A program made the translations under genes and the position numbers. 47,697 bases of DNA from the sequence record SRR20825019_2119. One strand, 5' to 3'. The notes under the pieces were generated by a model. It had not been told where the DNA came from and ran no database searches. It worked only from the letters and a program-made list of their open reading frames with translations. Shown piece after piece: positions 1 to 47,697 of this stretch. Position 1 is the first letter of the stretch; the number at the start of each line of letters is the position of its first letter.

Positions 1-1
1 C

Positions 2-520
2 CAGCGCCAGCGCATCGGCATTGCCCGGGCCATTGCGCTGGAACCGGACCTCGTCATTTGCGACGAACCGATCTCGGCGCTCGATGTGTCGGTGCAGGCG
101 CAGGTCGTCAACATGCTCGAGGATCTGCAGGCCGAGCTGGGGCTGACCTATCTGTTCATCACCCATGACCTCAGCATGGTCCGGCATATTTCGGACCGGA
201 TCGGGGTGATGTATCTGGGCCGGATCGTCGAGCTTGCCTCCAGCGCCGATCTCTATCACCGCCCCAGCCATCCCTATACGCGGGCGCTGCTCTCGGCCAT
301 TCCGGTGCCCGACCCGGAGGCGGCGCGCGCGGTCGAGCCGATGCAGGGCGAAATACCCAGCCCAATCGATATTCCCTCGGGCTGCCGTTTCCGGACGCGC
401 TGCCCGATGGCCACAGATCTCTGCGCGCGGGTCGATCCGCCGCTGACAGATGTTGGCGGTGGACATTTGTCCGCATGCCACTTCGCCGGGGAACTGGCGC
501 AACAATCCACCGGGGCATAG
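2..520 (+). CDS. Oligopeptide/dipeptide ABC transporter ATP-binding protein (OppF/DppF-like), 5'-truncated by window edge
   Basis: Frame from nt 2 reads [34 protein letters not shown] (Walker B/D-loop), H-loop ITHDL and C-terminal HPYT...GCRFRTRCP...ACH oligopeptide-ABC tail. Confidence 0.93.
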
Positions 521-547
521 AATCCCCGACAACAGGAGAGAACGCGA

Positions 548-2128
548 ATGAAGAAGATGGTTCTGCCGCTGATGACAGCGGCCTTGCTGGGCAGCACGGG
601 CGCGGCCCTTGCCGCCGGCGAATTGACCTATGTGGTCAACAATGAAAGCGCCAAATACGATCCCGGCACCACCGCCGAGACTTTTGCCGCCCCGATTATC
701 GGCAATACATTCGAGGGCCTGGTGCGCCTCGACGCCGAAGGCGAAGTGGTTCCGGCCCTGGCCGAAAGCTGGGACATTTCGGACGACGGCCTCACCTATA
801 CCTTCACCCTGCGCGACGCGCTGTGGTCGGACGGTGAGCCGGTCAAGGCTTCTGATTTCGTCTATGCCTGGAAGCGCGTGCTCGATCCGGCTTCGGGCGC
901 GATGAACTCGCAGATGCTCTATCACATCGTGGGCGCCGAAGAGGCCTTTGGCGGTGGTGATGCCGAGGCCATCGCGATTTCGGCTCCCGATGACAAGACG
1001 CTGACCTTCACGCTCAAGCAGCGCGTGCCCTACATGCTGCAATTGCTCAACTACCCGACCTTCTATCCGGTCCGCGAAGACGTCGTCTCCGCCGATCCGG
1101 AAGGCTGGACCCGCGATCCGGCGACCTTTATCGGCACCGGCCCGTTCCGCGTCACCGAGTTCAATCAGGGCGAGTCGGTGGTGTTCGAGAAGAACCCGAA
1201 CTACTACGCGGCCGACGAAGTGAGCCTCGACAAGCTGACGTTCCGCCTGATCCCGGATCCGGCAACGGCGCTTGCCGCGATGGAAGCGGGCGACGTGGAC
1301 GGCATCGAGGCGGTTCCGGCCCCGGAAATTCCGCGTCTTTCGGTGGAATCGGACGCCTTCATGATCGTGCCGGCGCTGGGCACCACCTACGCCTTCTTCA
1401 ACCCGAACCAGGCGCCGCTCGACAATCTGCATGTGCGCAAGGCCCTTTCGATGGCCATTGACCGCTCGGAGATCATCGAGTTCGTTCTGCAGTCGGCTGA
1501 CACCCCCGCCCTCGGACTCGTGCCCCCGGGCATGGGCCTGGCCGGCGAAGACTTCACCGATGGTCGCGACACTTTCGGTCTTTCGGAAACCGCAGACATT
1601 GAGGGCGCTCAGGCCGAACTGGCCGAAGCCGGCTATCCCAATGGCGAAGGCTTCCCCGAAACCCTGTTCGTGACCTATTCCTCGCCGCCGATCGAAAAGC
1701 TGCTCGAAGCCATTCAGCAGATGTGGAAGGAAAACCTCAATATCGACGTCGCCATCCAGGCGACCGAGTGGCAGGTTTATTATCCGGAAGTCCAGAAGGT
1801 CGAGTATCAGGTCGCCCAGATGGGTTGGGGCGCTGACTACCCGCACCCGATGACTTTCCTCGACAATTTCGTGTCGGGCAGCGCCAACAACCTCAACAAC
1901 TGGTCCAATGCGGATTACGACGCCGCGATTGAAACCGCCAAGTCCGCTTCGGACGAGGCCGTGTCACGTGACGCCATGCGGGAAGCCGAGGCCATTCTGA
2001 TGAATGACCACGTCATCCTGCCGCAATATCATCGCTACAACTATATGATGATGAGCCCGGACGTGACCGGGTTCTGGCGCTCGCCGCTCAACGTGCCCTA
2101 TTTCCGCGACGCGGAAATCGCCGAGTAA
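548..2128 (+). CDS. Peptide ABC transporter substrate-binding protein (OppA family 5)
   Basis: Signal peptide ending ALA; FEGLVR, LAESWDISDDGLTYTFTLR, GTGPF, GWGADYP motifs; SD AGGAG upstream. Confidence 0.92.
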   Translation: MKKMVLPLMTAALLGSTGAALAAGELTYVVNNESAKYDPGTTAETFAAPIIGNTFEGLVRLDAEGEVVPALAESWDISDDGLTYTFTLRDALWSDGEPVKASDFVYAWKRVLDPASGAMNSQMLYHIVGAEEAFGGGDAEAIAISAPDDKTLTFTLKQRVPYMLQLLNYPTFYPVREDVVSADPEGWTRDPATFIGTGPFRVTEFNQGESVVFEKNPNYYAADEVSLDKLTFRLIPDPATALAAMEAGDVDGIEAVPAPEIPRLSVESDAFMIVPALGTTYAFFNPNQAPLDNLHVRKALSMAIDRSEIIEFVLQSADTPALGLVPPGMGLAGEDFTDGRDTFGLSETADIEGAQAELAEAGYPNGEGFPETLFVTYSSPPIEKLLEAIQQMWKENLNIDVAIQATEWQVYYPEVQKVEYQVAQMGWGADYPHPMTFLDNFVSGSANNLNNWSNADYDAAIETAKSASDEAVSRDAMREAEAILMNDHVILPQYHRYNYMMMSPDVTGFWRSPLNVPYFRDAEIAE

Positions 2129-2146
2129 GCGGCCACACAAAAAAGC

Positions 2147-2184
2147 AAAAAGGCCCGCGGGATTGCTCCTGCGGGCCTTTTTTT
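2147..2184. terminator. Bidirectional rho-independent terminator between convergent SBP gene and putA
   Basis: AAAAA-GGCCCGCGGGA-ttgc-TCCTGCGGGCC-TTTTTTT: GC stem with A-tract before and T-tract after. Confidence 0.9.
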
Positions 2185-2196
2185 GTGTCAGTGACG

Positions 2197-5100
2197 TCAG
2201 ACCGCCGCTGCCATCAGGGAGGCATTGCCACCGGCGGCGGTCGTGTCGATGCAGACATGGCGTTCAAGCTGCAGGCGGGCGATGTCGCCCCGGCCTGTCA
2301 GGATCGGCAGCAACGCACCATCGCGCTGGCTGAGCGCCAGGCGCAGGGATTTAAGGGTCTGTTCGTCGCCGAACCAGGCAATGGCACCTAAACCTTCGCC
2401 CGTGCGCAGATAACCGAGATCAATTTCCCGCGCGTCGAACCGGCAACCCGTCTCTTCGGCCATCGCAATTTGAGTGGCCACGTCTTCCGCCGCTGGTCCG
2501 AGGCAGAGCAGCGTGCCGCGTGGCGCCACATGGAGGCAATTGCTTTCGCCTGTGGGACCCGGCAGCTCCAGCGCCGCGTGCTGCGGCCTGGTATCAGTAT
2601 GCGTGAAGCGCGGCAGATAGTGCGGACCTCCGGCCTTGGGCCCGGTCCCTGACAGTCCTTCGCCGCCAAAGGGCTGGCTGCCGACGACGGCACCGATCTG
2701 GTTGCGGTTCACATAGATGTTGCCGACATGGACCGTGTTCGCCAGCCGCTTCACCCGCGAGGAGATTCGGGTGTGCATGCCAAAGGTCAGGCCGTAGCCG
2801 GACGCATTGATGGCCGAAATGACCTTGCCCAGCTCGTCGCCCTTGAATGTCGCGACATGCAGGACCGGCCCGAAGATTTCCTCGGGCATGTCCTCGATAC
2901 CCTTCACCTTCAGGACCGTGGGCGCGACGAATGTGCCGCCTTCGGGCGCTTCCAGGCGATGCATCACGCTGTCCGTTCGCGCTTCAATGTAAGCCGAGAT
3001 CTTGTCCCGGGCCGCAGCATCGATGATCGGTCCGACATCGGTCTTGAGAGCCCAGGGATTGCCGAGGGCGAGTTCGTCCATGGCGCCCTTGAGCATCTCC
3101 ATTGTTCGTTCATACGCATCCTCCTGGACATAGAGGATGCGCAGCGCCGAGCAACGTTGACCGGCCGATTGGAAGGCCGAGGCGATGATGTCGCGCACCG
3201 CCTGCTCGGTCAGCGCAGTGGTATCCACCACCATGGCGTTGAGACCGCCGGTCTCCGCAATAAGCGGCGCATAGGGCGAGAGATGCTTGGCCATGGCCTG
3301 TTCGATGCGCCGCGCGGTCGGCAAGGAACCCGTGAAGGCCACTCCGGCAATTGCGGCGTTGGACGTCAGTTGTGCCCCCACCTCCGGTCCGCCGGGCAAA
3401 AGCTGCACGGCATCTTCGGGCAACCCGGCCTGGTGCATCAATTGCACGGCGCGCCAGGCAATGAGTGGCGTCTGCGGCGCCGGCTTGGCCAGGACCGGAT
3501 TGCCGGCCACCAGCGCCGCTGCAACCTGTCCGGTGAAAATGGCGAGCGGGAAATTCCAGGGCGAAATGCAGACAAAGGGGCCTCGGGCCGGGGCCGTCAG
3601 CTTTTGCGCTTCGTCGGCGTAATAGCGCAGGAAATCAACCGCCTCGCGCAGCTCGGCGACCGCATCGGCCCAGCTCTTGCCGGCCTCTCTGGCCAGAAGG
3701 GCGAAGAACTCGGCCGAATTGGCCTCATAGAGGTCCGCCGTGCGCCGTAGCATGGCAGCGCGCTCGGCGACCGGCACGTCGCTCCACCGCGACCTGCCCG
3801 CCGCTGCGATGGCCTGCTGCACCTGTGCCTCGGACGCCTGCAACACCGCACCAACCGTGTCGGTATGGTCGGCGGGATTGGTAACCACTGTCAGGGCGCC
3901 GTCACCCGCGTCCATCGCACCCAAGCTGGTGGCGTGCCAGTGATGCGTTGCGAAGGCGTTGCGGGCCGTCTCCATGGCCCCGAAGGCCACGGGGTCTGTC
4001 AGGTCGAGGCCTTCGGAATTGCGGCGATTCCCAAAGATCGCCGAAGGCGCCGGAATGGCCGGGTTTGGGATGGCGTCGCCCAGTGCCAGCAGCTTGTGGA
4101 TCGGATCCTCGGCCACCGTCTCGGCCGGAATGTCGTCATCGGCAATCTGATAGACGAAAGAGCCATTGGCCCCGTTCTCCAGCAGGCGCCGCACCAGATA
4201 GGCCAGCAGATCCTTGTGTGCACCCACTGGTGCGTAGATGCGCGTGGTCGTTCCTTCGGACTTGCGCAGCACATCGTGCAATTGCTCGCCCATGCCGTGC
4301 AGCCGCTGGAATTCATAACTGTCCTTGCCCCGGCTCGTCTGGGCCGCCAAATGCAGGACGGCGGCGGCGGTATGGGCGTTGTGGGTCGCAAATTGCGGGT
4401 AGATATGTTCGGCGTCAAACAGCCTCCGGGCAGCAGCGATATAGCTCACATCGGTCGCTGCCTTGCGGGTAAAGAGCGGATATCCCGGCAGGCCCATGAC
4501 TTGCGCGCGCTTGATCTCGGCGTCCCAATAGGCGCCCTTGACCAGCCGCACCATGATCCGGCGATCCAGCCGGGCGGCGGTTTCCTCCAGCCAGTCGATC
4601 AGCGGCAGGACGCGCTTGCCATAGGCCTGCACCACTACGCCAAAGCCGTTCCAGTCGGCCAGTTCGGGCGTTTCGAGCACAGCTTCGATCACGTCGAGCG
4701 AGAGGTCGAGCCGGTCGGCCTCCTCAGCGTCGATGTTGAAGCCCATATTGGCCTTGGCCGCGACCATAGCGAGCTGACGAGTGACCTCGACCAGTTCGGT
4801 CATCACGCGCTCGCGCTGGGCAAATTCATAACGCGGGTGCAAGGCACTGAGCTTGACCGATATTCCGGGATTGTCGCGCACCGAGCCGTGAATGCAATGC
4901 GGTGCCAAGGCGTTGATGGCGTTGAGATAGGCCTGGAAATAGCGCTGCGCGTCATCGGCGGTGCGGGCCGCCTCGCCGAGCATGTCGTAGGAATAGCGAT
5001 AGCCCATGGCCTCGGGCTTTTTGGCATGCACTACGGCTTCGTCGATGGTGCGACCGAAGACGAACTGGCTGCCCATCAGGCGCATGGCATGGCTGACGGC

Positions 5101-5568
5101 AGTACGAATGACTGGTTCACCCAGCCGCGCCACGGCCCGGTGCAATGCCGATTTCGGGGCGATTTCGGGGTCGCCCAAAACTTCGGCTGTCAGGTTCAGC
5201 GCCCAGGACGAGAAATTGACCAGGGGGCTCTCGGAGCCACCGAAGTGGCGGGCCCAGTCGGCACCGCCGATCTTGTCGTGGATCAGATCATCGACTGTCT
5301 CGCTATCGGGCACCCGTAGAAGCGCTTCAGCCAGAGACATCAGCGCCAGGCCTTCCTCGCTGTCCAGACCATATTCGGCCAGGAAGCTCTCCATCAGGCC
5401 TAACTTGGTGCTGTTGCGCACCGCCTCGACGAGCTCGACTGCGCGTTTCGATATCTGGTCGCGGGCGGTTCGGTCGAGTCCGGCCTGACCGATCAGATCC
5501 CGGACGAGCGTAGTTTCGTCGGCGTTGAGCCGGGCGCGGAGCAATTGGCGAGGCGAGGTCTGTGGCAT
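2197..5568 (-). CDS. putA: Bifunctional proline dehydrogenase / L-glutamate gamma-semialdehyde dehydrogenase PutA
   Basis: SYDMLGEAA, ISVKLSALHPRY, VRLVKGAYWD, FQRLHGMGE, LVRRLLENGAN (PRODH); AETGG, SAGQRCSA, EEIFGP (ALDH); C-terminal TTAAGGNASL. Confidence 0.97.
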   Translation of the reverse strand: MPQTSPRQLLRARLNADETTLVRDLIGQAGLDRTARDQISKRAVELVEAVRNSTKLGLMESFLAEYGLDSEEGLALMSLAEALLRVPDSETVDDLIHDKIGGADWARHFGGSESPLVNFSSWALNLTAEVLGDPEIAPKSALHRAVARLGEPVIRTAVSHAMRLMGSQFVFGRTIDEAVVHAKKPEAMGYRYSYDMLGEAARTADDAQRYFQAYLNAINALAPHCIHGSVRDNPGISVKLSALHPRYEFAQRERVMTELVEVTRQLAMVAAKANMGFNIDAEEADRLDLSLDVIEAVLETPELADWNGFGVVVQAYGKRVLPLIDWLEETAARLDRRIMVRLVKGAYWDAEIKRAQVMGLPGYPLFTRKAATDVSYIAAARRLFDAEHIYPQFATHNAHTAAAVLHLAAQTSRGKDSYEFQRLHGMGEQLHDVLRKSEGTTTRIYAPVGAHKDLLAYLVRRLLENGANGSFVYQIADDDIPAETVAEDPIHKLLALGDAIPNPAIPAPSAIFGNRRNSEGLDLTDPVAFGAMETARNAFATHHWHATSLGAMDAGDGALTVVTNPADHTDTVGAVLQASEAQVQQAIAAAGRSRWSDVPVAERAAMLRRTADLYEANSAEFFALLAREAGKSWADAVAELREAVDFLRYYADEAQKLTAPARGPFVCISPWNFPLAIFTGQVAAALVAGNPVLAKPAPQTPLIAWRAVQLMHQAGLPEDAVQLLPGGPEVGAQLTSNAAIAGVAFTGSLPTARRIEQAMAKHLSPYAPLIAETGGLNAMVVDTTALTEQAVRDIIASAFQSAGQRCSALRILYVQEDAYERTMEMLKGAMDELALGNPWALKTDVGPIIDAAARDKISAYIEARTDSVMHRLEAPEGGTFVAPTVLKVKGIEDMPEEIFGPVLHVATFKGDELGKVISAINASGYGLTFGMHTRISSRVKRLANTVHVGNIYVNRNQIGAVVGSQPFGGEGLSGTGPKAGGPHYLPRFTHTDTRPQHAALELPGPTGESNCLHVAPRGTLLCLGPAAEDVATQIAMAEETGCRFDAREIDLGYLRTGEGLGAIAWFGDEQTLKSLRLALSQRDGALLPILTGRGDIARLQLERHVCIDTTAAGGNASLMAAAV

Positions 5569-5689
5569 AACCGGTCAATCCTGATGTTCATGCCCATGAT
5601 GCCAGAAGCGCTTTGGCCGTTTCGCCTGATCTGCTATGTAATTGCAGTCAATTGGAACATCACAGCATCGCATTCAGAGAGAAACGCCT

Positions 5690-6157
5690 ATGAAATTTCC
5701 CTCTGGCAGTCCATTGGACCAGATCGATCGTCGCATCATCAACGAACTGGCCAGCAATGGACGGATCAGCGTTGCGGAATTGAGCCGGCGGGTCAATCTG
5801 TCCAAAACGCCCTGCCAGGCCCGAATTCGGCGACTGGAGCAGGAAGGCTATATCCTGGGCTATCGGGCCGTGATCGACCCGACGCGTTTGGGCCTGCCGC
5901 ATGTGGCCTTTGTGGAAGTGCGCCTGAGCGACACGCGCAAGGCGGCGCTGGACGCATTCAACAAGGCGGTGCGCGCCCTGCCCGAGGTCGAGCAGGCGCA
6001 TATGATCGCATCGAGCTTTGACTATCTGCTCAAGGTCCGCACCAAGGATATCGCCGCCTATCGGGAGGTGCTGGGCGAGAAAATCTCGGCCCTGCCGCAT
6101 GTCGCGCACACCTCCACCCATGTTTCCATGGAAGCGGTCAAGGACGACGCGGAATAG
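5690..6157 (+). CDS. putR: Lrp/AsnC family regulator, PutR-like, divergent from putA
   Basis: LDQIDRRII...LSKTPCQARIRRLEQEGYILGY HTH and FDYLLKV; divergent putA-Lrp arrangement is established in alphaproteobacteria. Confidence 0.85.
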   Translation: MKFPSGSPLDQIDRRIINELASNGRISVAELSRRVNLSKTPCQARIRRLEQEGYILGYRAVIDPTRLGLPHVAFVEVRLSDTRKAALDAFNKAVRALPEVEQAHMIASSFDYLLKVRTKDIAAYREVLGEKISALPHVAHTSTHVSMEAVKDDAE

Positions 6158-6221
6158 TCACGTCTTGCCAGGCGGGCGAGGCTCTGCCATTCCGGAAGGG
6201 GGCATCGGTGCGGGGGCAGCC

Positions 6222-6950
6222 ATGAAAATCATACTTGTCGTTGGGATTGGAACGGGCAGCGCCGAGCATCTGACAATCGCCGCGATCGACGCCCTCAACC
6301 GGGCCGATGTGCTTTTCATCCCGGACAAGGGCGCCAGCAAATCCGATCTGGCCGATGTCCGGCGGAACATCATTGCCCGCCATGTGCTCAAACCGGATCC
6401 GCGCCAGATCGGCTACGCCGTGCCCAGACGCGACGCGCAGAGCGCAGACTATGGTCACGGCGTCGCCCATTGGCACCAGGCGCTTGCCGATATCTACGCA
6501 ATGCTGATTTCCGATGTTCCCGAGAATGGCACCGGGGCCTTTCTGGTCTGGGGCGATCCTGGGCTCTACGATTCCACGCTGCGCATTCTCTCCCATGTTT
6601 CCGAGCCGATCCGGATCGAAGTCATTCCGGGCATTACCGCGATTCAGGCCCTGACGGCCGCCCACGGCATTGCCCTTAACCGCATTGGCGAGCCGGTCCT
6701 GATCACGCCGGGCCGCAAGCTTGGCGCCATCACAACTGACACAGTGGTGTTGCTGGATGGGCAGATGGCGTTTCGCGATGCAGACCCCAATCTCGAAATC
6801 TTCTGGGGTGCCTATCTTGGCACTCCCGACGAGATCCTGATCGCCGGGCGACTGGGCGATGTGCGCGAAACCATTATCAACACGCGTGCTCTTGCCCGTG
6901 AGCGCCATGGCTGGATCATGGATACCTATCTTCTGCGCAGGCCGGAGTAG
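6222..6950 (+). CDS. cobF: Precorrin-6A synthase (deacetylating) CobF
   Basis: ILVVGIGTG, FLVWGDPGLYDST, VIPGITA, IFWGAYLGTPDE, HGWIMDTYLLR. Confidence 0.92.
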   Translation: MKIILVVGIGTGSAEHLTIAAIDALNRADVLFIPDKGASKSDLADVRRNIIARHVLKPDPRQIGYAVPRRDAQSADYGHGVAHWHQALADIYAMLISDVPENGTGAFLVWGDPGLYDSTLRILSHVSEPIRIEVIPGITAIQALTAAHGIALNRIGEPVLITPGRKLGAITTDTVVLLDGQMAFRDADPNLEIFWGAYLGTPDEILIAGRLGDVRETIINTRALARERHGWIMDTYLLRRPE

Positions 6951-6983
6951 TGCTCCCAAACGCGGGCTGATAATGATGGGCGC

Positions 6984-8213
6984 ATGACTTCAGCACCATC
7001 GAGCAGCCCTCGCACATTGCTGACCGGGATTGTCGCGGGATCCGCTCGACGCGGCGCCTGCCCGAGCCTTTATGCCCCAATGCAAACCGGTGACGGACTA
7101 TTGGCGCGTGTCCGCATCGTTGGGGCCAGCCTGGCGCCCACAGACTTGGCCGCTCTGGCCAAACTGGCCGACCAGCATGGCAATGGTCTGATCGAGATCA
7201 CCGCGCGGGGCAATCTCCAGGTCCGCGGCCTGCGCCCCGACACGGCTTCCGCCTTCGCCGATGCCGTTGCTGCGCTGTTACCCATCGCAACCGTTCTCAG
7301 TATCGACATCTCGCCCATAGCGGGCGTCGACCCGAAGGAAATTGTCGATCCACGCCCGCTGGCCGAGGCCATTGGCGAGGGTGCCGCCGGAATGGCAGGC
7401 CGCCTGGGCCCCAAGGTCAGCGTGGTCGTCGATGGCGGTGGGCAGATATCGCTCAACCACCTCAAGGCCGATATCCGCCTCCTGGCTCAACCCGGCAATT
7501 CCTGGGCCGTGACACTGGGGGGCGGCAAGCCACAGCATACGGACGCCCAGGGCGCGGTGGCGACGGCATTGGCCGTGTTGGGCGCCCTTGCCGCAATCGG
7601 TCCCGAGGCACGCGCGACCGATTTGTTTCCAGGGCGAGAAAACAGCTCAAGCCCCGAGAACGCTTCGGGCCCTTCTCTATTTCCGGGAGCGTCGGGATCC
7701 AGGCGCTCCTGGTTTGACCTCATGCAAGGCCATAGCCGAGCCATAGCCCTGCCCTTCGGCGCGTCCCGCAGCGCCGATATCATCGCTCTGTGCGACGCCG
7801 CGATGGCGAGCAATGTCACAAGAATGCGGCTGGCGCCTGACCATGCCCTTCTGCTCGACAACGCACCCGACACACTGATTGCCCAGGCTGCCGAATTCGG
7901 CTTCATCACCGAAGCCGATGACCCGCGCAGCAGGGTCAGCGCCTGTATCGGCAGCAAAGGTTGTGCCTCGGGCCATATTGCGGCGCGCGACCTCGCGGCA
8001 CAGCTCGCACCCCGTCTGCCGACCGGCCAAACACTGCATGTTTCGGGGTGTTCGAAGGGCTGCGCCCATCCGCGCGCGGCTGATGTGTCCCTGGTCGGTC
8101 AGGCCGACGGGATTGGCCTTGTCTTTGGCGGCCGCGCGGGCGATACGCCTTCAAAGCTTCTGGATGCCGCAGCGCTTGGCGCCGGCGCTGTTCCTTTTCA
8201 GGGTGGGCGATGA
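6984..8213 (+). CDS. cobG: Precorrin-3B synthase CobG
   Basis: RRGACPSLYAPMQTGDGLLARVR, EITARGNLQVRG, Fe-S motifs ACIGSKGC and HVSGCSKGCAHP; cob context. Confidence 0.9.
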   Translation: MTSAPSSSPRTLLTGIVAGSARRGACPSLYAPMQTGDGLLARVRIVGASLAPTDLAALAKLADQHGNGLIEITARGNLQVRGLRPDTASAFADAVAALLPIATVLSIDISPIAGVDPKEIVDPRPLAEAIGEGAAGMAGRLGPKVSVVVDGGGQISLNHLKADIRLLAQPGNSWAVTLGGGKPQHTDAQGAVATALAVLGALAAIGPEARATDLFPGRENSSSPENASGPSLFPGASGSRRSWFDLMQGHSRAIALPFGASRSADIIALCDAAMASNVTRMRLAPDHALLLDNAPDTLIAQAAEFGFITEADDPRSRVSACIGSKGCASGHIAARDLAAQLAPRLPTGQTLHVSGCSKGCAHPRAADVSLVGQADGIGLVFGGRAGDTPSKLLDAAALGAGAVPFQGGR

Positions 8214-8842
8214 CCCAATATGACTATATCAAGGATGGTGAGAGCATTTACCGCCAGTCCTTTGCCATTATTCGCGCAGAGGCTGACTTAAGCCTGTTCG
8301 CCGATGACGAGGCCGAACTGGCGGTACGCATGATCCATGCTGCGGGTCAGGTCGAGGCAGCCGAGCATTTCGTCTTCAGCCCCGGATTTGTGACGGCGGC
8401 GCGGATCGCGCTCAATGCCGGCGCACCGATCCTGTGCGACGCCGAAATGGTGGCACGGGGCGTGACCGCCGCCCGGCTGCCGGCTGACAACGCAGTTATC
8501 TGCACCCTGCGCGATCCGCGCGTCCCGACCCTTGCTGCGCGCATTGGCAATACACGCTCCGCAGCGGCGCTGCATCTGTGGGACGAACAGCTCGAAGGCG
8601 CCGTCGTCGCCATTGGCAATGCTCCCACGGCGCTGTTTCACCTGCTCGAAATGCTGCGCGACGGGGCGCCCAGACCCGCCGCCATTCTGGGCATGCCGGT
8701 GGGCTTTGTCGGCGCCGCCGAATCCAAGGACGTCCTGGCCCACAATTCCTATGGCGTACCCTTTGCCATCGTACGCGGCCGACTGGGCGGCAGCGCCATT
8801 ACCGCCGCCTGCCTCAATGCCTTGGCGAGGCCGGGCCTGTGA
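8210..8842 (+). CDS. cobH: Precorrin-8X methylmutase CobH
   Basis: IYRQSFAIIRAE, TRSAAA, AIGNAPTAL, GMPVGFVGAAESK, GRLGGSA. Confidence 0.95.
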   Translation: MTQYDYIKDGESIYRQSFAIIRAEADLSLFADDEAELAVRMIHAAGQVEAAEHFVFSPGFVTAARIALNAGAPILCDAEMVARGVTAARLPADNAVICTLRDPRVPTLAARIGNTRSAAALHLWDEQLEGAVVAIGNAPTALFHLLEMLRDGAPRPAAILGMPVGFVGAAESKDVLAHNSYGVPFAIVRGRLGGSAITAACLNALARPGL

Positions 8843-9564
8843 GCGGCAAACTCTATGGCGTGGGCACCGGGCCGGGCGATCCGGACCTGCTGACGCTCAA
8901 GGCGGTCCGCGCAATTTCCGAAGCAGATGTCGTGGCTTACTTCGCCAAGCGCGGCAATGCGAGCAATGCAAGGGCGATTGCCGCGGCCCATTTCCGGCCA
9001 GGCCAGATCGAGGAAACACTGGATTATCCGGTGACCACCGAGATCGACCGGCGCGAGAATGGCTATAAGGACCAGATCGAAGCCTTCTATGCTGAGGCTG
9101 CGGGGCGCATTGCCTCCCACCTCGACGCCGGGCGGCGCGTTGCCGTTCTGAGCGAGGGGGATCCCTTGTTCTATGGCAGCTACATGCACCTGCATCTGCG
9201 CCTGGCCCCACGTTACGACACCGAGGTCATTCCCGGCATCACTGCGATGTCGGGCTGTTGGTCGGAGGCGGGGCTGCCCCTGGTGCAGGGAGACGACATC
9301 CTGACCGTCCTGCCCGGCACGCTGGACCAGGACGAACTTGCCCGGCGATTGGGCAATACCCAGGGCGCCGTCATCATGAAGCTCGGCCGTAACCTGCCAA
9401 AGGTCCGCGCGGCCCTGGCCGATGCCGGCCGGTTGGGCCAGGCGGTCTATGTCGAACGCGGCACGACTGCGAATGGCCACTCCATCCTTCTCGCCGACAA
9501 GGGTGATGATGTTGCGCCCTATTTCTCCCTGGTGCTGGTGCCAGGCTGGAACACCCGACCATGA
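8839..9564 (+). CDS. cobI: Precorrin-2 C20-methyltransferase CobI
   Basis: GTG start overlapping cobH stop (GTGA); LYGVGTGPGDPDLLTLKA, EGDPLFYGSYM, IMKLGRN, PYFSLVLVPG. Confidence 0.93.
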   Translation: MSGKLYGVGTGPGDPDLLTLKAVRAISEADVVAYFAKRGNASNARAIAAAHFRPGQIEETLDYPVTTEIDRRENGYKDQIEAFYAEAAGRIASHLDAGRRVAVLSEGDPLFYGSYMHLHLRLAPRYDTEVIPGITAMSGCWSEAGLPLVQGDDILTVLPGTLDQDELARRLGNTQGAVIMKLGRNLPKVRAALADAGRLGQAVYVERGTTANGHSILLADKGDDVAPYFSLVLVPGWNTRP

Positions 9565-10316
9565 CCGGCAAGCTCGTCATCATCGGCACCGGGCCGGGCA
9601 ATCCTGGTCAGATCACCCCGCAGGCGCGCGATGCGATCGCCGCCGGGGAACAGTTTTTTGGTTATGGCCCTTATCTCGACCGGCTGGACCTGCGCCCCGA
9701 CCAGCAGCGCATGCCTTCGGACAATCGCGAGGAGATCAGCCGGGCCCGCGCGGCGCTCGATGCGGCGTCGAAAGGGGCCACGGTCTGTGTGGTGTCGGGC
9801 GGCGATCCGGGCGTCTTCGCCATGGCCGCGGCCATCTGCGAGGCCATTGAGACGGGCCCTGAAACCTGGCGCCGGCTCGAGATTATCGTGCTGCCAGGTG
9901 TCACCGCCATGCTGGCCGTCGCAGCCCGCGCCGGGGCGCCGCTGGGCCATGATTTCTGTGCCATTTCGCTTTCGGACAATCTCAAGCCCTGGGAATTGAT
10001 CGAGCGCCGCCTGCGCGCCGTGGCCGAGGCGGGCCTGGTCATCGCGCTCTATAATCCGATCTCCAAGGCCCGCCCCTGGCAATTGGCCACCGCCTTCAAG
10101 ATCCTGCGCGAAGCGCTGCCGGTAACGACGCCGGTGATTTTCGGTCGGGCTGTGGGCCGTCCGGACGAGCATTTTGCAGTGGTTCCGCTCGGTGAAGCCG
10201 ATCAGCAAAGCGCCGACATGGCGACCTGCGTCATTATCGGATCGGCCGAAACGCGGGTCATCAAGCGGCCCGGCATGGACCCGCTGGTCTATTCGCCGCG
10301 CGGGGTGGGGATATGA
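9561..10316 (+). CDS. cobJ: Precorrin-3B C17-methyltransferase CobJ
   Basis: VSGGDPGVFAMA, GAPLGHDFCAISLSDNLKPW, LYNPISKARP, DMATCVIIGS, YSPRG. Confidence 0.95.
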   Translation: MTGKLVIIGTGPGNPGQITPQARDAIAAGEQFFGYGPYLDRLDLRPDQQRMPSDNREEISRARAALDAASKGATVCVVSGGDPGVFAMAAAICEAIETGPETWRRLEIIVLPGVTAMLAVAARAGAPLGHDFCAISLSDNLKPWELIERRLRAVAEAGLVIALYNPISKARPWQLATAFKILREALPVTTPVIFGRAVGRPDEHFAVVPLGEADQQSADMATCVIIGSAETRVIKRPGMDPLVYSPRGVGI

Positions 10317-11524
10317 CCGGCCGGTGGCTTTCGATTATCGGCATTGGTGAAGACGGGCTCGACGGGCTGTCGCGGGCGGCCCGCGCGGCCGTTGGCGAGG
10401 CCGAAATCGTCTTTGGTGGCGAGCGGCACCTGGCGCTGGTCGCCCCTATCGTTTCGGGCGAGACGCATGTGTGGCAGACGCCGTTCTCGTCCTCGATCGA
10501 GGCGGTGCTCGCCGCGCGAGGCCACAAGGTTTGCGTGCTGGCCTCCGGCGATCCGTTCCATTATGGCGTCGGCGCCACGCTGAGCCGGCGGGTCGATCCG
10601 GCACAAATGCTTGTCATTCCACAACCTTCCGCATTCAGCCTGGCTGCCGGCCGGCTGGGCTGGCCGCTGCAGGAGGTGGCCTGTGTGTCGTTGCATGGGC
10701 GGCCGATCGATCTGATCCGGCCGCATTTGCATCCGGCGGCGCGGATATTGGCGCTGACGTCGGACGAACATGGGCCCGGAGCACTGGCGGCGCTGCTGGT
10801 CGAGGCGGGATTTGGCCGCTCGATCATTACCGTTCTGGAGGCCCTGGGGGGTCCAGATGAACAAATCCGTTCGCAAATGGCGGATGGGTTCATACTGACC
10901 GGGATAAGCCCGCTCAACATCTGCGCCATCACCGTCGCGCCGCTGCCGGGCGCGCGCGTCTTGCCGCTGACGCCAGGGCTCGACGACGCGCTTTATGAAC
11001 ATGACGGGCAGATCACCAAGCGCGACATCCGCGCCGTGACCCTGGCCGCATTGGGGCCGCGGCGGCACGAGGTGCTCTGGGATATTGGTGCGGGCTCCGG
11101 CTCGATCGGTATTGAATGGATGCTGGCCGATCCCAGCCTGCGCGCCTTGGCCATCGAGAGTGACCCCGACCGTGCCGCCCGTATCGTGCGCAATGCCCGC
11201 AAGCTCGGGGTGCCGGAAATGCGCGTGGTGACAGGCAAGGCGCCACTGGCGCTTACCGGGCTTGAAGCGCCTCATGCCATTTTCGTGGGTGGTGGTGGCA
11301 CCAATCCCGGCGTGATGGATGCGGCAATCGACGCGCTGCAGAGCGGCGGGCGCCTGGTGGCCAATGCGGTGACCCTGGAAATGGAACAGGTGCTGCTCGC
11401 CCTCTACGCCCAGCATGGCGGCGAGTTGGTGCGGCTTTCGATTGCCCACGCCGCAACCCTGGGCACGGTCACCGGATGGCGTCCGGCCATGCCGATCACC
11501 CAGTGGCGCTGGAGCAAGCCATGA
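10313..11524 (+). CDS. cobL: Precorrin-6Y C5,15-methyltransferase (decarboxylating) CobL (CbiE+CbiT)
   Basis: [57 protein letters not shown]. Confidence 0.95.
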
Positions 11525-12282
11525 CGGTGCATTTCATTGGTGCGGGCCCGGGCGCGGCAGACCTGATCACGGTGCGGGGCCGCGACCTGCTCGCGCGCTG
11601 CCGGGTCTGTCTCTATGCCGGGTCCATCGTGCCGAAAGAAATGCTCGACTGGTGCGGGCCAGAAACGCGCCTCATCGATACTGCCCCGATGTCGCTCGAT
11701 GAGATCGAGGCCGAATATGTCCGCGCGCATGCGACGGACGAGGACGTGGCGCGGCTGCATTCGGGCGATCTCTCGATCTGGAGCGCGGTGGCCGAGCAGA
11801 TGCGGCGGCTCGACCGGCTGGGCATTCCCTACACGCTGACGCCCGGCGTCCCGGCCTTTGCCGCTGCCGCGGCGGCCCTGGGCCAGGAGCTGACCCTTCC
11901 AGCGATCAATCAGTCTCTGGTGCTAACCCGCATTGGGGGCCGCGCCTCGCCCATGCCAGAGGGTGAAACTCTTGCTGCCTTCGGGGCCACGGGAGCGACA
12001 CTGGCCATCCATCTGGCCATCCATTCGCTTGCGCGCGTCGTCGCCGAGTTGACCCCGCTCTATGGGGCGGACTGTCCGGTGGCTATCGTTGCCCATGCAA
12101 GCTGGCCAGAGCAAAAAATCATCCGCGCGACCCTTGGAACGATCGAGCAGGCGTTCGACCCGGCCATTGAACGCACGGCGATCATCTTTGTCGGCAAGGG
12201 CCTTGGTGCACAAGACTTTCGCGACAGCGCACTTTACGATCCCGATTACCAGCGCCGCTTTCGCGGGCGCGACGGACTTTAG
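11521..12282 (+). CDS. cobM: Precorrin-4 C11-methyltransferase CobM
   Basis: [44 protein letters not shown] overlap with cobL. Confidence 0.95.
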
Positions 12283-12294
12283 GAGGCCCAACCA

Positions 12295-13071
12295 ATGGCA
12301 AATCTCACCCTTCCCGAACTCAGCGGCAAGGCCGTGCTCATTACAGGCGCCTCTACCGGCATCGGCGCTGCCCTGGCCAAGGCCTTCGGCGCGCAGGGCG
12401 CGATGGTGGGCGTTCACTATAATTCGAGCGAGGATGCGGCCCGTGCCGTTGCCGATGCGGTCGAGGCGGCTGGTGGCAAGGCGCATCTGGTGCGCGCCGA
12501 CGCGTCGAAGTCCGGGGCACTTGCCGGTGCCGTTGAGGAAACCGCAGCCGCGTTCGGCCGGCTGGACGGGCTGATCAACAATGCTGGCGGCATGGTGGCG
12601 CGCCTGCCTTATGCCGAGATGACAGACGAGCATTATGACGCCGTGATGGACCTCAATGGCCGCTCGGTACTCGCCGCGACGCGTGCCGCGCTGCCGCATA
12701 TGAAGACGGCCGGTAGCGGCTTTGTCATCAACACCACCTCTATTGCGGCGCGCAACGGGGCCAGCGGTGGCGCGGGTCTTTATGGCTCGTCAAAGGCCTT
12801 CATTGCCAATGTCACGCGCGGCATGGCCAAGGAGTTCATCCCTTTCGGCATTCGCGTCAACGCCGTGGCGCCGGGCGTGATCGAAACGCCATTCCATGAG
12901 CGCTATTCGACCGAGGCTCAGCTCAAGGCCCAATTGGCAACGGTGCCACAGGGGCGGCTTGGTGTGGCCGAAGACTGCGTCGGCGCCTATCTGTTCCTGG
13001 CGTGCGCAAGCCTGTCCGGCTACATCATCGGCCAGACCATCGAGGTCAATGGTGGCATGCTGATGCCGTAG
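12295..13071 (+). CDS. Short-chain dehydrogenase/reductase (classical SDR)
   Basis: TGASTGIG, NNAG, catalytic S and YGSSK, RVNAVAPG; SD AGGAGG. Confidence 0.92.
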   Translation: MANLTLPELSGKAVLITGASTGIGAALAKAFGAQGAMVGVHYNSSEDAARAVADAVEAAGGKAHLVRADASKSGALAGAVEETAAAFGRLDGLINNAGGMVARLPYAEMTDEHYDAVMDLNGRSVLAATRAALPHMKTAGSGFVINTTSIAARNGASGGAGLYGSSKAFIANVTRGMAKEFIPFGIRVNAVAPGVIETPFHERYSTEAQLKAQLATVPQGRLGVAEDCVGAYLFLACASLSGYIIGQTIEVNGGMLMP

Positions 13072-13105
13072 CGGCCCATAGTGGCCGCGCTTCCAATCCG
13101 CCCGA

Positions 13106-13921
13106 TCAGGCCGCCGGATTTTTCGGCGGCACGTCCTTGAGATGGTCGAGCAGATAGGCCTGGGTGGCGGCATTGGCGACAATCAGGCACCCGGTGCGCT
13201 CGAAGATGTCGGGGCCCCTGCCCCACCAGTCCGAAACGACCCCGCCGGCTTCCTCGACCAGCAGAATACCGGCGGCGGTATCGACAAAGCCGGTTTCCTC
13301 GAAATACCCGGTCAGACGGCCGCAGGCGACCCAGGCACAGCTATTGGCTGCACTGCCAACGATCCGCACGGCCCCGATCGGCGCGCGGATGGCGTCGAGA
13401 CGGGCATAGGCGCCCGGATGCAGGGTCAGGTTCGGTGTCGGCAGGCCCGTGCCAACGCACATCATGGCGATTTCGGTCGACCGGCTGACCTGCAATGGCT
13501 CACCGTTGAGAAAGGCGCCCCCGCCCTTTTTGGCGGTGAACATCTCGTCCGCGACCGGATCATAGACGAGGCCGCACAGGGTCTGGTTGCCGCGCCGCAA
13601 CGCGATGGTGATGGTGTAGTGCTGGCCGTAGATGAAGTTCGTCGTCCCATCGATGGGGTCGACCAGCCAGCGATGGTCGGGATCAGACCCATCGACGGGG
13701 GCAAATTCTTCCCCGGTCAGGCTCCAGTCCGGATTGATCTCGAACAGGCGCTTGCGGATCAGCTGCTCGGACTCGCGATCCGCATCGGAGACGAAGTCGC
13801 CAGGTCCCTTTATACCGATCTCCAGATCGCGGAAATTCTTGAAATGCTTGAGCGTGAGTGCGCCGGCCTCTCGGGCGGCCTCGATCATCTGGTCGAGAAT
13901 TCTGTCGTAATCAATGCTCAT
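13106..13921 (-). CDS. Inositol monophosphatase family protein
   Basis: DFVSDAD, GEE, WLVDPIDGTTNF, D-x-AAG-x-L-x-VEEAGG. Confidence 0.92.
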   Translation of the reverse strand: MSIDYDRILDQMIEAAREAGALTLKHFKNFRDLEIGIKGPGDFVSDADRESEQLIRKRLFEINPDWSLTGEEFAPVDGSDPDHRWLVDPIDGTTNFIYGQHYTITIALRRGNQTLCGLVYDPVADEMFTAKKGGGAFLNGEPLQVSRSTEIAMMCVGTGLPTPNLTLHPGAYARLDAIRAPIGAVRIVGSAANSCAWVACGRLTGYFEETGFVDTAAGILLVEEAGGVVSDWWGRGPDIFERTGCLIVANAATQAYLLDHLKDVPPKNPAA

Positions 13922-14754
13922 GAAACTAGGGCCGCGTGCAGCCCCTCCGGATCGTCGGTTGTAATCTGGTCGACCTTGAGCGCCAGCAGGCGCTCGATCT
14001 GCTCGAGGCTGGCCGGGGTGACCTGGCGAATTGTCCAGGCGTCGATGCGCTTGCCCGCTGCATGGATGGGCGCGACGATGTCGAACCCGGCATCCTGAGC
14101 GGACAACACGATCTCATAGGCCAGGTAGATCATGTCGGCCTGTGGCGCAGCGATCAGAGCGTCCCCAATGAAACTGGCAAAGTCGCCAGTGGCCTGAAGC
14201 CGCGCCAGGGAGCCGCCATAGCAGGGGTCATATCCGGTCTTGAGCGCAGGAACGGCGCTGGACAGTGCCCGAATGGCGCCGATGTCGCCGCCCGAGAGGA
14301 TGAAGGCATCCGCCACGGGCCCGACGCTATCGGCGAAATTGGCGATGGTCTGAGTGTCCAGCGCCGCCAGTTCCTCCTTGAAATCCAGCTGCAAAAGCGC
14401 CCCTTGCCGGGGCGGTTGCTCGACCAGCAAGGCGCAGAGATCTTCGAGCAACATCACCTTGTCGGGCAGGATGGCGCCGCCATTGTCGCGCAGGTGCAGG
14501 CTGCGCAGGACTGCGGCCGGCGTCTGGCGCACCGGCCCCCTGCCTGTCGTCTCCTTGTCCAGCTCGAAATTGTGCAGCACGGCGCAGCCGTGATCGGCAT
14601 GAATGACCAGATCGACTTCGACGCTGGCGCCCAGGCGCATGCCTTCGAGAATGCGCGTACCGGTAAACACCGGGTCGGCGGCTTTGCGGCGGGCGCGGTG
14701 CCATTTCAGCCAGGTGCGGTGACCGTTCCGGTCGATATGGAGCGGATGGGCCAT
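13918..14754 (-). CDS. Glycerophosphodiester phosphodiesterase family protein (divergent)
   Basis: HR motif (KWHR), EVDL, later His, AWT and ITTD C-terminal motif; start MAHPL with GGAG SD right after ATPase stop. Confidence 0.8.
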   Translation of the reverse strand: MAHPLHIDRNGHRTWLKWHRARRKAADPVFTGTRILEGMRLGASVEVDLVIHADHGCAVLHNFELDKETTGRGPVRQTPAAVLRSLHLRDNGGAILPDKVMLLEDLCALLVEQPPRQGALLQLDFKEELAALDTQTIANFADSVGPVADAFILSGGDIGAIRALSSAVPALKTGYDPCYGGSLARLQATGDFASFIGDALIAAPQADMIYLAYEIVLSAQDAGFDIVAPIHAAGKRIDAWTIRQVTPASLEQIERLLALKVDQITTDDPEGLHAALVS

Positions 14755-14755
14755 G

Positions 14756-15790
14756 TCAGCTCCGATAGACGCGTGCATTGTCACGATAGGCTGCCATGGC
14801 CTGGGGCTTGAGATTTACCTTCTGCCCGGCGCTGAAGAGATCGGGATGCGCGACCATGGCTTTGAGGCGGGTGCCATCGCCCAGGTCGAGATCGACCAGG
14901 CCGTGGGTGCCGTAATCGGTCACCCGGTGTACCTGCGCGACACCCGTTTCGGCGGCTTCCAGGTCCAGGGCTTCGGGGCGAATGGCCAGGGTGGCCGGGC
15001 CATCGGGGATCGGAATGTCGAGCCCGAAATCGGCCCGGGTGAACCGGCCATTGGACACCTCGCCGTCAACCAGGTTCATCGTTCCGATGAAGCCGGCGAC
15101 GAAGGGGGTCTGGGGCTCGCGATAGACCACGTCGGGGCGGTCGATCTGCTCGGTCCGGCCATCGCGCATGACGACAATGCGATCGGCCATGGCCAGCGCC
15201 TCATCCTGCCCGTGGGTCACGAACAGGGTGGTGATCTTGAGGCGCTGCTGGATATCCCGGACCTCCTCGCGCAGCCGCTCGCGCAGATGCTGGTCGAGGC
15301 TGGCAAAGGGTTCGTCGAGCAAGAGGATCTTCGGCTCGAGCACCAGGGACCGGGCCAGCGCCACACGCTGCTGCTGCCCACCCGAAAGCTGGTTGACGCC
15401 GCGCGTGCCATAGCCGGCCAGTCCGACCAGTTCGAGCACGGCCTCGACCTTCTCGGTGATCTGGTCCTGCGGCAGGCCGCGCAGCTTGAGGCCGAAGGCC
15501 AGGTTCTTGAACACATTCATATGGGTCCACAGCGCATGGCTCTGGAACACCATGCCGGTCGGCCGGCGCTCGGGCGGAAGATGGGTGATGTCGTCGCCAT
15601 CAATGGTCATCAGGCCCGAGGTGGGCCGTTCGAACCCGCCGACCATGCGCAGCAGGGTCGACTTGCCAGAGCCGGAGGGGCCGAGCAGGCAGACCAGCTC
15701 GCCATTGCCCACTTCCAGCGAGAAATTGTCCACCGCGACGGTCGGGCCGGCGAAAATCTTGGAGACGTCGGTAATTTTCAGAACGGACAT
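14756..15790 (-). CDS. ABC transporter ATP-binding protein (PotA/AfuC-like)
   Basis: GPSGSGKST, LSGGQQQRVALAR, LLLDEPF, TOBE-like C-terminus. Confidence 0.93.
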   Translation of the reverse strand: MSVLKITDVSKIFAGPTVAVDNFSLEVGNGELVCLLGPSGSGKSTLLRMVGGFERPTSGLMTIDGDDITHLPPERRPTGMVFQSHALWTHMNVFKNLAFGLKLRGLPQDQITEKVEAVLELVGLAGYGTRGVNQLSGGQQQRVALARSLVLEPKILLLDEPFASLDQHLRERLREEVRDIQQRLKITTLFVTHGQDEALAMADRIVVMRDGRTEQIDRPDVVYREPQTPFVAGFIGTMNLVDGEVSNGRFTRADFGLDIPIPDGPATLAIRPEALDLEAAETGVAQVHRVTDYGTHGLVDLDLGDGTRLKAMVAHPDLFSAGQKVNLKPQAMAAYRDNARVYRS

Positions 15791-15800
15791 TCTTGTTTCC

Positions 15801-16655
15801 CTAGCCGCCAAAACCGCGGGCGAAGGCGCCGCCGCCAATAACGCGGCGGGCGAACATGAGAGCAATAAAGGACGGCACCCAAAGCATCACCGAGAGTACG
15901 GCGCCATATTGGATGACCATCTGATTGTTGATGAAGGAGATCATCAGCACCGGCATGGTGCGGATGCCCGGGGCCCCAATCAGCCAGGCGCCTTCGGTCT
16001 CGTAGAAGGTACCGACAAAGCTGAGCAGAACAGCTGCAGCAATGGTCGGCCCGGCCTGCGGCAGGGTGATGGACCAGAACACGCGAAAGGGGCCGGCCCC
16101 GACGTCACGCGCCGCTTCTTCCATGCGCCTGTCCACCGACTGGAAGGCGGCGACCGGGATCCAGATCATGAACAGCAGTGTGCCCACGAGCTGGATCAGC
16201 ACCACGCCCCAGAAAGTGCCGATCAGGTTCAGTTGCAGGAAGATCGCGGCAATGGCGATCAGCAGGCCGAATTTGGGGAAGGCATGCCCGGCCAGGAACG
16301 AGAAGAACAGCACATTGCGTCCCGGAAAGCTCATGCGCGCAAAGGCATAGGCCGCCGGCAGGCAGATGGCCGCCGACAAAAGGGTGACGACGGTCGAGAG
16401 CTGCAGACTGAGGGTCAATGCACTCCACACATCGGCCCGTGTCAGGGTCTGGCTCCAGAACCGGAGGCCGAATTGCTGCGGGATGACATTGGGATAGCGC
16501 CAGACCTCGGTGAAGGCCCAGACACCGACCACCAGTAGCGGCACGATAACCGCTGCTGAAAGCGCCACGGCAAAGACGATGCCGGTCCAATCGGTGGGCG
16601 CGCGGACCAGGGCCGGACGGCGGGTGGCGAGAGTGGCGGGAGCAAGCTGTTCCAT
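15801..16655 (-). CDS. ABC transporter permease (PotC-like)
   Basis: Multiple TM segments, EEAARDVGA EAA loop. Confidence 0.9.
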   Translation of the reverse strand: MEQLAPATLATRRPALVRAPTDWTGIVFAVALSAAVIVPLLVVGVWAFTEVWRYPNVIPQQFGLRFWSQTLTRADVWSALTLSLQLSTVVTLLSAAICLPAAYAFARMSFPGRNVLFFSFLAGHAFPKFGLLIAIAAIFLQLNLIGTFWGVVLIQLVGTLLFMIWIPVAAFQSVDRRMEEAARDVGAGPFRVFWSITLPQAGPTIAAAVLLSFVGTFYETEGAWLIGAPGIRTMPVLMISFINNQMVIQYGAVLSVMLWVPSFIALMFARRVIGGGAFARGFGG

Positions 16656-16656
16656 C

Positions 16657-17541
16657 TTACTTCCCCTGATTGCGTGCGACCGAGCGCACATAGAACAACC
16701 CGAAGGCAATGCAGAAGCAGAAGGTGATAACCGCCTGCGTAATCGCGTTGAGTGGGTCGTTCACCTCGCGGAAGGTGCGGTTCATGAACGGACCCATCAT
16801 TTCGGGCGAGGCCGGCCCCAGCAGGTATGGCAGGGTGAAGGACGAGAAAATGCCCAGCACGGCAAAGGAAATGGCCACCAGCACCGAATTGGAGATGCGG
16901 GGCAGAATGATGTGCCAGAACACCTGGAGACGATTGGCGCCGACGTCGCGGGCCGCCTCGATCGCCTGGTTGGCGACATTGCCCAGGCCTGAAAGCAGGA
17001 TCAGCACGGTGAGCGGGATATTGTCCCACACCAGCCCGATTACCGGCCCCCAGGGGGTGAGATAGGGCGTGCGGATCTTGGGCAGGCCGACCGAATTCAG
17101 AACGATGTCGACCATTCCATTGGGGCCAAGCACGCGGATGAACGCATAGGCCAGGATGATCGAGGGCACGAACATCGGAAAGATCGCCATGGCCTGCACA
17201 TAGGCGGGCAGCCGCCCGGCCGAGAAGCGCAGATAGAGCGAAATGGGCAGGCAGATGACCAACAGCAGGATGGCGCACATCAGCGTCGTCCACAGCGTGA
17301 TCGTCAAATTGTTGATCGAATACTGGTCGGAAAAGAAGAAGACATAGCTGTCGAGATTGAAGCCGATGGCACCGGTTTCATCGGGACGCCACAGGGTGCG
17401 GCCAATGGCATTGATGATCGGCCAGATCACCAACCAGGCGACCAGGAAAACCGGAACGGCGACGAGCAGGAGGCCGTGTGGCCTCCTGCTGTCATTACTT
17501 TCGATAAGCGGCCGTGGTGCCGCCGGAGCCGCGTCGGTCAC
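16657..17541 (-). CDS. ABC transporter permease (PotB-like)
   Basis: TM segments, IEAARDVGA EAA loop. Confidence 0.9.
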   Translation of the reverse strand: MTDAAPAAPRPLIESNDSRRPHGLLLVAVPVFLVAWLVIWPIINAIGRTLWRPDETGAIGFNLDSYVFFFSDQYSINNLTITLWTTLMCAILLLVICLPISLYLRFSAGRLPAYVQAMAIFPMFVPSIILAYAFIRVLGPNGMVDIVLNSVGLPKIRTPYLTPWGPVIGLVWDNIPLTVLILLSGLGNVANQAIEAARDVGANRLQVFWHIILPRISNSVLVAISFAVLGIFSSFTLPYLLGPASPEMMGPFMNRTFREVNDPLNAITQAVITFCFCIAFGLFYVRSVARNQGK

Positions 17542-18689
17542 GAGTTGCGGTCGACGTTCGGAGCAACGTTGCGGTACCAGCCATCATTGATGGCGCCGTC
17601 CCACGCCCCGCCCGGGAAGGTCGGGATGGTGGTGGGCACGATATCGGCAAAACGTTCGCGCAGCTCGGGCGAGACGTAGTCCCACGAGACGCCGGGGAAG
17701 CCGCCGAGCTCGGTGAGGATGGCGCTCTGGATTTCTTCGGAAAGGATGAAATCGGCCAGTTTGAGCGACGCGTCGCGGTTGACGCCATTCTCGATGACGA
17801 TGGAGCGGGTGAAGCCACCGGCCAGCGCCAGATCCTGAAGCTGCACCAGACCGGTTTCGGCCGGCAGCACGCCCTGGTCGATAGCCTGCAGCACCTGGTC
17901 GGACCAGACCGGGGTCATGGTGACCACGCCCTGCGCGAGAAGCTGGATCGACTGGGTGTTGCCCGAGGAGTAGGCGCCGTTGTCATAGAGCGAGGGCGCG
18001 AGATCGGCGAGAATGTCCCAGGTCTTGGTCAGGGTCTCGTTGCCGAATTCCTCGGTGTAGTTGTCGACGGTAAAGGCCGAAGGATCGAGGCCGTTGGCCT
18101 GATGGATGGCGCGGCGCACGAAATTGCCGCCCGAACCGCCCTTGTCGGGACGGTTATAGACGAACTGGCCGGGATTGGCCTTGATCCAGGTGACCAGGTC
18201 GTCCCAGGTCTTGGGCGCATCGGCAGCGCTCAGCTTGGTGCTGTCATAGGCGAGCAGGACCTGCGAACCGCGATAGGGCAGCGAATAGTCGGACTGGATG
18301 GCCAGCGGGTTGACCTTGGAATAGTTGGTCAGCCCGGCTTCCTTGATATTGGTATAGATGCCCGCTTCGATGGCACCGGAGGGCAGAAGTGCATCGCCCG
18401 ATTCGAAGAAATCGGCCTGCGGATCGGCACCCTGCTGCTTGGCAGCCATGGCGCGTTCGCCAATGGCGATGATGCCGGAGCCATCGCCAGCATCGACCAG
18501 ATTGATCGACACACCCGGATTGGCGGCCTCGAAAGCCGGCTTGACCGTATTGGCCCAGAAGTCGAGGATATTGGTGTCCGAGCTGGTGTACCAGTCGATC
18601 ACGCCTTCGGCGGCGAAGGACATGCGGGGCATAAGGGCCGAACCAGCCACAATACCCGCAGCGGAAATCATGAAGTCACGACGTTTCAT
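17538..18689 (-). CDS. ABC transporter substrate-binding protein with twin-arginine (Tat) signal peptide
   Basis: MKRRDFMISAAGIVAGSALMPRMSFA N-terminus; PKTWDDL, PotD/AfuA-like features; first gene of ABC operon. Confidence 0.85.
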   Translation of the reverse strand: MKRRDFMISAAGIVAGSALMPRMSFAAEGVIDWYTSSDTNILDFWANTVKPAFEAANPGVSINLVDAGDGSGIIAIGERAMAAKQQGADPQADFFESGDALLPSGAIEAGIYTNIKEAGLTNYSKVNPLAIQSDYSLPYRGSQVLLAYDSTKLSAADAPKTWDDLVTWIKANPGQFVYNRPDKGGSGGNFVRRAIHQANGLDPSAFTVDNYTEEFGNETLTKTWDILADLAPSLYDNGAYSSGNTQSIQLLAQGVVTMTPVWSDQVLQAIDQGVLPAETGLVQLQDLALAGGFTRSIVIENGVNRDASLKLADFILSEEIQSAILTELGGFPGVSWDYVSPELRERFADIVPTTIPTFPGGAWDGAINDGWYRNVAPNVDRNS

Positions 18690-18920
18690 GTTCTTTCTCC
18701 CATCATGGCGACCGGGGCGGCCACCGCGCATTAACGTGCCGAATGCGGAGGCGGCGTATCGGCTTTTGGCCGACATGACGAACCCGGATCGGCACCGGAT
18801 CGCCCGCCTCATGGGCCTCCTCCCTCTTCGCGTTGACGGACGGAAGGCGGTCCCAATCTTAAGTCGGGTTGCACCTGCCGCGATACGCCATCGCAAGAAC
18901 AAGACAACACCGAATAGCGA

Positions 18921-18936
18921 TTGCACACAAGTGCAT
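18921..18936. promoter_or_regulatory. Putative secondary operator of the adjacent LacI regulator
   Basis: TTGCACACAAGTGCAT, degenerate copy of the 18999-19014 palindrome. Confidence 0.55.
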
Positions 18937-18998
18937 ATTTTCGCTCTATCGGCTGCCTTGATAGGCTCGTCACGTAACGCTTTAATGACACCATTGAT

Positions 18999-19014
18999 TT
19001 GCACAGCTGTGCAA
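18999..19014. promoter_or_regulatory. Putative LacI-family operator
   Basis: Perfect 16-bp palindrome TTGCACAGCTGTGCAA upstream of the ABC operon, next to a LacI gene. Confidence 0.7.
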
Positions 19015-19140
19015 GAATTGGCACATTGCGTTGCAAACCAAAGCGCAAACGGCAGAAAACTGCGGCTTTGCGCATGGGTCGAGACGCAGCGCGGTAGCGC
19101 CGGAATGGTGCGGCCAGCGCGGTCTCTTGCGGGATATCCG

Positions 19141-20154
19141 CTAGCGTTTGCCCGGGCGAACAGACCGCCGCCAGACCGGGATCGGCTCGATCATGCGGCG
19201 TTCCGAAACAGCGCGCTGGGGCTGCAGCAACAAGTCGACGACCTCGTCGGCCATGGGGTTCAAGGGCTGCCGGAAAGTGGTCAATTGGTAGGATGCCCAG
19301 CCGGCCTGTTCGATGTCGTCGAAGCCGACAACGCAGAGATCCTCGGGAATGGTGAAGCCAAAGTCCTGGCGCGCCACATCCATGAAGCCCAGCGCCAGCA
19401 GATCGGTCACGCAGAACACGCCATCCGGCGCTTCGGATCGCCCGAACACCCGGCGCGCCGCCTCCTGACCAGATTCATAGCTGGTCGGCCCGGCCTCGGT
19501 GACCACCACCTGCAACCCCTCGGCGGCGGCCGCTGCTACGAACACCGTCTCGCGTTCGACCAGGCTGGCCGTTCGTGCGTTTGAGGTGATCAGCCCGAGC
19601 CGCTCACAACCAGCCCGGCGCAACAGGAACAACGCCTCGCGCCCGGCCATGGCATTGTCGACCCCGAGATTGCTGGACCCCTGCAGCCGTTCGTCGCGAT
19701 TGATCAGGATCACCTGCTGACCATTAGCAAGGCATGTCTCGATCAGCGACGCGGGCGGGGTGCCGGAGAGCACCACGGTCGCGTCGGCACGGTAGTTGAG
19801 GGTTTGGCGCAGCGCGGCAGAGACACTTTCGGTATCGGTCTCGGTATTGATCACCATGGTGATCTTGCCCGAAGCCTGTAGCTTGCGCGTCAGCACATCG
19901 ACCATGCGGGCGCGTATGGGCGTGGTCATGTCGGCCACCACCAGGCAAACGATATTGCTGCGCTCGCGCAGTCCACGCGCCAGATGGTTGACGTGATAGC
20001 CCAGCGCATCGGCCGCCTCGAGCACTTTGCGCCGCGTGGCCTCGGAAACGCTGGCACCATCGGTAAAGGTGCGTGAAACCGCCGAACGCGATACGCCGGC
20101 CCGATCGGCCACCATTTGCGCGCTGACAAAGGACGGGGGTTTCAATTCGCTCAT
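19141..20154 (-). CDS. LacI family transcriptional regulator
   Basis: VADRAGVSRSAVSRTF HTH, LGYHVNHLARGL hinge, VVGFDDI. Confidence 0.93.
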   Translation of the reverse strand: MSELKPPSFVSAQMVADRAGVSRSAVSRTFTDGASVSEATRRKVLEAADALGYHVNHLARGLRERSNIVCLVVADMTTPIRARMVDVLTRKLQASGKITMVINTETDTESVSAALRQTLNYRADATVVLSGTPPASLIETCLANGQQVILINRDERLQGSSNLGVDNAMAGREALFLLRRAGCERLGLITSNARTASLVERETVFVAAAAAEGLQVVVTEAGPTSYESGQEAARRVFGRSEAPDGVFCVTDLLALGFMDVARQDFGFTIPEDLCVVGFDDIEQAGWASYQLTTFRQPLNPMADEVVDLLLQPQRAVSERRMIEPIPVWRRSVRPGKR

Positions 20155-20220
20155 CGCCTAGCCCTGCCACAGGATGGCGGCGATAGTGAAGTGAAAATCG
20201 GCTCCGTCAAGCCGCGCCGG

Positions 20221-20709
20221 CTAGATCGGCAAGACCCGTGAGAACTTCACTGCTCCAAGCGAGAAGCTGCTCTCGATATGTGCCACACCATCGAGCTGGG
20301 TGAGCCTTTCGCGCAGAAAATGCTCATAGGATTCGAGATCGGCGCAGACGACGCGGAGCAGGAAATCGAACTGCCCGGTCATCAGATAGCACTCCATCAC
20401 CTCCGGCCAGCGACTGATCGCAGCGCCGAAGGCATCCAGGTTGCGCGCCCTTTGCTGCTCGAGCTTGATGGAAATGAAAACCGAGACCGGCAGGCCGACC
20501 GATTTCTGCTCGATATTAGCGCTATAGCCGGAAATGACGCCGTCCCGCTCGAGCTGCCGCAGCCGGCGCAGGCAGGGCGAGGCCGACAAGCCGACCTTGT
20601 CCGCCAGCGCCTGGACCGTCATGCGACCATCCTCCTGCAGCGCCCGGAGGAGCTTGCGGTCAATAGGGTCGATTCCGGACTTGGTGGTTTCCGCCTCATA
20701 TTGTGCCAA
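20221..20709 (-). CDS. Lrp/AsnC family transcriptional regulator
   Basis: IDPIDRKLLRALQEDGR, GLSASPCLRRLRQLE, ECYLMTGQFDFLLRV; TTG start uncertain. Confidence 0.92.
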   Translation of the reverse strand: MAQYEAETTKSGIDPIDRKLLRALQEDGRMTVQALADKVGLSASPCLRRLRQLERDGVISGYSANIEQKSVGLPVSVFISIKLEQQRARNLDAFGAAISRWPEVMECYLMTGQFDFLLRVVCADLESYEHFLRERLTQLDGVAHIESSFSLGAVKFSRVLPI

Positions 20710-20782
20710 TTTTGCCGATATCCTGCTCAGAGTGCGAGATTGGCGATCAGATTAGACGGAAATCACCTTTGAGCAAGGCGTA

Positions 20783-20795
20783 ATGTCAGACATAT
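20783..20795. promoter_or_regulatory. Putative FadR/GntR-type operator upstream of the E1-like gene
   Basis: ATGTC-A-GACAT palindrome; 12-nt TGTCAGACATAT is identical to 23255-23266. Confidence 0.6.
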
Positions 20796-20811
20796 CGATT
20801 GGAGGAGCGGT

Positions 20812-23181
20812 ATGGCAGGCAAGAGCATCGAGCGCATTGAAGCGATTGAGGCACTGACCAAAAAGTCTCTCTGGCTGGCAAGCTGGATGGTGCATCACGC
20901 CAATCACATCCGGCCCAATCCCGATGGGGTCAAGGTTGGCGGCCACCAGGCCAGCTCCGCCTCGATGGCTGCCATGCTGGCCACGCTCTATTTCGGCGTG
21001 CTGAAGCCCGAGGACCGGCTTGCCGTCAAACCGCATGCGGCGCCGATCTTCCATGCCATCCAGTATCTGATGGGCCGGCAGAGCCAGCAAAAGCTGATAG
21101 ATTTTCGCGCTTTTGGCGGCGCCCAATCCTACCCCTCCCGCACCAAGGATACCGAAGACGTCGACTTTTCGACCGGCTCGGTTGGGCTGGGCGTGGCGAT
21201 GACGGCCTTTGCGTCCATGGTGCAGGATTATGTGCGCGCCAAGGACTGGCCCGGAAAGGCGCGGCCCGAGGGGCGCATGATTGCGCTGGCCGGCGATGCC
21301 GAGCTCGACGAGGGCAATATCTATGAATGCCTGCTCGAAGGCTGGAAGCATGGCTTGCGCAATTGCTGGTGGATCATCGACTATAACCGCCAGAGCCTCG
21401 ATGGCGTGGTCCGCGAAGGGTTGTACGACCGCATCGAAGCGATCTTCAAGGCATTTGGCTGGAGGGTAGTCACCCTCAAATATGGCGCCCTGCAGCGAGC
21501 CGCTTTCGCCGAACTCGGTGGCGAGCGTCTCAAGGCCTGGATCGACGCCTGTCCCAACGATCTCTATTCGGCGCTGATGTTCCGGGGCGGTTCTGCCTGG
21601 CGCGAACGCCTCACCGACGAGATCGGCGACCAGGGTGATGTGTCTGCCCTGCTTGAGCGCCGCAGCGATGTGGACCTGGCGGCGCTGATGGCCAATCTGG
21701 GCGGGCATTGCGTAGAGAGCCTGCTCGACCAGTTCGAGAACGCCGGCACGGACGGGCCGACCGTCTTCATCAATTACACGGTCAAGGGCTGGGGTACGCC
21801 GCTGGCCGGCCACAAGGACAATCATGCGGGGCAGATGACCTCGGCCCAAATCGAGCAATTGCGGGCTTCTCACAAGATCCGCGACGGACATGAATGGGAT
21901 GTGTTCGAAGGGCTCGATCACGCCGACGCTCTGGCCGACTTTGTCAGAGATGTGCCGTTCAACACCGCCACATCCCGTCGCCTGACCGCCCCGGCAGTGC
22001 CCACTATCGGCCCGCAATACATCGGTACGGGCGCCACTTCCACTCAGGCCGCCTTCGGACGCATCCTCGACGCGATCGCAAAGACCGACAGCGAGATGGC
22101 GCGCCGGATCGTCTCGACTTCGCCGGACGTGACAGTCTCGACCGGGCTTGGAAGCTGGGTCAACCGGCGCAATCTGTTCGCGCGCAAGGAGACCGCCGAT
22201 CTGTTCCAGAACGAGGCGATCCCTTCAACCCAGAAATGGCGATTCACCCCCGACGGGCAGCATATGGAGCTGGGCATTGCGGAGATGAACCTGTTCCTGA
22301 TGCTGGGTGCGGCGGGCCTCAGCCACTCGCTGTTTGGCGAGCGCCTGTTGCCCATTGGCACACTCTACGATCCGTTCATTTCGAGGGGCCTGGATACCCT
22401 CAACTACGCCTGCTACCAGGACGCGCGTTTCCTGCTGGTGGGCACCCCATCCGGAGTATCCCTTGCAGGCGAAGGCGGCGCGCACCAGTCCATTGCCTCG
22501 CCACTGATCGGCATGTCACAGGATGGACTGGCCAGCTTTGAACCGGCCTTTGCCGACGAATTGTCGGTCATTATCGACTGGGCGTTTGACTATATGCAGC
22601 GCACGGGCGATGCGCGTCCGGACCTGGCCGACTGGCCGCGCGATGTCACCGGGGGTTCGGTCTATCTGCGCCTCTCCACGCGCACGCTGGAGCAGGTGCC
22701 GCGCGAGATGGCGCCACCGCTGGTCGATGACATCATTCGTGGCGCCTATTGGCTGCAAACACCAACACCGCAATGCGAAGCGGTCATTGCCTATCAGGGG
22801 GTTCTGGCCAGCGAAGCCATTGCGGCGGCAGCCCGTATCGGTGGTGACCGGCGCAATGTCGCCGTGCTGGCCGTGACCTCTGCGGACAGGCTCAATGCCG
22901 GCTGGCAGGCTGCCCAGCGCGCAAGGCTGCATGGTGACTTCGAGACCACCAGCCATATCGAGGCCCTGCTGCAAGACGTTCCGCATCGCGCGGGGCTGGT
23001 GACCGCCATTGATGCTCATCCCGCGACGCTGGGCTGGCTCGGCAGCGTGCTGGGGCATCGCACCATGGCGCTGGGTGTAGAGCATTTCGGCCAGACCGGC
23101 ACGGTTTCGGACCTCTACGGCCATTTCGGCATTGGCGCCGAGACGATCGAAACCGCCTGCCGGCAGGTCTTCGGGCGCTGA
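20812..23181 (+). CDS. ThDP-dependent 2-oxoacid dehydrogenase E1, homodimeric AceE/MdeB-like (transketolase fold)
   Basis: KVGGHQASSAS, SYPS, STGSVGLG, ThDP motif GDAELDEG...NRQSLD, ELGIAE, EGGAHQS, LGVEHFGQTG. Confidence 0.85.
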   Translation: MAGKSIERIEAIEALTKKSLWLASWMVHHANHIRPNPDGVKVGGHQASSASMAAMLATLYFGVLKPEDRLAVKPHAAPIFHAIQYLMGRQSQQKLIDFRAFGGAQSYPSRTKDTEDVDFSTGSVGLGVAMTAFASMVQDYVRAKDWPGKARPEGRMIALAGDAELDEGNIYECLLEGWKHGLRNCWWIIDYNRQSLDGVVREGLYDRIEAIFKAFGWRVVTLKYGALQRAAFAELGGERLKAWIDACPNDLYSALMFRGGSAWRERLTDEIGDQGDVSALLERRSDVDLAALMANLGGHCVESLLDQFENAGTDGPTVFINYTVKGWGTPLAGHKDNHAGQMTSAQIEQLRASHKIRDGHEWDVFEGLDHADALADFVRDVPFNTATSRRLTAPAVPTIGPQYIGTGATSTQAAFGRILDAIAKTDSEMARRIVSTSPDVTVSTGLGSWVNRRNLFARKETADLFQNEAIPSTQKWRFTPDGQHMELGIAEMNLFLMLGAAGLSHSLFGERLLPIGTLYDPFISRGLDTLNYACYQDARFLLVGTPSGVSLAGEGGAHQSIASPLIGMSQDGLASFEPAFADELSVIIDWAFDYMQRTGDARPDLADWPRDVTGGSVYLRLSTRTLEQVPREMAPPLVDDIIRGAYWLQTPTPQCEAVIAYQGVLASEAIAAAARIGGDRRNVAVLAVTSADRLNAGWQAAQRARLHGDFETTSHIEALLQDVPHRAGLVTAIDAHPATLGWLGSVLGHRTMALGVEHFGQTGTVSDLYGHFGIGAETIETACRQVFGR

Positions 23182-23253
23182 ACTGGCGCCCGAAACAACA
23201 CGCGCATTGAACCGGAAAAGGAGAAAGGCCGGACTTGCCAAGACGAAAATGAT

Positions 23254-23274
23254 TTGTCAGACATATGTCATATG
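23254..23274. promoter_or_regulatory. Putative FadR/GntR-type operator upstream of the peptide-type ABC operon
   Basis: TTGTCAGACATATGTCATATG: TGTC-N-GACA box plus overlapping GACATATGTC palindrome; lies at the expected -10 position after TTGCCA (23235-23240). Confidence 0.6.
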
Positions 23275-23397
23275 GCAGATTTGGGAACGATCTGCCGGAC
23301 CGCGGCGATAGCCGCGCCAAAGCAAAGTGACCAGACCCGAGGGGAAGGGCCTGGCGCATCAGGGAACGCCTACTGCTCTGCAACAAGGAGGGAGCTC

Positions 23398-24999
23398 ATG
23401 CATATCACACGGAAACTCGTCGCTGCGCTGGCCGTCGCCACCGCGCTGACACTGCCAGCAATGGCGCAATCGACCATTTCGGCACCCGGCCAGTCCACGA
23501 CCGGCACCTATATGGACTATATGAAGACGGTCTATGACCGCGCGACCTTTGCCGAGTTGCTGCAGGTGCCGATCGCGACCTTCGACAAGGAATTCGAACT
23601 CACGCCCATGGCGGCGGAGAGCTGGAGCCAGTCGGAAGATGGCCTCACCTGGACGTTCAAGCTGCGCGAGGGCCTGGGCTGGTCCGATGGTGAACCGCTG
23701 ACGGCCGAAGACTATGTTTTTGCCCTGCAGCGCGCCGCGACGACTGGCTATGACTTTGCCTGGTATTGGGACTTTGCCGGCGGCATCAAGGGCTGGAAGG
23801 AAGTCACCGAAGGCACTGCCGACGTGTCCACCCTGGGTCTGGTCGCTGTCGATGACCTGACCATTGAAGTCACTACCGTGGCACCCAAGCCCTATCTGCC
23901 CTCGGTCACCAGCCTGTGGTACCCCGTGCCCAAGCACAAGGTGGATGAGCTGGGCGACGACTGGGCCCTCAATGTGGACACCATCGTGTCCTCCGGCCCG
24001 TTCGAAATCGAGAGCTGGGAGAAGTCGAACAATTCGGTCGTCTTCACCAAGTCCGATACCTATACCGGTCCCTGGCAGGCCCAGATCGACCGTCTCGAAG
24101 TCGACCCCAGCCTTGGCGCGCCCGAAGTCGGGCTGCCGGCCTTCCTGGCCGGAGACGCAGACTATTCCTTCCTCAACACGGGGCAGGTTCCGGTCGCCAT
24201 GTCGGCTGACCCGGATGGCATTCGCCGCAATGCGGTCTTTGCCACCTCGTACATCTCCTATGATCTGGAATCCGAGCCCTTCAACAATGTCGATGTTCGC
24301 CGGGCCTTCTACTACGCGGTGGACCGGGACGAGCTGACCTCAACGGTTCTGCGGGACATTGCCATTCCGGCTGGCTCGATCCTGCCGCCCGGCTATCCTG
24401 GCTACAATCCCGATGTCGTGGCCCAGGCCACCTTCGATCCGGAAAAGGCCAAGCAGTTCCTGGCCGATGCAGGCTATCCGAACGGCGAAGGGTTCCCGGA
24501 GATCGAAATCTGGATCCGCGAAGAAGGCGGCTATAACGGCGCCATCGTGCCGGCCATGGCGCAATATCTGCAGGCCGAATTTGGCGAACATCTGGGGATC
24601 ACCGTCAATATCCGCCAGCTTCCCGGCGCGGACTGGATGGATGGTCTGCGGGGCGCGACGAACAACATCTTCATTGCCCCATATGAATACGACTATCTCG
24701 ATCCATCCAACTTCTACGGCATCTTCTACAATGGCGGGCGCCACAACTACTTCGTGCCCGAATATGATGCCCTGGTCGCCGAAGCGGATTCCGAAAGCGA
24801 TTGGGATACCCGCTACGCACTCTACGCCCAGGCTGAACAGGTGATGATCGATCAGGGGCTGATTGTGCCGCTGGTGCACCCGATCACCACGGCCATCATC
24901 TCCAGCGAGCTGGGTGGCGAAGCCTCAAATCCGAACGCACTGGGCTTCACCCCCTTGGATCGGCTCGGACACTACTTCTTCACCCACCTGACGAAGTAA
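23398..24999 (+). CDS. Peptide/nickel-family (family 5) ABC substrate-binding protein
   Basis: Signal peptide ending AMA; AESWSQSEDGLTWTFKLREG..WSDG, VSSGPF, AGYPNGEGFP; SD AAGGAGGG. Confidence 0.9.
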   Translation: MHITRKLVAALAVATALTLPAMAQSTISAPGQSTTGTYMDYMKTVYDRATFAELLQVPIATFDKEFELTPMAAESWSQSEDGLTWTFKLREGLGWSDGEPLTAEDYVFALQRAATTGYDFAWYWDFAGGIKGWKEVTEGTADVSTLGLVAVDDLTIEVTTVAPKPYLPSVTSLWYPVPKHKVDELGDDWALNVDTIVSSGPFEIESWEKSNNSVVFTKSDTYTGPWQAQIDRLEVDPSLGAPEVGLPAFLAGDADYSFLNTGQVPVAMSADPDGIRRNAVFATSYISYDLESEPFNNVDVRRAFYYAVDRDELTSTVLRDIAIPAGSILPPGYPGYNPDVVAQATFDPEKAKQFLADAGYPNGEGFPEIEIWIREEGGYNGAIVPAMAQYLQAEFGEHLGITVNIRQLPGADWMDGLRGATNNIFIAPYEYDYLDPSNFYGIFYNGGRHNYFVPEYDALVAEADSESDWDTRYALYAQAEQVMIDQGLIVPLVHPITTAIISSELGGEASNPNALGFTPLDRLGHYFFTHLTK

Positions 25000-25014
25000 C
25001 CCAGCGTTCCAACA

Positions 25015-25048
25015 GGCGCCTCCCGGGCATTCCCAGTCGGGAGGCGCC
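25015..25048 (+). other. Intercistronic stem-loop after SBP gene (mRNA stabiliser/attenuator)
   Basis: GGCGCCTCCCG-N12-CGGGAGGCGCC 11-bp perfect stem, no T-tract. Confidence 0.6.
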
Positions 25049-25069
25049 ACAAGTTTCGGGGACCAGCAC

Positions 25070-26824
25070 ATGGCATTGGTAGAAATCGCCGATCTCAAGG
25101 TCAGCTTTCGCCAATATGGCGGAACCATCGACGCGGTGCGCGGCATCAGCTTTTCGGTCAATGAAGGGGAAAGCCTCGGCATTGTGGGGGAAAGCGGCTC
25201 GGGCAAGTCGGTGAGCTGCAGTGCCCTGCTCCGCCTGCTGCCGGCAATGGCTGAGGTCAGCGCCACGAAGCTCGAGCTCGATGGCATCGATGTGAGCAAG
25301 GCGCGCAAGGACGATCTCGCCCGGCTGCGCGGCCGCTCTGCTGCCATGATCTTTCAGGACCCGATGACGGCGTTCGATCCGGTCTTCACCATCGGGCACC
25401 AGATCGCCGAGACCATCCAGTCCCATCGCAATGCCTCTAGGCGCGACGCGCTCAAGGAAGCCGAAGACCTGCTGCTGCGCGTCGAGATCAAGAACGCCAG
25501 CGACGTCCTCAACTATTTCCCGCATCAGCTTTCCGGCGGCATGCTGCAACGCGCGATGATCGCCATGGCCCTCTCCTGCCGGCCCAAGGTGCTGATTGCC
25601 GACGAGCCGACCACTGCACTCGACGTCACCATTCAGGCGCAGATCCTGCAGCTCATCAAGAAGGTGCAGGCCGAGTTCGGCATGGCGCTGATCATGATTA
25701 CCCATGACCTGGGCGTGATTGCCGAAACGGTCGACCGCGTACTGGTGATGTATCGCGGCGAGGTCATGGAAGAAGGGCCGGTGCAACAAATCTTCGATGC
25801 GCCGCAGCACGCCTATACCAAGCAGCTCCTGGCCAGCCTGCATGCGAGTTTCGAGCCCTCGCGCGGCAGCGACAACAAAACTCCGGCGCTTGAACTCAAG
25901 GGGCTGGCCAAGGCCTACCGCATCCGCCGCCGGCGCGGGCTGTTCACCGATTATTCCGACTTCCACGCCGTGCGCGAGGTCAATATCGCCCTGCCCAAGA
26001 ACCGCATTGTCGCCATTGTGGGCGAAAGTGGCTCGGGCAAGACCACGACCGGCATGATGGCCATGCGGCTGACCGATGTGAGCCGTGGCCAGATCCTGGT
26101 GGATGGGCAGGACATTTCCGCCCTCTCGCCTGAGGCTCTGAAGCCCTGGCGCAAGAAGATGCAGGTCGTTTTCCAAGACAGCTATTCGGCGCTCGATCCG
26201 ATGATGACGCTTACCCAGACCATTGCCGAACCGCTGCATATTCATAGCATTGGCAGTGCCAGGGAGCAGGAAGAGACGGCGCTGGACTGGCTGGAGCGCG
26301 TCGGCCTCGACCGATCCTATGCCAATCGCTATCCGCACGAGCTTTCCGGCGGCCAGCGGCAGCGTGTGGCCATTGCCCGCGCGCTGGTTCTCGAGCCCGA
26401 TGTGCTGGTTGCCGACGAGCCGACGTCAGCGCTCGACGTCACTGTCAAGGCGCAGATCATCGGGCTTTTGAAGAAGCTGCAGGCCGAAATGGGCCTGTCG
26501 ATCCTGTTCATCAGCCATGACCTGTCGACGGTAAAGTCCCTGACCGACAGTGTCGTGGTGATGTATCGCGGGCGCGTGGTCGAGGAAGCGCCGACCGAAC
26601 GGATCTTCTCGGATCCGCAGCACCCCTATACCCGCGCCCTGCTCGACGCGGTTCCGGCAACCAATCCCAGGAACAGGCGCGAGCGTACGTTCCTGACTGC
26701 CGAGCAGATCGCTGCCCAGACCCCGCGCCTGACCACGCTGCAAGCGGGCATTGCCCCGCACAGCGACCCGCAACTTGTCGCCATCGCCCCGGACCACCGG
26801 GTCGAGGCCTATGTGACCAATTGA
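25070..26824 (+). CDS. Dipeptide/oligopeptide ABC ATP-binding protein with two fused NBDs
   Basis: Two Walker A motifs ([16 protein letters not shown]), two LSGG signatures, two ADEPT motifs. Confidence 0.94.
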
Positions 26825-26837
26825 GGGAGAGCGTCTG

Positions 26838-27767
26838 ATGCTCGGCTATGTCCTGCGCCGCCTCGTTTCGGCTGCCTTCACCTTCATCGCGGTGTCGCTC
26901 ATTATCTTCCTGATGATGCATGCCGTGCCCGGCGGCCCGTTCGACGCCAATGACATGCCGGTCTCCGAAGCCGTGCGCGCCAAGCTGATGGCCCAGCTCG
27001 GGCTGGATCAGCCGCTCTATGTCCAGTACCTCAAATATATGTGGGGCGTGCTGCATTTTGATTTCGGCGTGCCCTATCAAAGCCCGGGCGAGAGCGTGTT
27101 GCAGCTCCTCTCCCGTGCCTGGGTGCCGAGCCTTGTGCTGGGCGGGCTCGGGGTACTCATCGGCGCCCCACTCGGCATCCTGCTGGGTATGGCAGCCGCA
27201 CTGAACCGCAATAGCTGGATCGACTATCTGGCCTCAGCAGTGGCCACAATCGGTCTCACCATTCCGGTGTTCGTCACCTCCATGCTGCTGATCCTGGTTT
27301 TTGCCGTCTGGCTCAAATGGCTGCCCGCCAGTGGCTGGCCCAATCCGGAACGCTGGATATTGCCGATCATCGCCTATGCGGCGATACCCGTGGCCACCTA
27401 TGCCCGCTACACGCGTTCGGCCATGCTCGACACCATGAGCCGGCCCTTCGTCACCGTGCTGCGCGCCAAGGGGCTCTCAGAACGGCGCATCGTCTTCCAG
27501 CATGTGCTGCGCAATTCGGCCATTCCGCTGGTCACCGTGTTCCTGCCCATGTTCATCGGAACCGCCACCGGCTCGATCTTTGTCGAGGCCATGTTCCGCG
27601 TGCCGGGCCTGGGTGCCTATTTTGTCTCCTCCATCGAGACGCGCGACTATCCGCTGGAAATGGCGCTGATGCTGATGATCACCTTCATGTACTGCATCGC
27701 CTATCTTCTCTCAGACATCGTCTATGCGCTGATCAATCCGCGTATCCGCGTGGGAGGCGCAGAATGA
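26838..27767 (+). CDS. Peptide ABC permease (OppB/DppB-like)
   Basis: PGGPF, GLDQPLYVQY, RAKGL, RDYPL. Confidence 0.93.
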   Translation: MLGYVLRRLVSAAFTFIAVSLIIFLMMHAVPGGPFDANDMPVSEAVRAKLMAQLGLDQPLYVQYLKYMWGVLHFDFGVPYQSPGESVLQLLSRAWVPSLVLGGLGVLIGAPLGILLGMAAALNRNSWIDYLASAVATIGLTIPVFVTSMLLILVFAVWLKWLPASGWPNPERWILPIIAYAAIPVATYARYTRSAMLDTMSRPFVTVLRAKGLSERRIVFQHVLRNSAIPLVTVFLPMFIGTATGSIFVEAMFRVPGLGAYFVSSIETRDYPLEMALMLMITFMYCIAYLLSDIVYALINPRIRVGGAE

Positions 27768-28660
27768 CCGACACCATCGTGACGCCAGCAGTCGAAGCCG
27801 CCCCGCCCCGCCAGCGCAGCCCACTCTGGTTTGCCTGGCAGCGCTTCCTGTCCAACAAGGCCGCCGTCGCCGGCGGCATCGTGATGAGCATCCTGATCCT
27901 GATGGCGATCTTTGCGCCGCTGATCACCCCGGTGCCCCCCGAGGCGCAATTGTTCCTCACCCAATCGTTGGCCTTTCCCTCGGCCGAGCATTGGTTCGGC
28001 GTGGATAATCTGGGCCGCGATTTCTATACGCGCATCGTTTATGGCGCCCGCGTCTCGCTCTCCATCGGCTTCATCGCCGCGGGTTTTTCGGTGCTGATCG
28101 GCATTCCGCTGGGGGCCCTTGCCGGTTATTTCGGCGGCCGGACCGACTGGATCATCATGCGCATCATCGAATTGTTCTCGGTGGTGCCGCCGCTCCTGGC
28201 GGCCATGCTGCTGGGCACCCTCATTCGGGGTGGCTATATGTCCATTGTCGCGATTGCTGCGCTGTTCGGCTGGGTGCAGGTGTGCCTGCTGGTTCGTGCC
28301 CAGGTGAAGGCCTTCCGCGAAAAGGAATTCGTCCGGGCAGCACAGGCGCTGGGTGCCTCGCCCTGGTACATCATCCGCCGCCATCTCATTCCCAATTCGA
28401 TCAGCCCGATCATTGTCGGCTTCGTGCTGGCCATCCCGCTCGCCATGATGCTCGAAGCCTCGCTCAGCTTCCTCGGCATCGGCGTGCCCCCGCCCACCGC
28501 CACATGGGGCCAGATGATCAATGAGGGCATAAATTTCATGTTTTATTACTGGCACCTGGCCGTGTTCCCCACGGCAGCCCTGGCCATCACCGTGCTCGCC
28601 ACCTCGCTCTTCGGCGACGGATTGCGCGATGCCCTCGACCCCACCCTGAAAGGCCGCTGA
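27764..28660 (+). CDS. Peptide ABC permease (OppC/DppC-like)
   Basis: HWFGVDNLGRD, EASLSFLGIG, GDGLRDALDP; ATGA overlap. Confidence 0.93.
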   Translation: MTDTIVTPAVEAAPPRQRSPLWFAWQRFLSNKAAVAGGIVMSILILMAIFAPLITPVPPEAQLFLTQSLAFPSAEHWFGVDNLGRDFYTRIVYGARVSLSIGFIAAGFSVLIGIPLGALAGYFGGRTDWIIMRIIELFSVVPPLLAAMLLGTLIRGGYMSIVAIAALFGWVQVCLLVRAQVKAFREKEFVRAAQALGASPWYIIRRHLIPNSISPIIVGFVLAIPLAMMLEASLSFLGIGVPPPTATWGQMINEGINFMFYYWHLAVFPTAALAITVLATSLFGDGLRDALDPTLKGR

Positions 28661-28663
28661 ACC

Positions 28664-29863
28664 GTGTCCGACAATCTCGCCCGGCACTTCCTCCTCCGTG
28701 AGGATGTCACTTTCCTCAATCACGGTTCTTTCGGCGCATGCCCGCGCCCGGTCTTCGAGACTTATCAGGGCTGGCAGCTCGAACTGGAGCAGGAGCCAGT
28801 GGAGTTCCTGGGCCGTCGCCTGCACGATTTGTTGCGCGTGCCCCGTGAGGCCCTGGCGGCCGAGCTGGGATGTGACTCCAACGACATTGTCGGCGTGCCC
28901 AATGCCACCAATGGCCTCAACATCGTCGCCCAGTCGCTCGATCTCAAACCCGGCGACCAGATCCTCACCACCGACCACGAATATTCGGCGCTGGAAAAAA
29001 CCTGGGCGTATGTCTGCCGCAAGACCGGCGCCGAGATCGTCGTGGTCAAGGTCCCGATGCCGCTGGTCAGCGAGGCTGCGTTCACCCAGACCATCATCGA
29101 TGGCATGACCAAGCGCACCAAGGTGCTGTTTCTCAGCCACATCACCTCGCCCACGGCCCTCTTGTTCCCGATCGAGAACGCCATTGCCGAGGCGCGCAGG
29201 CGCGGCATCTGGTCAGTGATCGATGGCGCCCATACGCCGGGCCATATCAAGCTCGACCTCGATTCGATCGGGGCTGACTTCTATGCGGGCAATTGCCACA
29301 AATGGATGATGACCCCCAAGGGATCGGCCTTCCTCCATACGCGCCGCGAGATGCAGGGCCTGCTCAACCCGCTGGTCATCAGCCATGGCTGGACCAAGGA
29401 TTCCAAGGAACCCGGGGCCAAGGGCGCCTTCGGCAATTCCCCCTATATCGACGAGATTGAAATAAGGGGCACGCGCGACCCCGCGCCCTGGCTGACCGTT
29501 CCGGCCGCCATTGCATTTCGCCAGGAGAATGACTGGTGGGCCATTGCCGAGCATTGCCATGCCCTGGCGCAGGACACGGCTCGGCGGCTCGGTGAGTTGA
29601 CCGGTCTTGCGCCGCTCAGCAGCGCGGCGTTCTGCGCCCCGCAAATGGTCGCCATGCCCATTCCGGAATGCGACACGCTCGCGATTCACACCACGCTGTT
29701 CGAGAAGTACGGGATCGAGATCCCCGTCTTCAAATGGCAGGAGACCTGCATCGTGCGCCTGTCGGTGCAGGGCTATAATTCGCGCCCGCAAATGGACCGA
29801 CTGATCGCGGCACTCACCGAATTGCTTGATCTCACGCAGGCGCCGATGGCAGCGCAAGGCTGA
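28664..29863 (+). CDS. Class V PLP-dependent enzyme (isopenicillin-N-epimerase / Egt2 / L-cysteine desulfhydrase-like)
   Basis: FLNHGSFGACP, NAT, SHITSPTA, IDGAH, GNCHKW (PLP lysine), GTRD. Confidence 0.85.
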   Translation: MSDNLARHFLLREDVTFLNHGSFGACPRPVFETYQGWQLELEQEPVEFLGRRLHDLLRVPREALAAELGCDSNDIVGVPNATNGLNIVAQSLDLKPGDQILTTDHEYSALEKTWAYVCRKTGAEIVVVKVPMPLVSEAAFTQTIIDGMTKRTKVLFLSHITSPTALLFPIENAIAEARRRGIWSVIDGAHTPGHIKLDLDSIGADFYAGNCHKWMMTPKGSAFLHTRREMQGLLNPLVISHGWTKDSKEPGAKGAFGNSPYIDEIEIRGTRDPAPWLTVPAAIAFRQENDWWAIAEHCHALAQDTARRLGELTGLAPLSSAAFCAPQMVAMPIPECDTLAIHTTLFEKYGIEIPVFKWQETCIVRLSVQGYNSRPQMDRLIAALTELLDLTQAPMAAQG

Positions 29864-29928
29864 CAAGTGCGCCAATATGTGGTGTGAGTGGCCAATAAAG
29901 GTCTGCCGCACCTGGAGGAAAGGGCCCC

Positions 29929-30657
29929 ATGAGTCGGGAAGCCGCCCTAAGCTATCTGGAACCGCTCGAGAACCGCACACGCAATGTGGCGGTGCTGGAC
30001 GCGCTTGCCGAAATGGTTGAGCGCGCCGGCCTCAAGATCGGCGACCGCCTGCCGCCCGAGGTATCGCTGGCGGCCTCGCTTGGCGTTGGCCGTTCCACCA
30101 TTCGAGAAGCCCTCAATCGCTGGGAAGGCCTGGGCATTATTCGGCGCCGGCGTGGTGATGGGACCTATCTGGCTGCGCGCGTGCAGACCTCTCGCGGCCT
30201 CGTGCCGACCATGGTGCGACTGGAAGGCGAGGCTTTGCTGCGGCTGCTCGAAATTCGTCGCACGCTGGAAAACGATGTGGTGCGCAAAGCCACCCAGCAC
30301 GCCACAACCAAGCAACGTGCGGAAATCGCGCGGCTATGCGACGTGCTTCTGGCCGACGTCAATTCCGGCCGCCCGTGGCGCAAGGCGGACCACGCCTTTC
30401 ACAACGCCATCTATGATGCTTCGGGCAATCCGATGTATGGGCAGATTCTGGTCAATCTGGACCATGCGCTGGAGCGCGGGGACATCTCGCCCTTCAATCG
30501 CGACGCCTTTGGCCTCGATTCCTTTCCGCTGCATCGTGACCTGGCCGACGCCATTGTCGCCGAGAATGCCGACCTGGCGGTGGCCGCCATCAATGGCATT
30601 CTGGATTCGGTCGAGTACGAGGTCCGGGCCATCATCGCGGACGGCAAGCTGGTTTAG
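29929..30657 (+). CDS. GntR family regulator, FadR subfamily (FCD domain)
   Basis: GDRLPPE, LGVGRSTIREAL, RRRGDGTYL wHTH; ADHAFHNAIYDASGNP FCD. Confidence 0.93.
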   Translation: MSREAALSYLEPLENRTRNVAVLDALAEMVERAGLKIGDRLPPEVSLAASLGVGRSTIREALNRWEGLGIIRRRRGDGTYLAARVQTSRGLVPTMVRLEGEALLRLLEIRRTLENDVVRKATQHATTKQRAEIARLCDVLLADVNSGRPWRKADHAFHNAIYDASGNPMYGQILVNLDHALERGDISPFNRDAFGLDSFPLHRDLADAIVAENADLAVAAINGILDSVEYEVRAIIADGKLV

Positions 30658-31460
30658 GCCAGCTGCCATCGCTCCGACCCCGGCAGGGGCATGCGCTCGA
30701 CTTCGCGCAGCACTTCGATCATGCCCGCGACATTGCGCTCGGCTATAAGCCGCCCCTTATCGGCGCTCCCCAAGGCGGCTTCACCCACCGCGCCGGATGG
30801 ATTGATGTCCGAGGCAACCCAGGCATAGACATGCCCGAAGGCGCCGGTGGGCCGGAGATACTTGAACGCCTGCTCGTCCCGTGCGGCGATGGAGGGGAAG
30901 TTCTCGGCCCGGTCCATATCGACGAGGTCGGGGCGGAAATGCAGGATGAGGGACGTCTCCGCGTCGCCGCCATGGATGCCGTGGCGCCGTTCCAGATCGC
31001 TCAGAACGCCTTCTGGTGCGCCGAAGCGCCAACCGCTTTTGACGGCCAGCATGCCGGCCGCGACGCGCAGTTCACGCGCGACGATGCCCATGATCTCTTC
31101 ATTGCCACCATGGGAATTGACGAAGATGATCTTCTTCACCCCTGCCCGCGCGACCTCCAACCCGATCTGGGTCCAGGCGTCGATCAGATTTGTGGCCTTG
31201 TGCGTGATGGTGCCCTTGGCCCAGATATGCTCGTTGGACTTGCCCACTGCCTGCACGGGCAGGATGCGGATATCGAGGTCGGCCGGGGCATGCTCGGCCA
31301 GCAGGTTCATCATTGATTGATTGATGATGGTGTCTGTGCCCACCGGCAAATGCGGACCGTGCTGCTCCACCGCCGCGATGGGCAGGATGGCGATGGTCTT
31401 GTCCGGATCGAGATTGTCGAATTCGCGGGCAGCGAAATCGGTCCACCAGATCTTTCTCAT
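30654..31460 (-). CDS. Creatininase family amidohydrolase
   Basis: EQHGPHLPVGTD, SNEH, NSHGGN, HGGDAETS. Confidence 0.92.
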   Translation of the reverse strand: MRKIWWTDFAAREFDNLDPDKTIAILPIAAVEQHGPHLPVGTDTIINQSMMNLLAEHAPADLDIRILPVQAVGKSNEHIWAKGTITHKATNLIDAWTQIGLEVARAGVKKIIFVNSHGGNEEIMGIVARELRVAAGMLAVKSGWRFGAPEGVLSDLERRHGIHGGDAETSLILHFRPDLVDMDRAENFPSIAARDEQAFKYLRPTGAFGHVYAWVASDINPSGAVGEAALGSADKGRLIAERNVAGMIEVLREVERMPLPGSERWQLA

Positions 31461-31471
31461 GGTCTTTTTCC

Positions 31472-31861
31472 TCAGGCGGGGCCGGCGGCGATGGCTTCAA
31501 TCTCGACCACGAATTCGGGCCGGGCAAAGCCGGAAACGATCATCAGGGTCGAGGCCGGATAGGGTTTGGCAAACAGCGCATTGCGCACCGCCATATAGTC
31601 CGCCAGGTACTCCCGGCCGGTGACGTAGGCGTTGATCCGCACGATATCGGCGAGCTTCAACCCCGCCTCGGCGAGAATGGCGGCGATGTTATCGAAGCAG
31701 AGCCTTGTCTGACCCGCACAATCCGGTGGGATCATCGCATTGTCGTCAATGCCCAATTGCCCCGAGCAGAACACGAGCTTTTGCCCCTCGGGCACAACCA
31801 CACCGTGGCTATAGGGGGCGAATGGGGGATGGATGGTGGGCGGGGCGAGGGGGGTGAACAT
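31472..31861 (-). CDS. RidA/YjgF family protein
   Basis: YSHG, SGQLG, PASTL, VEIEAIA. Confidence 0.9.
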   Translation of the reverse strand: MFTPLAPPTIHPPFAPYSHGVVVPEGQKLVFCSGQLGIDDNAMIPPDCAGQTRLCFDNIAAILAEAGLKLADIVRINAYVTGREYLADYMAVRNALFAKPYPASTLMIVSGFARPEFVVEIEAIAAGPA

Positions 31862-32069
31862 GCACACTCATTGATTTTGAAGGGAATGCTAGAGGTCGAC
31901 GCGCTCCATGACCAGCCCAACAGCCTCCCGCTGCACGCATGGCAGGCATTCTTGCATTTTGCCTATTTTTTAGCTTCACAGATGCGGCTGCATGGCGAAA
32001 GGTACAACAAGGGCGGCCCCAGCCGTCAGAGCAACAAGCCGCGGCGAGGGATCGCGGTACAGGGAGCGC

Positions 32070-33071
32070 ATGATGCAGATTTCGACCAAGACCATTCTTC
32101 TGGCCGCGCTGGCGCTGGCCAGCAGCCCAGCGGCGGCGCAGGAACTCGACGCCGTCACCTTCGCAACCAACTGGCTCGCCCAGGCCGAACATGGCGGCTA
32201 CTATCAGGCCATTGCCGATGGCACCTATGAAGAATACGGCCTCGACGTCACCGTGATGCAAGGTGGGCCGCAGTCACCGGGCCGGCCGATGCTGGTGAGC
32301 GGCGGCGTGCAGTTCTACATGGGCGGCGCGTCGGGCGCGATCAACGCGGTCAAGGAAGAGATCCCGACCATCACGCTGGCGGCGATCTTCCAGAAGGATC
32401 CGCAGGTCCTGATGTCGCATCCGGGCCAATTCGAGTCCTTCCCGGAGTTGGCCGGAGCCTCGAAATACATTCTGGGTGCGGACGGGTTCACCTCGTACTT
32501 CTCCTGGATGAAGACCGAGTGGCCAGAGTTCGTCGAAGAGAAATACGAGCCCTATCAGTTCAACCCGGCCTCGTTCCTGGCCGACGACATGGCCATCCAG
32601 CAAGGCTATCTGACCTCCGAACCGCTTTCCATTGAGCGCGAGGCCGGTTTTGCGCCCGATGTCTGGCTGCTGGCCGACCAGGGCTACACACCCTACTCCA
32701 CCACGATTGAAGCGATGAAGCCCTGGGTGGACGAGAACCCCGACATTGCCAAGCGCTTTGTCGAGGCCTCGATCATTGGCTGGTACAACTATCTTTACGG
32801 CGACAATGCCGCGGCCAATGAGCTGATCAAGGCCGACAATCCTGAAATGACCGACGACCAGATCGCCTATGGCATCGCCAAGATGAAGGAGTACGGTATC
32901 GTCGTTTCCGGTGACGCCGAGACCCAGGGCATCGGTTGCATGACCGACGCGCACTGGGCCGAATTCTACGACAAGATGGTGGAAGTGGGTGTCTATGAGG
33001 CGGGCCTCGACATCACCACGGCCTACACCACCGAATATGTCTGCCAGGGCCTCGGCATGGACCTGATGTAA
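32070..33071 (+). CDS. NMT1/THI5-like ABC substrate-binding protein
   Basis: Signal peptide; NWLAQAEHGGYYQA, GLDV, AAIFQKDP, QGYLTSEP. Confidence 0.88.
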   Translation: MMQISTKTILLAALALASSPAAAQELDAVTFATNWLAQAEHGGYYQAIADGTYEEYGLDVTVMQGGPQSPGRPMLVSGGVQFYMGGASGAINAVKEEIPTITLAAIFQKDPQVLMSHPGQFESFPELAGASKYILGADGFTSYFSWMKTEWPEFVEEKYEPYQFNPASFLADDMAIQQGYLTSEPLSIEREAGFAPDVWLLADQGYTPYSTTIEAMKPWVDENPDIAKRFVEASIIGWYNYLYGDNAAANELIKADNPEMTDDQIAYGIAKMKEYGIVVSGDAETQGIGCMTDAHWAEFYDKMVEVGVYEAGLDITTAYTTEYVCQGLGMDLM

Positions 33072-33085
33072 CCAACGACCACGAT

Positions 33086-33111
33086 CGGTGCGGGCAATCC
33101 TGCCCGCACCG
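33086..33111 (+). other. Intercistronic stem-loop after SBP gene
   Basis: CGGTGCGGGCA-atcc-TGCCCGCACCG 11-bp perfect stem followed by a short CTTT. Confidence 0.6.
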
Positions 33112-33138
33112 CTTTGACCCTAGACCGGGTTTTGTATT

Positions 33139-33969
33139 TTGACTGATATTCTCGAAGCGGCCCCCAACACGGCCGAAACCGCTCCCGAGCGCACCGTTGT
33201 GTCGATGCGCAATGTGAGCAAGCTATTCTCCAACGGTACGCTGGCCCTCAAGGATATGAGCCTCGACGTGCGGCGCGGAGAGTTCCTCAGCCTTCTCGGC
33301 CCGTCGGGCTGTGGCAAGTCCACCGCCTTGCGCATCATCGCCGGGCTGGGTGCTGCCTCATCGGGCTCCATCGACTGGCCCAGTTCGCGCATCAACGCCA
33401 AGGGTCTGCCCGAGGGCGATGTTGGCTTCGTCTTCCAAGAGCCGACGCTGATGCCCTGGGCGAGCGTGTTTGACAATGTCTATCTGCCGCTGCGCCTCAA
33501 TGGCATGAGCAAGTCGGGCGCCCGGCCCCGCATCATGGAAGCCCTAGCCTCGGTTGGCCTGTCCGATTTCGAGAAATCCTATCCGCGCGAGCTGTCGGGC
33601 GGCATGAAGATGCGCGTATCCATTGCAAGGGCATTGGTCACCAAGCCGCGCCTGCTACTGATGGATGAGCCCTTCGCGGCGCTAGATGAAATCACCCGGC
33701 AAAAGCTCAATGATGACGTCCTTCGCCTTTGGCGCGAGACCGGGATCACGGTGATATTCGTGACCCATTCGGTGTTCGAAAGCGCCTTCCTCTCCAATCG
33801 GATCGTGGTCATGCGCGCCCGGCCCGGCCAGGTCTGCGCCGATCTTGCCATCGAGACCACGGGCGAGCGCGACGCCAATTATCGGACCTCCGAAGAATAT
33901 CGCGCGACCACCGACCGGGTGTCACGCGCCCTTCAGGAAGCCATTATGCTGGGAGCGCAGGGACAATGA
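33139..33969 (+). CDS. NitT/TauT-type ABC ATP-binding protein
   Basis: [41 protein letters not shown] start uncertain. Confidence 0.93.
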   Translation: MTDILEAAPNTAETAPERTVVSMRNVSKLFSNGTLALKDMSLDVRRGEFLSLLGPSGCGKSTALRIIAGLGAASSGSIDWPSSRINAKGLPEGDVGFVFQEPTLMPWASVFDNVYLPLRLNGMSKSGARPRIMEALASVGLSDFEKSYPRELSGGMKMRVSIARALVTKPRLLLMDEPFAALDEITRQKLNDDVLRLWRETGITVIFVTHSVFESAFLSNRIVVMRARPGQVCADLAIETTGERDANYRTSEEYRATTDRVSRALQEAIMLGAQGQ

Positions 33970-34832
33970 CCGACGCCGTCCAGACCTCGAACATTTCCGA
34001 AGCCGGGACCGACAGCGCAGTAGCCATCGCTGTGGCGCGTACCGGCACAGTCGAAAAGATCCTGCGCATTGTCATTCCGTTCATGATGGTGGCCCTGGCC
34101 ATCGGGCTCTGGCAATTGCACATCACCGTCAATGAGGTGCCGCGCTATATCATGCCGGCGCCAGGCGATGTGATCGCCGCGCTCTATACCGATTGGGGCA
34201 CGCTCTCCCCCTCGCTTCTCGTGACGCTGCGCATCACCTTCCTAGCGCTCGGCATAGCGCTGGTCGGTGGCGTTGGGCTGGCCATCATCCTGGTCCAGAG
34301 CAAGTGGATTGAGCTGGCGATCTTCCCCTTCGCCGTTATCCTGCAGGTGACACCGATGATCGCCATCGCACCCCTGCTGATCATCTACATGCCCGACACG
34401 CAATCGGCCCTGCTGACCTGCGCGTTTGTCGTCGCCTTTTTCCCGATCCTCTCCAACATGGTGGCGGGGCTCAAAAGCGTTGATCACAACCTGCTCAATC
34501 TCTTCGAGCTTTATGGTGCCAACCGCTGGCAGACGCTGCTGTATTTGAAACTCCCGGCCTCCCTGCCCTACTTCGCTGCGGGTCTGCGCATTGGCGGCGG
34601 TCTCTCACTGATCGCAGCGGTGGTGGCCGAGTTTGCGGCCGGTTCTGCGGGCAAGGGTGCGGGCCTGGCTTTCCGCCTGCTAGAATCGGGTTATCGCCTC
34701 AATTATCCGCGCCTTTACGCGGCGCTGATCCTGTTGATGGTCACCGGCGTTGCCATCTTTGCGGCAACCTCGCTGATCGCCTGGCTATTGCTGCATCGCT
34801 GGCACGAAAGCGCCATGAAGCGGGAGAATTGA
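33966..34832 (+). CDS. NitT/TauT-type ABC permease
   Basis: IMPAPGDV, QVTPMIAIAPL, LPASLPY, AVVAEF; TM segments. Confidence 0.92.
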   Translation: MTDAVQTSNISEAGTDSAVAIAVARTGTVEKILRIVIPFMMVALAIGLWQLHITVNEVPRYIMPAPGDVIAALYTDWGTLSPSLLVTLRITFLALGIALVGGVGLAIILVQSKWIELAIFPFAVILQVTPMIAIAPLLIIYMPDTQSALLTCAFVVAFFPILSNMVAGLKSVDHNLLNLFELYGANRWQTLLYLKLPASLPYFAAGLRIGGGLSLIAAVVAEFAAGSAGKGAGLAFRLLESGYRLNYPRLYAALILLMVTGVAIFAATSLIAWLLLHRWHESAMKREN

Positions 34833-34833
34833 G

Positions 34834-36147
34834 GTGAGCCTCACCATTCCCGCTGATGGCCATTATGTGCTGGCCAATGCCGCTGTGCCCGTAGCGCTCA
34901 TGGATGAACCAGCGTCTGGCGCTTTGCGACGCGTCGACATCACGATTGCAGATGGCGCTATCGCCGCCATTGACCCGGCCGGTTCGGCCAGCCCGCACCG
35001 GCGGATCGACCTGCGCGACGACATCGTCCTCCCGGCCTTTGTCGACCTGCACACGCATCTCGACAAGGGCCACATCTGGCCCCGCAAGCAGAACCCGGAC
35101 GGCACCTGGATAGGGGCATTGCGGGCTGTGCTGGAAGATCGTGAGGCGAATTGGGCCTCAGACGATGTTGAGCGCCGCATGGATTTCTCCTTGCGCTGCG
35201 CCTATGCCCACGGCACCGCTGCCATCCGCACCCATCTCGATATGGCGCCACCTCAGCATGAGATCAGCTGGGACGTGCTCGAGGCCATGCGCGAGCGCTG
35301 GGCCGGGCGGATCGAATTGCAGGCAGCGGGCCTGATGGGACCCGACACCATACTCGATGATTCTGCGCTCCGTGCCGTGGCGGCCCGTACCAAGGCCGCC
35401 GGCGGCATTCTGGGCGGCTCGACGGCCGTGCATCCGGAAAACCCGACCATCATGCGCAAGCTGGTCGAAATCGCTGGTGAACTCGGGCTCGATATCGACC
35501 TGCACACAGATGAATCGCCAGACCCGGCAGCCAATGCGCTCGAATGCCTGGCCGATGCCGTCATCGAAACCGGCTTTTCAGGCTCGGTTGTCGCCGGGCA
35601 CTGCTGCTCGCTGGCTGTGCAGGACGCGGACACGGCAAAACGCGTGATCGACAAAGTCGCCCGGGCCGGCATTGCCGTGGTCTCGTTGCCCATGTGCAAT
35701 ATGTATCTGCAGGACCGGGACAATGCGTCCGGCGTGCGCACGCCCCGCTGGCGCGGCGTGACTTTGCTCAACGAGTTGAAGGCCGCCGGCGTCCCGGTGG
35801 CGATTGCCTCGGACAATACGCGCGACCCCTTCTATGCCTATGGCGACCTGGACGGTTTTGAGGTTCTTCGCGAGGGCGCGCGGATCCTGCATTTCGATCA
35901 TCCACAGACTGACTCCTTTGCCTGGACGCGCTCGGTTTCGGCCGATCCGGCCGCCATCGCCCGGTCTGCTTTCACCGGCGAACTCAAAGCCGGCGCCGCT
36001 GCCGATCTGGTGCTGTTCAAGGGCCGCAACTGGACCGAGTTGATGTCGCGCCCGCAGGCCGACCGCATCGTGATCCGCGCCGGCAGGGCCATCGACACCA
36101 CCCTGCCCGACTACCGTGAACTTGACGACCTGATGGGACCATCATGA
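34834..36147 (+). CDS. Cytosine deaminase-like amidohydrolase (possibly pterin deaminase)
   Basis: DLHTHLDK (HxH), LHTDE, GHCCSL, ASDNTRDPF. Confidence 0.85.
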   Translation: MSLTIPADGHYVLANAAVPVALMDEPASGALRRVDITIADGAIAAIDPAGSASPHRRIDLRDDIVLPAFVDLHTHLDKGHIWPRKQNPDGTWIGALRAVLEDREANWASDDVERRMDFSLRCAYAHGTAAIRTHLDMAPPQHEISWDVLEAMRERWAGRIELQAAGLMGPDTILDDSALRAVAARTKAAGGILGGSTAVHPENPTIMRKLVEIAGELGLDIDLHTDESPDPAANALECLADAVIETGFSGSVVAGHCCSLAVQDADTAKRVIDKVARAGIAVVSLPMCNMYLQDRDNASGVRTPRWRGVTLLNELKAAGVPVAIASDNTRDPFYAYGDLDGFEVLREGARILHFDHPQTDSFAWTRSVSADPAAIARSAFTGELKAGAAADLVLFKGRNWTELMSRPQADRIVIRAGRAIDTTLPDYRELDDLMGPS

Positions 36148-37547
36148 GCATTGCAGAATTCCGCGCCGAACTGGGCGACATTCCTCAGGAAGATAACCCC
36201 CGCATCGTGCAGCAGCGCAGCCGCGACCACTATTGGTATTCGCCGGTCCTCAAGGCCAAGCTCGACCATGTCACCGCCGAGGTGGTGGTGTCGCCGCGCT
36301 CGACTGAAGAGGTCAAGACCACGCTTCGCGCCGCCTACAAGCATGGCGTGGCGATCACCCCGCGCGGGGCCGGCACAGGCAATTACGGCCAGGCCATGCC
36401 ACTCTCCGGCGGCGCCATGCTCAATTTGATGAACATGGGCAAGGTACTCGAAATCAAGCCCGATCGGGTGCGGGCCCAGGCTGGCGCCGTGCTCGAAGCC
36501 ATGGATCACGAAACCAAGGCCGCCGTGGGCGGAGAACTGCGCTTTCATCCCTCAACCTATCGCATGGCCTCGCTGGGTGGCTTCATCGCCGGCGGCTCAG
36601 GTGGCGTCGGCTCGGTCCGTTGGGGCGGGCTGCGCAATCTGGGCAGCATTCTAGGCCTCAAGATCGTGACCTGCGAGGCCGAGCCGCGCGAGCTCGATCT
36701 CAAGGGCGAAGACATCCTCAAGGTCGCCCATGCCTATGGCACCAATGGCATAATCGTTGAAGCCGAAATGCCCTTGGCACCGGCTTATGACTGGGTCGAC
36801 ATGATTGTTGGCTTCGACCAGTTCATGGATGCGGCCGCCTTTGCACGGGCCGTTGCGCTACAGGATGGCTTGCTTGTCAAGGAGGTCGCGCCCTGCGCCG
36901 CGCCGATCCCCGAGGCATTCTTCAACCGGCATAAGCCTTATCTCAAGGATGGTCAGTCGGTTGTCCTCTTGATGGTCGCGCCGGTATCGGTCGATGCGAT
37001 GGAGCTGTTCGTCACCCATCACAAGGGTGATCTGGTCTATCGGGCCGACCAGGCAAGTGATGAAGAAAAGCGCCGCCTGCCTCCGGTCTATGAGCTGGCC
37101 TGGAACCACACGACGCTGCGCGCGCTCAAGGTCGACAACAGCATCACTTATCTCCAGACGCGCTATCCGAGCATTGAGCACGTTCAGAAAATCTACGAAT
37201 TACTGGGCGACGAACTGCCCATGCATATTGAAATCACCCGCCAGGACGGCGAGGTGACCTTTGCCGGGCTGCCGCTGGTTCGCTACACAAGTGAAGAACG
37301 GCTCGAAGAGATCATCCGCATCCATGAGGACAATGGCTGCAATGTCTTTAATCCGCATCGCTACACACTCGAAGAAGGCGGCATGAAGCGGACCGACCAG
37401 AAGCAGCTCGACTTCAAGCGCGAGGCCGACCCCAAGGGCATCCTCAACCCGGGCAAAATGGTCGCCTGGGAGAACCCCGATTTCGACTTCAATGCGGGTA
37501 AGGTATGGCTGTTCGACGGTCTCAACACCGTCCGTCAGAGCGCCTGA
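36144..37547 (+). CDS. FAD-binding oxidoreductase (VAO/PCMH family, GlcD-like)
   Basis: PRGAGTGNYGQ, ASLGGFIAGG, GTNGII, DPKGILNPGK. Confidence 0.88.
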   Translation: MSIAEFRAELGDIPQEDNPRIVQQRSRDHYWYSPVLKAKLDHVTAEVVVSPRSTEEVKTTLRAAYKHGVAITPRGAGTGNYGQAMPLSGGAMLNLMNMGKVLEIKPDRVRAQAGAVLEAMDHETKAAVGGELRFHPSTYRMASLGGFIAGGSGGVGSVRWGGLRNLGSILGLKIVTCEAEPRELDLKGEDILKVAHAYGTNGIIVEAEMPLAPAYDWVDMIVGFDQFMDAAAFARAVALQDGLLVKEVAPCAAPIPEAFFNRHKPYLKDGQSVVLLMVAPVSVDAMELFVTHHKGDLVYRADQASDEEKRRLPPVYELAWNHTTLRALKVDNSITYLQTRYPSIEHVQKIYELLGDELPMHIEITRQDGEVTFAGLPLVRYTSEERLEEIIRIHEDNGCNVFNPHRYTLEEGGMKRTDQKQLDFKREADPKGILNPGKMVAWENPDFDFNAGKVWLFDGLNTVRQSA

Positions 37548-38137
37548 TGCTGGTCCATGTGATCCACGCCCATCCGGTTGAAACCAGCTTCAACCGGGCC
37601 CTGTTCAACACCACTGTCGAGAGCCTTGAAAAGGCCGGACATGCGGTCGATGCACTCAATCTCTATGAGGAGGATTTCCCGGCCGTCCTCAGCCGCGAAG
37701 AGCGCGTGGGCTATCACGACATTCCAGAGAACCTGACTCCTTTGACCAAGCCTTATGTCGAGCGCCTCAAGGCCGCTGACGCCCTGGTTTTTGTCCATCC
37801 GGTCTGGAACTACGGCTATCCGGCCATTCTCAAGGGCTATTTCGACCGCATCTTCTTGCCCGGTGTCTCTTTCACCATGGAAGGGGGCAGCGATCGGGGC
37901 AAGCTCAAGCCGGGATTGGGCAATATCAAGAAGGCGGCCTTTGTCACTACCTATGGCGGCGACCGCTGGCGTACCTTCCTCATGGGCGACCCGCCCCGTC
38001 GCATTGCCATGCGTTGGGGCTGGGTCACCTTCCAGACCAGGCCGAAATATCTCGCGCTTTATGACATGAACAATGTCACGCAGGAACAACGGGAGGGGTT
38101 TTTGGGGAAGGTGAAAGCAGAGATGGGACGGTTCTGA
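37547..38137 (+). CDS. NAD(P)H-dependent oxidoreductase, flavodoxin-like fold (MdaB/KefF-like)
   Basis: HAHP..SFN, PVWNYGYPAILKGYFDR; TGATG coupling to the upstream gene. Confidence 0.88.
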   Translation: MLVHVIHAHPVETSFNRALFNTTVESLEKAGHAVDALNLYEEDFPAVLSREERVGYHDIPENLTPLTKPYVERLKAADALVFVHPVWNYGYPAILKGYFDRIFLPGVSFTMEGGSDRGKLKPGLGNIKKAAFVTTYGGDRWRTFLMGDPPRRIAMRWGWVTFQTRPKYLALYDMNNVTQEQREGFLGKVKAEMGRF

Positions 38138-38279
38138 GGAAGCGGGGCCCTCTCTTCTTCCAGACAAGAAGATTGTGTCGCCAAGCTGCCTAATAGCTAA
38201 AATTACGGTCATAACGCTTAGCGCAAATTGAGACTCACTCAGGCATAAATTGCGCCGTGTTGGACTTAAGGACATGCAG

Positions 38280-38846
38280 ATGGCCAAGTCGTGGTTGGAC
38301 TGGTTCACCGGAAAAAGTGCGGGTGATTGGGACCGGCGTGCAAAATCCGCACTGGGCATTTCCGCGCTGGACCCAGAGGACTTCGATCCGGTTACGGGGA
38401 CAGTCCACTGGGCCAAGTTCACAAAGATACTGGAACAGGAGCGGTCGCAATTTGCGGGCGCCCTGCTGGTTATTGATCTGGACGAGCGCTCGGTGGTGAT
38501 CGAGACGCTCGCGGAGGAGAGCCGCAGGCAAGTCTTGCCCTGGCTATCCCAATCGATCCGAGCTGCTGTGCGTGCCGATGACCTGGTAACACACCTGTAC
38601 CGCTACAGGTTCGCCGTGCTTTTGCGCGGTGCGGCGCAGGACATGGCAGAAACCGTTGCCGTTCGCATCCGGGAATCGGTGGATGACACGCTGTTCATGA
38701 CGGCAGAAGGCATTGCCCGCCTCGGTGTCGCGGTTGGCGGTGCGACTTATCACCCTGAGGGCGATCAAAAGGCCGATGTCGTAAGGGCGGCCTTCGACAA
38801 TCTCGGCAATGCCGGCGACATTGAGACGTCCATCCTGATCTCCTGA
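38280..38846 (+). CDS. Stand-alone degenerate GGDEF-domain protein
   Basis: DPVTG, ALLVIDLD, RADDLVTHLYRYRFAVLL (GGDEF position degenerate), VAVRIRESV, VAVGGA; start may be 38274. Confidence 0.75.
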   Translation: MAKSWLDWFTGKSAGDWDRRAKSALGISALDPEDFDPVTGTVHWAKFTKILEQERSQFAGALLVIDLDERSVVIETLAEESRRQVLPWLSQSIRAAVRADDLVTHLYRYRFAVLLRGAAQDMAETVAVRIRESVDDTLFMTAEGIARLGVAVGGATYHPEGDQKADVVRAAFDNLGNAGDIETSILIS

Positions 38847-38907
38847 GTTGAGATCAGGCGCCCGCCCCCTAACGCCTTGTCTGCAAAACCGCGCTGGCCG
38901 CGACGGC

Positions 38908-39402
38908 CTAGCGGCCAAATCCGGCCAGAATTGCCGCCCTCAGCGCCTCGGCCGTGCTTCTGGCCGCAATCTCCCGGGCGCCGCTCGCGGACGAAATATC
39001 TGTCGGTGTCAGCTTGCCGCCCTGATAGGCCGTATCGGTGAAGCGTGTGGCCTCGAACAGGATTTCATCGTCCCGTTCGATTGTCACCGTAGCCTCGACC
39101 CGCACATTGACCGGTCGCGCCACGGCATAGGCATCTGAGATCGAACTTTGCGGGGAGCCGGTTGTGGCCGCGATGTCCAAGGTCGGATCGCTCGGCAAGG
39201 CCGGAGCCGGAAAGGCGACTTTGAGGCGGTTGAGAATGATCTGCTCGAGATGGCTGTCGGGTGAGGCGAAATTGAAACGGACTGCGCTCATGTCCCGCCC
39301 CGAGGCAGCGTCGCCATAGACCGGCGCAAAGCTGGTGCATCCGGCCAGGGTCACGGCCATCATGGCGAAGGCCAGGGCAGATCCAAAAAGGCGGTTTGAC
39401 AT
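38908..39402 (-). CDS. Lipoprotein, LptE-like (LPS assembly lipoprotein family)
   Basis: Lipobox LAGC followed by TSFAPVYG (alphaproteobacterial LptE typically LxxC-GFxPLYG), 164 aa, 12 bp downstream of the lptD-like gene. Confidence 0.65.
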   Translation of the reverse strand: MSNRLFGSALAFAMMAVTLAGCTSFAPVYGDAASGRDMSAVRFNFASPDSHLEQIILNRLKVAFPAPALPSDPTLDIAATTGSPQSSISDAYAVARPVNVRVEATVTIERDDEILFEATRFTDTAYQGGKLTPTDISSASGAREIAARSTAEALRAAILAGFGR

Positions 39403-39414
39403 GGCTCCCCTTCC

Positions 39415-41715
39415 CTATTGCAACAGATTGCCAACCGGCACGGCGCCGGAATAGCCGACGTCAAAGCCGGCCGGGGCGAGCAGGCGGAAGGTGGCGGTGG
39501 CACGAAGATCATTGGGCGAGGTATGCGTTGGGCCCGTGCGCGTAACATTGCCCGACACGACGAGATAGCCGTCATTATAGGTCAGGCCACCACCCACTTG
39601 CAGGAAGCTGTTGGCTGACAGATCCCAATAGGCGTTGCCGCCGGCGCTCCAATATTCGGCCACCGGAACGCTGGCCTCGACACCGACTTCGTGCATGTCC
39701 TTGATATTGCCGGTCGCGGGCGTGGCCGCGGCATAGCGGTAGTTCAAGGCGCCGGACCAACTGTCCTGCCCGTAGCTCACACCCAGGCCTGCGCGCGTAA
39801 CTTCAAAGCTCTTCGTATCGACCTGCAATTTGCCGCCGGCCTTGAGGGAATTGGCCAGGGCCCCATAGGCGCCGACGACAGCATAGGAGGACGCGTTTTC
39901 AAGGCCAGTGCCGACGCCGACCTGCTGCTGATTGCCCAAGGCGAAAGCGTTGGTGCCCGCCAGTTGGAAGGATTGGCCCCCCACCAGTTCGACATAGCTG
40001 CCATCCATCAGGCTGGCGAGGTAACGCCCCCCCAGATTGACGCGCAACCCGGTTTCCTGCCGATCGATGCTGGAGAAACGATTGTAGCTGAAGATGTTGG
40101 TGTCATCGAAAACCAGGCTCTGCGAACCTTCATTGGTGATCCCCGGCGCGACATTGGAGGCGCCGCGATAGACGATCTGGCCAATCGGCTCGACGAGATG
40201 GGTCACCCCATTGCCATAAGCAGCCATGGGATAGCGGATATCGAGCGCGGCGATGGGCGTTACGCCGAGAAGCGTCTGGGCGGCCGGGGCCGTTGCAAGG
40301 GCGCTCCCGCCATCATAGCCGGCCGCGTCCAGCCGCAGGCCGAGGAAGGGCGTCACCACGGCGCCACCGGCAATCCACTGGTTCTGCCAGCTCGCCTGAG
40401 CCATGGCGTGCACGCGATTGCCAGCATAACCATAGTCGTAGGGGATACCATTGACCGTGGTAGTGTAGTCCAGCTTGCGCGTAATGCCGAGCAGGCGCGC
40501 TTCCACATCCACCCGGCCTGCACCCGGCGGCAGGTTGAAACTGCGCTCGACCCGAATATTGGGAAGCGCAATACCCTGCTGGTCCCGCACCGAATCCGGA
40601 TTTTCGCCCAGTATGTTGAACTGCTGAATACGGGCGTCGATATAGGTTTCGTCGCTCAAATGGGTCGCATAGATTTCATTGACCGCTGATCGGCGCGGAT
40701 CGAGCATGTAGTCGGCAAAATAGGCGCTGTCGGTGAAAAGCGAATAGGCTGCACCGACCGTCCAGTCCTCCACCGGCTTGAACTCGCCGGCAGCCTGGAT
40801 AGCACCACGCCAATCGGTCTGGGCGTCGGCAAAGGTGAATGCGGTCTTGTCGAACTGGTAGAGCCCCGAGGCCTTGATGCTGAACGAGCCGCGATCGAAA
40901 CGCTGGATCCATTCGGCGCCCAGCAGGAAGCCCTGGCGACTCAACAGGGTCGGCGAGAGGATGACGTTGGTGTCGCGGTTCGAATAGACGGCAAAAGGCA
41001 CCTCGACCTTGACCCCGGTCTTTTCGCTGTAGCCCAGCGTGGGTTTGGGGATCGTGTCGAGCGCGTCATTGCTTAGGTCCGGCAGCCAGAGATAGGGCAG
41101 CCAGGCGACGGGGACACCCAGCAAGGCCAGGCTCGGCTGTTCCAGGGTGAGGGAATTGTCCTCGGCGTTCTGAACAATCCGCGCCGCGCTGATCGACCAG
41201 CCGATGCGCTGGCCGGATGGACCAACGCATTCGCCACAGGGGGCATATTGTGCATTGGTGAGGATCGAATTGAGGACCTGATCGAACTCAGCATCGTCTG
41301 CAGTGACACGCGAGCCGTCGCGTCCGGTCAGGGTCATGCTGTCCAGCACGACGCGCTTTAGACCTTCGGTCAAATCAAGGCGGTCGCTATGCGAGGTGTT
41401 GCCGGCCGGGTCGATGACCACGACACTGCCGATGAGTTCCATTTCCCCGTCAGCCCGGCGGTAGACCAGGCGGTCGCCTGAGAGGGTATAGCCGCTGACG
41501 CGCAGCACCACATCCCCGCGAGCCGTGATCTCATTGCGCACGGAATCGAAGACCAGTTCTTCAGCTTCCACCGCTGTTGGTGCAGATGGGTCGATTGGCG
41601 CGGAAAAGAAATCGTCGGGCAAGAGGCCCTGGGCGAATGCAGGCACAATTGTCGTGACCGGCAGCAGGGCCAATGCACAGGCCCAGCCCAGAATCGCGCC
41701 CTTACCGGGTCTCAT
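39415..41715 (-). CDS. lptD: LPS-assembly protein LptD-like outer-membrane beta-barrel
   Basis: Signal peptide; N-terminal OstA-like jellyroll (EAEELVFD..ARGDV, GDRLVY), YAPCGEC..WSISA, VPVAWLPY, VEPIGQ, NEGSQSLVFDDTNIF..NRFS..DRQE. Confidence 0.82.
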   Translation of the reverse strand: MRPGKGAILGWACALALLPVTTIVPAFAQGLLPDDFFSAPIDPSAPTAVEAEELVFDSVRNEITARGDVVLRVSGYTLSGDRLVYRRADGEMELIGSVVVIDPAGNTSHSDRLDLTEGLKRVVLDSMTLTGRDGSRVTADDAEFDQVLNSILTNAQYAPCGECVGPSGQRIGWSISAARIVQNAEDNSLTLEQPSLALLGVPVAWLPYLWLPDLSNDALDTIPKPTLGYSEKTGVKVEVPFAVYSNRDTNVILSPTLLSRQGFLLGAEWIQRFDRGSFSIKASGLYQFDKTAFTFADAQTDWRGAIQAAGEFKPVEDWTVGAAYSLFTDSAYFADYMLDPRRSAVNEIYATHLSDETYIDARIQQFNILGENPDSVRDQQGIALPNIRVERSFNLPPGAGRVDVEARLLGITRKLDYTTTVNGIPYDYGYAGNRVHAMAQASWQNQWIAGGAVVTPFLGLRLDAAGYDGGSALATAPAAQTLLGVTPIAALDIRYPMAAYGNGVTHLVEPIGQIVYRGASNVAPGITNEGSQSLVFDDTNIFSYNRFSSIDRQETGLRVNLGGRYLASLMDGSYVELVGGQSFQLAGTNAFALGNQQQVGVGTGLENASSYAVVGAYGALANSLKAGGKLQVDTKSFEVTRAGLGVSYGQDSWSGALNYRYAAATPATGNIKDMHEVGVEASVPVAEYWSAGGNAYWDLSANSFLQVGGGLTYNDGYLVVSGNVTRTGPTHTSPNDLRATATFRLLAPAGFDVGYSGAVPVGNLLQ

Positions 41716-42034
41716 CAATGAGCACCCCTGAGGTTCGATGCTTTTGAGCTTCGGGTTGCCATGACCGCACTACGCCAACTTAGAGAATTCGCAACGCCGT
41801 CCCAAGCCGATACGCCCGTGGCCGACAAACTACCCACCAATCTAGAGGTGGGCAATGAAGAATGTACAAACTCCCGGGCATTGTGTCCGCTTCGCATCAG
41901 CCGGGCAGCGTCTCTCGCAGCACCAGCCGGCCTCACCCACACGAATTTGCCCCCTGACCGGACTGGTTTGCCCGGCGCCCAAGACGCCCATTTGGTCCAG
42001 GCGGCTTGACTCTCGCCTCTTCCTGCTTCATTTG

Positions 42035-42062
42035 TGACACCGATGTCATGACATCGGTGTCA
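42035..42062. promoter_or_regulatory. Tandem LacI-type operators forming a perfect 28-bp palindrome
   Basis: TGACACCGATGTCA|TGACATCGGTGTCA, downstream of a TTGACT -35-like hexamer (42006-42011) and upstream of the LacI gene. Confidence 0.75.
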
Positions 42063-42150
42063 TAGAACACCGGAGACATCGCGGTGAACCGTTACCCGCC
42101 TGACGCAAGCGTCTAGAGTGGGTCATCGGTTCAACCGGAGGAGGATTGAC

Positions 42151-43227
42151 GTGGCCACGATTTATGATGTTGCCAAAGCTGCAGGGGTTTCGCCCAAGAC
42201 GGTGAGCCGAGTGATGAACGACGATGCGCCGGTCAACCAGGCGACGCGCGAGGCCGTGCAGCAGGCCATGGCGGCTCTCAACTACGTCCCCTCCAGTGCT
42301 GCGCGAACGATGCGTTCGCAGCGCTCGGGACTGATCGGCATGATCACTGGCGCCATCAGTTCGACCCATCATTTCGAAGATGCAGGCCTGCCGGAAATTT
42401 ATCTCGTGCAGGGCGCGCAGCGTGTCATCGACCAATCCAACCGCACTCTGCTCATTGCCGATAGCGGCGGGCAGGCCGAGCGCATCCCGACCCTACTACA
42501 GACGTTTCAGGAGCACAGGGTCGAGGGTATTCTCTATGTGGCCGAATACCACCGCGAGGTCAGCCTGCCTGCAACCTTGCGCGACCGGCCAATCGTCTTG
42601 GTCAATTGCTTTGATGCTGAAGACACCCCCAGCATATTACCCGACGATGAAGGGGCCCAGTATGCGCTTGTGGATGGGCTGATCCGGCGCGGACATCACC
42701 GCATTGGCTACCTCACACTGCCAGAGCACTACGTGGCCTGCGATCTGCGTGTGGCCGGCTATCGCCGTGCCCATCGCGACAATGGCATTGCCGTTGACGA
42801 TGGGCTGGTTCAGGTCGGCGCCCTGCCTAGCAGCACACACGAATTCGATCTGCTCTGGGATGCGTTGGACCGCATACTCAAGGCAGAACCGACGGTCATC
42901 TGTTGCGCCAACGACAAGATGGCCATGCGTGTCTATGGCCTCTTGCGCGAGCGCGGCGTGAGCATTCCGCAGCAAATGTCAGTCGCCGGCTATGACGACT
43001 ACCGCATGATTGCCGAACATCTGCATCCAGGCCTGACCAGCGCCGAGCTGCCTTACGCCGCCATGGGCGCGCGCGCTGCCGACAAGCTGCTGCGCCTGAT
43101 GAGCGGCACCACCAAACCCAACGAGCCGAGCCGCGAACTGGTCTCTGCTCCGGTTGCCTGGCGCGAAAGCGTCCAAACCCGTGACGCCAATGTCACGCAA
43201 TTGAGTTTAAGGAGGAAAGACACATGA
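42151..43227 (+). CDS. LacI family transcriptional regulator
   Basis: ATIYDVAKAAGVSPKTVSRVMN, YVPSSAAR, SVAGYDD; GTG start with GGAGGA SD. Confidence 0.94.
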   Translation: MATIYDVAKAAGVSPKTVSRVMNDDAPVNQATREAVQQAMAALNYVPSSAARTMRSQRSGLIGMITGAISSTHHFEDAGLPEIYLVQGAQRVIDQSNRTLLIADSGGQAERIPTLLQTFQEHRVEGILYVAEYHREVSLPATLRDRPIVLVNCFDAEDTPSILPDDEGAQYALVDGLIRRGHHRIGYLTLPEHYVACDLRVAGYRRAHRDNGIAVDDGLVQVGALPSSTHEFDLLWDALDRILKAEPTVICCANDKMAMRVYGLLRERGVSIPQQMSVAGYDDYRMIAEHLHPGLTSAELPYAAMGARAADKLLRLMSGTTKPNEPSRELVSAPVAWRESVQTRDANVTQLSLRRKDT

Positions 43228-44492
43228 AATCCCTACGCCTTTTGACAGCAGGCCTTGCCATCACCACGGCAATGAGCACCGCGGCTTTCGCACAGACCGA
43301 GCTGACCATGTGGTATCACGGTGCCGGTAGCACGGTTGAGCGCGACCTGATCAACACTATCATCTCCGATTTCAATGGTTCCCAGTCCGACTGGACAGTG
43401 ACGCTGCAGGAATTCCCGCAGGCGGCCTATAATGACTCTGTCGTGGCCGCCGCAGTGGCCGGCAATCTGCCCGACATCATCGACGTTGATGGACCGGTCA
43501 TGCCGAACTGGGCCTGGGCCGGCTATATGCAGCCGCTGCAGCTTTCCGAGGGTGCGCTTGATGGCTTCCTGCCCGGCGCCATCGGCGAATATAATGGCGA
43601 GATCTATTCAGTTGGCCTCTGGGATGCGGCCATTGCCATGTATGCGCGCAAGTCGACGCTGGAGAAATTCGACATCCGCGTGCCCACGCTTGAGGAGCCC
43701 TGGACCCGCGAAGAGTTCGACGGAATTCTCGCCACGCTCAAGGAATCCGGCGAGTTCGAATATCCGCTGAACCTGGGCATGGCAGATCAGGGCGAATGGT
43801 ATCCCTATGCTTTTGGTCCGTTCCTGTGGAGCTTTGGCGGCGACATGGTTGACCGCACCACCTATGAAACCGCCGAGGGCGCCCTCAATGGCGATGCTGC
43901 CATCGAGTTTGGCGAGTGGTGGCAGAGCCTGTTCACCAATGAATATGCTCCGGGCACCAGCCAGGACATGGCCGACCATGAGACCGGCTTTATCGACGGC
44001 GACTACGCTTTGCAGTGGAACGGCAATTGGGTTGCCGTGAATACGCTCAACGCCCTGGGCGATGACGTTGTCTTCCTGCCCGCGCCCGATTTCGGCAATG
44101 GCCCCAAGATCGGCGGCGCTTCCTGGCAGTTCGGCGTATCGGCAACCTCCGAGCACCCCGAGGGCGCCAGCGCCTTTATCGAATTTGCCCTCCAGCCCGA
44201 ATATCTGGCGGCCTTCTCCGATGGTATCGGCCTGATCCCCGCGACGGCCGAGGCTGCGGCCATGACCGAGAACTACAAGGAAGGCGGACCACTTGAAGTC
44301 TTCTACGGTCTCTCCGAAGCCCAGGCGACGCTGCGTCCGGTGACCCCGGGCTATGTGTTCCAGGCGCTCGAATTCCGCAAGGCACTTTCGGACATCGCCA
44401 ATGGCGCCGACGTGGTCGATGCACTCGATGCGGCGACCGATGCCATCAATGACGACATCGCCCGCAACAACAACTACGCCACGGCTCAATAG
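43224..44492 (+). CDS. Carbohydrate ABC transporter substrate-binding protein (CUT1)
   Basis: Signal peptide ending AFA; LPDIIDVDGP, PWT; upstream of MalF/MalG-like permeases. Confidence 0.9.
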   Translation: MKSLRLLTAGLAITTAMSTAAFAQTELTMWYHGAGSTVERDLINTIISDFNGSQSDWTVTLQEFPQAAYNDSVVAAAVAGNLPDIIDVDGPVMPNWAWAGYMQPLQLSEGALDGFLPGAIGEYNGEIYSVGLWDAAIAMYARKSTLEKFDIRVPTLEEPWTREEFDGILATLKESGEFEYPLNLGMADQGEWYPYAFGPFLWSFGGDMVDRTTYETAEGALNGDAAIEFGEWWQSLFTNEYAPGTSQDMADHETGFIDGDYALQWNGNWVAVNTLNALGDDVVFLPAPDFGNGPKIGGASWQFGVSATSEHPEGASAFIEFALQPEYLAAFSDGIGLIPATAEAAAMTENYKEGGPLEVFYGLSEAQATLRPVTPGYVFQALEFRKALSDIANGADVVDALDAATDAINDDIARNNNYATAQ

Positions 44493-44509
44493 GTCCTCCT
44501 CCCGAGCCC

Positions 44510-44537
44510 GGCCGGCCCGGAGCGATCCGGACCGGCC
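44510..44537 (+). other. Intercistronic stem-loop with GCGA tetraloop after SBP gene
   Basis: GGCCGGCCCGGA-gcga-TCCGGACCGGCC (one mismatch), preceded by CCTCCTCCC. Confidence 0.55.
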
Positions 44538-44566
44538 CAACCCGCACGTCCCAAGGCAGGTCAAAC

Positions 44567-45649
44567 ATGCGCCCGACAAGAACCAAATCGCTGCAGTCCC
44601 ACTCGATGGCCGGCTGGCTGATGAGTGGTCCGGCGCTGGCATTGGTGACCCTGTTCCTGATCGTGCCTTTTCTTCTGGCCTTCTGGTTTTCATTCACCAA
44701 TCAGCGCCTGATCTCTCCCAATCCAACCCAGTTCGTGGGCACCAGCAATTTCGAGCAATTGCTGGGCGTGGGCACCCTGGTGCTGGAGCCTGAGCGGGCC
44801 GACGACGGCAGCCTGATTGTCAGTGAGACCGGCGAATTGAGCTATCCGCGGGTGCGCGGCTTCACGCGCAACAATCCGGACTATCCGCAGCTTGAGGGCA
44901 TGCGCGAATGGTTCGGCTGGAACTGGGGCGACAGCAAGGTGCTGGTCCTTGCCCGAGACCTCGTCTTCATGAAGGCCCTGACCAATACGCTGTTCTTCGT
45001 AGCGATAGTGGCACCGCTGCAGTCGGGAATCGCGCTCTTGTTGGCCCTGATGATCAACCAGAAACTGCGCGGCATAAATGTCTTCCGCACCGTCTATTTC
45101 ATGCCGGTGGTCGTCTCTATTGTGGTCGTCTCGCTGCTCTGGCGCTTCATCTATGACGGGCGCAGCGGGCTTTTGAACAACCTCCTGCAATTTCTCAGTT
45201 TCGGGCAGTTCCAGCCCATCGATTGGCTTGGCAACCCCGACACGGCCATGTTCGCCATCATCGTCATGTCGATCTGGCAGGCAGTGGGCTTTCATATGGT
45301 GATCTGGCTGGCGGGCCTGCAGAACATCCCGCTCACCCTCTATGAGGCCGCCGATATCGAGGGGGCAACGGCCTGGCAGAAGTTCCGCTTCGTTACCTGG
45401 CCAGGGCTGCGCAATACCGCAGTGTTGATCCTTGTCGTCATCACCATGCAGGCCTTCGCGCTGTTCGCCCAGATCGACGTGATGACCAATGGCGGTCCGC
45501 TCGACAGTACGCAGACGCTGGTGTTTCAGGCCGTGACGCGCGGCTATGAGCAGCAGAACATCGCCGGTGGCTCGGCCATATCGGTGCTGCTGTTCCTGAT
45601 CGTGCTCGCCATATCCCTGTTCCAGCGATACGTCACAAGGGAGCGCTGA
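44567..45649 (+). CDS. Carbohydrate ABC permease (MalF-like)
   Basis: FVGTSNF, RTVYFMP, LAGLQNIP..LYEAADIEGA, MTNGGP. Confidence 0.93.
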   Translation: MRPTRTKSLQSHSMAGWLMSGPALALVTLFLIVPFLLAFWFSFTNQRLISPNPTQFVGTSNFEQLLGVGTLVLEPERADDGSLIVSETGELSYPRVRGFTRNNPDYPQLEGMREWFGWNWGDSKVLVLARDLVFMKALTNTLFFVAIVAPLQSGIALLLALMINQKLRGINVFRTVYFMPVVVSIVVVSLLWRFIYDGRSGLLNNLLQFLSFGQFQPIDWLGNPDTAMFAIIVMSIWQAVGFHMVIWLAGLQNIPLTLYEAADIEGATAWQKFRFVTWPGLRNTAVLILVVITMQAFALFAQIDVMTNGGPLDSTQTLVFQAVTRGYEQQNIAGGSAISVLLFLIVLAISLFQRYVTRER

Positions 45650-45651
45650 CC

Positions 45652-46530
45652 ATGGCTGCCGTCACTTCGCCGAACCAGAACCTCAAGACGAGCCTGAAAT
45701 ATCTGCTGCTGATCCTGGTGGCTTTGGTTTTCGTCTTCCCCATCGTTTTCATGGTGGTCAGCTCGTTCAAGCCGGACGCGCAATTGTTGCGCGACACCTC
45801 CTCGTTCAATGCCTTCCTGCCAGTGGGTGATGTGTCGCTGGACAATTACTTTGCCGCGTTCGAGCGCGCCCCGGTGGGGCTCTTTGTCTTCAACTCGATC
45901 TTCGTCACAGCCATCACGGTCGTCGGCTCGCTGTTCCTATGCTCGATGGCGGCCTTCGCCTTCGTCTTCCTCGAATTCCGCGGCAAGAGCGTTGTGCTCT
46001 CGATTATTATCGCGACTCTGATCGTGCCATTCGAGACCATCGCGGTGCCGATGCTGATGGTGGTCAATGCCCTGCCATGGCTAGGCAGCGATGGCATCAC
46101 CTGGGGTTGGCTCAACACCTATCACGTGCAGATCGTGCCGTTCCTGGCCGATGCGCTGACCATTTTCCTGTTCGTGCAGTTCTTCCGCGACCTGCCCAAG
46201 GAGCTGATCGAGGCAGCGCGGCTGGACGGCGCGAGCTGGTTCCAGGTCTATAGCCTGGTCATCGTGCCGATCTCCGGTCCGGTCTTCGCCACCGCAGCCA
46301 TTCTCAAGTTCCTGGCCATGTACAACCAGTATCTCTGGCCGCTGATGGTCACGCAGTCCGAACAGTACCGGCCGGTGATGGTTGGGCTGCAATATTTCTT
46401 CCAGCTCAACACCGCCTGGGGCGAGGTGATGGCTTATTTGTCCATGATCACCCTGCCGGTGCTCGCCTTCTATCTCTTCCTCCAGCGCGCCTTCATCACC
46501 TCGATCGCCTCCACCGGCATCAAGGGCTGA
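45652..46530 (+). CDS. Carbohydrate ABC permease (MalG-like)
   Basis: SSFK, LPKELIEAARLDGA, NQYLWPL, FLQRAFITSIASTGIKG. Confidence 0.93.
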   Translation: MAAVTSPNQNLKTSLKYLLLILVALVFVFPIVFMVVSSFKPDAQLLRDTSSFNAFLPVGDVSLDNYFAAFERAPVGLFVFNSIFVTAITVVGSLFLCSMAAFAFVFLEFRGKSVVLSIIIATLIVPFETIAVPMLMVVNALPWLGSDGITWGWLNTYHVQIVPFLADALTIFLFVQFFRDLPKELIEAARLDGASWFQVYSLVIVPISGPVFATAAILKFLAMYNQYLWPLMVTQSEQYRPVMVGLQYFFQLNTAWGEVMAYLSMITLPVLAFYLFLQRAFITSIASTGIKG

Positions 46531-46555
46531 AACACCACTTACGAAAGCTACGATT

Positions 46556-47548
46556 TTGGTTATCGCACTTAAAGACAAATGGATTTGGGACTTCTGGATT
46601 TACCGCGACGGCGAGGACTATCACGCCTATTTCCTGCAGGCCGACAATACACTGGCCCATCCTGACATGCGGCATCGCCACGTAACCCAGGGGCATGCGG
46701 TGTCCAAGGACCTGGTCAACTGGACGCATCTGGGCACCACGTTCAAGCCGGCCGACCCCACAGCCTGGGACGACTGGACGACATGGACCGGCTCAACACT
46801 GCGGGACGAAACCGGTCTTTGGCACCTCTTCTATACCGGCACCGAGCATGCCGAAGACGGCATGAAGCAGCGCCTGGGGCACGCGACCTCGACTGACGGG
46901 CACAATTGGATCCGTGTCGGCGATGGCCTGGCGCTCGATATTTCCGGTCCCGACTATGAGGAATATACACCCGGCCACTGGCACGACCGCGCCTTCCGCG
47001 ATCCCTGGGTGATGAAGAACCCCAAGGGCGAAGGCTGGGTGATGTATTTCGTCGCCCGCAGCCCTGGTATGGCCGAGCCCAATGCCGGCGGCACCATCGG
47101 CTTCGCCACCTCGCCGGACCTATACACCTGGACCTTGCAGCCGCCCGTTTATGCCGGTGGCATGTTCGGGCAGATGGAAGTGCCGCAGGTCTTTGAAGCA
47201 AACGGCAAGTGGTACATGCTGTTCTGCACCGACGGTTCGCACTGGTCCGAGGCCTATAAGCGCCTCAATCCGGAAACGCCGGTGCGCGGCACGCACTATC
47301 TGATGGCAGACGACCCCTTCGGCCCCTGGGAGGTCGCGCCCGGCGCCTTCTTTGATGGCGCACAGGGCAGCCGCTATGCCGGCAAGATCGTCGAGACCGA
47401 CAATGGCCTGGTCTTCATGGGCTTCCGCCATGACGCGGCAGACGGCTCGTTCATCGGTCAGGTCTCGGACCCCATTCCGGTGCGCATCGATGCCGACGGG
47501 CTGCTGCATACCGAACTCGACAAGCTTCCCCCCGGCGCCCAGGTCTAG
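46556..47548 (+). CDS. Clan GH-J (GH32/GH68-like) five-bladed beta-propeller beta-fructofuranosidase
   Basis: WIWDFW nucleophile, SKDLVNW, WTGS, FRDP, EVPQ, YAG motifs; no signal peptide; TTG start. Confidence 0.85.
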
Positions 47549-47565
47549 GGCACAAGGAGATCATC

Positions 47566-47697
47566 ATGGCCGGCTTGAGCCTCACTCAAATTCGCAAGAC
47601 CTATGGCAAGGTCGAAGTCATCAAGGGCGTCGACCTCGAAATCGAGCACGGCGAGTTCGTGGTGTTTGTCGGCCCGTCCGGCTGCGGCAAGTCCACG
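47566..47697 (+). CDS. Sugar ABC ATP-binding protein (MalK/UgpC-like), 3'-truncated by window edge
   Basis: Translates [52 protein letters not shown]. Confidence 0.92.

Follow-up and report, generated by a model that had tools for sequence, protein, structure and literature searches.

The window is a stretch of 47,697 nucleotides of DNA. Profile searches with Pfam and NCBIfam models recovered from it all eight genes of the initial annotation, in the same order and orientation: a divergent Lrp gene, an E1-like ThDP enzyme, the four components of an ABC importer, a PLP enzyme, and a FadR-type GntR regulator (Table 1). Start codons were corrected for the solute-binding protein (SBP) and permease C (PermC) only, and the PLP enzyme gene started, as had been read, 3 bp past the stop of the preceding permease gene (28660 to 28664). 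The block is composed of two units. Module A (23398 to 30657) contains the genes for the SBP5, a fused ATPase, two permeases, the class-V PLP enzyme, and the FCD-GntR, and module B (20221 to 23181) contains those for the Lrp and the 789-aa E1-like ThDP enzyme. Domains of E2 or E3 components (2-oxoacid_dh, Biotin_lipoyl) were not reported among the 42 window ORFs scanned (12 plus 30), so that the E1 stood without E2/E3 genes nearby across all of these ORFs, as first noted. A methionine gamma-lyase gene was also absent from the window. The closest relatives of the E1 were Devosia proteins with 76 to 97% identity, and the PLP loci likewise pointed to Devosia; judged by these relatives, the host of the window is a Devosia.

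Table 1. Features of the locus, with positions in the window and the supporting profile match or remark
Feature	Position	Strand	Match or remark
Lrp/AsnC-family regulator, divergent from E1	20221..20709	-	AsnC_trans_reg 6.5e-26, HTH_24 3.1e-19 (Pfam)
Divergent Lrp/E1 control region, 102 bp	20710..20811		Upstream elements conserved among Devosia loci
Operator-like palindrome copy 1 aATGTCaGACATat	20784..20795		Exact 12-mer shared with 23255-23266
Orphan homodimeric-type E1-like ThDP enzyme, 789 aa	20812..23181	+	Transketolase_N, PDH_E1_M, Transketolase_C_1 (Pfam)
E1-to-SBP spacer, 216 bp	23182..23397		No terminator-like site found on + strand
Operator-like palindrome copy 2 ATTTGTCAGACATATGTC	23252..23269		PWM site 5' of SBP gene
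Family-5 solute-binding protein, Opp/Dpp type	23398..24999	+	SBP_bac_5 1.4e-76 (Pfam)
Fused two-domain ABC ATPase, DppD/DppF-like	25070..26824	+	Two ABC_tran and two oligo_HPY stretches (Pfam)
Permease B	26838..27767	+	BPD_transp_1 3.4e-38 (Pfam)
Permease C	27764..28660	+	OppC_N and BPD_transp_1 (Pfam)
Class-V PLP enzyme, Egt2/LolT/SufS-like neighborhood	28664..29863	+	Aminotran_5 4.8e-36 (Pfam)
FadR-subfamily GntR regulator (wHTH and FCD)	29929..30657	+	GntR 2.1e-15, FCD 1.1e-21 (Pfam)

The E1-like protein reached 174.2 bits with the NCBIfam aceE model TIGR00759, which is below the equivalog cut-off of 859.9. A profile of its family nevertheless matched the E. coli E1 structures 1l8a and 2qta with an E value of 5e-59, and positions 16 to 784 of this profile were aligned to residues 82 to 854 of the E. 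coli PDH E1. The ThDP motif GDA-E...N was kept, with G161-D162...N192 invariant in 11 sequences, as were H45, H75, Y107, H338, E486/E491, and H558; the His and Glu among these residues aligned with conserved positions of the E. coli enzyme. By these alignments, the protein is a full-length homolog of the E. coli E1 with its ThDP/Mg motif and active-site residues. The alignment started at residue 82 of the E. coli E1, and only about 15 residues of the window E1 preceded this point. Residues 1 to 58 of the E. coli E1 are described as the N-terminal segment that binds the PSBD of E2 (PMC10849603), and unlike E. coli AceE, the window E1 is devoid of such an E2-docking segment. The N-terminal helices for E2 docking were always missing in the family of E1 proteins of about 790 aa. 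In public records, members of this family are named “transketolase” or “DXP synthase N-terminal domain-containing.”

The Lrp gene was positioned 102 bp upstream of the E1 gene and divergent from it. Its product possessed HTH_AsnC and the AsnC_trans_reg ligand domain of the Lrp/AsnC family, and its score with the Lrp equivalog model of 120.7 bits was below the cut-off of 233, indicating that it is not Lrp proper. Among 401 sampled Alphaproteobacteria, 132 had a homolog of the E1, set in contexts of many kinds, and members of the family were also encoded on actinobacterial plasmids. An Lrp gene, divergent or adjacent, accompanied the family in 8 of the 9 annotated plasmid contexts and in 23 of the 60 genome contexts. 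An amino-acid-degrading enzyme was encoded within two genes of the E1 in only 8 of the 60 sampled loci. Enzymes of 2-oxoacid formation that recurred beside the E1 were a methionine gamma-lyase or Cys_Met_Meta_PP protein (L001, L108, L142, and L146), a PALP-family PLP enzyme of fold type II (L110), a DSD1-family PLP enzyme (L091), and alanine dehydrogenase (L159 and L161). The genes tig-clpP adjoined the E1 in 11 of the 60 loci, and integrases, transposases, and toxin-antitoxin genes were further neighbors of the Lrp-E1 pair. Most contexts of the E1 are thus unrelated to PLP enzymes; the Lrp-E1 pair is generic and portable, and its other neighbors are numerous.

The components of the ABC system were those of a family-5 (Opp/Dpp/Nik) importer, namely an SBP_bac_5 protein, two permeases, and an ATPase with oligo_HPY C-terminal region. 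The ORF of the SBP spanned 23254 to 24999; the likely start is the ATG at 23398 behind AAGGAGGGAG, which is followed by a signal-peptide-like N terminus. The best solved relatives of the SBP were OppAIV (4gl8, 5e-50) and DppE (8ay0), and the Asp of its YDYLDP motif aligned with the D of the (G/S)DYxDP stretch in both proteins. In OppA/DppA, this Asp binds the amino group of the ligand. The gene for the fused ATPase contained an internal repeat of 813 nt, and the ATG of permease C overlapped the stop codon of permease B (PermB). The SBP_bac_5 protein, the pair of BPD_transp_1 permeases, of which one has OppC_N, and the oligo_HPY ATPase domains are as in Opp/Dpp importers; unlike in these, the ATPase gene comes between the SBP gene and the permease genes, a single protein unites the two ATPases, and the importer has a PLP enzyme as its partner, not a peptidase. 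All components remained far under the cut-offs of the NCBIfam equivalog models. Matches of this sub-threshold kind to NikA/B/C/D/E and to the staphylopine Cnt components would agree with import of a metal or metallophore of the nickel or opine type, the chelator being handled by the PLP enzyme. This is very improbable: the SBP reached 90 bits with NikA and 48 bits with CntA, compared to 161 and 151 bits with peptide binders, which are also its best solved relatives, and no metal-related gene was conserved with the block outside Devosia.

In the PLP enzyme, K213 of the NCHKW motif, the Schiff-base lysine, was invariant in 12 orthologs. Position 324 in the FCAPQ motif, which by motif likeness, and not from an alignment, we take to be the position of the SufS cysteine, varied between C, S, and R. 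On this motif likeness, the enzyme seems to have no conserved desulfurase (persulfide-forming) cysteine. All its NCBIfam matches were sub-threshold and scattered over SufS (100.8, cut-off 475.1), CsdA (76.9, cut-off 607), PvdN, and EgtE (TIGR04343; 41.9, cut-off 400). The best solved relative by sequence was Egt2 with 7e-30, and C-DES was matched with 7e-20; by fold, the TM score was 0.83 to 0.85 for Egt2 at 24 to 25% identity and 0.80 for LolT. Egt2 is a hercynylcysteine sulfoxide C-S lyase, and LolT is a Mannich cyclase. The class-V fold, the PLP lysine, and the apparent lack of a conserved persulfide-forming cysteine are common to the window enzyme and Egt2, LolT, and C-DES, the cyanobacterial cystine lyase. 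Unlike this group, the window enzyme is encoded in a catabolic importer operon and not in a biosynthetic one, its identity to any solved relative was 22 to 25%, and its chain has about 100 residues fewer than those deposited for Egt2 (501 aa). The 22 to 25% identity to Egt2/LolT would be the only basis for C-S lyase chemistry and for an S-conjugated substrate; with a Mannich cyclase and desulfurases among the solved relatives, a lyase reaction is no more than a candidate. Searches with tblastn against plasmids revealed only relatives of at most 41% identity (Ralstonia and one Sinorhizobium), which were uninformative on function, and the ESM Atlas contained just generic “Aminotransferase class V” clusters.

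This similarity pattern leaves room for a PLP enzyme that is not a lyase, that is, an epimerase like CefD or a decarboxylating or cyclising enzyme like PvdN or LolT, which would have as its target the amino-acid head group of a peptide-like compound taken up by the importer, with the E1 serving another step or merely sharing the regulation. The presence of LolT among the nearest solved folds, the scatter of the NCBIfam matches, and the similarity of the SBP to true oligopeptide and dipeptide binders would fit. Such an enzyme is nevertheless improbable, given that the best single match was the C-S lyase Egt2, that relatives of the E1 recurred beside PLP/NAD enzymes yielding pyruvate or 2-oxobutyrate, and that no peptidase or second enzyme was conserved with the operon.

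The GntR protein contained the winged HTH and the FCD effector domain of the FadR subfamily. Typical operators of this subfamily are palindromes with a GT-N-AC core close to the promoter under control. The palindrome TGTCAGACATAT was present before the E1 gene, ending 16 bp 5' of its ATG, and again about 130 to 145 bp 5' of the ATG of the SBP gene. The 12-mers at positions 20784 and 23255 were the only exact copies in the window, and a 12-mer common to both spacers occurred in 38 of 20,000 mononucleotide shuffles. A site with a PWM score of at least 12 was located 5' of the SBP gene in all 48 loci with the GntR gene and in none of the three without it, so that the TGTC-A-GACA palindrome was conserved along with the regulator (48/48) and missing in its absence (3/3). 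The GntR protein is therefore the presumed binder of both palindromes. On the E1 side, the PWM score was 14.9, compared to 9.4 for the 99th percentile of the background, and conservation was selective: a strong site with a kept core and diverged flanks was found in 14 of the 25 ABC-adjacent E1 loci and in none of the 11 in which the ABC block was missing. The operator was missing or degenerate in the other 11 ABC-adjacent loci, including all three of the Tabrizicola type and that of genome G239. In the 4.0-Mb genome of the closest relative, G024, the looser form WTGTCAGACAW occurred at exactly two sites, before the E1 and before the SBP gene. Four further relatives had 3 to 6 matches each, with both sites always among them; the extra copies were mostly low-scoring or within ORFs, were not conserved between genomes, and revealed no further regulon members in these four relatives. 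The link implied when the block was initially annotated as a “regulon” thus gained a basis in the window's lineage, where the E1 and the importer share this predicted operator. An FCD-GntR combined with a GT-N-AC-type palindrome before the gene of a homodimeric-type E1 is also the arrangement of PdhR-aceE in E. coli, in which the E1 gene is under the repressor PdhR; unlike there, the operator sequence is a different one, the GntR reached 51.7 bits with the PdhR model at a cut-off of 330, and neither aceF nor lpd follows the E1.

Module A is a conserved unit. The order SBP-ATPase-PermB-PermC-PLP-GntR recurred in PLP-anchored loci of at least Devosia, Tabrizicola and other Rhodobacterales, Martelella, Kaistia, Bosea, and Mesorhizobium. 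A peptidase or second enzyme conserved with the module across these genera was looked for and not found, and no other flanking family was shared. Flanking synteny was specific for Devosia only (ferrochelatase, NicO/DUF1007, and LysR). RidA and creatininase-like genes adjoining the GntR gene were discounted as members of the pathway, because their conservation did not extend past the six closest relatives and they were assigned to a neighboring divergent operon. A megablast search of the region against plasmids matched word pieces of the E1 and the ABC ATPase only, and a syntenic plasmid was not found. A soil metatranscriptome in the form of contigs was the only RNA run to contain any of the stretch (share 0.08), and its pieces were 90 to 95% relatives. 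These contigs, which as such do not show transcripts or levels, spanned SBP/ATPase, PermB/PermC, and PermC/PLP, and the E1/SBP junction was bridged by none of them.

The initial annotation had left co-conservation of the E1 with the ABC and PLP genes as one point to be decided. Of 121 Devosiaceae genomes, 43 contained both the E1 and the PLP gene, 10 the E1 only, 9 the PLP gene only, and 59 neither of them (Fisher P value of 3e-14, a statistic that ignores shared ancestry). Both genes were within 12 kb of each other in 34 of the 43, with the layout of the window in 32 of these 34. In loci L051, L053, and L054, Lrp-E1 was positioned downstream of the GntR gene, and their E1 proteins nested inside a Rhodobacterales clade of stand-alone E1s, with the Devosia E1s forming a clade of their own. 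The E1 and module A have thus come to adjoin each other on at least two occasions, with the E1 drawn from different lineages. Genome G239 contained the full cluster with an E1 of merely 65% identity, and in locus L029 the E1 gene directly preceded the PLP gene after loss of the ABC and GntR genes. Co-conservation consequently extends well beyond the window; it is not obligatory, since eight genomes with the PLP gene and no adjacent E1 contained no E1 anywhere, with both positive controls matched in these searches. The E1 was also absent from two Martelella genomes with module A, was encoded elsewhere in the genome in Kaistia, Mesorhizobium BR1-1-16, and a Rhodobacterales MAG, and was not seen in 22 PLP-anchored loci in which the sequence 5' of the SBP gene extended over at least 3.7 kb. 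The importer/PLP unit can do without the E1.

Conservation of module A in genomes without any E1 could mean that both modules are unrelated neighbors. Lrp-E1 would then be a general pyruvate/2-oxobutyrate module that entered this spot in a Devosia ancestor and was inherited with it, the E1-side palindrome a leftover or weak secondary site, and the importer/PLP/GntR operon would do its job alone. The unrelated contexts of Lrp-E1 beside integrases, transposases, and toxin-antitoxin genes agree with this, as do the 11 of 25 loci with a missing or degenerate E1-side operator and the single clade of Devosia E1s, which traces most of the adjacency counts to one event. It is rather unlikely all the same. 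The second juxtaposition in the Tabrizicola lineage was independent and had a different layout, the core of the E1-side palindrome was kept across Devosia subclades (78 to 97% E1 identity) while its flanks diverged, the copies in the entire G024 genome were just the two sites, and L029 retained the E1 directly before the PLP gene despite loss of the ABC and GntR genes.

The block is a modular catabolic cluster, probably with joint regulation, and resembles mdeR-mdeAB. With a confidence somewhat above even, two modules have been wired together in the lineage of the window, such that the uptake-and-cleavage operon and the E1 are co-derepressed and the E1 decarboxylates the product of the PLP enzyme. 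Module A would be self-contained: besides an Opp/Dpp-type importer and a single class-V PLP enzyme, it encodes the GntR of FCD type as its repressor, which is predicted to bind ATTTGTCAGACATATGTC before the SBP gene and to repress. Since no peptidase or other enzyme travels with module A, the imported compound is probably amino-acid-like, with a free alpha-amino and a carboxyl group, and attacked directly by the PLP enzyme. The most likely reaction would be an elimination that yields NH3 and a 2-oxoacid, either pyruvate or 2-oxobutyrate. Module B would contribute the portable pair of Lrp and orphan homodimeric-type E1, which across the Alphaproteobacteria repeatedly adjoins enzymes making pyruvate or 2-oxobutyrate from amino acids. 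Because module B is directly upstream with no terminator between and the same palindrome at the E1, derepression of the E1 together with the importer and the PLP enzyme is predicted. Control by GntR would come on top of that by Lrp, and the E1 would then decarboxylate the 2-oxoacid formed by the PLP enzyme, together with whichever E2/E3, if any, may serve it.

MdeB of Pseudomonas putida is described as an E1 homolog specific for alpha-ketobutyrate (bioRxiv 10.1101/2022.07.13.499613). The analogy drawn initially to mdeR-mdeA-mdeB, the genes of an Lrp-type regulator, a methionine gamma-lyase, and this E1 homolog, holds by context, with members of this E1 family following a methionine gamma-lyase gene, with a divergent Lrp gene, in Ruegeria pomeroyi DSS-3 and in L108. 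Likewise by context, the window cluster shares with the P. putida system a divergent Lrp-family regulator, a PLP enzyme for amino acids, and an orphan AceE-like E1 without E2/E3 genes. Unlike in mde, the PLP enzyme is of class V (Egt2/LolT-like) instead of a gamma-lyase of Cys/Met metabolism, its gene is located 5.5 kb downstream of the E1 behind a dedicated ABC importer, no methionine gamma-lyase gene is immediately upstream of the E1, and a second regulator, the FCD-GntR, has been added together with the shared operator-like palindrome. The cluster varies a theme already known and overturns no concept. To our knowledge, the combination of a PLP lyase, an orphan E1, and Lrp control has until now been known only from the mde operon. 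If the proposed function is correct, this pairing would not be a Pseudomonas curiosity but a widespread modular design of Alphaproteobacteria with interchangeable PLP enzymes, here extended by a dedicated importer and a second repressor.

A broader reading, which is tentative and doubtful as a whole, would regard the E1 of about 790 aa as a free-standing, portable keto-acid sink that is recruited by PLP-lyase and dehydrogenase operons, in Devosia under dual Lrp/GntR control and with an importer. Missing its N-terminal helices for E2 docking, the family may not be a conventional complex subunit, and such an E1 could work without a tethered E2 or borrow lipoyl domains transiently, while the recruiting operons may use it to dispose of pyruvate or 2-oxobutyrate. 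The Devosia importer may serve a natural product not yet recognized as a nutrient, for instance, an S-, Se-, or O-substituted amino acid.

Independently of this broader reading, the cluster makes two large unannotated families accessible to testing, the 790-aa E1 and a subfamily of class-V “aminotransferases.” Most of the interest in the cluster would lie in its substrate. The sharply defined operator leads directly to the inducer: whatever ligand detaches the GntR from ATTTGTCAGACATATGTC should be this substrate or its product.

The gene cluster is best read as an importer/PLP operon controlled by its GntR regulator, with a widespread and portable Lrp-E1 module grafted onto it, which, judged from the sequence, would have been placed under the operator of the importer in the lineage of the window. 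The source organism is Devosia. All eight genes listed in the initial annotation were present between positions 20221 and 30657, in the order and orientation given there, and the gene for the PLP enzyme indeed starts 3 bp past the last permease gene. The starts of two genes were corrected, those for the solute-binding protein (SBP) and for permease C, with the ATG of the latter overlapping the stop codon of permease B. The statement that E1 stands without E2 or E3 genes nearby was borne out, with no E2 or E3 domain reported among the 42 ORFs of the window scanned. A terminator-like site on the plus strand was not found in the 216-bp spacer between the E1 and SBP genes.

Positions of features in the window
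Feature	Position	Strand	Remark
End of second Opp-type ATPase, second SBP_bac_5	86-2128
PutA	2197-5568
Tetrapyrrole methylase run	6018-12282		five genes, with a nitrite/sulfite-reductase-like gene
Lrp/AsnC regulator	20221-20709	minus
Copy of TGTCAGACATAT	20784		ends 16 bp before the E1 ATG
E1-like ThDP protein, 789 aa	20812-23181		after a 102-bp divergent spacer from Lrp
Copy of TGTCAGACATAT	23255		about 140 bp upstream of the SBP start codon
Family-5 SBP	likely start ATG 23398		strong RBS upstream, signal-peptide-like stretch downstream
Fused two-domain ATPase	25070-26824
Permease B	26838-27767
Permease C	27764-28660
Class-V PLP enzyme	28664-29863
TGTCCGACA	28665-28673		inside the first PLP codons (V-S-D-N)
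GntR+FCD regulator	29929-30657
Creatininase-family amidohydrolase	30654-31460	minus	convergent to GntR; ends of the two ORFs overlap by 4 bp
RidA (Ribonuc_L-PSP)	31472-31867	minus	convergent to GntR
Divergent operon	31992-38137		NMT1-like SBP, ABC components, amidohydrolase, FAD-binding oxidase, flavodoxin-like protein
TGGCAGACATAT	33035-33046	minus	end of the NMT1-like SBP gene, just upstream of the next ABC gene

The window proteins were mapped by tblastn onto 80 loci anchored on the PLP gene, taken from contigs of one genome per species. The block of genes for SBP, ATPase, permeases B and C, PLP enzyme, and GntR recurred in Devosia, Tabrizicola, other Rhodobacterales MAGs, Martelella, Kaistia, Bosea, and Mesorhizobium, and is one conserved unit. 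Clustering of all flanking ORFs in the PLP-anchored loci yielded no further gene family common to several genera, and synteny beyond the block was specific for Devosia (ferrochelatase, NicO/DUF1007, LysR). The unit is therefore without a peptidase and without a second enzyme, which argues that the PLP enzyme would act directly on the cargo of the transporter. The loci L029, L030, L034, and L040 are reductive variants, which occupy the ancestral Devosia position next to ferrochelatase. Here, the ABC genes and the GntR gene were gone and the PLP gene was retained; E1 stood directly in front of it in L029, whereas the other three kept the PLP gene only. These variants point to an additional role of the PLP enzyme, independent of the importer.

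In the PLP enzyme, the Schiff-base lysine K213 was invariant among orthologues, and the FCAPQ position was occupied by C, S, or R. We take this position to match the catalytic cysteine of SufS, by its likeness to the SufS motif rather than by an alignment. The nearest folds to the AlphaFold model (pLDDT 79.9, pTM 0.83) were Egt2 (TM 0.83 to 0.85, 24 to 25% identity), followed by LolT and then SufS, and the sequence search ranked the relatives in the same order. The PLP enzyme therefore forms a subfamily of its own within the non-desulfurase branch, and a lyase reaction is the favored reading of its predicted activity. The SBP was nearest to true peptide binders, OppAIV (5e-50) and DppE. A profile of 11 members of the E1 family aligned to residues 82 to 854 of the E. 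coli pyruvate dehydrogenase E1 (E value, 5e-59). The ThDP/Mg motif (GDA-E...N) was retained, H45, H75, Y107, H338, E486/E491, and H558 were invariant, and the score against the AceE equivalog was 174 with a cut-off of 859.9. The E1 of the window has no equivalent of residues 1 to 58 of the E. coli protein, which are described as helices binding the PSBD of E2 (PMC10849603).

Among 121 Devosiaceae genomes, 53 had E1 and 52 had the PLP enzyme: 43 contained the two together, 10 contained E1 alone, 9 contained the PLP enzyme alone, and 59 lacked both (Fisher's p = 3e-14, uncorrected for the shared ancestry of the genomes). The two genes were not more than 12 kb apart in 34 of the 43 genomes, 32 of these with the layout of the window, and far apart or on separate contigs in the remaining 9. 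The fetched flank contained E1 in 27 of the 80 PLP-anchored loci, upstream as in the window in 23 cases, downstream of GntR in 3, and directly before the PLP gene in L029; an additional partial, convergent E1 was located at the contig end of L058. Another 22 loci, all with 3.7 kb or more of sequence preceding the SBP gene, contained no E1; the others were too short or otherwise arranged. No E1 was found anywhere in eight genomes with a PLP gene but no adjoining E1, with one match in each of both positive controls. E1 was also absent from two Martelella genomes and located elsewhere in the genome in Kaistia, Mesorhizobium BR1-1-16, and one Rhodobacterales MAG.

For 36 E1 sequences, a quick maximum-likelihood tree was built and midpoint-rooted, leaving out L005 (internal stop), L084 and L085 (duplicates of L006 and L016), and matches of fewer than 700 aligned residues. 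The Devosia E1s fell into a single clade, whose sister was an E1 from a Tistrella plasmid. The "downstream" E1s of L051, L053, and L054 nested apart from this clade, within the stand-alone E1s of Rhodobacterales (SH-aLRT 96 to 100), which indicates that E1 and the ABC/PLP genes came to be adjacent on at least two occasions. The genome G239 also had a complete Lrp-E1-ABC-PLP-GntR cluster, with only 65% identity for E1 and 60% for the PLP enzyme. In another genome (G014:C3:2663178-2672175), E1 occurred as two adjacent pieces matching query residues 8 to 483 and 479 to 780, which suggests a frameshift; 5.6 kb separated E1 from the PLP gene, which was on the other strand. The E1 gene of the closest named relative (L005:2148-4517, equal to G024:C23:264680-267046) contained TGA instead of the TGG of the window at W698, a nearly invariant position in the E1 family. 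The difference is due either to a sequencing error or to a nonsense mutation, which would shorten the protein by 91 residues at its C terminus.

The exact 12-mer TGTCAGACATAT occurred twice in the 47.7-kb window, and among 20,000 mononucleotide shuffles of both spacers, only 38 gave any 12-mer in common. The SBP-side site, ATTTGTCAGACATATGTC, was strikingly conserved across orders. With a weight matrix built from eight distinct SBP-side versions and no E1-side sites, a score of at least 12 was reached upstream of the SBP gene in all 48 loci encoding GntR, and no site was found there in the 3 loci with ABC genes but without GntR. Since the site tracked GntR, the palindrome was assigned to this regulator, which is predicted to bind it. 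On the E1 side, 150 nt upstream of E1 were scanned with this matrix (99th percentile of 2,560 random 150-nt windows, 9.4). The 25 ABC-adjacent loci had a strong site (11.9 to 23.6) in 14 cases, a weak one (8.1) in 3, and none in 8, and none of the 11 E1 loci lacking the ABC block had a strong site (maximum, 5.4). Neither the Tabrizicola-type loci nor G239 had an E1-side operator. The E1-side core was retained with flanks varying between Devosia subclades, and it had decayed to related half-palindromes in other subclades. In the closest relative, G024, the pattern WTGTCAGACAW had exactly two matches across the 4.0-Mb genome, and both of them belonged to this locus. Four further relatives had three to six matches, always including the two locus sites; the extra matches were unconserved and mostly low-scoring or inside ORFs. 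The reversed control pattern gave zero to four matches.

The PLP-bearing genomes without E1, the E1 genes located elsewhere, and the missing E1-side operators indicate that E1 is an optional add-on and no core part of the pathway. The proposal of the initial annotation, import of an unusual amino acid or peptide, cleavage by the PLP enzyme, and decarboxylation of the product by E1, was partly supported: co-occurrence and the shared palindrome are in its favor, but E1 is dispensable to the importer/PLP operon. In design, the cluster resembles the mdeR-mdeA-mdeB system of Pseudomonas putida, built from different parts.

Further sequences related to the operator were noted. TGTCCGACA fits the operator core, and L034 and L050 have TGTCAGACA at the same PLP codons; TGTCCGACA could reflect a coding constraint on the conserved N terminus or an internal site. 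TGGCAGACATAT has one mismatch to the shared 12-mer. A further palindrome, ATATTTGTCTGACAATAT, is nearly perfect and is located between divergent ORFs at L098:1990-2012, with a second copy in L099; these two small contigs (C3 and C4 of G090) carry the duplicated sequence, which may serve another regulator of the GntR type as its operator.

Of 401 Alphaproteobacteria genomes sampled, 132 contained homologues of E1 with 51 to 95% identity (131 of 400 without the unpublished genome G369). Ten plasmid contexts were opened, nine of them annotated and one (L092) not. An Lrp gene adjoined E1 in eight of the nine, including a Rhodococcus plasmid with an E1 of just 39% identity, and the remaining neighbors bore no relation to one another. 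Among the contexts from 60 of the 132 genomes with a match, Lrp was located within 6 kb of E1 in 23, and trigger factor up to two genes downstream in 11, followed by clpP in 8 of these. An amino-acid-degrading enzyme within two genes of E1, or the ABC/PLP cluster itself, was found in eight: a Cys_Met_Meta_PP enzyme (L108, L142, L146), a PALP-family enzyme (L110), alanine dehydrogenase (L159, L161), a class-IV aminotransferase (L106), and the ABC/PLP cluster (L109). In Microbulbifer, E1 is followed by a DSD1-family PLP enzyme. The order Lrp, methionine gamma-lyase, E1 in Ruegeria pomeroyi DSS-3 and L108 is the mde layout. Lrp-E1 is a portable pair, and an enzyme producing pyruvate or 2-oxobutyrate is a recurring neighbor of E1 in a minority of contexts.

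Some individual contexts should be added. E1 is immediately upstream of the alanine dehydrogenase gene at L159:4728-5855 and L161:8385-9503. At L103:5324-11041, the orphan E1 is flanked by the Lrp regulator on one side and by genes for branched-chain 2-oxoacid dehydrogenase on the other (Lrp, E1, BCKDH-type E1-alpha, E1-beta), an order which hints at a possible relationship between this Lrp and BkdR and at the possible sharing of an E2. At L140:3575-9684, E1 stands beside APH, IF-2B, and Aldolase_II genes, which resemble mtnK, mtnA, and mtnB of methionine salvage. An E1 subgroup of 53 to 58% identity shares the synteny E1, trigger factor, ClpP (L133, L134, L138, L139, L141, L144, L148, L162), and no Lrp was found by tblastn in these eight loci. 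Malonyl-CoA decarboxylase is upstream in L134, L139, L141, and L144, and also in L137, which is not one of the eight. In the window itself, the creatininase-family and RidA genes face the divergent operon at 31992-38137, and they were kept beside GntR in the six closest relatives only.
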